From positions 25,544,001 through 25,608,000 of the forward strand of contig NC_043014.1 in NCBI RefSeq assembly GCF_006345805.1: a DNA stretch of 64,000 bases, read 5' to 3'. The notes below the pieces were generated by a model. That model did no database searches. It saw nothing but the letters and a program-made list of their open reading frames with translations, and had not been told where the DNA came from. This DNA comes from Octopus sinensis. Taxonomy: Eukaryota. Shown in pieces: positions 1-64,000 of this stretch. The position numbers were made by a program, and so were the translations under genes. How positions within the stretch are numbered: position 1 is the stretch's first letter; each line of letters opens with the position of its first letter.

Positions 1-484
1 CAACCTTTCTGTTCTTCTGGCAGCAAATTCTAACTGTCAAGCTGCTCATAAATGCTTTCTGAGAGCATTCCTCTTAATAGTTTCTACATCAATGATAAGC
101 AAGTGATTGGTCTAAATTACTAGCTATATTGCCTTGTTTTTGTCTTTCATAAGGAGTACTGTTCTCCCTTTTGTAATTCAATCTGGTATTACTCCTCCAT
201 TCAGGCAATCCTGAAATTGTTCCCTTAGTCTTCCTGTAAGCTACTAAATTTCTTTAACCAGTACCCTTGAATTAAATCTGGTCCTGGGCCCTTCCAATTC
301 AGCATTCTTCCTAACACTTTACTCATTAATGCACTAATTAGTTTTAGATCTGGCTGCTTCTTGCTAGCTACTTCTTCCCTCACTTTCTTTAACCATACTG
401 CATTTCCATCATGATTGACTGGCTTATTCCAAATATCACTCCATATCTTGCACCTTGACATTTAGAATTTGCTGCCAGAAGAAC

Positions 485-1255
485 TTTACTCAGTCAGCTG
501 TTTGATGTGAACTGCGTTCACTACGCGTGCAAGCATGCGTAAATTGCATGAAAAATAAAAAATCAAGATATAAAAACAAATCGCCATAAACATAGTAGAA
601 ATTCGGCGAAGAAATGAATTTTCGGGATGTAACCTGGAGGGTTTTTTCGTATTAATTGTTTGGACTTTGTGAACACATACCAATTGTTTTCATAACATTT
701 TTTAATAACTTTGAATTAAATGTGACCATTTTGCATTGAGTCTGCAGTTTGAATCACTTTAACCAAATTTTAGCAGGCCGGATTTTTGATCATCACGATA
801 CATCATCAGCGACTCTCCCCTGAAATCCCCGTTGAGAAATACTGATCTAAAAGAATAATTCAACAATGCAATTATTTGATCAACAAAAATTTATGAAACA
901 CTTCTACATACTTCCTATTGAGGAAATGGAACACATAAGCGCAAAATTAGAGGGCATTAAATGCTTGATTGTAAAACCAAAATAATTGAATTTTGATTGA
1001 ACTTCATCCAAGTTTAGCTTAATTTGCCCATGCATAGAACGCACGAGCGCATGTACGTACATTGTGTAAGGAAGTATTGATTTTGCACTCGCAGATTAAT
1101 CGATTTTCCTCAGTGCGATAAATAGTCACACGTGCAAAAATCATTTGCACTGCTTTGCTTTCGTATGACGCAGCGTGCTACGAGTTCAGCGAGATCAGTT
1201 ACTTGTGAGTTGTAACAATTTTTGCTTCCACTGGTAAGCCGGGCAATACTGCTAG
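485..1255 (+). mobile_element. Non-autonomous Helitron-like fragment (3' end visible)
   Basis: Ends GCCGGGCAATACTG-CTAG|T (CTAG at 1252-1255), the same terminus as the element ending at 31227. 5' end not identified. Confidence 0.5.
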
Positions 1256-1320
1256 TATATATATAGATATATAACTCACAAATTATATATGCCTTCACTC
1301 TACCAGTTAGTCTCTCTCTC

Positions 1321-1351
<31 letters not shown>

Positions 1352-1361
1352 GTATGTATAT

Positions 1362-1452
<91 letters not shown>

Positions 1453-1475
1453 TATGTTTATATATACATATGTAT
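1256..1475. repeat. (TA)n-rich compound microsatellite
   Basis: Direct reading; source of the spurious IYIY ORFs. Confidence 0.95.
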
Positions 1476-1766
1476 GTGGGTGTGTAAAATACTTTGTAAG
1501 CTTCAGCCAAATCGATATTTTATTATAACTTTGATTTCAATGTATTAATTATGAACAATTTATTTTCAAACTTGGCTGTGTTTTTCAAGCTATTATATGT
1601 CCATCAATTTTTTCTTTGTTCGTTAGGTTTGTATTTCACTTTGATTCCAATTTTTGGCTACATTAGATATGAAAGAATTATAGATTTGCGATATGTGTGA
1701 AGCACAGAGATTCATGACTTTTTCTTTTGCACTGTCTTTCATTTTTTTATAACCCTTTCACTCATA

Positions 1767-2739
1767 CGAGGTGGTATCAAAAGGTTCCCAGACTAGTTCT
1801 GTAGCACACCAACATGATTGTATGCGCAGTGAGAGCTAGCAGTGACCTTCAAATAGTGTGCCAAGTGACATTGTTGTGTTTACTTTGCAAGTTGTGAATT
1901 CATCAGCTTGTGCATGAGGATAGTCAGAGGATAATCAATGACATTGCTGATGTTGTTGGGTCTATGCAAGCAATTCTAATGCCTGAATTGAACATGTGAC
2001 ATGTCTCAGCCAAATTTGTCTACTGCCTGCTGACCAGAGAGCAGAAAGAACATCACATTGAAGTCCGTCAAGATCTCCATCAGCATGCCACCAATGACCC
2101 AACTTTCATGTCAAGAATCATCATCAGTGACAAGATTTGGGTGTACCATTACGACTCTGAGATGAAGCAGCAGTCATCACAATGGAAAAAGCTTTCATCT
2201 TCACAACTGAAGAAGGCACAACAGAGCTGCAGCTCAATCAAGGGTATGCTCATCGTTTTTTTCAACATCTGTAGTATTGTGCATCAAGAACTTGTTCCCC
2301 AGGGCCAGACCATCAATCAAGAGTTCTACTGTGACATTTTAAAGTATTTGGCAAAAGTGACTAGATCTGTGGAGCAAGAATTGGATTCTTCATGATAACA
2401 ATGCACCTTGTTACCAAGCTCTCCAACATAGTATTGCTTCTGCACCTGCCCTGTTCACCAGATTTAACACCTGCAGACTTCCATCTCTTCCTCAAGCTGA
2501 AAATGCAGCTCAAAGGTCACCATTTTCACACTGTTGTCAAGATCAAGAGCAAATCGCAGAAGGTCCTTAACTCGCTTCTGGAAAATGACTTCCAGGTTGG
2601 ATTCCAATAGTGGCAGGAATGCTGGGACCAGTGTATTGCTGTGGAAGGTGACTATTTCAAAAGAGATGATGTTAAAACAGATAAATAAGTTATTTTTCAT
2701 TAAACATAACTAGTTCGGAAACTTTTTCATACCACCTTG
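1767..2739 (+). mobile_element. Degenerate mariner DNA transposon
   Basis: ~31-bp imperfect TIRs (CGAGGTGGTATCAAAAGG.../...TTTTTCATACCACCTTG), TA duplications at 1765-66 and 2740-41. Remnants DKIWVYHYDSEMKQQSSQW and CSPDLTPADFHLF (mariner DE(T)W and YSPDLAP-D motifs). Confidence 0.9.
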
Positions 2740-4289
2740 TACCTATTCTGCTCGTAACTACTACCCCTCCTGAATAAATTAATAAATTAATGTCACCTAT
2801 ATTTTTAGCATCTATCCTACTGATAACAGAATCTACTTTCCTAGTAAGGTTAATATCTGCTGATAATCTTTTTTCTTTCTTCTTTACTCATTGCATTCTT
2901 CAAGTTATCTAAGGTCACAGGTGTCAATTTTCCCTTCCTGATTGGTGGTGCTATCATTTTGTTTTTTATTTTGTAGGCTTTTCTTTGGCTTGAATTGAAT
3001 CACTTATGTTGGTTGGGTGTTCTGCTTCTTGATCTCTCTTTTTTAGTTCTCTTGTGGTCTCTTCTACCTCCAATTATGTCGTCCACATTTATCTCCTGAT
3101 AGCATTAGCCCGCTCCACTTGTCGTTTGACTGTTACTTCAAAACCCCCACTTTTTACCCAAAGTGCTAATATACATTTTCTGTAACCCCTTACTTCAGGC
3201 TCACTTTTCAAGTAGCACTTCATCACTACCCTTTTCTCTTTGCTTGTCTATTTCCTCACTGCTGAGTGAGTGACCTTACCTTAAATGTCCAGCCTTATTT
3301 ACTCTATTATCACTAAAATTTCTGTGTAAACTCATATCCCTCATAAACTAAGGTAAGGCAATGTTTGTGTGTGCTTTTATCTTGACAGCTTCACTATGCA
3401 CTGATGATGTTTTTTTTTCTTTCTTATCATTATTACTACTAATGTCACTACCACTACTATTACTATTATTATTATCACTATCATCATTACTATTACCTGA
3501 TATGTTTAAATTCCTATGATAGCTTCAGATTTCTACTGCATCACTTACTACATCTCCGTGTACTTTTTTTTTTTTTGTTGGGAGAGTACAAACTCTTCTC
3601 TGTATTGTTTTGCACCAGTATCTTTTATTATGAGATTTGGCTTGAGTCTTTTGTTGCATTAGTGTTTATATTGTGTGTTGTGTGTATAATGTGAATTGTG
3701 GTTTTCTGTTGGGTATCCAACGTGTAGAGTACATGTTGTGGGGTTGTTTATTTTATTGGACAAGTTTGTCTATTTTGGCTTAGGAAACATTCCCTTCTTG
3801 TAAGATATGCCATCAGGCGTTTGCAAGTGAATTTTGTTTTTCCTTATATCTTTATCATTCTTCCTCCATATCTCATATATTAATTTTATTATTCCTATGT
3901 GTTGCATTGTTGAATGCATATAGAACTTCAATATAGTCATCATCTGTCCAACATTCTCTTTTGGTTTTGTTTTTCGTTTGGTCAGTGACATTAAGAAATG
4001 GGTCTATCAGTTCAGTGTTAACTTTTTGATAGAACACTGCCTCTGGACATGTGCTGTTTCTTTTGTATCACGATTTGCCCAAGGCTTACAGAATGAAATT
4101 TGCTGTTATTTCTCTCTTCTTGATAGCTTTATCAGCAAGCACAGCTGCTCCTTTCCACTGTTTAAAAAGACACTTGTTTCATCTTTTGTTAAAGTCATTT
4201 AAATATTGTGTGTTTGATGTCTGTTGTGGCAGTTTCTTAAAATCCTGCTTGGTGATGATCTCAGGTATTGTGATAATTATTATTCTTAA

Positions 4290-4580
4290 TATTATTATTT
4301 CTAGCATAGGTACAAGGCCACAAATTTTGGGCTATGAGCATAGGAAATTAAACCCACTCTGGTACTTGATTTGTACTTTATCAATCCTGGAAGGTTGAAA
4401 GGAACAGTTGACCATGGCAAGAACTGAACTCAGTTGATTAAATCAGCTTCAGTATTTCTTCAGTACTGTATTTTATTAATTCCAGAGGGATGAAAAACTC
4501 TGGAAGAATTTGAACTCAGAACATAAATAGCCAGAACAAATACTGCAAGGTATTTTGTTTGATACACTAACAATTTCTAA
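4290..4580 (-). repeat. Tandemly arranged tRNA-derived SINE fragments
   Basis: Reverse complement resembles the TTTCATCC..GATAAA..AGTACCAG core seen at 10395-11030 and 51310-51560. Confidence 0.45.
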
Positions 4581-5016
4581 CAATACAGCTGTCAAGGATA
4601 TTAAATATGTCTACACAGTGGAATCAAAATAAGATTGCAACTTGGTTCATTAAACATGAGATGATGTGCTTTGAATGCTCATTATTCAACAACAGCATTT
4701 TCCTAAAATTCTTTTCCCAACACAGTGTGGCCACCAATAATCTCCATTGTGGTTACACCTAGATCTACTTCCATCATGACTGAACATTTTAACTAAATTA
4801 TCAAAACAAAATTACACAGCTAGAAGATGAACAAGCCAGTAAGGGAAGCTACTATATAGCCAATCAAACCACTAGAAGTAGCAGTTAAATCTTTCTCAAA
4901 TTATGTCCAAAACAATGGAATAGTTACAACTGAAAAATATTTAATCATGAGTCGGCTGGTTTAGACTCATGATAAAAAATTTAAAAAGAAGAATGAGGAA
5001 AAAACAAGCAACTTAC

Positions 5017-5225
5017 ATAGATCAGGCATTTTAGACTTGTACAAAAAATTGAACAATGACCATTTTTTAACCTGCTTCTTCTCACTGGAGGCTACTACCT
5101 TCTTTATTGTCAAGTCAGCACTAGATGGCACATATTCAACATTCAGTGTGACAGCTGGTGGCCATTTCTTCATTGCAGTTCGAAGATATGTCCAATAAGA
5201 TTTCAAAGGCCCAAAGTACCAATAT
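5017..5225 (-). CDS. AGK: Acylglycerol kinase, internal exon (209 nt, phase 2 to phase 1)
   Basis: Acceptor TATTTCAG|, donor |GTAAGT. Encodes (K)YWYFGPLKSYWTYLRTAMKKWPPAV...KMPDL, matching vertebrate AGK KYWYLGPLK...LKEWP as I recall it. Confidence 0.9.
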
Positions 5226-5309
5226 CTGAAATAGACACATAGATTTTGATTCCAGATCACTAAATGACAAAACATATCTGCAGTAGGTTTTTGCCAAATA
5301 ATTTTATCT

Positions 5310-8300
5310 TATCATCATCATCATCGTTTAACGTCCATTTTCCATGCTGGCATGGGTTGGACAACTTGACTGAGGTCTAGAGAGCCAGTAGCTGCACCAG
5401 GCTCCAATCTGATCTGGCAATGTTTCTACAGCTGGATGCCCTTCCTAATGCCAACCACTCCTAGAGTATAGTGGGTGCTTTTTACGTGCCACCGGCACAG
5501 GAGCCTGTCGAGCAGGCCTGGTATGAATCACTTTCAGATAGTACTTTTTTATGTGCCACCAGCATGGTGTCCAATCAGGGGATACTGTCATTGGCCACGT
5601 TCAAATGGTGCTTTTTATGTGCCACCACCATGAGAGCCAGTCAATGGGTACTGGCATCGGCCATGTTCAGATGGTGCTTTTTACACACTACCGGCATGGG
5701 AGCCAGTCAAGGGGAAATGATTACAGCTATGATATTGGTTTTACTTGACTCAACATCTTCTCCAGCATATCATATCACCTGACACATCAGGGGTACTCTT
5801 AACTGGGATGGACATGGGTGGCTGCAATCTCACTTTAGTTGCTGGGTCTTGTTAATCACAGCATACCTCTAAAGGTCTTGGTGTCCTGTCATTGCCTCTG
5901 TAAGACCCAGTGTTCAAAGGTCATGCTTCATCACCTCTCCCATGTCTTCCTGGGTCTACCTCTTCCATAAATTTCTTCCACAAGGCGTGGCACTTCTTCA
6001 CACAGCTGTCCTCATCCATACATAACACATGACCATACCAGTGCAATCGTCTCTCTTACACGCCACATTTGATGCTTCTTATGCCTAACTTTTCTCTCAG
6101 GGCATTTACACACTGTCATGTATGCACACTGACATTACACATCCAGTGGATCATACTAGCTTCATTTCTTTCAAGCTTACGCATTTCTTCAGCAGTCATG
6201 GCCCATGTTTCACTGCCGTGTAGCATGGCAGTTCGCACACATGCATCATACAGTCTACCTTTCATCCTGAGCGAGAGGCTCTTAGTTGCCAGCAAAGGTA
6301 GGAGCTCCCTGAACTTTGCCCACGCTATTCTTATTCTAGCCGCTACACTCTCAGAGCAACCACCTCCACGACAGACTTGATCGCCTAGGTAGCAGAAGCT
6401 ATTAACTACTTCTAATTTCTCCCTCTGGCATGTGATGGAATCTGTTTTCTGTACATCTTCAGTGTTTATTACCCCTGTGCATCTGCCATACACAAAAACT
6501 ATTTTCCCAGTTAACTTTCCTTTCATATTGCTGCACCTCTTATGTGTCCATAGCTTACACTGGGTACATCGTATGGAGTTTCTACCCATGCCTTTTCTAC
6601 AGATCGAGCAGGGCCATTTACCTGAAGGGGTTTGTAATTTGACAGCCTTTCTACTTACTAAGGCTTTAGTTTTTGCTAGGTTAACCCTAAGGCCCTTCAA
6701 TTCTAGATTTTGCTTCCATACCCTAAACTTCATCTCTAGTTTTGGCTATTAAAGCAAGGTCATCAGCATAGAGGAGCTCCCAAGGGCAGCCGGTCTTGAA
6801 TTCCTCTGTTATTGCCAGGAGGACTATAATGAATAAGAGGGGGCTGAAGACTGATTCTTGGTGAACCTCTACTTCTACTCAGAATTTTTCACTATTCTCG
6901 TTGCCAACCCTCACTTTACTGACAGCATCCTTGTACAGCTCTTACTAACCACTCATGTATCCCCAGTTTCCGCACTGGCTACCACATAAGGAATTTGGGG
7001 ACTCTGTCAAAGGCTTTCTCCAAGTACAGAGGTTTATCTTTGGCTAGATATTTCTCCTACAGTTGCCTTACCAGAAATATTGCACAAGTAGTGCTTCTGC
7101 CTGGCACAAAACCAAACTGCATCTCATCTAGGCTAACTCTCTCTCTAATTAGTTGGGCTATGACCCTCTCTAACTTTCATCACCTGATCCAATAATTTGA
7201 TACCCCTATAACTTCTATCTAAAAAGCATCACCTTTACCCTTGTAGCAGTTGACTATGGTGCTGCTACACCAGTCATTGGGTATGACTCCATGAACTACC
7301 TGATTTACGATGCGGGTGACAAGACTATAACCCACATGGCCTGATATTTTAAGCATCTCAGCAGTGATTCCTGATGGGCCAGGTGCTTTCCCTGTCTTCA
7401 TATCCTTAATTGTTTTATCTACCAGGGTACTGCTGATTTGGGTAGCTGGTTCCTCAACTGGGTCAATCTTTGGCAGACTCTCCTCCTCCACATTCAGCAG
7501 TCTTTCATAATGTCATCTCCAAGCCTCTTTCTTTGCAGAATCATTAAACGCAAGGGCCCCATCATCCATGTGGACACATTTCTCTCCTGTGACATCACAG
7601 TTTTCTCTCACACACTGCCTTGCAATCCAAAATACTTCAGTTCTTTGGTCCTCATGTTGCTGAACAGTGGCAAATTTCTTTTCTGCTACTCCCTTGGCTA
7701 TATATAACTGTCTCCTAGCTTCCCTTTTGGTTATCTGATACATTCTCCTGCTATCCCCACTCTTCCATGCCCTCCAAGCCTGTTTCCTTGCTCTAATAGC
7801 CCTGTCTATAGTATTGTTCCACCACCATGTTACTCTGCATCTGGAAGGGACTTTCCACCAGCCACAGATTTGGTCTGTGGCACTCAGCAAGCTATCTCGC
7901 AGGAATTCCCAGCTGCCTTCTAGCTCACAGGACTGTAGCTCCTCCTCCCTATCATCAAATTTCTTGGTAACGACATCCCTAAATCTCTGACCATGTGAAG
8001 GGTTCTTAAGCTTCCAAGTCCTTCTTTTCAATATTGGTCTGCTTTTTGGCATCCTTCTGGCCTCAAGTCTAAAGTCACTAACAACTATATTATGTTGTAT
8101 ATATATGTTGTATACAAAGAACCTTCACCAAGGAGGTTCTTTGTATTTAAGAGCAACCATGCATCTGGTGAGAATAAAATCAATCTGGCTAGCAGAGTCA
8201 CCTGATTGATAGGTTATCAGGTGGCTAGCTGGCTTCCTGAAGTTGGTGTTGTAGATCAATAGGTTATTTGCATCGCAGAACTCCAAGAGTCTAGTTCCCT

Positions 8301-9430
8301 CTTCATTTCTGGTACCAACTCCATGCTCCCCCCCATGTACACCATGGAAGATACCAGGTTGCTGTCTGACATCATCATCATCATCATCATCGTTTAGCGT
8401 TCGCTTTCCATGCTAGCATGGGTTGGACGGTTCAACTGGGGTCTGGGAACCCAGAAGGCTGCACCAGGCCCAGTCTGATCTGGCAATGTTTCTACGGCTG
8501 GATGCCCTTCCTAACGCCAATCACTCCGTGAGTGTAGTGGGTTCTTTTTACATGCCACCGGCATGTTCTTATATAGGGAAAATAATGTTAGTCAGCATGG
8601 CCTAGAATTTATAACTTCCTTACCATAATCAGGACCGTATATTATTTTTTGACCGATTTCTTTAGTTCAGTCAACCTTGCGGTGGATTTAGGTAGATTCC
8701 AGTATTTCAGCTTATTTCACCTTTATGGTATACCTATTCTGTTGTGCATTAAATTCAACTGATGATCTAGTGATGTGCACAATTCTTCTATCTCAAAATT
8801 TTGTTGCATACCCAATTGAATATTAGCTGATGATTCATTTTCTGTGGTAATGTTTCAACAAAATTTTAATATCTTTACCTTTTGTCCATTAAAATCTCCA
8901 GCCACAAAGATGAGATCATTGTCATTCATCTTTGAGGTAGCCTACAGAAGAATATCATAAAAGTGATCCTTTTGTTCATTTGGTAGGCCCGCTTGTGGGG
9001 TGTAGGCAGAGATAATTGTGGCTATACCATTCTGCAAGACTAGCCTGAGTTGAAGCACTCTACTGCACAACCTCTATGACGTTATCCACCCATTTCTCTG
9101 CAAGAAGTATGCCCACACCCACTATTCCATCACTGTTACCTTCCCAGAAGAGTTTATACCTATGTGCTTTGCCTGTGTGAACTCTGGCTGAAGCTCCTCT
9201 CCACCTTACCTCTTGTACGCAACATACATCAACATGTCTCTATTCAAGCCTCTCTACAATCTCACTAGACCTACCTTTCAATGTGCCTACACTTACAGTG
9301 CCAACTCTAAAAATTGGGAAAGAGATATGGGAGGTAACACAGGAAGGAGAGATTTTATTCAGCACCTGAAAAGAAGGTTCCCATGATCGTTTGGTAATAG
9401 ACATCATAACAGTTGTTCTTGCTTTTAACC
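5310..9430 (-). mobile_element. Near full-length degenerate RTE-clade LINE (APE + RT + 3' minisatellite tail ending (GAT)n)
   Basis: APE motifs VGTLKGRSSEIV, QEVRW, AGDFNG; RT region KAPGPSGITAEMLK, LYADD, RIRIAWAKFRELLP. Tail with (CAT)n on + at ~5310. Same family as 31259-38309 and 59172-60925, opposite orientation. Confidence 0.9.
8372..8882. mobile_element. Chimeric insertion: RTE 3' tail (-) joined to an internal piggyBac-like fragment
   Basis: 8372-8562 is the RTE tail. ~8571-8882 matches ~47290-47600 (AGGGAAAATAATGTTAGTCAGCATGGCCTAG...). The flanks rejoin to restore the APE reading GDFNGHVRQ. Confidence 0.6.
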
Positions 9431-10394
9431 TACCATCATTCAAATATGTTAGAATTGTTACGGTTGTTGCCTCTACTGGGGAGATAGGAGTGAGGAAGCA
9501 TTGTATATGAAAGTGTTTGGGGCATTGTAAATATAAGTATTATGAGCATTGTGGGTGTAAGCATAATGCAGATATAAATGTAAAAAAAAAAGGGTAAGTG
9601 GGCTGCTATCTGGTTTAGTTAATCCAGAGATGGGGGTGGGCGAGAAAAAGGAGAGGGCGGCAAGATTACCAATATAAGAGGAGAGAGGAGAAGGGCAACT
9701 GGATGTCTGGTTAGAGAGATTTCCAGTATTGGTGGGAAAGGGTGGGTGGTTGCACTGACACGAAGAGTATTAACAGGAAAGTACGAAATATGTATATACT
9801 TGTAGCCAAAACACAAGGTTAGTCATTGTATGGTTAGAACAAACAAGAAAGAATTATTTTAGAGAATAGATGAGTTTGAAAACAATTAAAAATAAGAGAA
9901 AGCCTTAGATGTAATACTGTCACTTAAAATGTAAGATACCTCAAGTTCTAGAACTGATTCAATAACTCTCCTCCTATAAATTAATTTACTACTGATACTA
10001 GCCATCACCAATTTCCTTGTATTGTGAATGTTACCCATTAAAATGCATTATTTTGACTTCTGTTGAATTTTGTATAAAACATTTTGGTTTTATTAAACAT
10101 TGATTTTAAGCAATATCTTTCACATGCATTTTTGCAATGTACATACATGACACACTGCCCTGTAAAACACCATCATAAGAATAAAATAGAAATTGATATA
10201 TGCTGCAGTTCAGTTCCTTGTCTCAGGACACAGAATTTCAAACAATAATACTTGTCTTTAAAAGAACTACAAATTAAAAAGAAAAACAACACAACATTGT
10301 ACTAAATGATTATACAGATGTACTATAAAATTTCATCTGTAATTTGTTGTCACAATAATTTCATAAGCTTCTCTTAACAAAGTACTTATTTTAC

Positions 10395-11030
10395 AGGTAG
10401 GTTTCCAATTAATTTAGTTAGAACCTACTGACTATATCTCCATCTCCCATTCAAAATGTATGGCCTTGATTATTATCACTTTTACTTATAGTCTTTTACA
10501 TTATGATTTCAAATCCCACTGATGTCCACTTTGCCTTTCATTTTTCCAAAGTTGATAAAATAAATACCAGCATATCATTGGAGCTGATTTAAATCAACTA
10601 AACCCATCCCTTAAAAAGTGCTGGCTTTGTAGCTAAATTAGAAATTATAAACAGAGCTGATTGACAGAAACATTATAGCACTGGACAAATTACCTTGCAG
10701 AATTTGTTCGAGTTCTTTAGTTTCTGAGGTGAAATCTTGATACGGTTAACTTTGATTTTTGTCATTTAGGGTTGATAAAATAAAGTACTAACCATGTATT
10801 GAGATTAGTCTAATCAACTATCTCCACCACCCCAAATTCAATTTATTATTATTGATGTTGATGGTGAAGGTGGAGTTGTAGAATTGGTAGAGTGCTGGAG
10901 AACCTGATTTGTAGTGCTTAGCTATATTCTGTTAGACACTGTGTTCAAATCCTGTTGACATTGTCTTTGTTTCTTATTTTTTTGGCAGATGCTGAAGAGA
11001 TTTAAAAATACAAAATACTTTTAGAGATGT
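10395..11030 (+). repeat. Tandem array of tRNA-derived SINE units
   Basis: Repeated TTCAAATCC B-box-like heads followed by TTTGCCTTTCAT...GTTGATAAAATAA.TACCA cores. Confidence 0.55.
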
Positions 11031-11404
11031 CTTCTGAACTAACTGGAATGATTAAAATATGGGATGATCATAGCTGGATTGCCTTTGATCATAGTTTATG
11101 CTGCATCAAGATTACCTGGTGTTAAACAATAACAAGTCAGTGAGCACAATATGCTAGATCATTTGAGAATATACAAGAATTCTTTTAGGCACCCATACTC
11201 CTATGTTCTGTTCTAATCACTACAGCACAAGCCAATAAGAAAGCCTCTAGAGGGCTGCTCAATCTGCTAAATATACCAGTAAAATTCCCTCAAATCACAA
11301 TTGCCATCATTAAAAGGAAGGCCTCATTAAATATGTGGTCTTTTTAGTTGGTCATGGTTTCAATATTGCTGATTACAAGTCTGCTCAACAGGGATAACCT
11401 GGGA

Positions 11405-11540
11405 TTGAGGAGGAGGAGGAGGTGGTGGTGGTGGTGGTGGTGGTGGTGGTGGTGGTGGTAGTAGTAGTAGTAGTAGCAGTAGCAGCAGCAGTATTAGTAG
11501 CAGTAGTAGTATCAGCAGTAGTGGCAGCAGCAGTAGTAGT
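11405..11540. repeat. Compound trinucleotide repeat (GAG/GTG/GTA/GCA) abutting the AGK 5' splice site
   Basis: Direct reading; starts immediately after the minus-strand donor GTAAG at 11545-11541. Confidence 0.95.
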
Positions 11541-11545
11541 CTTAC

Positions 11546-11625
11546 TTTGTTTTCCGTGTTTCAGCATCATTATAAACACCAAGCTGCAACCCTGACATAG
11601 CATAGGTGTTTTTACCATCTTCGGC
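11546..11625 (-). CDS. AGK: Acylglycerol kinase, internal exon (80 nt, phase 0 to phase 2)
   Basis: Acceptor TTTTAATTTCAG|, donor |GTAAG. AEDGKNTYAMSGLQLGVYNDAETRKT(K) aligns with vertebrate [27 protein letters not shown]. Phase joins cleanly to the 5225 exon. Confidence 0.9.
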
Positions 11626-12909
11626 CTGAAATTAAAATAAAAGATAAAACAAAAGTAAAAGATTACATGAAGTACAATTATGAGCCAAAATCAAATGTAC
11701 AGAAAATATTTTTTTAAATTAATAAAAATTCAATAAAATTAAACTTTTCAATGTAAAGAAAATTCCTGAAAACTAAAACTGAAAAATTAAACTAAAAAAA
11801 CTATTGCATTTGATGGTTTATAAGCCATAAGCATCTTGATTGGCAGTATTCTAAACTCTGATTTTATAGGCTAGCATCCTAAAAGTGAAGAATCTCTTCC
11901 TTGAACCAAGATTTATCAGTAATCTAAACCCTAAAATGAAGGATACATTGGGTAATGAAATCATAGTTAAGCTATTCTTTATTCTTTTGCTGGTTTTGGT
12001 TTTGCACTGCAGTCATCATGGGACACCTCTTTCAAAGGTCTTAGCTGATCATACCCCAGTACATATTTCAGTCTGGTACTTATTTTATCATACTCTGTTT
12101 GTTGAACTGCTACATTAAACAACAGCTGTTTAAAAACTGGAGTAAACACACACACAGACATAGATATCGTTATCATTAATGTTCATTTTCCATGCTGGCT
12201 TGAGTTGGACAGTATGACAGGAGCTGATGAACCAGAGGAGGACATCAATCTCCTATGTCTTCTTTGGTATGGTTTCTACAGCTAGATGCCCTTGCTAATG
12301 CAAGTCACTTTACAGTGTACTGGTTGCTTTTTACATAGTGCCAACCCTAGTGAGATCACCAAGTAATTTGCAAGACAAGACTCCTCAACTTAGGGGATGC
12401 AGTATTGAGGGAGATAGTTTTATGTCAGGCTTATGTACAGTTTTCCTCTACTAAATTCTATTCACAAGTTATAGTTCAGCTTGAAGTTATAATAGAAGAT
12501 ACTTGCTCAAAGTGCTGTGCTGTGGAATTGAACATGTAACTCGAAAACTGTAAAGCAAACTAACCAGTCATGCATACACTTATATCTTACAAAAAAAAAT
12601 GTAATGGCTATAACTATTCTGATCATATGTCTACTTGATCAGGGCTGGCCTGGGGGTTACACAGCTATTTCATCACTAAAACCAATTACATCATAGCCAT
12701 TACAATAAACACCACAATGAGATGAGCAATGAATAGTGATTGGATAATACAGTCCTAGATACACTATGTTTTAAAAGAAAGATGGTTGGTCATAGTTGAG
12801 TACCTTGACTATAATTTTGATCAGTGTTGACTTAAGTCTAAACAAGAACAAAAAAACAACAGATATGGCTTTCATTAGAGGAAAGTACATGTTAAAAATT
12901 CCACCTTAC

Positions 12910-12979
12910 CTTTATTTCTAGCACATCTACAGGCTTTATAACAGACTTGATTACAGCCATGGAAGCATTCATGATAAAC
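12910..12979 (-). CDS. AGK: Acylglycerol kinase, internal exon (70 nt, phase 2 to phase 0)
   Basis: Acceptor TTTTGCTAG|, donor |GTAAGG. FIMNASMAVIKSVIKPVDVLEIK aligns with HITDATLAIVKGETVPLDVLQIK. Confidence 0.9.
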
Positions 12980-13319
12980 CTAGCAAAATAGTTCAACGTA
13001 AGTCATAGATGTAATACAGTAGTACTATATATTAATGAAATGTTCATTAATTATTCAGCACTCTTACTGCTTGTCGTGGTGAAGAGTGAGAGAGAGAGAG
13101 AGGATGGCCTTGAACACAGTATAATGTTAAGAAATGAAGTCTGATACCCTGTTATTATGGACCATCTATAGCTTTCCCCTGTCATGTACCAAGTTGAGTC
13201 AAGTTTTTTCAGATTTTTGCTGATGATATTTGGTAACTTGTATTTACATGTTATATCTTTAATTTGATATAACTTAACCAATCATTGCTAAATTGTTTAT
13301 TTTTTATTGTACAGATTTG

Positions 13320-13890
13320 ATAATGAGTGAAAAAACTGAAGTTAGAGCCATATGACACTACCTGAAGGAAAAAGACTGAGTGTAAGGGCAGCAACAAAAG
13401 AAAGGTCCAGGAACCATCAACAAACATGTGGTACAAAACTGGTTCAGACATTTTAAAGAAGGTGACACTAGGCTCAAAGACAAACCAAGGCCAGAGAGAC
13501 CTGTTGTGGAAGATGAGGCCTTGCTTGAAATGGTTGAACAACAACCAAGCACAAGTAATCGTATACTGCCAGCAGAACTTGGTCCTTCACTAAGTACCAT
13601 CAATTGACACCTCCATAAGCTCAGCCCTGTAAACAGATACTGTTGAGAAGCTTCTCATGAGCTGACCAATGATCAGGCTCAATGATATGTGAACATATGC
13701 AAACAACTACTGGCAAATCTTTGAGATGCCCATTTTTGGCATTGAATTGTAACTGGGGATGAAAAATGAATTTATTTTTGCAATCCTAATATGAGAAATC
13801 AGTAGCTTTATTCCAGACAGGCTTCAGAAGCTGTTGTCAAAAAAAGGGTGGTTTGAAAAGAAGGTCATGTGTGTTTAGGGGAATTTTTAA
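13320..13890 (+). mobile_element. Mariner transposase fragment (N-terminal half, no TIRs seen)
   Basis: QNWFRHFKEGDTRLKDKPRP and IVTGDEK remnants with stops. Confidence 0.75.
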
Positions 13891-14099
13891 AAATCCAGAT
13901 ATCAACCGGTGTTATCAAATATATTAAAAGAAAGTTCCACGATATATATGGATAAACTGTCCAATAATGTGTAAAGTTAATAAAAGAAAATGGAGAAGAA
14001 ATATAGTGGATACTTGGTTAATATTATTTGTATCGCAACATAAAAAAATAATACATATATGATTTAAGATGTAACTGAAGTGAATCAACAAAAGAAATA

Positions 14100-14900
14100 A
14101 ACATAAAAGAATCCTACATATGTTTCAATCAGGCCATTAGGTTTCGATCATCACCATTCAAGCGATGTTAGATATAAAATAACTCCACATCATATCAGGA
14201 TTAATAGGGATCAGATTTTCTATAACCAAAAACTTATTTAGGCATATATCACCTTCTAATAATGTTAAACTTGATGCGTATTTACACAAATAGAAACAAT
14301 CACCCTCCAACTAGGAACACAAATAATATCCTAATAACCAAAAATGACACAAATATTATACCTAGACTACACAAGAGCAGTAATACAAACACAACTAACA
14401 CATATAATAATGATATAAATGATTTATGTGACTGTCGAGTTAAGGCAAATTGTAAATTTAACAATTACTGTAAAAACATAGTATACCAGGCTACAAGTTG
14501 AAGCCGAAGGTAAATATTTCTATTATGTTGGAGCCACATCATGTTATGTGAAATTTCATATCACTAACCATAAAACATTTTAAAAATACTAATAAAAGAA
14601 ATAGCACAGGCCTTAGTACATTTATCTGGAAACTTAAAAATGGTAATACAACTTATAAAATTAGAAAGTTCTAAATAATGCTCTACCCTACAAACCACCA
14701 GCCAAGACATGCTCGTTCTGCCTACATAACATGTATCACATCCTATTCTCTAAGCACAATTAAATGATAAATCCCAAAAAATTTACCAGTGTTTACATGC
14801 ACATGAATATACTTTTTCTAAATTTATATAATTGTTTTCCACTACATATTATTTCACTAAATTATAACAACATATAATGCATTGAATATAATTACATACT
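14100..14900 (+). mobile_element. Penelope-like element 3' fragment (GIY-YIG remnant) with an inverted degenerate HHR-like motif at its 5' end
   Basis: CDCRVKANCKFNNYCKNIVYQAT, YYVGAT, NSTGLSTFIWKLK. Minus strand near 14108-14155 reads ...TGATGA...GAAACATATGTAGGATT. Confidence 0.75.
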
Positions 14901-14906
14901 ATATTA

Positions 14907-15190
14907 TCTATATATATATATAAAGATGAGAATGTGTGTCTATCTGTCTGTGTGTGTCCTTAAAACTTGAGAACTACACAACGAATTTCATTTAAATTTT
15001 ATATATGCCTTACTTAGGGTCATAGGCCCCAAAAATTTTTAACTTCTTGCCTAGTGTGAGCCCAGAGCAATATCATATCTTCTCCACTATTTCAGTATTA
15101 TGTGTCAAAAGTGAAACAATAGCGTCTCTCTTTTCACTTTAATAGTTTCACTTTAATACTGAAACTATTAAAGTGAAGCTATTATCTCAC
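14907..15190 (+). mobile_element. Helitron-like non-autonomous 5' fragment (same family as 62160-62420)
   Basis: A|TCTATATATATATAAA start followed by a TGTGTGTCTATCTGT tract; clear similarity to 62160-62420. Confidence 0.5.
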
Positions 15191-15228
15191 ATATATACAG
15201 GCATACATACATATATACATATATATAA

Positions 15229-17306
15229 TATAAGCAGTGACGTCAAAAATGGTTGGATGTAGAAGATTCTAGAAAGTTCAAGGGTTCAAACAAGGTTGGA
15301 AGAGAGAGATCTAAGAATAGGAAGGTGACAGGGTGCAAGTCATATGAATGGTGATTTGTTGTTGTTTGCTTTTGTGATTGAGTGCCTATGTGTGTGTATG
15401 TATATAACTGCATTCGTGTCTATGTGTGTGTATGTGTGTGCATGATTGTGTGTGTAGTTGGGTAGATGCCAAAAAACTATATCCACAAAAAACTATATCT
15501 GGTTTGTCATACCTTTCGGGAAACAAATCAGGTCAAACCTTCCTTTACAGTTCCGTGAAGCCGTAGCTAGGAACCTTCCCAGGAATTCTAGGTATTACTC
15601 TACTATCAATTCGCATAAGGTAAGGATTGCATTCTCCAACACTAGAAATCTATCGCAGATCATTGCCTCCCATAATAACAAGCTGCTAAATAAGGATTCA
15701 TCACCCGGGTGTTACGACACTGCCCTTACCAATTCCAACCAAACATACAATAATAATAATAATAGAAATAGTATTGATAATAGCAACATTCATAGCAGCG
15801 TTGGCATTAACAATAGTAATATTAATAATAATATTAGTCGGATTATTAACAGTGGTAGTGTTAGTGGTAGTAACGACAGCATTTCTAATAACAGTGGTAG
15901 TATTGATGATAACAACCCCAGCATTCCTATAGTCAGGGAAATTGCCGACGATAGTACAATTAATAGTAATGATGATAATAATAGGAATAGTATTGTGGTC
16001 AATGCTAGCAATAATATTAACAGCAATCATAACAATAAAAACTCTGTCTTAGTCTCGGAGGTAAACCCTAACAGATTAAAGTTCTTATCCAGCAATTCCA
16101 AAATTAGAAATTCTATTTACCAGTGTAAAATTTCTTCCGGTACCGATGTCTTCTTCTACATTGGGGCAACTACTTCTAAATTAGCCCAGAGGATCTCCAA
16201 TCATTATTCAACTTTCCAAGATAAGAGAAAACAACAAAGCACAGGACTAAGTAAATTAGTCTTAAGGACAGCAATATAACTTTCAAGCTGGAATGGTCCA
16301 TATTGTCTGTATCCTTTCCGTTTGATAAGGGCAGAAAATTTTGTGGCGTCTGTAATTCCAAACTTTTCCATATATTGTTCGCCAAATTCCCTTTAGTAAA
16401 TACAATGGTTGAAAAATCCTATAGGTGCATGCACTGGCAGAAACACACCTTTCACTCATATGAATGATGATTAATATAGATAACCTCCTTGAATTTTAAT
16501 AATTTGGTTCCATTTATACATCACCCCCATAGACAAATTTTTATACTCATAAAGGACTACTGCCAAATTCGTTGAGGTATGTTTTACCTTTGTCTCTCTA
16601 CCTCGCCCTCCTCTCTCTCTTTCCCTCTATCGTAAGCACAATCAAACACACAGACACAAACCTGTCACTTCACCACTGTTTGTTTTTGGCATCTACCCAA
16701 CCACACACACAATCATGCACACACATACACACACATAGACACAAATGCAGTTATATACATACACACACATAGGCACTCAATCACAAAAGCAAACAATAAC
16801 AAATCACCATTCATATGACTTGCACCCTGTCACCTTCCTATTCTTAGATCTCTCTCTTCCAACCTTGTCTGAACCCTTGAACTTTCTAGAATCTTCTACA
16901 TTCAACCATTTTTGACGTCACTGCTTATAACGGAATATTTTAAAGAAACACTCATTATCGCTATGGACTCCATGTGGGCAGTCATCTAAGAGTTTTTGTT
17001 CATCTTGATGCTGACATAAGTTCCTTGTTTTTCCTGATGAGAAGGAGGCATAATGCACCCCTTATTCCTTCGAAATTAGGAATATGCAGCCTTCGAAACA
17101 TATGTCGAGAATAAAGGAATTTTGTTAAATCGTCGTTCAACTCCATTCTTTCATTTATTTGTATTAAAAAACACACAAATTTCCACACGAAAGCACGTGA
17201 TCTCTGCCCTTGGCATGTAGCTTCAACTGTGTTTTTCTGACGTGAATTTGCTACCCAGGTATCGGTTAACCGAATTATCCATACTAAGATAATTCATTCA
17301 ACTACT
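15229..17306 (+). mobile_element. 5'-truncated Penelope-like element (linker + GIY-YIG endonuclease) with an inverted 247-bp terminal copy
   Basis: ORF 15458-16279 has IWFVIPFG, IAFSNTRNLSQIIASHNNKLL, IYQC...FFYIGAT and STGLSK. One frameshift near 16260 continues LKDSNITFKLEW...FCGVC...RCMH to a stop at 16467. 15229-15475 is the reverse complement of 16683-16929. Right boundary approximate. Confidence 0.85.
17021..17119 (+). ncRNA. Type I hammerhead ribozyme motif with intact core
   Basis: Stem I TTCCTT/TTTTC (17021-33) pairs with GAGAA/AAGGAA (17107-19); CTGATGA 17034-40; stem II GAAGG-AG-GCATA / TATGC-AG-CCTTC; GAAA 17095-98; palindromic stem III ACATATGT; GUC cleavage triplet with C at 17106. 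Confidence 0.85.
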
Positions 17307-17503
17307 TATATATATATTATATATATATATTATGTATGTATGTATGTATGTATGTATGTATGTATGTATGTATGTATGTATACATATATGTATATGTATA
17401 GCTGTATATGTATAGATGTATATGTATAGATGTGTATATATAGATGTTCATGTAATATGTACACATATACATGCATACATACACACACACATATATATAC
17501 ATA

Positions 17504-18175
17504 GGTGCAGGTGTGGCTCTGTGGTAAGAAACTTGGTTCCAAAACACATGGTCCTAGGTTCAGTCCCACTGTGTAGCGACTTGGCATGTGTCTTCTGCTA
17601 TAGCCTCAGACTAACCAAAGAATGGATTTCGTAGACAGAAACTGAAAGAAATCAATTGTATATATATGTCATCATCATCATCATCATCGTTTAACGTCCG
17701 TTCTCCATGCTAGCATGGGTTGGACGGTTCGACCGGGGATCTGGGAAGCCAGAAGGCTGCACCAGGCTCCGGTCTTATCTGGCAATGTTTCTACAGCTGG
17801 ATGCCCTTCCTAACGCCAACCACTCCGTGAGTGTAGTGGGTGTTTTTTACGTGCCACCTGCACTGGTGCCAGGCGAGGCTGGCATCGGCCACGGTCGGAT
17901 TGGTGCATTTTACGTGCCACCTGCACGGAAGCCAGTTGAGGCAGCACTGGCTTCGGCCACGATTCGGATGGTGCTTTTTACGTGCCACCGACACGGAAGC
18001 CAGTCGAGGCGGATGTGTATATATATGTAAGTGTATGTGTGTATCTTTGTCTCTGTGTTTCTCCCTCATCACTGCTTCACAACTGCTGTTCGTTTATTTA
18101 CATCCCCATAACTTACTGGTTTGACAAGAAGAAACTAATAGAATAAGTACCAGGCTTATCAAAATAAAAAAAGCA
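17504..18175 (+). mobile_element. tRNA-derived SINE (CORE-like, OR1/OR2-type by inference) interrupted by an RTE tail
   Basis: A-box-like TGGCTCTGTGG, B-box-like GGTTCAGTCCC, CTTGGCATGTGTCTTC core, A-rich 3' end. Confidence 0.7.
17670..18015 (-). mobile_element. 5'-truncated RTE 3' tail insertion
   Basis: (CAT)n plus the shared tail; 13-bp TSD TGTATATATATGT at 17657-17669 and 18016-18028. Confidence 0.8.
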
Positions 18176-18243
18176 CTAGGCAGTGTCTCATATTTTTGTT
18201 TGCCCAGTCAGTTGTATCTATCAATCTGTCTTTGTGTGTGTGC

Positions 18244-18300
<57 letters not shown>

Positions 18301-18339
18301 ACACACACACACACACATATACATGTATGTATATATGCA

Positions 18340-18900
18340 TTTATGTGTGTTCGTGTGTTACTTATATATTCAAAAACTACTGCACCAATCCTAATGAAAT
18401 TTGGAACACAAAATCCAAGTCTAGGGAGAAGGGTAATGCTGTGTGTTTCATACAATTTCATCGACCAAAATTACTGAATGAATCCTTATGATATTTGGAA
18501 CTTACATTCAATGCATAAGGGCAGGTATAATGCAATATGTTTGGTTTGAATTTGCGATGGCTTAAAGGGGGCAGAACTCCCATGGAAATCCATAAATTTT
18601 CAATGTTGATGAAATTTCAACCACTTCTCATGAGGATTCCAAATTTTAGTCATTTTTTTATGATCCCAAACTAGGTCAAAAGTACTGAATGGATCTTTAT
18701 GAAATTTGGAAATTATATTCCATGCATAAGGGTCATAATAACCCCTATGAAAATTCATATATTTTTGATGTTGACGAAATTTTAACCAAAGGCATTAAGA
18801 CACAAATGAAGTAATATTTATAAAATTTCATCTTCTTACATGTTACAAAGACCCCTCTATGGGGACTTAACACCTATAATTTAGTCATTTTATCCAAGCA
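18340..18900 (+). repeat. Helitron-like non-autonomous element with internal tandem repeats
   Basis: AAAACTACTGCACCAATCCTAATGAAATTTGG motif typical of non-autonomous Helitrons; repeated ACTGAATG.ATC..TATGA.ATTTGGAA units. Termini not seen. Confidence 0.4.
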
Positions 18901-19499
18901 AAGATGAATACAGTTGTACTCTTGGAAGCTGTAGGGTCACCCAAGCATAAAAGATGAGCATTATTTGTAATTCAATGGTACAACAGTGTAAGAGTTTGCA
19001 TTGACATTCACTTAGATTGTGATTACTGCAATGTGCTGCATAAATTGCCAAGTAAATGAGAGGCATCTTTGCCTCCATTGATTCAGTTGTAAAGTGTTGA
19101 GTAAAGTTATTTAGTTGCAGACCTCCTTTGTATCTTTTTAATATCACTGGGTCACACATAGTCCCCAGATGGTAACATTGATTTCAAGGCCTTCTCAGGT
19201 GAGTGACTGGTTATTCAAAGACATTTATAGATTGTAAATTTATTCTGTCCAGTTACCTACCAGCTCTAGAGGTGACACTTTCATTTCTCCTTATCCCTCA
19301 CGTCACACACTTGTTAATGTTTATTTCAGTTGGGTCACACCCTTCCAATTGCTATAGATCCATAATGCATCTTACGGCTGTGCCTGTCACCTGTATGGTG
19401 AGGAATCCTACATAGGGTGTGGTAATGACTAGGGTAGGGTAGCTGACTGCTTATTATGATCATTCGTCTTTTGGTTTTCTGTAGCTTTGCTCTCTTTTA

Positions 19500-21150
19500 C
19501 AAACCCAGTGAGTATACATATATTTCCTATTTCAAAGAAATTCAAACAATAGATATAAGACCCAAGTTAAAAAAGATTCTCAACAATTCAACTTCTCTGG
19601 TTGACATAGGTATTCCACTTCATTAGAGAAAATATAACAGAAAAGTCTAATTCTTTAATTGCATGTAACACAGGCAATGCCAGATATCTCTGTTAGTATC
19701 ATATATAGGCATAATCAATTCTGATTGTGAATACACTCTATCCTAATCGCATCTTTAATAAAAAATCTTGTTTTTTAATGTTCAAGTACAATAATTAGTA
19801 TTTATAATACCATCTACATATTATTCAATAACATTTTTTCTTATTAGATACATAATCCTTAATTAACCCATTAATATTAAATTCTTTTTATTATGAACTT
19901 TATAATTTAATCCCAAACTTATCTCATAATAATACAATAATATATAATATCCCCTTCATTGCTACTCCCACTATACTTATACTCCATACATAACACCATA
20001 GCCCCTATTTTTATTTCCATTATTTTAATTAACTCACCAATATTCAATTTTTATTTTAACTCTAAAACTTAATTCCAAACTCTATTATCAATTTATTCTT
20101 AACCCAATGCAATAATATATAATATCCTCTTCTTGGTTAATTGCAATATTTTTTACTCCATCTCAAAATATACACCAAGACTGAAATTATAAATTATATA
20201 TTAGTTCTCTGCAGCATATTCAATAATCCACCACTTATAATTTTCCATATTAAAGATACCCATATAACCCACATTTTAAACCCATGATATTAACATGCTT
20301 ATTATCAAAACAATGATCATATAAACCATATTTAATACCATAATATAAGTATAAATTTAATCCATAGATCTCTCAAATTTTAAATAACACTCAAAAACTC
20401 TAATACCAACTTATCCCAACTTTATACAATAATCTATATTTATTTATTTATTTCATTGTTAAATGGAATATAGATATATTCCATTTTTATACACTTACAA
20501 CCATTATAATTACCCTTTTGTTTTCAGTAATTTACTTAATAACCCTCTATTCATATTTTTTCCACATAACCCCTATTTTTTAAAAATCTGTTTTTCTCTC
20601 TATACGCTTACTTATTTTTTTCACATAAATATTTAAATTCATCTCCGAAGTATGTAAACAACTTTTCTATGAATAATAGAATGTATACATTAGTATATTG
20701 AAATGTTAAATGATTAATAGTTATTTTAGTATATATTGAATTATATCTCTCTTTTATTGCCTAGATCATTTATGTTTATTTTTTCCCTCTCACAATTTGT
20801 CTTCAATACCCTTAACAGCCCATATTATAATTAAATGACTACTTTATGTCCCTTAACACTTATAAATCTATTTTTCAAATACATTATAGTATTTCAGCAA
20901 GATTTCATTAGATAATATCACCCCACACAAACTTAGCGCCCAAATAAATTATTAGGTTATGTTATTTGAATATTTGAAAATACGGTCCTCATCTGATGAT
21001 GAGTGAAACTTAATGGTCAGATTGAAACATGTAGGATTTTTTAATGTTTATTTCTTTTGTTGATTCGCTTCATTTACATCTTAAATCTTGTATGTATTAC
21101 ATTTTTTCATCATGATACAAATAAAATTAACCAAGTATCCATTATATTTC
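19500..21150 (-). mobile_element. Highly degenerate AT-rich Penelope-like element
   Basis: Minus-strand VGVAMKG (~19950-19975) and YVDGI (~19807-19821) are spaced like PLE RT GxAMG and YVDD. Plus-strand HHR-like CTGATGA...GAAACATGTAGGA at 20993-21036. Confidence 0.55.
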
Positions 21151-21732
21151 TTCTCTATTTTCTTTTATCAACTTTATATATATATATATATGCATGTGTG
21201 TTTGGTAACTGCATTTAAATCATAGTGCAAATGCAACAAAATTTACTAAGCATATCTATAATGTCAGACAAAATTCACAGCGAGTGTGTACTGAGCAGTT
21301 TTTGGTGTTTTACACCAAAAAAAGAACAGTCAAACCACTCTTTACAGCTATATATACATGTATTTGATATTGAGGAAAATACTAACAATATCTACAGTAA
21401 TCGTTCAGTTTTGAGGGAAATACTTCACTATAATAATTACAGTAGAATGGCATTTTCCAGGCACAACTATGTATTCTCACATTTTTGGCAATGCCATCAT
21501 AACCACAACATCAAACAGCCACCACCAATAAAACACATTGGGCCAATAAAGTAGCATTTATAGGGTTATTCAACAGGCTAAAAATAGTATCCAATTCCTT
21601 TTTGCCTTGAAAAAGGGATACATTTCATAATATATCACATTTCAATATATCACATCACAAAACAAGACGAGATAGTTACAGTTAAAACGCCTTTGAACAG
21701 GACATAACAATGACATCAACAATATAACTTAC

Positions 21733-21827
21733 TTAACTTGATTTGGGTCTTCTCCAAACAGCAATGTCGCAAATCGGTTCTGTTGACCTAATGGGATGAC
21801 ACCAACAGGTACTGCTTGACAGAATTT
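21733..21827 (-). CDS. AGK: Acylglycerol kinase, internal exon (95 nt, phase 0 to phase 2)
   Basis: Acceptor TTTTGGTTTCAG|, donor |GTAAGT. KFCQAVPVGVIPLGQQNRFATLLFGEDPNQV(K) aligns with TFSKIPIGFIPLGETSSLSHTLF. Confidence 0.9.
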
Positions 21828-22554
21828 CTGAAACCAAAATATAAATATCAGTTCTTCCCCCAATCTCAATTCACTTGTGAACATATTTGAAACTGATTAC
21901 TTGGGAACAAATTCATTTGTTTTGATTATATGGTGGGAAGGGGTGAGAGGTATAATTGACTGCTTATATTTCACTGCCCTCCTCAATTCACTTGTACTAA
22001 GGGATAAATAGTAAAGATCACTATGACAAAGGAAACACGTTACTCACAATGTAGGCATTTAAAACTGTATCAGTAAAACATTCGATACAAAACATTATCA
22101 TCTAGTTCAGATCCTATTGAGGTAAATTTTGCCTTGCATCCTTTTAAAGCTGATTCTTCTTCCTCACTTTCTCTTTGAGGTTGCAGGCCCAACAAAAAAA
22201 GTAAGTGTGTGTGTTTCTATGTGTATACATGTGTGCACGTACACTCACACATTAGTAAGTAGACAAATAAAAGAAAGTGGTACTCAATACACCTGGCAGA
22301 AGTTAAATATAGTATTCAAGAAAAGTTTTAACTTTTGTAGGCTTCAAGCATTCGAAAATACAATCTGATATCACTTGCAAGCCAACAATAACTGATCCAA
22401 ATCCAAGGGAAGCCTAACATCTAGAAGCCATTTTGAATTTATCTCATTTCCTGCTACTTCATCTCCAAATACCTGATGAGTTAGGTTCATTCTATGAAAC
22501 TATAAAACTAAGTTACATAGAGCCATGTCAAACTGTTATTAAATAGTATCTATA

Positions 22555-23757
22555 TTGGGTCCTCCCATAAATAATGTGGCTTTATCAAATGCATGAACTA
22601 AAAGTTGGAAAAGGGGACAGTATAAACTATCTGCATCAACTTGCTATAAAAGCAAGAGTGCAGTTCAATTTTAACAGTTATTTTTCAAAGCTATAATGGA
22701 AGTGGCAAAGGAACATATTTGGCATATTTTGCTTTATGAGTTCAATAAAGGCAACAATGCAATGGAAAGTGCAAGGAATATTAATGCAGTATATGGGGAT
22801 CAGACAATAAGCCAGTGTCAATGGTAGTTCCAGAAATTCTGAACCGGAAACTACAGCCTAGAAAACGATTCTCAACCTGGAAGATCTTCAGAGCTCAATG
22901 AGGACATCCTGCAAACCCTAGTGGAACAAAATCCCATTGTAACTGTTGAAGAACTAGCAGAAAAACTTGAATTTAGTCATTCAACCATTCATTGACACCT
23001 GTGTGCCATCGGAAAAGTCAGCAAATCAGGTCAATGGGTTCCTCACAAACTTTCCGAGTTCAATTGTGTGCAATCATCTTCTTTCCTGTCACATCTCACA
23101 AATGAACCTTTCTTGAACCAAATAGTGACTGATAACAAGAAATGGGTTCTTCATAAAAGTGTCAAGGGCCAAAGATAGTGGATAGGGAAAGGTGAAACAC
23201 CGGCACCCCAGGCTAAAGAAGGTCTTCACTCATGTAAGGTGGTGGGATATGAAAGGTTTAGCCCACTTGGAACTTTTAAATCCAAAACAAATGATAAAGG
23301 AGATCTACTGTGAACAGGTTGAGCAGCTTAAGTCAGCACTAGAAGGAAAATGACCATCTTTGGTTTCAAGACAAAAGGTGTTCTTCCATCAGGATAATGC
23401 TTGGCCACATACAGCAATGATGACATTCTAAAGGCTGGAGCAGCTTGAATAGGAAATTATGACACACCCACCATATTCACTGGTCATTGCTCCAACTGAT
23501 TATCATTTATTCCATAGTCTTCAAAATCATTTGGACAGAAAAAATATGAATTCTGTAGATGAAGTCAGAACAATATGGAGGAGTATTTTTCATCACAAAC
23601 AAGTGAATTTTGGAAGAGGGCCTTGCAAAATTATCAGATAGAGGGAAGAGCATTGTAGAAAATGAAGAGTATATTTTAGATTATAAAAGAACCTCGTTTA
23701 TCTTAATTTTGAAAAATAGAAGAAGTATAAAAAAACCACTATTTATGGATGACCCAA
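22555..23757 (+). mobile_element. Degenerate full-length mariner (Mos1-like) element
   Basis: TIRs TTGGGTCCTCCCATAAATA / TATTTATGGATGACCCAA, TA duplications at 22553-54 and 23758-59. HIWHILLYEFNKG and HPPYSLVIAPTDYHLF remnants. Confidence 0.9.
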
Positions 23758-24864
23758 TATATACCACCAACTGCTATATTCCATCCTTAACACCTCTTAT
23801 CTGCTATCACTCCCAATACCTTCACATATCTAACAACTCCAACCTCAGCCACTCCTATATCTCTCACCATCAATTCTTAGTCATCTCTACCTCATCGTTA
23901 ACCGTTCTTATGAAATTTCATTCAGTCCTCCCTGCCCACTCACCCAGTCAGTCCTATGTATCACTTCCCCTATTTTCACTCCCCACAGTACTTTGAAGGT
24001 ATGTCTTGACACACATCCACTCTCTCCATCTCTAATATTCTTTTAAATTCTCATCAACTGGCACAAAGCCACCTGCCTCACTACTACAACCCACCAATCA
24101 AGGGGACTTTGTTTTGAAAGTTACTTGGTGATCCTGCTGGTGCTGGTACCATGAAAAAAACACCCAGTACACTCTGTAAAGTGGTTAGCATTAGAATGGG
24201 CATCCAGCCATAGAAACCATGCCCACCCAGACAATAGAACTTGCCAACTCTTGTCAAACTATCCGAAACATGCCAGCATGGAGAACAGATGTTAAAAGAA
24301 TGGTGACATATATATGAAAGATGATATAAAATGGTTGCATGCTTATGAAACTTACTTCTCAACAACATGATTCTAGGTTCAATTCCAGCATGTAACTTGG
24401 GCAAGTGTCTTCTACAAGAGCATTGGTTTGACCAATACTGTTTGAGTAGATTTGGAAGATGAGGACTGTTTTGTGTGTGTGTGTACTGGATTTACGGAAT
24501 ATCTTGTCCCTTTCCCACATCTCCATTTTGCTTTCAACTTAATTGTAATGCTTTATGTGCTTGTTTGTTTGATGTGTAGATGCCCATCCATTCAATTTTC
24601 TGATCCTTCTCTTTCATTCATCTTACTTCTTCAGTTTTTCACTCTCATGGCTTAGCCATCCTTCTTATCATCCTAAGTTTTTACTTGTTTCCTAACTTTT
24701 AGATAAAGGGCTAGAGGGATAGAACATTATATTCTCTAATCCTCACTGCAAATAAACTTACCAGACTTTGAGTGGTTTTGCTAACATAGTCCATTATAAG
24801 TTTCTTTGATTCCAAATTTTAGCCTATTATATTTTTAGACCCTCATAATCAATTGATATTTTAA

Positions 24865-25250
24865 CCAATCTTTTATCTTTTAGTGGCCATGCTAGGGCAC
24901 TACCCTGGAGAATTTTAGTTGAACAAATCAACCCCAGTACTTAATTTTTTTAAAGCCTAGTACTTATTCTATCAGTCTCATTTGCTGAGCTGCTAACTTA
25001 TGGAGATGTAAACACATCAGTACTGGTTGTCAAGCAGTGGTGGGGGACAAAGACAGACACAAAGATCCACACACTTATATATGTGTATATAAATATATAT
25101 CAAATAGGCTTCTGTCTATCAAATCCACTCACAAGCTTTTGGTCAGCCTAAGGCTATAGTGGAAGACACTTGACCAAGATGTCATGCAGTGGGACTGAAC
25201 CCAAAGCCAAGTGGCTGGGAAGCAAACTTCTTACTACACAGCCACAAATA
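24865..25250 (-). mobile_element. tRNA-derived SINE (same family as 17504 and 56530)
   Basis: Reverse complement starts GGCTGTGTAGTAAGAAGTTTGCTTCCCAGCC...GGGTTCAGTCCC...CTTGGTCAAGTGTCTTC. Confidence 0.7.
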
Positions 25251-27105
25251 TTTTAAAATAAATACCCTGGCACTTGCTACCATCTATATCTCTCTCTTCC
25301 TTTACTCAACCATCTCATTTATATTCTGATCCCCGTTCCTTGTGAGTATGCCTGGCATTTTGCCACCATCTCTATTCTGCTGTTTCTCACTACCTCTTCT
25401 CCTGCATTTCCTTCAGGTTGGGCAACCGTGTATTTTCTTTGCAGTAGCACACCTGTTTCTATCTTCCTTCCAGATATTTCTCTCTCCAGCCAGGTAACCT
25501 TGTATTTCCTCTACAGCAAGACACCTGTATCTGTCTCACTATAACCTTTCCATCATCACCTCCTCCATTGCCTCTTCTTAAAAGTTTTTAATGTCTTGCA
25601 AGTACTTTGTGACCCTGTCAGTGCAGGTGCCACTTAATGTGGTTGGTGTTCGGAAGGGCATCCAGCTGTAAAAACCTTGTAAAAACTGGCCTCACGTGTG
25701 CTTGTGTCACATAAAAAGCACAACTCACCTTGCCTGTGCCATGTAAAAAGCACTAAGTCCTCTCTGCTGAGTGGTTGGTGTTAGGTAGGGCATCCAGCTG
25801 TAGAAATCTTGTCAATACAGTCACAGAAGTCTGGTGCAGGCTTCAGCCTGGCTGGCTCTTGTGGTACTATCCCACCCATGGAAGATGGATATTAAACAAT
25901 GATGATGTTGATGATGATGAATCCTTGATTAAAATTATGATTAATAGCAAAATTTTAGCAGCTAAGTGAACGGTTATTAAAATTTTAACAACTTACCACT
26001 GTAAATATATATGGATGAATTCATATTTGTGGTGATCAGTTTAGCCATTCAATAAATATGTAATGGATAAAATAAGTAACAGACTCAAATAAGTCAATAT
26101 AATTAACTAAAATCTTTTGAAGGCAGTGCCTCAACATGTCTGCAGTCCAATTACCAAAACCAATAAAAAATAGTAGAGTACACACTAGTCTAGTGTAGTA
26201 AATATCACCATTATCATTTTGCATTTATTTCCCATGCAAACAGGTCATTACAATCCTAGTCATTTCTTATTTGCCCTCTTGGACAGTTCTCCAAACTGTC
26301 CAAGTTCAAAGAATCACTTGTACTGCTAATTTTTGGTTTGGTTTCTATGGCTTGATGTACTATCTGTTATCAACCACTCTATGGAGTGCACTGGATGCAT
26401 TTTATCATGACACCAACACTACAATGTCTCCATTTGTTCACTAACCACTTTACAGAGTGTACTGGTTGCATTTTAGAGTGGCACCGACACTCATGAAGTT
26501 TTATACAACATAAAATCAATGAGCCTTCACTGTATAGAGTTAAAAATTGACTAATTTTTCTTTACTTCAAAATTCCCATCATCAAATTCTTGAACAGATA
26601 GCTTAACAATGATTAATTTTTATCTGGATGAAAAAATTCTTCAATGCTTTATTAATATACCATCTAATGAATGACGCTCTAATGAGAAAATCCAAATAAT
26701 GGAAAACGAATTAACTTTGATAATAACATATTTTTTATGGTTTGGTTAGAAGAGTAAGGACCATTTTCATAATCTTTTGATGGGCTTTGGAAATAGGTGG
26801 TGGGGAAGAGTTGAAAGAACCACAACTCAAGGGTTGCCGCTAGAGGAAGAAATGCATCATGAAATACTGTTATCAGCAGATCTGAATGCTTACAACAGAG
26901 TGGACTCTATTATAGGCACTCAATGGCTAAGTGGTGGTGTCAAACTAGATTACTAACAATGCAGCAACTTAGTACTGTCAATATTCAAACTGTCAAAAAT
27001 AATAACAAAATACATCATTTATGCAAACAATATGTTACCTATTATCTGCTCAATATCTCTCAAAAATAGATCACAGAAATAAGAAAGAAAAGAAAGATTG
27101 CTTAC

Positions 27106-27141
27106 TTGGTTGTTTCTTTTCCGCATCATACCAGTGACTGT
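27106..27141 (-). CDS. AGK: Acylglycerol kinase, 36-nt small exon (phase 0 to phase 0)
   Basis: Acceptor CTCTCTATTGCCTGCTTACAG|, donor |GTAAGC. TVTGMMRKRNNQ aligns with VVTGVLRRTDE and fills the gap between the 49061 and 21827 exons. Confidence 0.85.
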
Positions 27142-27734
27142 CTGTAAGCAGGCAATAGAGAGAATGAGGAATAAAAGAGAATAAATGTACAGTTAAATGT
27201 AATCTTGAGAGTACTGTAAAAATATGTACATAATATACACCTTGAATTTTGGGCTTAAACTGTCTTAAAACCCTACAAAACAATGTATAACATACAATGT
27301 AGTACAACTGCTTCAAGAATAAATAAGTAATAATAATCCAATATATTTGTTTCTAATACTTAATATTATATATAATACACTGATATAAAATAAAAACAAT
27401 TGAAAAAAATAGCGTATTGTTACATTATTATTGTTTTTCTAAATAAACGTGTGTTGGACAAGAATATACTCGTATCATCATTGTTTTAAAGTCCACTTTT
27501 CCACGCTTGCATAGGTCGAATGGAATTTGTTGGGAATAGATTTTCCAAACCCAGATGCCCTTGTCGCCAACCCTCACTTGTTTCCAAGTAAGATAATACT
27601 TCCCCATGACCAAACATATTTTTACAGAAATTTGAAAATGATGGTGACACTCATTTACAACCATTACATGAAGTCAAATCAAAGAGACAGTAACATACAT
27701 GTATGTTCAGAAGTATAGTTGTTAGAAGAATAGG

Positions 27735-28160
27735 AAGGAGAAACTTCAAAGAGCTATTACCTCCATAGGTAACAAAAGGTTTTTGTGACCTCAGTGAAAG
27801 GCAGATTATATGATGCTTGTAAACAAATAGCAATGCTACAGGGTAGTGAAACATGGGCTGTGAATGCAGAGGACATGTGAAGACTTGAAAGGAATGAAAC
27901 TAGCATGTTCTGCTGGATGTGCATAAGAAGTATCAGATGTTTCAAGCAAGAGAGATGACTGTGCTGGTATGGTCATGTGATGTGGATTGATGAGGATAGC
28001 TGCATAAAGAAGTGTTAATCACTAAATGCAGATAGAACCCGTGGAAGGGGAAGACCCAGGAAGATGTGAGATGAAGTAATTGAGAATGGCCTTCAGAGAT
28101 TGAGACAAAAGACCAAGATGATTAGTAATTTACTGTGTTTGAGAAGACCCCGCCAGCTAA
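27735..28160 (+). mobile_element. Old RTE RT C-terminal fragment
   Basis: Degenerate match to YDACVRTAMLHGSETWAV...CGRGRPRKTW of the better-preserved copies. Confidence 0.7.
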
Positions 28161-30220
28161 GTAAAAATGAGGCCTTAAAAATATATCATATATGTCTATG
28201 CTCCTGCACTTGATCTGTCCCTGATGAATATCTCTCCACTACCACAATTCATCTTCTTAACACTTGCCCCCCCCCCCACACACACACACACACACAATTC
28301 ATCTTCAGAACACCCTCCCTACAGCACTATTCATTCAGCTGCTGTAATTGAGAGAAGGACTGCACATATTTTATCTGCCTACCACTCACCCTTCTTGGAA
28401 CCATTTCCTTTCTCTCATGCATTCTCAGTATCATCCCTTACCACTTTATTTCCAGGGCTATAATGGAATTCACATTTAGAATTGTTAAATTGAATTTTTC
28501 CCTGTAAGTTTGGAATCATATTCCATACTATTATTATTGTAATATTTATATTTATATTTATAACTAATGTTTATCAATTGTATTTAACTCTCAATTTCAT
28601 TAGTTATGGAACTTACAGGTAAGATAGAACCGCTATTTTGGAATTCATCTTTGAAGGATATTCCTATACCATTTAGAAAAGAATATATTTTGAAACTTAT
28701 TAATAATATTAAAGATTTTATTAATAGGATTAAATGGAAAGCCTACTATAATAATTGTAACATATCTAATATTAACGATGTAGAGAATACTAATCATATT
28801 AATTCAAAATTTAAATCTAGAAAGGAACTCCCATATAATAGGGATATACAGGTTTTAGAGGATAATATTTGGAAGGTGGTGAAAAATATTAAATTTCATA
28901 AATACCCAAATAGACATAATGAATATTTAAGAAATCTAGCTATTAGAATAAAAGAAATGTGAAATATGGAAGGAATTATAGTACAATCAGATAAAACTAG
29001 GAACCTGTATAAACTAGATGTTAAATGATATGATAACCTATTAGAAAAAGAAACAAACAAAAAATATAAATTTGTTCCAGAAAATAGCCTTTATAATATA
29101 AATAAGGCCGCTAAATTAATCATGATGAAATATAAGTTAGATAATAAAACTGTATCTTATGTACCTGTGCACTCTAGAATGCACTTTAAAAAGACCATAA
29201 GGATAATTTTTATTCTGACCCAAAAGTTGGACTTATTTGTCCATGTAAATCAGATCAAGGTAAATTAAATAAGATCATTTTAGATAAATATATTAATAGA
29301 TTAAATGAAATTAATTACCTTAAACTTTGGACTAGTACTAATGATACTTTAAAATGGTTTAATAATACTAAATATCAAAATAGATATAAATTCATTCAAA
29401 TAGATATATATAATTATTATTATTCTATTAATGAGATTGTAATCAATAAGGCCCTTATTTATGCAATGAATAAGGTAGGAATGACTTATGATGAAGTTAA
29501 TATAGTTAAAACGGCTAGGAAATTGTTAATTAGATATAATAATAAATTGTGGGCAAGGAAGGATACTAGGGGCTATTTTGATATACCTATGGGGGCACCC
29601 AATTCTGCAACTGATTTAGTGGGTATTTATTTATTATCGGAACTTCAATTAGAAAAATTAAAGATGGAGGGTGGTTTATATAGGGATGACCTTTTATTAA
29701 TAACTAAGAATTGCACCAATAGAACACTAAAATTATATAAGAAGAAACTATATAGTTTTTTTTAAAAGATATGGATCGATTATTACTAAATATAATGAGA
29801 ACTATAATGTAAATTATTTAGAAGCTAATTTTAATTTAATAACAGGTAAAACCCAACCATTCCATAAAATTAATGAAAACCTTAGATATATTAATGCTAA
29901 TAGTAATCGTCCACTCTCAATTAAGAAATCGTTGACAGATAATTATAGGTAAAAGAATATTCTTGCTTTCTTCTAATTTTGAGATTTTCCAAAAACACGC
30001 ACCTTATTATAATGAAGCCTTGCGGGAGGTAGGATATAATGATAATAATATAAATGATTCCTATATTTTTTATAAAAATGAACCTAACACTAAGAATTAT
30101 GATAAGTTTTATTTAGGTAAGTATGGTATTAATAATAGGTATTATGATAATACAAAACATAAATATAACAATAGACTAAAAAATAAGATTAAATTTAATT
30201 CATTTAATGATAATAATAAA

Positions 30221-31227
30221 TCTATATATATAAAACTGTAGTTGTGTGAGTGTCTGTCCCCTTCGATTTAAATTCCTAACTACTCCCACATTTTGCGGTG
30301 CAGTTTAACCAAATTCGGGTATCTTATAGTCGTGATTCATGTCGAGCCCGTCTGGGTATTAGCGCGCGTCTACGATGAGTCTACGATTTAAAAAATAATT
30401 TAACATCATTTTTTTCCATTTTTAATGCATTTTTTTGCTATTTTTTGGCTATAACTCTCTAAAAATGTCTACGATGAGTCAACGATTTAAAAAAAATTTA
30501 CTATAATTTTTTTTCCATTTTAACGCATATTTTTTCGTGTGTCGATGGCGGCGGAGTTGGCGTCCATGTTCACACCTGCACCTGTGTTGCTTCTCCCCCT
30601 TCTTCCCTCCCTCGTGAAGCTGTGGGGAAGGGAGTGTAAGGAAATCAACGTCGTAAAGCATTGTCAAGGAGACCAGCGTTCTTTTAGAACAACAACTTCA
30701 TGGCTTGAAGTCACCAAAACAGAAATCGCTAAAACAGCTGAAACAGATCCACAAAAACGGCAAAAACCGCCACACAGGGCAGGTTTCCTGTGCAAACAAT
30801 TTGCACAACCGAATGTTTTAGTTGTTGCACAAATCTTTATATACAAAAGTGAAGTTGTGTGTCTGTCTCCTACGATTTAGATTCCTAACTACTCCCACAT
30901 TTTGCGGTGCAGTTTAACCAAATTCGGGTATCTTATAGTCGTGATTCATATCGAGCCCTTCTGGGTATTAGCGCACGTCTACGATGAGTCTACAATTTTA
31001 AAAATAATTTACCATCATTTTTTCCATTTTAATGCATTTTTTTGCTATTATATAAGGGAAGTAACTCTCTAAAAATGTCTACGATGAGTCAACGATTTAA
31101 AAAAAATTTACTATAATTTTTTTTCCATTTTTAATGCATTTTTTTGCTATTTTTTGGCTATAACTCTCTAAAAATGCTTTATAGTTATTTCCCTTACAAA
31201 CCGAGCAACGCCGGGCAATACTGCTAG
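30221..31227 (+). mobile_element. Non-autonomous Helitron-like element with duplicated 5' module
   Basis: A|TCTATATATATAAAA start, subterminal CCGAGCAACGCCGG hairpin, CTAG|T end, inserted between A and T with no TSD. A second 5'-like start A|TCTTTATATACAAAA at 30834 repeats the first ~300 bp. Confidence 0.8.
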
Positions 31228-31258
31228 TTTAATATAAAAAATAAATATAATATAAATA

Positions 31259-34200
31259 CCGCTACAGGAAGTCCAAAATTTTCTCATCCTTGTTGTCTCC
31301 CATGTACACGTCTGTCTCCCATGTACACGTCTGTCTCCCATGTACACTTCACATCCCTGTTGTCTCCCATGCCCACTTCAAGGTCTTACGCCACCTGCTC
31401 CTCCTTCCATAAATGGTAGTGGTCATTCATTGCAAGATATATTCGTAACATACGCGGTTTGAACTTAGGTTTAATTGTCTGTTTATGAATCCTGCCAAAC
31501 GCGAGTTTTCTTTTCAGGTTCATGATGCTACTAGGTCCAATGCCTCCCACTCCCTCAGGATTGGCACCCTCAATGTTGGCACACTGAAAGGCAGATCTGG
31601 CGAGATCGTTGAATTGCTTGAACGGAGGTGTGTGGATATATGCTGTATTCAAGAGGTGAGGTGGAGAGGAGGTTCTGCTAGGTTCCTCACAGGTAAATGA
31701 CAGAGGTACAAGATTTTCTGGGCTGGAAATACGGAAGGGTTCGGGGGAGTGGGTATGCTTATTGCCGAAAAATGGGTAGGTAAGGTAATCGAGGTAGTCA
31801 GAGTATGCGACAGAATACTGAAGATTAGTTTAGTGCTCCATCATAGTTTAGCAACTATTATATCGGCCTATGCCCCTCAGCCAGAGCTACCCGATGGACA
31901 GAAAGACTGTTTCTATGACACCCTACTGCAGACCACCTCATTGACGAACGACAGGGACCTTCTCTTTGTGGCTGGTGACTTCAATGGGCATGTTGGACGA
32001 TATGCTGAGGGCTTCTATGGCGTTCATGGAGGCTATGGTTATGGTTCTTGCAATGAGGAGGGAACCAGGCTGCTGGAGTTCTGTGATGCGAATAGTCTTA
32101 TGGTTTGCAACACTAACTTCAGGAAACCGACAAGCCACTTCGTCACCTACCGTTCGGGCCAGCATACTAGCCAAATCGACTACATCCTTGCCAGAAAAAG
32201 GGAAAGATGGCTGCTTATGAATGCCAAAACCTTCCCAGGCGAAGAATGTACCCCACAACATAGACTGGTAGTCAGTGACTTTAGAATCAGGACTAAGAGG
32301 ACGACCAACATGGAGAAGAAGGGTCTGGAAGCTTAAAGACCCTGCAAATGGACAGAGATTTAGAGACATGTTACTTGAAGCCTTTGACGAAATAGAAGGG
32401 GGTATAGCTACACATGGGGTAGAAGATAACTGGGCGCTTCTAAGGGACAACCTGCTGAAAGCCACTGACCAGATCTGTGGCTGGTGCAAAGTCCCCACAA
32501 GACCCAAAATAACGTGGTGGTGGAACAATACTGTTGATAGGGCTATTAGATAAAAGAAACAGGCTTGGAAGGACTGGAAGAACGGTGGTAGCAGGGAAGT
32601 GTATCAGACTGCAAGAACGGAGGCTAGGAGGCAGGTGTATTTAGCCAGAGGGGAAGCAGATAAGAAAAAATTTGCCAATGTCCTGCGCCATGAAGATGAA
32701 AGACTTGAGGTATTTCGTGTTGCAAGACAGTGTGTGAGAGAGAATCGTGACGTGGTAGGAGAGAAATGTGTTCGCAATGATGACGGCTCACTTGCGCTAA
32801 ATGAGGATGCAAAGAGAGAGGTTTGGAGACGCCACTATGAAAGGTTGCTGAATGAGGAAAATGAATGGGATAAAGAGAGTCTGCCGAATGTTGACCCAAC
32901 AGAGGGACCAGCAATCGGAGTTGACAGTTCCTTAGTAGTTAAGGCAATTACAAGCATGAAAACAGGGAAAGCCCCAGGCCCATGAGGAATTACTGCAGAG
33001 ATGCTCAAAATATCTGGTAGTGCTGGCTATAGCCTAGTCACCCGTATAGTTAACCAGGTGATACACGAAGGAGTCATTCCCAATGACTGGTGTAGCAGCA
33101 AAATAGTCAACTGCTACAAAGGTAAAGGTGGCACCCTAGATACAAATAATTACAGGGGTATCAAGCTGCTAGATCAGGTAATGAAGGTTGCGGAGAGGGT
33201 TATAGCCCAACAAATTAGAGAGAGAGTTAGCTTAGATCAGATGCAGTTTGGGTTCGTGCCAGGGAAAAGTACTACTGATGCTATTTACCTGGTAAGACAG
33301 CTGGCTTTTGTCGATATGGAGAAAGCCTTCGACAGGGTCCCCCGATCCCTTATCTGGTGGTCAATGAGGAAACTAGGGATAGATGAATGGTTAGTGAGAG
33401 CTGTACAAGCCATGTACAGAGACGCTGCTAGTAAGGTGAGGGTTGGCATCGAGTACAGTGAAGAATTCAGAGTAGAGGTTGGGGTCCACCAAGGTTCAGT
33501 CCTCAGTCCCCTCCTATTTATCATAGTCCTCCAGGCAATAACGGAGGAATTCAAGACAGGATGCCCCTGGGAGCTCCTCTATGCTGATGACCTTGCTCTA
33601 GGTTGGGGTCACCAAGGTTCAGTCCTCAGTCCCCTCCTATTTATCATAGTCCTCCAGGCAATAACGGAGGAATTCAAGACAGGATGCCCCTGGGAGCTCC
33701 TCTAAGCTGATGACCTTGCTCTAATTGCTGAGTCACTATCAGAACTGGAGGAGAAGTTTCAGGTGTGGAAGCAAGGTTTAGAATCGAAGGGCCTTAGAAT
33801 CAACCTAGCCAAAACCAAAGTCCTAATAAGTAGGAAGGTAGACCAATCACAAACGCCTTCAGGTAGATGGCCTTGCTCGATCTGTAGAAAAGGCGTAGGT
33901 AGAAACTCTTAAGATGCACCAAATGTAAGCTATGGACACATAAGAGATGTAGTAATGTCAAAGGAAGACTAACTAGGAAAATAGTTTTTATCTGTGGCAG
34001 ATGCTGAGGAGCAATAAACTCTGGAAATATGCAGAGACCAACTTCTATCACATTTCAGGGAGAAAAACTAGAAGTAGTTGATAGCTTCCGCTACCTAGAT
34101 GACCAAGTCAGTAGCGGGGGCGGGTGTGCTGAAAGTGTAACTGCTAGAGTAAGAATAGCCTGGGCAAAGTTTAGAGAGCTCTTACCCCTGCTGGTGACAA

Positions 34201-35539
34201 AAGGCCTCTCGCTCAAAGTAAAAGGCAGACTGTATGATGCATGTGTACGTACAGCCATGCTACATGGCAGTGAAACTTGGGCTGTGACTGCTGAGGATTT
34301 GCGTAAGCTCGCAAGAAATGAAGCTAGTATGCTCCGTTGGATGTGTAATGTCAGTGTTCATAGTCGACGGAGTGTAAGTACCTTTAGAGAAAAGTTGGTC
34401 CTAAGAAGCATCAGATGTTGTGTGCAAGAGAGACGATTGCGCTGGTATGGTCATGTGGCGAGAATGGATGAAGATAGGTGTGTGCAAAAGTGCCACACCC
34501 TGGCAGTTGAGGGAACCTGTGGAAGAGGTAGACCCAGGAAAACCTGGGTCAAGGTAGTGAAGCACGACCTTCGAACTTTAGGTCTCACCAAGGAAATGAC
34601 CAGAGACCGAGACCTATGGAAGTATGCTGTGCACGAAAAGACCCGGCAAGACCAGTGAGAACAACCAAAATCAAACCAAATCAAATCATATATCAGAAAG
34701 CAGAACCAAAATTGAGGTCGATCAACATCAGTGGGAATTGCAGCTGTGGTTAAGCGAACCATCCGTTCGTATCTGCTGCCAGCCCCGCCTGGCCCCCATG
34801 CCGGTGACACGTAAAAGCACCATCCGTTCGTGGCCGTTGCCAGCTCTGTCTGGCCCCCGTGTCGGTGGCACGTAAAAGCACCATCCGTTCGTGTCTGTTG
34901 CCAGCCTCGCCTGGCCCCCGCGCCGGTGACACGTAAAAGCACCATCTGTTCGTGGCCGTTTGCCAGCTCTGTCTGGCCCCATGTCGGTGGCACGTAAAAG
35001 CACCATCCGTTCGTGTCCGTTGCCAGCCTCGCCTGGCCCCCGTGCCAGTGACACGTAGAAGCACCATCCGTTCGTGGCCATTTGCCAGCTCTGTCTGGCC
35101 CCAGTGTCGGTGGCACGTAAAAGCACCATCAGTTCATGTCCATTGCCAGCCTCGCCTGGCCCCCGTGCCGGTGATACGTAAAAGCACCATCCGTTCATGG
35201 CCGTTTGCCAGCTCTGTCTGGCCCCCGTGTCGGTGGCACATAAAAGCACCATCCGTTCGTGTCCGTTGCCAGCATCGCCTGGCCCCGTGCCAGTGACACG
35301 TAAAAGCACCATCCGTTCGTGGCCGTTTGCCAGCTCTGTCTGGCACCTGTGCAGGTGGCACGTAAAAAGCACCCACTACACTCACGGAGTGGTTGGCGTT
35401 AGGAAGGGCATCCAGCTGTAGAAACACTGCCAGATCTGACTGGGCCTGACGAAGCCTTCCAGCTTCACAGACCCCAGTTGAACCGTCCAACCCATGCTAG
35501 CATGGAAAGCGGACGATGATGATGATGATGATGATGATG
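31259..35539 (+). mobile_element. Near full-length RTE LINE (APE + RT), inactivated
   Basis: LRIGTLNVGTLKG, QEVRW, AYAPQ, GDFNGHVG, SQIDYIL, SDHR-like PQHRLV, RT LYADD, stop at 34658. Several in-frame stops, a deletion near 33300 and a 124-bp tandem duplication. (GAT)n tail. Confidence 0.95.
34758..35370 (+). repeat. ~61-bp minisatellite, 10 units in strictly alternating A/B order, in the RTE 3' UTR
   Basis: AAGCACC recurs about every 61 bp; A units CCAGCC(T/C)CGCCTGG...GTGACAC alternate with B units CCAGCTCTGTCTGG...GTGGCAC. Confidence 0.9.
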
Positions 35540-35787
35540 AATAAGAGCAAAATTTGGTTAATTATTCCTTATGGAGCTCAAGTTAAAACAAACATTATTT
35601 AAGAGAATTTAAATATAATTGAAGTATTCATTAGAGATAAAAAATATAGTAACATTTTATCTAGTAATAATTTTGGAGTTGGTTATTCTAATACTAATAA
35701 TGTTGGTAACATTATTTCTTCTTTTAATAAATTTAAGCTGAATAAGCTTTACAAGAACAAATAAAATAATTATTCCAATAATAAAGA

Positions 35788-38309
35788 AACAAGCTTGGAA
35801 GGACTGGAAGAACGGTGGTAGCAGGGAAGTGTATCAGACTGCCAGAAGGGAAGCTAGGAGGCAGGTGTATTTAGCCAGAGGGGAAGCAGATAAGAAAAAA
35901 ATTTGCCAATGTTCTGCGTCGTGAGGATGAAAGACTTGAGGTATTTCGTGTTGCAAGACAGTGTGTGAGAGAGAATCGTGATGTGGTAGGAGAGAAATGT
36001 ATTCGCATGAATGATGGTTCACTTGCGCTAAATGAGCATGCAAAGAGAGAGGTTTGGAGACGCCACTATGAAAGGTTGCTGAATAAAGAAAATGAATGGG
36101 ATAAAGAGAGCCTGCCGAATGTCGACCCAACAGAGGGACCAGCTATCCGAGTTGACAGTTCCTTGGTAGTTAAAGCAATTAGAAGCATGAAGACAGGGAA
36201 AGCCCCAGGCCCATCAGGAATTACTGCAGAGATGCTCAAAATATCTGGTAGTGTCGGCTATAGCCTAGTCACCCGTATAGTTAACCAGGTGATACACGAA
36301 GGAGTCATTCCCAATGACTGGTGTAGCAGCACCATTGTCAACTGCTACAAAGGTAAAGGTGACGCCCTAGATACAAATAATTACAGGGGTATCAAGCTGT
36401 TGGATTAGGTAATGAAGGTTACGGAGAGGGTCAAAGCCCAACTAATTAGAGAGAGAGTTAGTTTAGATGAGATGCAGTTTGGGTTCGTATCAAGGAAAAG
36501 TACTACTGATGCTATATTCCTGGTAAGACAGCTGCAGGAGAAATACCTAGCCAAAGACAAGCCCCTGTACCTGGCTTTTGTTGACATGGAGAAAGCCTTC
36601 GACAGGGTCCCCGGATCCCTTATCTGGTGGTTAATGAGGAAACTAGGGATAGATGAATGGCTAGTGAGAGCTGTGCAAGCCATGTACAGGGACGCTGCTA
36701 GTAAGGTGAGGGTTGGCACTGAGTACAGTGAAGAATTCCGGGTAGAGGTAGGGGTCCACCAAGGTTCAGTCCTCAGCCCCCTCCTATTTATCATAGTCCT
36801 CCAGGTAATAATGGAGGAATTCAAGACAGGATGCCCCTGGGTGCTCCTCTATGCTGATGACCTTGCTCTAATTGCTGAGTCACTATCAGAACTGGAGGAG
36901 AAGTTTCAGGTGTGGAAGCAAGGTTTAGAATCAAAGGGCCTTAGAGTCAACCTAGCTAAAACCAAAGTTCTAATAAGTAGGAAGGTAGACAAATCACAAA
37001 CGCCTTCAGGTAGATAGCCCTGCTCGATCTGTAGAAAAGGCGTAGGTAGAAACTCTATAAGATGCACCAAGTGTAAGCTATGGACACATAAAAGGTGCAG
37101 CAATGTCAAAGGAAGGCTAACTAGGAAAATAGTTTTTGTATGTGGCAGATGCTCAGGAGCAATAAACACTGAAAATGTGCAGAGACCAACTTCCACCACA
37201 TTCCAGGGAGAAAAGCTAGGAATAGTTGATAGCTTCCGTTACCTAGGTGACCAAGTCAGTAGCAGGGGCGGGTGTGCTGAAAGTGTAGCTGCTAGAGTAA
37301 GAATAACCTGGGCAAAGTTCAGAGAGCTTTTACTCCTGCTCTCACTCAGAGTAAAAGGCAGACTGTATGATGCATGTGTACGAACAGCCATGCTACATGG
37401 TAGTGAAACTTGGGCTGTGACTGCTGAGGATATGTGTAAGCTTGCAAGAAATGAAGCTCTGATGGATGTGTAATGTCAGTGTTCGTACTCGACAGAGTGT
37501 AAGTACCTTGAGAGAAAAGTTGGACCTAAGAAGCATCAGTTGTGGTGTGCAAGAGAGACATTTGCGCTGGTATGGTCATGTGACAGGAATGGATGAAGAT
37601 AGTTGTGTGAAAATGTGCCACACCCTAGCGGTCGAGGGAACCTGTGGAAGAGGTAGACCCAGGAAAACCTGGGACGAGTTGGTGAAGCACGACCTTCGAA
37701 CTTTAGGTCTCACTGAGGAGAGTGAGACCGAGACCTTTGGAAGTATGCTGTGCGTGAGAAGACCTGGCAGGACAAGTGATTCCATAACCTATGGCCTCTA
37801 CCTGGGATGTAGCCAGTCCACTTATGCATACCTTCCTTCTTGGGACACAAAACTCTACTTGTGAAGACCTGTTGAGGCAAGTGAAAATCGAAATCGATCA
37901 ACATCAATGGAATTTGTAGCTGTGATACCAGTGCTGGGGGCACGTAAGCAAACCATCCAAACGTGGCCTTTGCCAGCCTTGCCTAGCCCCTTTGCCGGTG
38001 GCACGTAAAAAGCACCATCTGATCGTGGCCGTTGCCAGCCTCGCCTGGTCCCTGTGCTGGTGGCACATAAAAAGCACCATCCGACCGTGGCCGTTTGCCA
38101 GCCCCGTCTGGCACCTGTGCTGGTGGCACGTAAAAAGCACCCACTACACTCATGGAGTGGTTGGCGTTAGGAAGGGCATCCAGCCGTAGAAGCATTGCCA
38201 GATCAGACTGGGCCTGGTGCAGTCTTCTGGCCTCCCAGACACCAGTTGAACCGTCCAAACCCATGCTAGCATGGAAAGTGGATGCTAAATGATGATGATG
38301 ATGATGATG
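35788..38309 (+). mobile_element. 5'-truncated RTE LINE
   Basis: RT ORF pieces 35965-37017; (GAT)n tail; 8-bp TSD AATAAAGA at 35780-35787 and 38310-38317. Confidence 0.95.
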
Positions 38310-39155
38310 AATAAAGACCAGAATATAATTAATTGTACATGTAGAGACAAGACTAAATGTAAATTTAATAATAAATGTAATTTTGATGATGTAGTATATA
38401 AATGTATTTGATGATAATAATAGGAATGGTTATAATTTAAATGTGATTTATATAGGGTTGACTTCCAATAAAATTAAATTAAGGGTGGCTCAACACATAA
38501 ATTCTTTTAAGAATAGAAATTTAATTAATTCTACTGGCCTTAGTAAATATATATTGGAACTAAAATCTAAACGTATTAAGTATAAATTAAATTGGGAGAT
38601 AGTTTTTAAGGCAAAACCTTATCGAATAGGTAGTAATTTTTGCTTATTATGTACTAATGAATTTAAGGAGATATTATTATCTAATAATAAAAAATTGATT
38701 AACTACATAGATGAGTGAAAAATTAAATGTTGACATAAGTTAAATTATATAAGTTTAGCTAATTTGTATATATATAAACCCTATTAATATTCAATTCCCG
38801 CTCTCTCATTACACAGATGTCTAATACAATAGCTCTCACATTTTCTTCTCTAAAAAGGTACGTGTCTATTTTTTCTATAAGCGTATAACAATGACTTCTT
38901 CTATACTTCTCCACTTTACCTTTTATCTTCACTTTTCTTAAATTGGAAACGTCTGCTATTAAGTTGCAGAACTTTGACAGTACAGTTAAAAATCATTTCT
39001 GTTTTACTTCTTATATACAGAGATGTACTTGCATAGCAAGTGATTTGATCTGAGATCGTGTGCTGAAACGAAAACAATTGCAGCATGGAAGGTGTTTGTA
39101 AGCCATTTAAGAAACACACAAAAGCCGTTCGATTCACTTCAACATTTAAGTTTAA

Positions 39156-39206
39156 TTTGTCAAAATATTTTTGTCGCTTTAAGACTGCGACCTGTTCACT
39201 GACAAA
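39156..39206 (-). ncRNA. Variant type I HHR-like motif with G3-C8 core (G12A lesion)
   Basis: Minus strand TTTGTCA GTGAACA G GTCGC AGTCTTAAA GCGAC AAAA ATATTT TGACAAA: perfect stem II, G12 replaced by A (CpG-type change). Confidence 0.55.
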
Positions 39207-39241
39207 AATCTGTGCTGCACCTCTGAGATGCAGCACGGATT

Positions 39242-39292
39242 TTTGTCAGTGAACAGGTCGTGGTCTTAAAGTGATGAAAATATTTTGACAAA
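39242..39292 (+). ncRNA. Variant type I HHR-like motif with G3-C8 core (stem II CpG-decayed)
   Basis: Stem I TTTGTCA/TGACAAA; core GTGAACA; extra G; stem II GTCGT/GTGAT (G.U pairs); GAAA 39276-79; palindrome AATATT; U17. Confidence 0.6.
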
Positions 39293-41113
39293 TTAAACTT
39301 AAATGTTGAAGTGAATCGAACGTCTTTTGTGTGTTTCTTAAATGGCTTACAAACACCTTCCACGCTGCAATTGTTCTTATATACAATTTCCCTGTAAATT
39401 TTTACAGCTTCATTTTTTGGTGATGAATGAAATGTCAAACATTTCCTAACTGTTAAAGCAATTCTTAATGTCAACTTCTTCATGCCTCTTCTATTTTTTT
39501 CCAAGCACCCATACTTACAGAGAAAATCGATTAAAACTCCATTCCTTCTTTCTTCCTCCATTAAAACAACCAGTTGCTCACACAGCCGCCATATACCATT
39601 CTGCTAGCAACAAGGGGACTACAGGATGACAGCCAGCCAAAACTTTATCTATGCTATCTCTCTTCTTTCACCTCTTTGTGGGGTTGATTATCTTCATCTT
39701 TAGTTACAGTTTTTCATTCAAAATTACGTAATATGCAGAATTGTCAGATTAATACAGTAGGGTGTTTTGAGGGAGATTTGGCTGCTAATTGTACCAGGTC
39801 TATCAACCATGTAGGCGTCTGAAATTCATTTTCATTCACAGATTTGCATTTCAAAAATTTCACATAATCTTTTCCATAAATCAACTATTGTAAAAATTTT
39901 CTACTATGACCTCGCATTTTCTATGTATGTGTGTGTACCTTAAAAGACGTGATTAGACAGAGGTCCAATAGAATAGTTCTCAGAAACAGACTACATACAA
40001 ATTCTTTCTTCACAACTCCTGAAGCTGTTTTCTGCGAAGATATTTTCACTTCACTCACTCTATCTCTCTTTCTCAACCTCTTTCTCTCTCACATACACAC
40101 GTGCAAGCACGCATACATACACACACGTCCATTTCACATATCTTCTTTCAATTTCTGCTATCTGCAAATAAAATTTTTATGGATGCAACTGTTTACAAAA
40201 ATAGGGATTAACCCTTACGTTACCAAGCCGCCCGAAAAAAATTTTGGTTAATGTGACCAAACCGCCCGTATTTACCTATTCATATTTAAATGAGAATATC
40301 AGAACAAATCTCTTTAGTACATTCGTGAAAACACATGATTATACTTCGTAAACAGTTCATCTACAGTTTTGTACAACAATCAACGTGTAATTTTAATTCC
40401 CTGAATTTTGGGAGATTTTTTTCCACATTTTTTTCGGCATCGATTTTTCTTCAACTTTGAAAATGGATAGGAGTTTCATGTTATCAAGCATTGATTCCGA
40501 ATTTAAAGCTTTTTCAACAGAAAATAGGGAGATATCGAGAAAAAGAATGAAATAGGTACAGAAGCACGTGGTGTACAAAATAATGAATAGGATTTTTTTT
40601 ATCCGAAAATGAAAGCGATTCCGAAGAAACAAATCGGCGATGGCGACCTCAAAGACGATTTTACATCGGAATGAAGTAAAAAAATTTTTTAATGTTTTTA
40701 TTAGCAATTTTTCTGAAGAGATAAAGTTTATCTATAGCCTTTCTTAGGAAGTGAAACCATTAGACTTTTATTTTTTTCAGTATGCTAGTTTGAAGCGATC
40801 ACTTCGAAAACAAATTTACGCAGATTGTAAACAAACACAAAATGGGGGTTCAAAGTTTAGAAAATTTGTGAAGCAAATACTGGGTACTGTTGTGGATTTA
40901 GTTTTGGTACTTGTTAATTGTCGTGGTCCCGGTTTTGCACGCGCGCGCGTCAGACGTAGGTACTCGATACTCGAGATCCTACGAGGTGACTTGCGCATGC
41001 GCAGTGCGCGATTCGCGCATGCGCGTTAAACCCCCCCCCCGGAAAAAAAAAGGATTTTTTTTAAAGATACCTTTCTGCTTTTTAAGACAAAAAGGTGTTG
41101 GATTTAACTAAAA

Positions 41114-41155
<42 letters not shown>

Positions 41156-41636
41156 AACATATTCAATTTTACACAAAAAAATTACATAGTCGCTTTCCTC
41201 GCGGATTTACAGATAAATGAATTAATTACTATTTTACAGAATAAAATTAATGAATTAATTATATAAATTAAATAATTCTTGAAAATTAATTATTATTAAT
41301 ACTCGAGATCTTACGAGGTGACTTGCGCATGCGCAGTGCGCGATTCGCGCATGCGAGTTAACCCCCCCCCCCCGGAAAAAAAAAAGGATTTTTTTTAAAG
41401 ATACCTTTGGTCGCTTTCCTCACGGATTTACAGATAAATGAATTAATTACTATTTTACAGAATAAAATTAATGAATTAATTATATTAATTAAATAATTCT
41501 TGAAAATTAATTATTATTAATAATATTTTTTGAACAAAGTAAAAAGTAATTACTTTTTTTTTACAGAAACGCGAACGGGGAATTTTCAGTTTAAAGTTTA
41601 TAAATAAATACATTTCATGTGTAATGTAAAATAGTA

Positions 41637-42544
41637 GTCAATTAATTAAATACCTTCTTTTTCTGGGGTATTATTCTTGTTCAAACTCGTCACATATTTG
41701 TAACTTTTCGATGTAAACCTTTCAAAGTAAGTCTTAAAAAGTTGCGGCAGCTTAGCAGAAATGTCACGTTATAATTTCTACCATGCAATGGTTTCAATAC
41801 ACGCGGGAGATCATACCCCTTCAAACTTTATATCATTCTGAAACATCTTTCAGAATATTCATCACACGACCGTTTTCATTTTGTCCAAATATTTTTTCCA
41901 CAGAAATTCATCAGAATTGTGGCGATTTTATGACAGTGTAGCAAATAGTAATCAACTAATTAAATACCTTCTTTTTCTGGGGTATTATTCTTGTTCAAAC
42001 TCGTCACATATTTGTAACTTTTCGATGTAAACCTTTCAAAGTAAGTCTTAAAAAGTTGCGGCAGCTTAGCAGAAATGTCACGTTATAATTTCTACCATGC
42101 AATGGTTTCAATACACGCGGGAGATCATACCCCTTCAAACTTTATATCATTCTGAAACATCTTTCAGAATATTCATCACACGACCGTTTTCATTTTGTCC
42201 AAATATTTTTTTCCACAGAAATTCATCAGAATTGTGGCGATTTTATGACAGTGTAGCAAATTAGTAATCAACTAATTAAATACCTTCTTTTTCTGGGGTA
42301 TTATTCTTGTTCAAACTCGTCACATATTTGTAACTTTTCGATGTAAACCTTTCAAAGTAAGTCTTAAAAAGTTGCGGCAGCTTAGCAGAAATGTCACGTT
42401 ATAATTTCTACCATGCAATGGTTTCAATACACGCGGGAGATCATACCCCTTCAAACTTTATATCATTCTGAAACATCTTTCAGAATATTCATCACACGAC
42501 CGTTTTCATTTTGTCCAAATATTTTTTTTCACAGAAACTCATCA
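41637..42544 (-). repeat. Left Merlin array, ~2.9 units of 314-316 bp (inverted relative to the right array)
   Basis: GATCATACCCC anchors at 41816, 42130 and 42446. Confidence 0.95.
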
Positions 42545-43195
42545 ATGCTGTTCCTTCTGCTGTCTTCTCTCTCCTTCTCCCTTATTTACTTCAGGCAATC
42601 TCCATCTATCGCAAAAAGGGATTTTGAAAATCTTTGTCATGATTTTAATCCGAGGAGTATCTTTTAACATTTTTTATTTTCGAATATCTCATTCTATATG
42701 TGGCCTTTTTATTTTTCTCAAGTTAATAAGTGCCAGTAATGAGAGGAACATATCACAATTTTCAGTTTCCTTTACATGTTCACATAATAAATACATATTA
42801 TGTCATTTTCTGTTAGGAAAGGCATAATTAATTTCAGTTAATGTTTGTCTAATTACCACAGTATTATGTAGATAACAGTTTGTTTATAAGGTTTTTATTG
42901 CCTACTTCAGAAAGCACATGACAAATATACTGAATCGGACAAGAATCTAATAAGACTCAACATCATGACAGTCAATCCTTATTCATGTATTTTCGTTAAC
43001 TTGGGTTTCAGCCCAAAACAATCTTTCATAGTAGGACTACAAATGTTTTTGAAAGAATATATTTTATCATCAGAATATATATACTTTTCTCACACTACAA
43101 TTAAGATATATTTATTTTAAATCGTTCATTTTTCTCCCCCCCCCCACAACAAAAATTAGTTTGAAAGAGGGGACAGAGAAAGTTCTAAAATCTAA

Positions 43196-43203
43196 CCAAT
43201 CAG
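43196..43203 (+). promoter_or_regulatory. Candidate CCAAT box upstream of the Merlin transposase
   Basis: AACCAATCAG about 100 bp upstream of the ATG; motif match only. Confidence 0.3.
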
Positions 43204-43297
43204 AGCTAACTGAATGATAGTCAGCTAACTGATACTGAAAATAACTTTATTTTCAGTTTATCTTCATCAGTTGAACTGTGAGTTAAATTAAGAAAAA

Positions 43298-44182
43298 ATG
43301 TTGTATGAGATAGAAAGCATCGTAAAAGACTTTGACAGTATCTATTCATTCCTAAAGGACAAAAAAGTGTTGAGTTCCTCAACTCCAATTTGCTCAAAAT
43401 GCCATAGAGAGATGACTCTTATAAAACACAACCAGGAAAAAATTTTTCGCTGCCCAACTCACAAAGGGGAAAAAGAGTCGATTAGAAAGAAATCGTATCT
43501 CGAAAATAGCAGATTGAAACTGCACGATTTCATTCATGTTATATATTGTTGGGGCAGTAACCTAACAATAACAGGAGCAATAGCAATGACTGGATTGTCA
43601 AAACCTAGCGTTATTCAATGGTATCAATACATGCGAGATATCTGTAGCAATAATCTAATCAACAATCCATACCAAATTGGTGGTGTCGGACACGTTGTTG
43701 AAGTAGATGAAAGTCTGATGTGTAAGAGAAAATACAATAGAGGGAGAACGCCACAAGAGAGATGGGTTTTTGGAGGTTACGACAGAGAAGACAAAAAAGG
43801 CTTCATACTGTTCGTAGCTGACCGTTCCTCGGAAACTCTGCTACCCATCATCAAAAAATTTATTAGACCGGGCACAACAATTCATTCGGATTGCTGGCCC
43901 GCCTATAATGGTATTGCAGAAATGGATGTGACACCAAAATACATCCATTTCACAGTAAACCATTCCCAGAATTTTGTGGATCCGCTAACAGGTGTACACA
44001 CAAATTCTGTGGAATGTTACTGGAAGAATGCCAAAAGAAAATTTAAAACGATGATGGGGGTACATTCCACCATGGTGAACTCGTACCTTGATGAGTTTCT
44101 GTGGAAGGAACAATATGGGCAAACTGCACACGATTGCTTGATGAATATTCTGAAACATCTTTCCGAATGGTATAGAGTTTGA
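43298..44182 (+). CDS. Merlin / ISXO2 (IS1595-like) DDE transposase, 294 aa, uninterrupted
   Basis: N-terminal CSKC...CPTH zinc finger; catalytic D (VEVDES), D (IHSDCW), E (TNSVEC); VNHSQNFVDP and YLDEFLW motifs. Confidence 0.95.
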   Translation: MLYEIESIVKDFDSIYSFLKDKKVLSSSTPICSKCHREMTLIKHNQEKIFRCPTHKGEKESIRKKSYLENSRLKLHDFIHVIYCWGSNLTITGAIAMTGLSKPSVIQWYQYMRDICSNNLINNPYQIGGVGHVVEVDESLMCKRKYNRGRTPQERWVFGGYDREDKKGFILFVADRSSETLLPIIKKFIRPGTTIHSDCWPAYNGIAEMDVTPKYIHFTVNHSQNFVDPLTGVHTNSVECYWKNAKRKFKTMMGVHSTMVNSYLDEFLWKEQYGQTAHDCLMNILKHLSEWYRV

Positions 44183-44208
44183 AGGGGTATGATCGCCCAA
44201 ATGTATTT

Positions 44209-46352
44209 TTGGACAAAATGAAAACGGTCGTGTGATGAATATTCTGAAAGATGTTTCAGAATGATATAAAGTTTGAAGGGGTATGATCTCCCGCGTGTAT
44301 TGAAACCATTGCATGGTAGAAATTATAACGTGACATTTCTGCTAAGCTGCCGCAACTTTTTAAGACTTACTTTGAAAGGTTTACATCGAAAAGTTACAAA
44401 TATGTGACGAGTTTGAACAAGAATAATACCCCAGAAAAAGAAGGTATTTAATTAGTTGATTACTAATTTGCTACACTGTCATAAAATCGCCACAATTCTG
44501 ATGAATTTCTGTGAAAAAAAATATTTGGACAAAATGAAAACGGTCGTGTGATGAATATTCTGAAAGATGTTTCAGAATGATATAAAGTTTGAAGGGGTAT
44601 GATCTCCCGCGTGTATTGAAACCATTGCATGGTAGAAATTATAACGTGACATTTCTGCTAAGCTGCCGCAACTTTTTAAGACTTACTTTGAAAGGTTTAC
44701 ATCGAAAAGTTACAAATATGTGACGAGTTTGAACAAGAATAATACCCCAGAAAAAGAAGGTATTTAATTAGTTGATTACTAATTTGCTACACTGTCATAA
44801 AATCGCCACAATTCTGATGAATTTCTGTGGAAAAAAATATTTGGACAAAATGAAAACGGTCGTGTGATGAATATTCTGAAAGATGTTTCAGAATGATATA
44901 AAGTTTGAAGGGGTATGATCTCCCGCGTGTATTGAAACCATTGCATGGTAGAAATTATAACGTGACATTTCTGCTAAGCTGCCGCAACTTTTTAAGACTT
45001 ACTTTGAAAGGTTTACATCGAAAAGTTACAAATATGTGACGAGTTGAACAAGAATAATACCCCAGAAAAAGAAGGTATTTAATTAGTTGATTACTAATTT
45101 GCTACACTGTCATAAAATCGCCACAATTCTGATGAATTTCTGTGGAAAAAAATATTTGGACAAAATGAAAACGGTCGTGTGATGAATATTCTGAAAGATG
45201 TTTCAGAATGATATAAAGTTTGAAGGGGTATGATCTCCCGCGTGTATTGAAACCATTGCATGGTAGAAATTATAACGTGACATTTCTGCTAAGCTGCCGC
45301 AACTTTTTAAGACTTACTTTGAAAGGTTTACATCGAAAAGTTACAAATATGTGACGAGTTTGAACAAGAATAATACCCCATAAAAAGAAGGTATTTAATT
45401 AGTTGATTACTAATTTGCTACACTGTCATAAAATCGCCACAATTCTGATGAATTTCTGTGGAAAAAAATATTTGGACAAAATGAAAACGGTCGTGTGATG
45501 AATATTCTGAAAGATGTTTCAGAATGATATAAAGTTTGAAGGGGTATGATCTCCCGCGTGTATTGAAACCATTGCATGGTAGAAATTATAACGTGACATT
45601 TCTACTAAGCTGCCGCAACTTTTTAAGACTTACTTTGAAAGGTTTACATCGAAAAGTTACAAATATGTGACGAGTTTGAACAAGAATAATACCCCAGAAA
45701 AAGAAGGTATTTAATTAGTTGATTACTAATTTGCTACACTGTCATAAAATCGCCACAATTCTGATGAATTTCTGTGGAAAAAAATATTTGGACAAAATGA
45801 AAACGGTCGTGTGATGAATATTCTGAAAGATGTTTCAGAATGATATAAAGTTTGAAGGGGTATGATCTCCCGCGTGTATTGAAACCATTGCATGGTAGAA
45901 ATTATAACGTGACATTTCTGCTAAGCTGCCGCAACTTTTTAAGACTTACTTTGAAAGGTTTACATCGAAAAGTTACAAATATGTGACGAGTTTGAACAAG
46001 AATAATACCCCAGAAAAAGAAGGTATTTAATTAGTTGATTACTAATTTGCTACACTGTCATAAAATCGCCACAATTCTGATGAATTTCTGTGGAAAAAAA
46101 TATTTGGACAAAATGAAAACGGTCGTGTGATGAATATTCTGAAAGATGTTTCAGAATGATATAAAGTTTGAAGGGGTATGATCTCCCGCGTGTATTGAAA
46201 CCATTGCATGGTAGAAATTATAACGTGACATTTCTGCTAAGCTGCCGCAACTTTTTAAGACTTACTTTGAAAGGTTTACATCGAAAAGTTACAAATATGT
46301 GACGAGTTTGAACAAGAATAATACCCCAGAAAAAGAAGGTATTTAATTAATT
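44209..46352 (+). repeat. Right Merlin array, ~6.8 near-identical units of 316 bp
   Basis: GAAGGGG anchors at 44281, 44597, 44913, 45228, 45544, 45860 and 46176; only scattered single-base differences. Confidence 0.95.
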
Positions 46353-46844
46353 GACTACTATTTTACATTACACATGAAATGTATTTATTTATAAACTTTA
46401 AACTGAAAATTCCCCGTTCGCGTTTCTGTAAAAAAAAAGTAATTACTTTTTACTTTGTTCAAAAAATATTATTAATAATAATTAATTTTCAAGAATTATT
46501 TAATTAATATAATTAATTCATTAATTTTATTCTGTAAAATAGTAATTAATTCATTTATCTGTAAATCCGCGAGGAAAGCGACCAAAGGTATCTTTAAAAA
46601 AATCCTTTTTTTTTTCCGGGGGGGGGGGGGGTTTAACTCGCATGCGCGAATCGCGCACTGCGCATGCGCAAGTCACCTCGTAAGATCTCGAGTATTAATA
46701 ATAATTAATTTTCAAGAATTATTTAATTTATATAATTAATTCATTAATTTTATTCTGTAAAATAGTAATTAATTCATTTATCTGTAAATCCGCGAGGAAA
46801 GCGACTATGTAATTTTTTTGTGTAAAATTGAATATGTTATATAT

Positions 46845-46876
<32 letters not shown>

Positions 46877-49060
46877 TTTTAGTTAAATCCAACACCTTTT
46901 TGTCTTAAAAAGCAGAAAGGTATCTTTAAAAAAAATCCTTTTTTTTTCCGGGGGGGGGGGTTTAACGCGCATGCGCGAATCGCGCACTGCGCATGCGCAA
47001 GTCACCTCGTAGGATCTCGAGTATCGAGTACCTACGTCTGACGCGCGCGCGCGCGCGAATTCGCGTGTGCAAAACCGGGACCACGACAATTAACAAGTAC
47101 CTTTAGTTTTTATACAGGGAAACTAATGTTAGTCAGCATGGCTTAGGGTATGATGTGGTCTGGAAGTTATTGTTTGAAGCGATCAATGCGGAAACAAACT
47201 TACGCAGAATGTAAACAAACACAAAATGGGGGTTCAAATTTTGGAAAATTTGTGAAGCAAATACTGGGTACTGCGTAGATTTAGTTTTTATACAGGGAAA
47301 ATAATGTTAGTCAGCATGGCCTAGGGAACGATGTGGTCTGGAATTTATCACTTCCATACCATAACCAGGGCCGTATATTATTTTTTGACCGATTTCTTTA
47401 GTTCGGTCAAACTTACGGTGGATTTCAATATTTCAGTTTATTTCACCTTTATGGTACACCTGTTGTGCATTAAATTCAACTGATGATATAGTGATGTGCA
47501 CAATTCTTCTTTATCAAAATTTTGTTGCATACCCATTTGAATATTAGCTGATGATTCATTTTCTATGGTGATGTTTAAACAAAATTTTAATATTTTTACT
47601 TTTGCTCAATTTAAAATTTTAATATTTTTACCTTTTGCTCAATTTACCTGGATTTACCTGTAATTAAAGTCACTTTGAGATAAAAGTTATGCAATAGAAT
47701 TGATTAAGAACCCTTTCTTTAATTATGTTCCAAATATATTAATATGTTGATAAGTAAAAAAGTTACAGTTATTTAATGAAACAAGCCTAGATTCATGATT
47801 ATTTTAGAATTTAATTGAAACTCATGAGGGGTGTATTTTGGTCAGAAACATAGTAACGAAAGGGTTAATATATAATTTCTTTCTATGTTCATAATTAAAT
47901 AAATGTTTGAATGATTACACAGGTCCAATACAAATAGCCCTCAGAAACAGACTATGTACAAATTCTTTCTTTACAACTCCTGAAGCTGTTTTCTGACGAG
48001 GGGGGGGGGGGAATTTTCATACAGCTGGAGGCTCCAGTCAAAACGGGGGACCCGAAATGATATGGTTGAAAAATGCTGTTATAGATTATGCCTAACAGAA
48101 AATGCACATCATCCAAACAGACCGGGTTAAACTGGTCTTAACTGCTAGTTATATATATATAAAGAATATGAGGGTTTTAGTTCACTGATGATCTAAACCA
48201 ATAGGTACACTGTGTAAGTGCTATAATTAGTCATCTTTTATGTTCCAAGTTCACAGCTAAAGTTGGAGCTAGGGAACCATAGTAGGCTTCCGAGTCAGCA
48301 GGTATATTTTTTTAAAAATGGATAACAAAACCAAGGCAGGACAAGTATCTCAGGGAATTTAGAATATTTAATGAGAGTAAGATGAATAAAAAAATAGAGA
48401 AGTAGAAATAATCAATGTCAAAAGACAAGGTGTGAATGCAGGAAAGTTCCAGGCAGAGAATTCACAGTAGATAGAAGAATAAAGACAGGAGAAAAAAGTT
48501 CACAGCTCATCTTGTTCCAGAGAGTATGGAAGTTAGTCCATACTTCCATGAAGGTATAGCCCATTAAGTATAATCCCAGGTAAATCCAGGCAGTATTTTT
48601 CATACACACCTTGTCTCTGATGACAGAATACCCAGTGTATGGAGATGTTGACCCATCACTTGGGATATCCCAGAAACAGTTGTAAGGCATTAATTACTAC
48701 ATTTTTGTAGTAATTACTACATTAATTAAATATTCTAAATTACTACATTAATATGACCTGATATACTCATACTGTCTTGGTTTTGTTGTCCATTTTCCTT
48801 TAATATATTTATGTAAACCCTGGTTACATATACTAAAATTTAAACATTCTATCAATATTTCATTTATGAACATTTATGTTTGAAACTTTAGCATAATGGG
48901 AAAATTAATTTTCTTTTTAATAGCTTAGTCATGACATTCTTCAGGGTCTTTTTAATTAGTGGGAAGAAGGGAGGAAGCTATCCTCAGATTAGACTATCAA
49001 TATACATTCCTCAACGTTCTTTGAAGAGATGATTTAATAATAGGCAGTGATAGTAGTTAC

Positions 49061-49159
49061 CTCCAACAATGTGCCATCACCACCAGCCACTACTATAGCA
49101 TCAGTATGCTCTTTCTCTAACACTGTCAGCAACTGTTTCACTTGACCTTCATATTCAGT
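49061..49159 (-). CDS. AGK: Acylglycerol kinase exon containing the GGDG kinase motif (99 nt, phase 0 to phase 0)
   Basis: Acceptor TTTTTATTTCAG|, donor |GTAAC. [33 protein letters not shown] aligns with [31 protein letters not shown]. Confidence 0.95.
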
Positions 49160-49196
49160 CTGAAATAAAAAGAGGAAAATATTTATTCATATATGA

Positions 49197-49241
<45 letters not shown>

Positions 49242-49899
49242 AATATATATATATCACACATAAATCATATATTTATGCACACAAATTACATATATGTATA
49301 TCATCACCACCATTGCTTTTACATTCACTTTTCTATGCCAGCATGGATTGGACAAGACTTTTCAAGGTAGTATTTTATGACTAGATGCCCTTCCTGATGT
49401 CAAACTTTTTAGTCACCTCTTATGACAAACACGGATATGGTAAACCTTTTCTAAAAGCTAGGCTAGATATGCATGCATACACACACATTATCCAAACAGT
49501 ATGTATGCGTATATGCAAATACACATATACTTGCATTGGTAGTATGTGCTTAGATGATTTGTTTTAATAAATAGATGTCCCTCCCAATACTAAACGATCA
49601 TCAGTGAAGCAGAAATGGAGCCTGATTTTTGTTCAGTTAGATTATACATGAGAAGTGGCAGAATTAGATGTGCAATACAATTAGAGCAATCATGTGATCA
49701 TTAGCAGTCTAGAATGTCTAGTATACATACATATATGCAGTCATCTGGATATATCTTCAGAGTTAGCAAAATAGAGCAAACTTCATTTCTTGTCAATCAG
49801 ATTATCAACATGTTTACAGATATTTGTTATTTTCTGCACCATACATTATTGATATTATAATTGTGGTGTAGTCATATTAGTCATTTAAAAATTCATATA

Positions 49900-50789
49900 A
49901 GAGGTGGTATCAAAACGTTCCTGGACTAGTCATGTTTAATTAAAAATAACCTTATTTATACAAGTTTTAACATCACCTCCTTCAAAATAGTCACCTTGCA
50001 CAGCAAGCAATACAACAGTCCCAGTGTTCCTGCCACCTTTGGAATCTAGCCTGGAAGACATTTCCCGTAAGCAAGATGAGGACCTTCTGCAATTCGCTCT
50101 TTATCTTGACAAAAGTGTTAAAATGGCGAACTTTAAGCTGCATTTTCATCTTGAGAAAGAGATGAAAGTCTGCAGGTGCTAAATCTGGTGAATATGGCAA
50201 GTGTAGAAGCAATACCATATTCTTTTTGATGAGAAACTCACAAATGAGGAGAGCTCAGTGACAGGGTGCATTGTTGTGAAGAATCCAATTCTTCATGCTC
50301 CACAGATCCAGTCACTTTCGCCAAATGTCCTCCCTCAAATGCTTCAAAACATCGCAGTAGAATGCTTGACCCTACAGGAGGAATTCTCGATGCACAGTAC
50401 CACAGATTTTTTTTAAAAAATGATCATGCTCTTGATTGTGGTTCTGTTGTGCACCTGTGCCACTCAAAACATTGCATATAACTCATTGCCTTGTTGCTGT
50501 AAGCTTATCAAAGTATGCTCAATGTCTTTGTAGCAGACTTCCCAAGTTTAATGCAACATTTTACATTGGCTCTTTGTTCCAACTTCCTGTCCATGACAAA
50601 AATCGTAGACTACAGCATACATATGATCACAAAAACACAAACTTCACAACTTGCAAAGTAAACACAGCCATGTCACTTGGCACATTGCCTCATGAAGGTC
50701 ACTGCTAGCTCTCATTGTGCATGCAACCATGTACTGCCATCTGTTAGCATGCTACAGAACTAGTTCGGAAACTTTTTGATACCACCTGG
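49900..50789 (-). mobile_element. Degenerate mariner, same family as 1767-2739
   Basis: Same TIRs, TA at 49898-99 and 50790-91; HLPYSPDLAPADFHLF on the minus strand. Confidence 0.9.
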
Positions 50790-51309
50790 TAGACATTGCT
50801 ATTTCAATTTTCTTTAATTATAATTATTATTTTGTAACAATTATTATTTGGTAAATACACCAACATATTGTCCACTGATACCCTATATGACTGAGACACA
50901 GTGACATAGAGTATCTGTGACCTGAGAACCTAGCCCCACTTGAGTTTATTAATACATGTCAATCACATGAAATCAGAATATTTAGGATAAATTGCTTTAG
51001 AAAGTCAGTTGGCAAGGAATGTTGATTCATTCAGATTTGTAATATCCAAGCAACACACAAGAGACTTCAGCTGGAGTGCAAAAATAAGCAAACAAATACA
51101 GAACCTAAAATATAATTTTATTCCTACATGTTTGTATTTTTTGAGTAAATATGTTTTTCAAAATATACTCTTCCAAATTTGCATAATTCCTTAAATGATT
51201 GTTTAAAAAATTTGTAATTTTTTCCAGTGTCTACAGCAATGCTTGGTGAGTATACAATACTTAAAATTCTTTCTGTCATGAGCAAATTTCAAATTTGTCT
51301 CTGCATTCT

Positions 51310-51560
51310 AAATTTAAATCCCAGCAGGATCAAGTTAAGGTGGTAAACTGGTAGAATTGTTAAAATATCAAACAAAATGCCTTGGACTATCTGCTGTGGT
51401 TCTTTACAGTCTCAATTCAAATTTTACTGTGTTCGACTTTGCCTTTCATCCTTTCGAGGTTGATAGAGTACCAGTCAAGGAGAGTAGATTGGCAGAATTA
51501 TAATAGCATTAGCTAAAATACTTGATAAAATATTTGGTCTGTCCTTTTATGTTCTGAGTG
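51310..51560 (+). repeat. Tandem tRNA-SINE units
   Basis: TTTGCCTTTCATCCTTTCGAGGTTGATAGAGTACCAG core as at 10395-11030. Confidence 0.55.
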
Positions 51561-52249
51561 TATATAGCCAACAAGTTAGGTTCCTGTGAAAAAATTAAAA
51601 ACCATCAGAAGTCAACAAGAAACCACCTCAGCATTAGTCCATGAAAATTAAACACATACCAAGGTTGTCCACAAGTGGAAAGCACAAAGCAAAATGTCAA
51701 CTTTATCTGTGTCATTCCAGAGATGGCTAAAATATGTAACAGTCAAGTCCTAAGGTTTTATTATAAAGATTACATCATTTCTCTACTAATAATATGAAGT
51801 CTGGTACTACCAATATGTATGAAATGTTCAGTAATCATATAACAGGGTTTTATTATAGTGACTACACTACTCCTCTGTTACTATTATGAGGTCTTGCACT
51901 GCCAATGTATAAAATATACTAAAATTGATTTTCAATAACCACATCCTCACATACTAATGTGACCTTCTCCTGTCAATGTGTGAAATCATCATTAATATTT
52001 ATACAATTACTGGAACAAAAGAGGAAATGATATTATAAGCAAAAGATGTCAATACAAGAAAGGGAACACAAAGGGGAAATGAGAATATAACCTGAAGTAG
52101 TGAACTATATATATTATTACCATCAGTTTTATGTTTACTTTTTCCATGCTGCCAGGGACTGGACAAAAACTGTTGAGGCAGTATTCTATAGCCAGAACCT
52201 TCTGTGTTGCTAACCCGTTCTTGTTTTTAAGCAAGGTACTTTTCATCCT

Positions 52250-53525
52250 GAAAACCATCCGAACGTGGCCGTAGCCAGTACTGCATCGACTGGCCTCTGT
52301 GACGTGGGCACATAACAAACACCATCCGATCGTGGCCGTTCGCCAGCCTCATCTGGCACCTGTGTCGGTGGCACATAAAAACACCAACCGAAGACCCGGC
52401 AAGACTAGTCAGGCCATAACCCGTGGCCCCTACTTGGGACGTAGTCAGTCCCCTGTGCATACCTTCCTTCCTTCCTGTGACACTTGTGAAGACCTGTTGA
52501 GGCAAGTGAAAATCAAAATCAAATCAAATCAAATCAAAATGGATGAACAACCGAAGACCCGGCAAGACTAGTCAGGCCATAACCCGTGGCCCCTACTTGG
52601 GACGTAGTCAGTCCCCTGTGCATACCTTCCTTCCTTCCTGTGACACTTGTGAAGACCTGTTGAGGCAAGTGAAAATCAAAATCAAATCAAATCAAATCAA
52701 AATGGATGAACATCAATGGAATTTGTATCTTTGTGGTACCAGTGCCGGTGGCACACAAGAAAACCATCCGAACGTGGCCGTAGCCAGTACCGCATCGACT
52801 GGCCTCCGTGCTGTGGGCACGTAACAAACACCATCCGATCGTGGCCGTTCGCCAGCCTCATCTGGCACCTGTGTCGGTGGCACATAAAAACACCATCCGA
52901 AGACCCGGCAAGACTAGTCAGGCCATAACCCGTGGCCCCTACCTGGGACGTAGTCAGTCCACCTGTGCATACCTTCCTTCTTGTGACACTTGTGAAGACC
53001 TGTTGAGGCAAGTGAAAATCAAAATCAAAACAAATCAAAGTAGATGAACATCAATGGAATTTGTATCTTTGTGGTACCAGTGCCGGTGGCACACAAGAAA
53101 ATCATCCGAACGTGGCCGTAGCCAGTACCGCATAGACTGGCCTCCGTGCTTTGGGGACGTAACAAACACCATCCGATCGTGGCCGTCCGCCAGCCTCATC
53201 TGGCACCTGTGTCGGTGGCACATAAAAACACCATCCGAGCGTGGCCGTCTGCCAGCCTCGTCTGGCACCTGTGTCGGTGGCACATAAAAACACCATCCGA
53301 GCGTGGCCGTTCGCCAGCCTCGTCTGGCACCTGTGTCGGTGGCACATAAAATCACCCACTACACTCTCGGAGTGGTTGGCGTTAGGAAGGGCATCCAGCT
53401 GTAGAAACACTGCCAGATCTGACTGGCCTGGTGCAGCCTTCGGGCTCCCCAGACCCCAGTTGAACCGTCCAACCCATGCTAGCATGGAAAGCGGACGCTA
53501 AATGATGATGATGATGATGATGATG
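52250..53525 (+). mobile_element. Head-to-tail multimer of RTE 3' ends
   Basis: GAAGACCCGGCAAG restarts at 52390, 52553 and 52899; one terminal tail and (GAT)n at ~53500. Confidence 0.85.
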
Positions 53526-55292
53526 ATATTTCATACAATGACCCAACATGTATAAACAATGACTCCACCACCTAAGTAAACAATGACAAAGCACACAGAC
53601 ATACACATACATATATCCACTTACAAGGCATTACTTTAGTTATCCCAAGGTTATTGTCAAATAATATTTGTCAATGTGTGTGTGTGTATGTGTGTGTGTG
53701 CGTGCGTGCTCGCTTATGCATGTGTATTAGTTTCAATATGTGGAGGAAACACATAGAAGAAAGAGACCAAGGAAAATGTGGGACCAAGTGGTGAAAAATA
53801 ATCTTCACATGCTGAGCCTCACTGAGGAGAGGACAAATGAGTTAATTGGCAATTTGTTGTTGCTTGAAAAGACCCACCCAGTTAAATAAAATCAAGGCCA
53901 AAAAGGCATGTCCTTTATGTCCATGCAATCTGTTCCTGACAAACCTTTCCCCGATATCCAATTATCTCAACATCCCTTGCAAACACATCTGCACACTGTG
54001 TTCCTGTCACATCTCTTCTCTACAACATATCCTCTTGACAGCACTTCCCCTTATCTGTGCTCACTCACTCCATTCTCCTCTTCTCCATCTTTGCAACCTT
54101 GTGAAATGACTCAACCATTCCTACTATCCAATCCCCATCCCATCACATCTTCACCATCTTATCTCTTTCTCTGTTCCTTCTCTCTCCAACTGAAGTATCT
54201 CTTCTATTGCAAGACATGCAAGATAATAACTTCTTATTACCTGGCACTAAGTAATCTTTCTCAATGCTAATCCCCATCAGTGAAGGGGGCTTGTGCTGCA
54301 AGTTAATTGGTGGCTTCCCTACTAGTGGTGCCACATAAAAAAACAATCAGCTGTAGAAACCATGTCAAAGCAGGCAGTAGAGCTTGGCATAGACTTGTGA
54401 CTTGCCAGCTCCTGTCAAACTAGCTGACCCATGCAAGCATGGAAGGAAGACATAAATGATAATGCTGATATTTTGCTTAATAGTAAATCCAGCACTGCAT
54501 GCATGCATGCATCCATCCATCTATACATACATAAACAAACATAGAAAGATAGAAAACAAAGTTACACATTTCATAATTTGAAGTACTTTAGAGTTACTGT
54601 TATGGTGATAGACATTAACATCCCTGTGTGATTAAAAGGTGAACTTGTTGAACTCTTATAAAGAGTAATGTGTCTCGCTAAGACATATGGAAGGCATTGG
54701 AGTAGTGCATGTTGGAAGTTACATCTGTGAATACATTGCTTTATCCCCACTTTGTTACAATCATATATCCTTAACGAAGGATATAAAAGCAGTGATGAAA
54801 TATTTGAAGCTCATGTTGGACAAATGAATTTTTTTGGTATGAAACCAAACAAAAAAATCTTTAACATGGAGGATTTATTGGCCCACATGGTGCAGTTGCA
54901 GCAGCTGCATCAGCAACAACAACAGTTGCTGGGATTAATGTTGAAGAAGGCTAAAAGTACTTCAAGATAGTTCACACTGGACATTGTGGCAAACTCGATT
55001 GGAGTGTTCATTTATAATCCAGAAGAAGGAATTACTTTCCCTGCATATTTTCAAAGATATAAAGAAATCTTCAAAGAAGAATGTAGCATTTGGACTGACA
55101 AGAAAAAAGTGCAACTGCTTTTAAGAAAGTTATCCCCTGTTGAAGACAAAAAATATTGTAATTATATTCTGCCAAAGAAACCAGGTGAGATTTGTTTCAA
55201 TGAAACAATCAACATTTTCTATATTTAAGATATGAGGAATTATGTACATTATTTACATTTGACAGATATTTGTCCTCATCTTCTTTGTTGTT

Positions 55293-55338
55293 AATACAAC
55301 GTTTCCGCTAATATACCCTCCAGCCTTCATCAGGTGTC
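55293..55338 (-). ncRNA. Minimal type I HHR motif (intact core, weakened stems I and II)
   Basis: GACAC CTGATGA A GGCTG GAGGGTATAT TAGCG GAAA CGTT GTATT. Confidence 0.6.
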
Positions 55339-55560
55339 TTGGGGAAATTTCAAACCTGGGTCCTCGTTTGTAAGGTATTTTTCGATGTTATTATTATTAT
55401 TATTCAGGTCACCTCCTGGAATCGAACTTGGAATCTTGGGGTTAGTAGCCTGCGCTCTTAACCACTATGCCATATGCCCACAAGCAGGAGGTGACCTGAA
55501 TAATAATAATAACATCGAAAATACTTTAGGAATGAGAACCCAGGTTCGAAATTTCCTCAA

Positions 55561-55606
55561 GACACCTGATGAAGGCTGGAGGGTATATCAGCCAAAACGT
55601 TGTGTT
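55561..55606 (+). ncRNA. Minimal type I HHR motif (G12A lesion, stems intact)
   Basis: GACAC CTGATGA A GGCTG GAGGGTATAT CAGCC AAAA CGTT GTGTT. Confidence 0.6.
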
Positions 55607-56529
55607 AACAACAAACAAGATGATGAGGACAAATATCTGTCAAATGTAAATAATGAATTAACATTTTATCGAAAATTTTCAGTGAAAGAAGTTCCCTGTT
55701 CAATACCTGCAGGCAGCATTTAAATTTGGTTAAAAATGATGAAGATTTCATCGTAAATTGCACATGATGTTTCTTGAAAAACAATTGTATTTTAAGGGCA
55801 AAATGATAAGCAATATTACATTTTGTGAAAAAACCTTAAATGCCAAAGATTTTGTGCTGAAAATACAAATTTATTTGGAACAGACTGGATGGAATTATTT
55901 AACTTATCATAAAATTTTTTTGTAAAAGTGTGAATTGTTCTTCCACCAGTACAAATAAGGCATCGGAGGAATTAAATGAAGAATTATAATATTTTTCCTG
56001 AAGTTTATCTGATGAATTGTCTTTGACCAAAACAAAGGTAAAGTTTCAAGTAAAAGAAAATTCTATACCAAAAATTAAACCAAAAAGGATTGTACATTTG
56101 CAGTGTTGAAACAAGTTAATGATAGACTTGAAAAGCTTGGAGTTATTGAAAAAATTGATTACACTGAATGGGCATTCCCAACAGTTTACGCCAAGAGAAA
56201 AAATAAAATAAAATCTGGGTATGTGCTGATCTTTCAATAGGGTTAAATGAATGTTTGATGCCATATAATTATCTTTTACCAAGTCCAAAAGAAATTTTCT
56301 CGAAGTTGAATGAAGGAAAATTTTTTCAAAGTTGAACCTATCTGAAGCATACCTGCAGGTACAAATTGATGAGGAATGTTCAAAATTATTAACGATAAAT
56401 ACCCATAAAGAACTGTATGAATTTAATCAACTTCCTTTTGGTATAAAGGTAGCACCAGTATTTTCCAACAAGTTATGGATACTATGTTCACAGGTTCATA
56501 TTTTACAATAGCTTACCATGTCAACATTT

Positions 56530-56985
56530 TTTTATTCTTTTACTTGTTTCAGTCATTAGACTGCAGCCATGCCAGGGCACCACCTTGAAGAAGTTTAGTT
56601 GAATAAATCAATCCCAGTACTTTTAAGCCTGGTACTTATTCTATTGCTCTCTTTAGCCGAACCGCTAAGTTACAGGGATATAAACGCACCAACACCCTGT
56701 TGTCAAGTGGTGGTGAGGGATAGGCACACAAATATACACTTATATATATATGTGTGTGTGTATATATTTATATATCATCATCATCATCATCGTCGTTTAG
56801 CGTCGATATATATATATACATACACAAGTGGCTTCTTTTAGTTTCCGTCTATCAAATCCACTCATAAGAATTTGATCGGCCCAAGGCTATAGTAGAAGAC
56901 ACTTGTCCAAGGTGCCATGCAATGGAACTGAGCCTGGAACCATATGGTTGGGAAGCAAGCTTCTTACCACACAGCCTCTCTTGCA
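56530..56985 (-). mobile_element. tRNA-derived SINE inserted in the Gypsy RT
   Basis: Minus strand GGCTGTGTGGTAAGAAGCTTGCTTCCCAACC...CCTTGGACAAGTGTCTTCTACTATAGCC. Confidence 0.75.
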
Positions 56986-59171
56986 CCTCATAAAAAGTGA
57001 ATCTTGTGGTCAACGTGTTAAAAAGGTCTTTGAAAAAATAAAAGATTATGGGTTTAAGCTCAATGAAGAAAAGTGTGAATTTTTTTATGCCAAGAATAAA
57101 ATATCTAGGGCAGATTATTGAAGAAAATGGATGTTGACCAGACCCATCAAGGGTGAGTGTAATAAAAAATATGTCTCCCTCGACAAACATTACAATGCTA
57201 CAGCTATTTTGGTGGCCCATAAATTACTACCAGGGATACATACCAAATAAGCATGATTTGAGAGCACCCCTGAATAAATAGTTAAAAAAAGACGTTAAGT
57301 GGAACTGGTTGGACAAGTGCCAAAATGTTTTAGAAGAAATTTTGTGCACCGTTGAGCATGAATTACCTGTCAAATTGGAGGAAATAAAAATTAAGGCAGA
57401 GATGGACAAGTTTATCATGAAAATGAAAAAATAGTGGGATCTGAAGAAACACATAAAAAAATGTGTTGCTGGACATAACACCATTTTGAACTTGTATTTG
57501 ATATGTGATAATGTGTTTATGTATGCACAGTGAGCCGTAATGCCTGTCTCACTACAAAATCAAATGTTAAAGAAATTTCACATCACACTGAACATTCAGG
57601 AATTTCTAGGATGAAGTCACTTATAAGGAATTATGTTTACTGGCCAAAACTGGATCCAGGTATTGAGAAGTTGATAAAATCCTGCAGAGGTTGTGTTCTT
57701 GCAGCGAAATCACCATCTACAAAATATCAACCTTGGCCCAAGACTGATATTCCATGGACCAGGCTACACATAGACTTTGCAGGACTATTAAATGGATCAT
57801 ATTATCTAACAGTGGTAGATAGCTATACAAAACGGCCAGAAATGTGTAAATGTAGAAAACCAACCTCCACGGTTACAGTGGATTTTCTACATGAACTTTT
57901 TGCAAGGTATGGTATTCTATACACCATAGTCTCCAATAATGGTACACAATTTACTGCAAGTGAATTTAAGACATTTTGCAAGATGTTCTGAATTCAACAT
58001 ATCACTACTCCTCCCTATCACCCAAGATTGAATGGACAAACTGAACACTTTGTAGACACGTTCAAAAGGGTAATAGTGAAATCCAGAAATGAAGTAAAGG
58101 ATGATGTAGCATTGCAACAATTCCTGAGAGTTTACTGTGTAATGCCAAATCTATGTTGCCTGTTGGACTGTATTTCGTAAGAAATAATAGGTCAATTTTT
58201 GACAGATTATTACCTGGAAGGAAAAAAAAAGGGGAAAATGCTATAAATATGACCAAGTATTTAAAAACTGGTGATAAAATGTTTTTCAGAGTGTACAGAA
58301 ATGGATAATAAGGTTGGGAAGATGGCAAAATAATAAAATGTATCTGTAAAATGATGTACAAGTGAAAGGTTCAAAATGGTAGCATAAAAGACACTGAAAG
58401 GGTTTGCTGAAGAAAGAGTTACAAGGAAAGTAGTACTCATGGAAGTTCTCTACAATGTTTTTGATGCGCTGAGCCACAAGAAATCGTCAAACCAAGGTGT
58501 ACAAGAAAAAGAAAACATACAGAACTGCTGGAGGTAGTTCCAAAACGAAAAAAATATTGAGCTTCTAAGGGAAGTAAATCTCTAATAGGTGTGGTGTGAA
58601 AAAAAAAAAAATCTATTCACTTCTAACATAGAAGAGCTCCCAGGGGCAGCCTGTCTTGAATTCCTGAGAAGTCAATCTCAAAAGGAAAGATGTTGCTGTG
58701 ATAGACATTAACACTCCTGTGTGATTAAAAAGTGAACTTGTTATGAAGAGTAACATGTCATGTTGAGACTGTGGAAGGCACTGGAGTCTCATATGTTGGT
58801 AGTCAGAAGTTACGCCTGTGAATACATTCCTTTACCCCCACTTTGTTAAATTCATATATCCTCAACCAAGGATACAAAAGTTACCTATCAAATTTTGCTG
58901 TCTTCTCAGAACATTAAGCTATAATCCATAAATTTTGAAAATTAGTGTCATGATATGTCATATATAGCATGCAAACAACATCACTTGCTGAATATACATT
59001 TACTAAGGTCTGTGGTTATTGTATGAAGATTAACACAGAAGAACAAGGCTTTTCACCTACCTTTAAGGACCAGAATGTGTCAATTGACGCAAAGATATTT
59101 TTCAATTTGAAAGAAAAAAAAAGGAAGAGGTAGAAAACCTTTATTAAATGCATAAATGTATTGAATTTTAT

Positions 59172-60925
59172 AGGGTGCCCCAATTCCTTATCTGGTGGTC
59201 AATGAGGAAACTAGGGATAGATAAATGGTTAGTGAGAGCTGTGCAAGCCATGTACAGGGATGCTGTCAGTAAGGTGAGGGTTGGCAATGCATACAGTGAA
59301 GAATTCTGGGTAGAGGTAGGGGTCCATCAAAGTTCAGTCCTTAGTCCCCTCCTATTTATCATAGTCCTCTGGGTAATAACAGAGGAATTTAAAACAGGAT
59401 GCCCCTGGCAGCTCCTCTATGCTGATGACCTTGCTCTAATTGCTGAGTCACTATCAGAACTAGAGAAGTTTCAGGTGTGGAAACAGGGATTAGAATCAAA
59501 GGGCCTTAGAGTCAACCTAGCTAAAACCAAAGTCCTAATAAGTAGGAAGGCAGACAAACCACAAATCCCTTCAGGCCTTGCTCGATCTGTAGAAAAGGCG
59601 TAGCTAGAAACTCTTTAAGATGTACCCAGTATAAGCTATGGACACATAAAAGGTGCAGCAATATCAAATGAAGGCTAACTGGGAAGATAGTTTTTGTATG
59701 TGGCAAATGCTCAGGAGCAATAAATACTGAAAATGTGCAGAGAACAACTTCCACCACATTTCAGGGAGAAAAACTAGAAGTAGTTGATAGCTTCCGTTAC
59801 CTAGGTGACCAAGTCAGTAGTGGGGGAGGGTGCACTGATAGTGTAGCTGCTAGAATAAGAATAGCCTGGGCGAAGTTCAGAGAGCTCTTACTTCTGCTGG
59901 TGACAAAGGGCCTCTCACTCAAAGTAAAAATTAGACTGTATGATGCATGTGTATGAACAGTTATGCTACATGGCAGTGAAACATGGGCCGTGACTGCTGA
60001 GGACATTTGTAAGCTCACAAGGAATGAAGCCAATATGCTCCGATGGATGTGTAATGTCAGTGTGCATACTCAACAGAGTGTAAGTACCTTGAGAGAAAAG
60101 TTAGACCTAAGAAGCATCAGATGTGATGTGCAAGAGAGATGACTGCGCTGGTATGGTCATGTGGCGAGAATAGATGAGGATAGCTGGGTGAAAAGAAGTG
60201 CCACATCCTAGTGGTTGAGGGAACCTGTGGAAGAGGTAGACCCAGGAAGACCTAGGATGAGGTGGTGAAGGACAACCTTCGAACATTAGGCCTCACCGAG
60301 GCAATGACAAGTGACCAAGACCTTTGAAAATATGCTGTGCGTGAGAAGACCCGGCAAGCCAAGTGAGGCTATAACCCATGGCTTATGCCAGCCCACTTAT
60401 GCGTACCTTTCCTTCATTGGACACTAAACTATGCTTGCGAAGACCAGTTGAGGCAAGTGAAATCAAAATCAAATTTGATGACTGGCATCTGTGCTAGTGG
60501 AGCGCTAAGAGCACCATCCAAGCGTGATCTTTGCCAGAGCAGCTGACTGGCTTCCGTGCTAGTGGCACGTAAAAAGCACTATTTGAGCATGATCGTTACC
60601 AACATCGCCTCACTGGCACGTGAAAAAACATTCGAGCAAAGTAATTGCCAGTGCCGCTGCACTGGCACCTGTGCAGATGGCACGTAAAAAACACAATTTG
60701 AGAGTGGCCATTGTCAGTACCGTCTGACTGGCCCTCGTGCAGGTGGCACGTAAAAGCACCCACTACACTCTTGGAGTGGTTGGTGTTAGGAAGGGCATCC
60801 AGCTGTAGAAACTCTGCCAGATCAGATTGCAGCCTGGTGCTGCCATCTGGTTTGCCAGCTCTCAGTCAAATCATCCAACCCGTGCCAGCATGGAAAGCGG
60901 ACGTTAAACAATGATGATGATGATG
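59172..60925 (+). mobile_element. 5'-truncated RTE LINE with a diverged 3' minisatellite
   Basis: LIWWSMRKLG...LYADD ORF pieces; about four diverged 3' UTR units; (GAT)n tail. Confidence 0.9.
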
Positions 60926-62159
60926 ACTTCATGATGATATTAGTTGCAATAGTTTGGTATATTGAAAGAAATTCATCCTTACAAAATATTTTTAAAAGAT
61001 AATTGAAATTCTAAACATTCATCGCAATGTTTTAGTGCACATTTGTCACACAGAGGTTTTTTACACACACCAGACATTTCTTTGGTTCTGTTGTGGCATT
61101 TTGTTTTCACACTTGTACGTCTGACTTTAATTCTAGAGGTTGATGTTTCCTCAATTGGGCATTTGATAGTACATGAATGACCATGAGGTGAATCACCACA
61201 AAGTTCTTAAGCAACTTTTTGCATATATTCCCATCAACTGATGACAGAGTTGCAAACACCTGTGTATATACCCAACTGTTTATAAGAGCAACATACAAAA
61301 TATTATGAAAAATGTGCATTGGCCATCATCTAATGCTTGAATGAATAAAGCTTTGCCATTAGGTCAAACACGTATACGCTTAAGTTATTTTTTTATAATT
61401 TTTTTTGTTAAATTAGTTTGGTGTCAGAAGGAACTCAAAACAACAACAGACATTGATTTTTTGCACTGGTATGATGTAAGTGTGTCAACAGGCTTCCCTG
61501 TGGATTTTACAACCAGTTTCATGGACTAGTTTCACCTGTTTTACTACTTCTAGTAAGTCACTTCTGTTCTGATGAATTGTTCTGATTAAACTGTTTTGTT
61601 GTGCCAGCTGTAAAGGCTATACAATTACTGAATATCTAAAATGTCACATATATTTATAAACAAAAGTAGGTGCAAGTTTCAAAAGTTACCAATTAATCAA
61701 TTGATGCATGTGGTCCTTATAAGTAGTAAATAGTAATAAGTGTTATTACAGTTGGTGCAAACAACCTAAAATCTTTAGTGTATATACATAAAAAACTATG
61801 GAAAGTCAAGCACAAAGATATCAAAAACTACAATAGTTTTTGAATTGTGTGCAATTAAGATTTCAAGATACGTCAATTGACACACTTGGTCCTTCTAGTG
61901 TTAAGTTGCCCCAGGGAGCTTTAAAGGGCAACAAGCTATACTTTATTCACAACACATAAGATTAAATGGCAAAGTAAATACATACATGCCGACGACCGCT
62001 TTGTTCAAAGCCTCCCTTGACCTCAACTGGCCTGAACTCTTTACATGAACACCACCCTGTACTTAACTCCATGTCCCCCTACATGGCCTTGCTATTTGCT
62101 TTTGAGCCAAATTAACTAACTAACTAACTAACTAACACATATATATATATATATGTTAG

Positions 62160-62420
62160 TTAGAGAATGTGTGTCTATCTGTGTGAATCCCTAAAACAAC
62201 CAATTTCATTCAAATTTTACACACGCCTTACTTAGGGTCCATGTAGTGTCATGGGCAAAAAAAGTTTTTAACTTTTTGCCTGGGGCAAGCCCACAGCAAT
62301 ATCATATCTTCTCCACTATTTCAGTATTATGTGTCAAAAGTGAAACAAAAACATATCTCTATTGTAATGTCAGATACTTTCACTTTAATACTGAAACTAT
62401 TAAAGTCAAACTATTATATA
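62160..62420 (+). mobile_element. Helitron-like fragment, same family as 14907-15190
   Basis: Shared GAGAATGTGTGTCTATCTGT...GCAATATCATATCTTCTCCACTATTTCAGTATTATGTGTCAAAAGTGAAAC. Confidence 0.55.
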
Positions 62421-62621
62421 AGAGGGATGAACCATTAACAGTGGACATCCATTTTGCTAGAAGATCCGCTATGGTCTTATATGCTACACCACTGGTTTTA
62501 AATTCATATTAATCAAACTAATATTCAATTTTTCACCCTTATTATTTTAAATTTAAATTTACGTATATATATATATATATATATATATAGATATATAGAT
62601 GTATACATATAGATGTGTGTG

Positions 62622-62651
<30 letters not shown>

Positions 62652-62656
<5 letters not shown>

Positions 62657-63159
62657 ATAGTAAAAAGGTAATAAAATAAATTATTATTACCGGTGATCTA
62701 GCACAAAAGACATGTTAGCCGTTAGACTATATGTTATTCATATATAAGTACATTAAAAGGCCTCTAAAAGAAGAAGCAAGTAGATCACCGGTAATAATAA
62801 TTTATTTTATTACCTTTTTACTATGTTTACATATTTCTCGATAAATTTTGATCGTAGACCCTATACCAGAAACCCCTCTGTTTGTCGGGTATGTTTTGCG
62901 TCTGCGCAATGGTCTTAAAAGTTAGAGAATGCTAGTCGCTAGAACCACACATGTTTCTAACGAAATGTACTTCTAGGATAACAAAGGCTGCTTACTGAAG
63001 AGTCTAGCCTTGGCAGATAAATTATATTTACTGCTAAAAAAAAAGACGAAACTGCAGTATTAGATGAGCCAAGTTTGTAAACGTTTTTGATTTTATTTCA
63101 TTGAATTTATCCACTTTTTGTGATCTAGTACTTGCTTCTTCTTTTAGAGGCCTTTTAAT
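62652..63159. mobile_element. PLE-type HHR element with a circularly permuted inverted segment, inserted in (TA)n
   Basis: Perfect 49-bp inverted repeat 62652-62700 / 62781-62829; 62752-62788 is the reverse complement of 63120-63159 apart from a 3-nt gap. Confidence 0.7.
62986..63070 (+). ncRNA. Type I HHR motif, canonical core, imperfect stem I
   Basis: CTGAAGA 62995-63001; stem II GTCT/AGAC with an inner GCAG...CTGC hairpin; GAAA 63048-51; palindrome ACTGCAGT; GUA triplet. Confidence 0.7.
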
Positions 63160-63247
63160 AAATATATATATATATATATCTCTGAGAACGCCATGTTGGA
63201 TCGTTAGCCCCTACAGGCAATTTTTTCTCTCGTTTCTTTTCTGTGCA

Positions 63248-63285
63248 TCTTTCTGTCGAAGAGAGTAGGCTCGAAACGTAAAAGA
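63248..63285 (+). ncRNA. Miniature type I HHR-like motif with an A6U core variant, within a short PLE-type repeat (~63180-63380)
   Basis: TCTTT CTGTCGA A GAG AGTAGG CTC GAAA CG T A AAAGA; palindrome ACGT; GUA triplet. Confidence 0.55.
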
Positions 63286-63380
63286 CTTGTTTTATTTCTA
63301 TTCCTGAGCGCCATACTAATACATTGTTTGTTTGTACTCCACCTGCCTTCGTCTTTTGTTTATTTTTGTAAACCTTCCCG

Positions 63381-63428
<48 letters not shown>

Positions 63429-63528
63429 GTGTATACATGTATGTGTAGACATATATATATAGATGTACATGTAATATGTACACATATATACATGCATACA
63501 TATATACACACATATACACACATACATA

Positions 63529-63900
63529 GGTGCAGGTGTGGCTGTGTGGTAACACACTTGGTTCCAAAACACGTGGTCCTGAGTTCAGTCCCACTGTGTG
63601 GTAACTTGGCATGTGTCTTCTGCTATAGCCTCAGACCAACCAAAGCCTTGTCAGTGGATTTTGTAGACAGAAACTGAAAGAAATCAATTGTATACATATG
63701 TATATATGTAAGTCAATGTGTGTGTCTTTGTGTTTCTCCCTCATCACTGCTTCACCACTGGTGTTCATTTATTTACTGTTTTCACAAGAAGAAACTGATA
63801 GAATAAGTACCAGGCTTATCAAATTAAAAAAAAAGCACTAGCCAGTGTCTCATATTTTTGTTTGCCCACTCAGTTGTATCTATCAATTTATCTTTGTGTG
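63529..63900 (+). mobile_element. tRNA SINE plus unique 3' flank, paralogous to 17504-18240
   Basis: Same SINE variant and the same non-SINE flanks on both sides as the 17.5-kb copy. Confidence 0.75.
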
Positions 63901-63915
63901 TGTGTGTGCATGTGT

Positions 63916-63991
<76 letters not shown>

Positions 63992-64000
63992 GTTTAAATA

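Follow-up and report, generated by a model that had tools for sequence, protein, structure and literature searches.

How a DNA transposon might come to carry, in both of its ends, inverted arrays of a repeat resembling the last codons of its own transposase gene is the question raised by a 64,000-nucleotide stretch of Octopus sinensis DNA (hereafter, the window). Positions 40906-47101 of the window were found to be a single Merlin DNA transposon of 6,196 bp, both ends of which, 40906 and 47101, are exact. Each terminus carries 5'-GG and reads GGTACTTGTTAATTGTCGTGGTCCCGG, and the 9-bp target-site duplication (TSD) TTTAGTTTT lies on both sides, in line with the 5'-GG termini and the 8- or 9-bp TSDs of Merlin (PMC8101967). 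When the flanks were compared with the window by blastn, an uninterrupted paralogue of the insertion target was identified that serves as the empty site: the left flank 40788-40905 matched 47172-47288, and the right flank 47102-47170 matched 47280-47348, with 91.5% and 92.8% identity. Both matches overlap by exactly 9 bp, and TTTAGTTTT is present there once, at 47280-47288.

The 294-aa ORF in the middle of the element (Table 1) matched PF12762 (DDE_Tnp_IS1595) over residues 143-271 with E = 1.5e-20 and 74 bits, against a cut-off of 27 bits. PF12762 is carried by 783 homologues of the transposase, the best of which is an Octopus sinensis protein with 98% identity; an exact look-up of the window's transposase sequence returned nothing on record. 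In a full-length alignment of the window transposase with 11 Merlin proteins, D137 was invariant, E239 nearly invariant and D197 conserved in most of the 12 proteins. All three residues are present in the window transposase and, from their spacing, we take them to be the catalytic triad. An N-terminal CxxC...CxxH motif was also conserved in the alignment, and Merlins of molluscs, crustaceans and a sponge share a conserved C-terminal peptide, YLDEFLW..NIL.H.SE. Since the PF12762 domain, the GG termini, the 9-bp TSD with its empty site and the alignment with DDE residues all agree, we assigned the element to Merlin; as a whole, it is a complete and probably autonomous cut-and-paste transposon of the IS1595-like DDE type. 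The unique region upstream of the ORF presumably holds the transposase 5' UTR and promoter. An Rfam scan of the window from 38 to 50 kb matched no family.

Table 1 Features of the Merlin element and its insertion site (window positions)
Feature	Position	Strand	Evidence
Left TSD TTTAGTTTT, 9 bp	40897..40905	.	Read from sequence; identical 9-mer after right end
Left arm, terminal non-array part (~720 bp), starts GGTACTTGTTAATTGTCGTGGTCCCGG	40906..41627	+	Pairs with 46365-47101 as inverted repeat
Left-arm array, 2.9 units of 316 bp, antisense to transposase gene	41628..42545	-	TRF, unit phasing, unit alignment
Unique 752-bp region, left arm to start codon	42546..43297	+	Without repeat partner inside element
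Transposase ORF, 294 aa, Merlin/IS1595 type	43298..44182	+	PF12762 match and full-length alignment
Source segment ("unit 0"): last 31 codons, stop and 25 bp of 3' flank	44088..44207	+	Alignment/shuffle test, blastn, unit alignment
Right-arm array, 6.8 units of 316 bp, sense	44208..46364	+	TRF, phasing, distal-boundary alignment, unit alignment
Right arm, terminal non-array part, mirrors 40906-41627, ends ...CCGGGACCACGACAATTAACAAGTACC	46365..47101	-	
Right TSD TTTAGTTTT, 9 bp	47102..47110	.	
Uninterrupted paralogue of insertion target (empty site)	47172..47348	+	blastn of flanks against window

The left arm (40906-42545) is 1,640 bp long and the right arm (44088-47101, ORF-end segment included) about 3,014 bp, so that the arms make up about 75% of the element, as expected of foldback elements with very long, repeat-bearing inverted arms. 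These lengths lie outside the range of 24-462 bp for described Merlin terminal inverted repeats (TIRs), a range that is descriptive rather than strictly defining. In each arm, a terminal part of ~720 bp is followed inwards by an array of a 316-bp unit. The left terminal part contains a (CG)n tract, a TG microsatellite and two modules present twice each, one GC-rich and of ~96 bp (40967-41062 and 41299-41394), the other AT-rich and of 113 bp (41189-41301 and 41410-41522), and it is 99.7% identical to the right one. Tandem Repeats Finder (TRF) placed the arrays at 41629-42544 (2.9 copies) and 44208-46364 (6.8 copies), with 99% matches in each, which agrees with the counts given by the first-pass annotation, ~2.9 inverted units on the left and ~6.8 direct units after the ORF. 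Its description of a Merlin with foldback-like, modular and very long TIRs was likewise borne out by the PF12762 match, the TRF arrays, the inverted arms and the TSD. The arrays are mutually inverted; paired arm segments reach 602 nt with 99% complementarity, and one segment of 547 nt pairs at 100%. Private variants distinguish several units: R3 has lost 1 bp, R4 and R5 bear single substitutions, and L2 and L3 differ by indels. Each unit carries a 55-aa ORF. The last unit of every arm runs directly into the terminal part of the TIR. Nine AATAAA/ATTAAA hexamers lie on the plus strand of the left arm and 5' region, upstream of the ORF; by a rough estimate based on about 1 kb of non-redundant arm sequence, the asymmetry of these poly(A) hexamers is not significant.

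Positions 1-118 of the unit are homologous to the 3' end of the transposase gene at 44088-44207, with 81% identity and E = 8e-21 by blastn. The local alignment score between the ORF end and the unit was 125, compared with 20.4 +/- 2.6 and a maximum of 36 in 1000 dinucleotide shuffles; the similarity is significant, and the earlier observation that the unit starts with a diverged copy of the last 31 codons, for which the quoted unit and ORF peptides were exact, therefore stands. The left arm is, as also claimed, antisense to the 3' end of the gene, over 118 bp. The innermost left unit runs to 42545, where its minus strand reads TTGATGAG, an ORF-like sequence that was aligned to the ORF at the inner boundary; unit phasing confirmed that this unit retains the ORF-like GATGAG noted before. 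On the right, the source segment is broken off at 44207, and the array begins out of phase at unit position ~25 (44207|44208). The further statement that the TIR satellites are built from the transposase C-terminus holds for the homology of the first 118 bp but is overstated: the coding-derived part is only 93 of 316 bp, and about 70% of the unit, including the ~200 bp beyond position 118, is old 3' flank and a ~26-bp junction filler. In the window, this filler is confined to unit junctions, and no alignment was obtained with the ORF sequence before 44088 or with the inner flank of the left arm. Because the transposase C-terminus is conserved in Merlins of other phyla, sequence comparison identifies the gene as the source and the unit as the copy, as the first-pass annotation had it; consistent with this direction, outgroup codons place most ORF-unit differences on the unit lineage. 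The opposite possibility, that the ORF acquired its C-terminus from the repeat, was ruled out by the same conservation.

A second copy, L001, was found via the annotated O. sinensis protein at an unrelated locus (assembly GCA_006345805.1). It has the same modules and the same junction between ORF end and array (GTGTATT|TTTGGAC), but 1.9 units in each arm; it is flanked by the 9-mer GAATTTCTA, there being 4 additional bp on the right side, and its ORF is frameshifted. Since L001 has its own flanking 9-mer, the modules and the junction at an unrelated locus, the whole structure moves as one unit. Between the two copies, the unique region upstream of the ORF is 99.3% identical, and the ORFs show synonymous and non-synonymous differences in a ratio of 5:5, so that these two copies do not demonstrate selection on the transposase. 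Six substitutions and a 4-bp indel are fixed between all units in both arms of the window copy and all units in both arms of L001, and arm identity is 99.7% within a copy versus 98.5-99.3% between the copies. These copy-specific fixed differences demonstrate concerted evolution of the units. In contrast, the array edges are ORF-like in both copies, with GATGAG in the innermost left unit of the window copy and GATGAGTTTCTATGGAAGGAA in that of L001. Two related Merlin loci were also considered. The Merlin at L003 has a 9-bp TSD, as does the window element, and the two have the terminal motif GGTACT..TTAA..GTGGTCCC in common; the TIRs of L003 are ordinary, of ~370 bp, and a 125-bp array lies outside the TIR. 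The octopus locus L002 (P0004) is degenerate, without clear TIRs, and served only as a codon outgroup.

These data suggest that the TIRs probably grew to 1.6-3.0 kb by two ordinary processes at the DNA level, and that the arrays are most likely a by-product of recombination. The right end, from codon 264 to the terminus (about 1 kb), would have been copied in inverted orientation to the left end, leaving a long TIR with its inner edge inside coding sequence at TTGATGAG. The inner ~290 bp of this TIR (31 codons and 3' flank) would then have been tandemly duplicated with the ~26-bp filler at the junctions. Unit number may thereafter have drifted by slippage or unequal exchange, separately in each arm and each copy, while exchange among units and arms would hold the units ~99% alike and leave older, ORF-like states at the array edges. 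The true ORF end would stay under coding constraint, with the unit copies, which have a premature stop, left to decay. The start of the tandem unit coincides to the nucleotide with the inner edge of the TIR, which would not be expected from purely random duplication; it hints at either a mechanistic link, for example template switching or breakage where the inverted repeat ends, or one single event. We infer the order of events, the mechanism of exchange and the lack of function from the window copy and L001, and because the comparison covers these two copies only, it does not establish the order of events or the neutrality of the arrays.

The similarity between ORF and unit is uneven. In the window copy, 14 of 15 positions match at unit positions 1-15, 22 of 35 at 16-50 and 59 of 68 at 51-118; in L001, the mismatches number 14 of 35 at 16-50 and 1 of 68 at 51-118 (Fisher p = 4e-7). 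The longest exact ORF-unit match is 19 nt in the window copy and 36 nt in L001. For positions 51-118 to stay so close to the ORF, either gene conversion with the end of the ORF must be continuing or this part of the unit must be under constraint, and constraint, if true, would argue for function. One such function would be that the arrays were selected as extra transposase-binding sites aiding synapsis or transposition, as with the THAP domain on the TIR repeats of Galileo. The tandem repeats in Galileo TIRs bear secondary binding sites, and multiple sites have been called a convergent trait (PMC3573991; cited in PMC4079207). The unusual conservation of positions 51-118 relative to 16-50 would fit such selection, and the conserved CxxC...CxxH motif could bind DNA. 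Nonetheless, we regard this role as rather unlikely, given that unit number varies widely (2.9/6.8 in the window copy, 1.9/1.9 in L001) and that 10- to 16-mers of the terminal 45 bp have no copy in the unit, on either strand, or elsewhere in the arm (k-mer length/mismatches 10/0, 12/1, 14/2 and 16/3).

The inverted arrays could also act as a built-in hairpin, in the manner of self-silencing loci such as Mu killer-type inverted duplications, whereby a transcript across both arms would form long dsRNA that is processed into small RNAs or serves as an ADAR substrate, damping expression of the element, including through the antisense copy of the ORF 3' end. In C. elegans, Tc1 is an established case of a TIR element whose read-through transcripts trigger RNAi. 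Over at least 900 nt of array, complementarity between the arms is 99%, the left units run antisense to the end of the ORF, and 36 nt of ORF and unit are identical in L001; but the copy with the intact ORF has no exact match longer than 19 nt, and the nine upstream plus-strand hexamers would tend to end an inward transcript before it spanned both arms. Since hairpin potential is common to any long-TIR element, the coding-derived piece adds little, and we consider this role improbable. Still somewhat less probable is that the antisense, multiplied copy in the TIR is a copy-number-sensing brake on the 3' end and 3' UTR of the transposase mRNA, operating by read-through or TIR-initiated transcripts, long dsRNA, and small RNAs or ADAR hyper-editing. 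If so, the editing-rich cephalopod host would be the setting for such hyper-editing, and the window copy, without ORF-unit matches longer than 19 nt, would represent an escape, whereas the frameshifted L001 keeps 36 nt. The proposal of the first-pass annotation that the array might be a satellite factory, a self-silencing hairpin or a set of extra binding sites gains no support here. No free 316-bp array was present in the 64-kb window or in three other loci examined, no match to the unit lay outside the element in the window or at the L001 locus, and neither a protein search with the 55-aa ORF of the unit nor a search of JGI metagenome contigs with a 30-mer of the unit gave a match. An assembly artefact behind the arrays, or behind the number of units in them, is very unlikely: 99%-identical 316-bp units are hard to assemble, but L001 repeats the architecture and junctions with its own 1.9 and 1.9 units, and the private variants are unlike a collapsed or inflated repeat. 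Least probable of all is a composite, with a short-TIR Merlin nested in, or flanked by, unrelated foldback or MITE copies. Modular arms would suit it, but it was rejected because the arm homology extends into the ORF (TTGATGAG at 44088), a single 9-bp TSD encloses the full 6.2 kb and the entire structure recurs at L001; nor does an inner TIR or TSD mark 42545/42546 or 44207. Most likely, the arrays are a by-product of recombination-prone long inverted repeats rather than an adaptation.

The element matches described Merlins, which are summarised in PMC8101967 (after Feschotte 2004) as having 5'-GG termini, TSDs of 8-9 bp and a DDE transposase of the IS1595 type that is about 290 aa long. That summary also notes internal tandem repeats in several Merlin families and counts 191 Merlin sequences in Octopus bimaculoides, where the superfamily is abundant. 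It gives TIRs of 24-462 bp, whereas those of the octopus element measure 1,640 and about 3,000 bp, and the repeats that it describes are internal to the element, whereas the octopus repeats form inverted arrays within both TIRs. Very long TIRs filled with tandem arrays are new for Merlin but already known from Galileo of flies, which is the closest precedent. Like the octopus element, Galileo (P superfamily, Drosophila, "foldback-like") encodes a transposase and has very long TIRs (up to ~1.26 kb) with tandem repeats (~210 bp) whose number is unequal between the two TIRs of one copy, and its TIRs gained length when neighbouring internal sequence was taken up in inverted orientation (PMC3573991). 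Because both processes, the expansion of arrays and the uptake of internal sequence by the TIR, are documented in Galileo (PMC3573991), the octopus case is less exceptional than the first-pass annotation had supposed. The two differ in superfamily (P/THAP versus Merlin/IS1595), and the piece recruited in the octopus element reaches 31 codons into a still-intact ORF and joined the tandem unit.

Tetris, a foldback element of Drosophila virilis, also has modular TIRs with a terminal domain and a variable tandem array, the unit of which seems to derive from part of its own TIR (PMC4079207). Unlike the octopus element, Tetris lacks an ORF and is of uncertain superfamily; its TIR-220 satellite is a worked example of transposon-borne repeats seeding a satellite (PMC4079207), with free arrays demonstrated, whereas none of the 316-bp unit were seen in the window and three loci. 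Classical Foldback (FB) elements of Drosophila share long, inverted arms that are rich in tandem repeats, variable in length and able to fold back. FB arms are repetitive to near the termini, whereas the terminal ~720 bp of the octopus element are not made of the 316-bp unit; FB is also defined by little or no coding capacity, most copies being without coding sequence, whereas the octopus element has an intact 294-aa transposase ORF in its middle and so resembles Galileo rather than classical FB. Since its transposase is apparently intact and its copies show about 99% identity, the family may be active in octopus even now, in which case it could be used to find out whether arrays in TIRs promote transposition, give rise to satellites or set off silencing. 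Because the source of the repeat still lies beside the array in an intact gene, the case is unusually legible: TIR extension into codons, tandem duplication, and homogenisation that leaves ORF-like array edges can be read from two copies. Merlin joins P/Galileo and Mutator/FB as superfamilies in which a foldback-like architecture arose independently, which supports the idea that recombination between inverted ends leads convergently to long TIRs with internal repeats.

The Merlin element carries GGTACTTGTTAATTGTCGTGGTCCCGG as terminal sequence at both ends and is flanked on either side by TTTAGTTTT. Its insertion target is locally duplicated: positions 40788-40905 match 47172-47288, positions 47102-47170 match 47280-47348, and exactly 9 bp are common to both matches, indicating that the window holds the element's own empty site. 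This paralogous site confirms the element ends together with a 9-bp target-site duplication, and the limits proposed in the first-pass annotation, 40906-47101, are thus exact. GG termini and 8-9-bp duplications are hallmarks of Merlin elements, whose published terminal inverted repeats (TIRs) measure 24-462 bp (PMC8101967). The arms of the window copy, 1,640 bp on the left and about 3,000 bp on the right, reach 3.5-6.5 times the reported superfamily maximum. A repeat finder traced their inverted homology outward as far as 40937 on the left and 47054 on the right; paired arms of up to 602 nt showed 99% complementarity, and a single stretch of 547 nt reached 100%. The target belongs to a ~187-bp local tandem duplication with the element in one of its copies; target sequence on the right side is partly repeated at 8.6-8.9 kb, indicating that the target itself is a dispersed repeat.

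The transposase ORF matches the Pfam domain DDE_Tnp_IS1595 (E = 1.5e-20) and has 783 homologues with this domain, the closest being an Octopus sinensis protein with 98% identity. It aligns over its full length with Merlin transposases of molluscs, crustaceans and a sponge, and has D137, D197 and E239. The element is probably autonomous. An N-terminal CxxC...CxxH motif (C32, C35, C52, H55), kept across the aligned Merlin proteins and weakly matching Zn_ribbon_TFIIB (E = 0.016), looks like a zinc-ribbon DNA-binding module. The arms have further features of their own. The length of a (CG)n tract just inside the termini and its ACGCGAATTCG insertion vary between arms and between the window copy and a second copy at locus L001. 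All six copies of the palindrome GCGCATGCGC in the 64-kb window lie inside GC-rich ~96-bp modules of the two arms; it fits the NRF-1-type binding consensus, and these modules could be promoter-like.

Positions of the Merlin elements and other features in the window, at the second copy (L001), at a degenerate related octopus locus (L002) and at a related Merlin (L003).
Feature	Sequence	Position	Orientation	Properties
Left 316-bp array	window	41629-42544	inverted relative to right array	2.9 copies, 99% matches (Tandem Repeats Finder)
Right 316-bp array	window	44208-46364	inverted relative to left array	6.8 copies, 99% matches (Tandem Repeats Finder)
Transposase ORF	window	43298-44182		294 aa; between the two arrays
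CxxC...CxxH motif	window	43391-43465		ORF residues 32-55
Hairpin, ORF end	window	44149-44166		TCTGAAA-CATC-TTTCAGA
Hairpin, unit (example)	window	45190-45207		TCTGAAA-GATG-TTTCAGA
(CG)n tracts	window	40939-40949, 47042-47068
(CG)n tracts	L001	7934-7958, 12156-12172
Palindrome GCGCATGCGC	window	40993, 41015, 41325, 46660, 46967, 46989
Target duplication, interrupted copy	window	40788-40905 + 47102-47170
Target duplication, other copy	window	47172-47348
Partial repeat of right-side target	window	8565-8878		87% identity
LINE-type remnant	window	31749-37017
61/122-bp tandem array	window	34758-35373		interrupts LINE-type remnant
GGTGCTTTTTACGTGCCACC-motif arrays	window	5546-5714, 17839-18010, 34758-35373, 37931-38141, 53164-53356
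GGTGCTTTTTACGTGCCACC-motif arrays	L002, O. sinensis	11000-12400
Second Merlin copy	L001	7899-12199		~4.3 kb; ends, terminal modules, ORF-end/array junction as in window copy
84-bp-period array	L001	15210-16256		11.3 copies
Related Merlin	L003, ENA assembly	7489-11399		62% protein identity
125-bp tandem array	L003	9856-10399		4.3 copies

Tandem Repeats Finder and the repeat finder returned the copy numbers after the ORF and in the left arm, and the inversion between them, that had been read from the sequence alone. Phased from GATGA, the unit start translates as DEFLWKKIFGQNENGRVMNILKDVSE followed by a stop, and the ORF ends in DEFLWKEQYGQTAHDCLMNILKHLSEWYRV and its stop, matching the peptides quoted earlier. 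Local alignment of the last 300 nt of the ORF with a unit dimer scored 125, against 20.4 ± 2.6 (maximum 36) in 1000 dinucleotide shuffles; the likeness therefore survives this test. Homology starts exactly at T/TGATGAG (44088/44089) and ends at 44207, comprising 93 coding nt and 25 nt past the stop, with agreement at 14/15 sites in unit positions 1-15, 22/35 in 16-50 and 59/68 in 51-118. Since the C-terminal peptide YLDEFLWREQYG.TG...F.NIL.H.SE is kept across phyla in the Merlin alignment, with E266 and W269 invariant, the ORF end is ancestral and the unit is the copy. Outgroup codons from two Merlins indicate that most differences within the divergent core arose along the unit lineage, and many of these changes run towards A or T, as would be expected of a decaying non-coding copy.

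The last unit in each arm runs unbroken into the terminal part of that arm, and internal units end in about 26 bp (CTGTCATAAAATCGCCACAATT plus C/T and T) with no occurrence elsewhere in the window. From this arrangement, the unit is read as about 290 bp of the original 3' end of the element (31 codons and the 3' flank) plus junction filler. The proposed origin of the unit from the transposase C-terminus thus holds for the 118-bp homology, with the ORF as source, but only about 30% of the unit is coding-derived. At the junction between the ORF copy and the array the phase is broken: unit position 118 is followed by position ~25 (GTGTATT, then TTTGGAC), which implies a later deletion of ~220 bp or unequal exchange. 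A hairpin in the ORF end also occurs in the L001 units, and in all window units its 4-nt loop is exactly inverted, as hairpin-mediated template switching would be expected to produce.

The second copy, L001, was reached via an annotated O. sinensis protein and lies on chromosome CM016862.1, with flanks unrelated to those of the window element. The 9-mer GAATTTCTA borders this copy on each side; at the right end, four additional bases (GACC) separate the two (12196-12212). The matching structure at an unrelated locus demonstrates that the architecture belongs to a mobile family, and it rules out an assembly artefact as the source of the arrays. The search for another copy, suggested in the first-pass annotation, also showed that unit number varies between copies and between arms: the left arm of L001 has 1.9 units and its right arm about 1.9, against 2.9 and 6.8 in the window. 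A 2-bp deletion in the L001 ORF (10805-10815) frameshifts the last ~25 codons; it falls exactly within the unit-homologous segment. About 3 kb from this Merlin, inside a called gene, lies an 84-bp-period array, of a period and sequence consistent with a run of C2H2 zinc fingers.

Comparison of the two copies points to how the arrays evolved. The innermost left unit of the window copy retains the ORF-like GATGAG, as had been claimed, and the preceding TT, both lost from internal units, and its counterpart in L001 reads GATGAGTTTCTATGGAAGGAA, compared with ...TGGAAGGAAC in the ORF. These ORF-like states show that the inner end of the left arm derives from the ORF end, copied in inverted orientation; the escape of array edges from homogenisation is the classic pattern. 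All window units differ from all L001 units, in both arms of each, by six fixed substitutions and a fixed 4-bp indel, indicating that in each lineage information has passed from unit to unit and from one arm to the other. Identity is 99.7% between arms within a copy and 98.5-99.3% between the window copy and L001. The L001 unit differs from the ORF end at 1/68 sites at positions 51-118 and at 14/35 in the core (Fisher p = 4e-7), a pattern that argues either for conversion still going on between the ORF end and the unit beside it or for constraint on this segment. We propose that the TIR would first have extended inwards into the element's own coding sequence by inverted duplication, its inner part then being duplicated in tandem; the array would later have expanded and contracted through slippage or unequal exchange, with units homogenised by conversion.

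Several results bear on the functional ideas, namely multiplied transposase-binding sites, hairpin RNA for self-silencing and a satellite factory. K-mers drawn from the terminal 45 bp did not recur in the unit or the remaining arm of the window element, which would be compatible with a different subterminal binding site. Hairpin potential is obvious from the 99% complementary arms, yet is common to any long-TIR element. The longest exact identity between ORF and unit is 19 nt in the intact window copy and 36 nt in L001. Nine AATAAA/ATTAAA hexamers lie on the + strand upstream of the ORF (40906-43297, the left arm and 5' region), and the sense strand has none between the stop codon and a point past the right end (44183-47400). 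No unit copies were found outside the element in the window, at L001 or at the other loci examined, and a unit-peptide search and a DNA search of metagenome contigs gave no matches.

Other repeats accompany the element. A LINE-type retrotransposon remnant contains an Exo_endo_phos_2 endonuclease domain (E = 1e-7) and two reverse-transcriptase fragments (RVT_1, E = 3e-23 and 2e-27). A GC-rich motif of ~62-68 bp (…GGTGCTTTTTACGTGCCACC…GGCCACG…) forms short tandem arrays at many sites in the window and at L002, and probably belongs to a SINE-like repeat that is abundant in octopus.

The observation of a foldback-like Merlin was confirmed, and its structural interpretation was largely right. Both processes that we propose, inward TIR extension and array change, are already documented in Galileo of Drosophila mojavensis, in which the number of TIR tandem repeats is unequal between the two TIRs of one copy and internal sequence next to the TIR has been recruited into it (PMC3573991). 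Its authors proposed that long TIRs attract recombination and are a convergent trait (PMC3573991). The Drosophila element Tetris is a worked example of TIR repeats seeding a satellite (PMC4079207), and internal tandem repeats of Merlin families have been suggested as possible proto-satellites (PMC8101967). L003 shares its terminal motif, which reads GGTACTCCTTAACAACAGTGGTCCC in L003, with the window element and has a 9-bp duplication, TTCGATGTT; in contrast, its TIRs are ordinary (~370 bp), and its tandem array lies downstream of the ORF, outside the TIR. The window element is the first foldback-like Merlin that we found described, and the unit of its TIR array visibly goes back to the 3' end of a transposase gene that is still intact.
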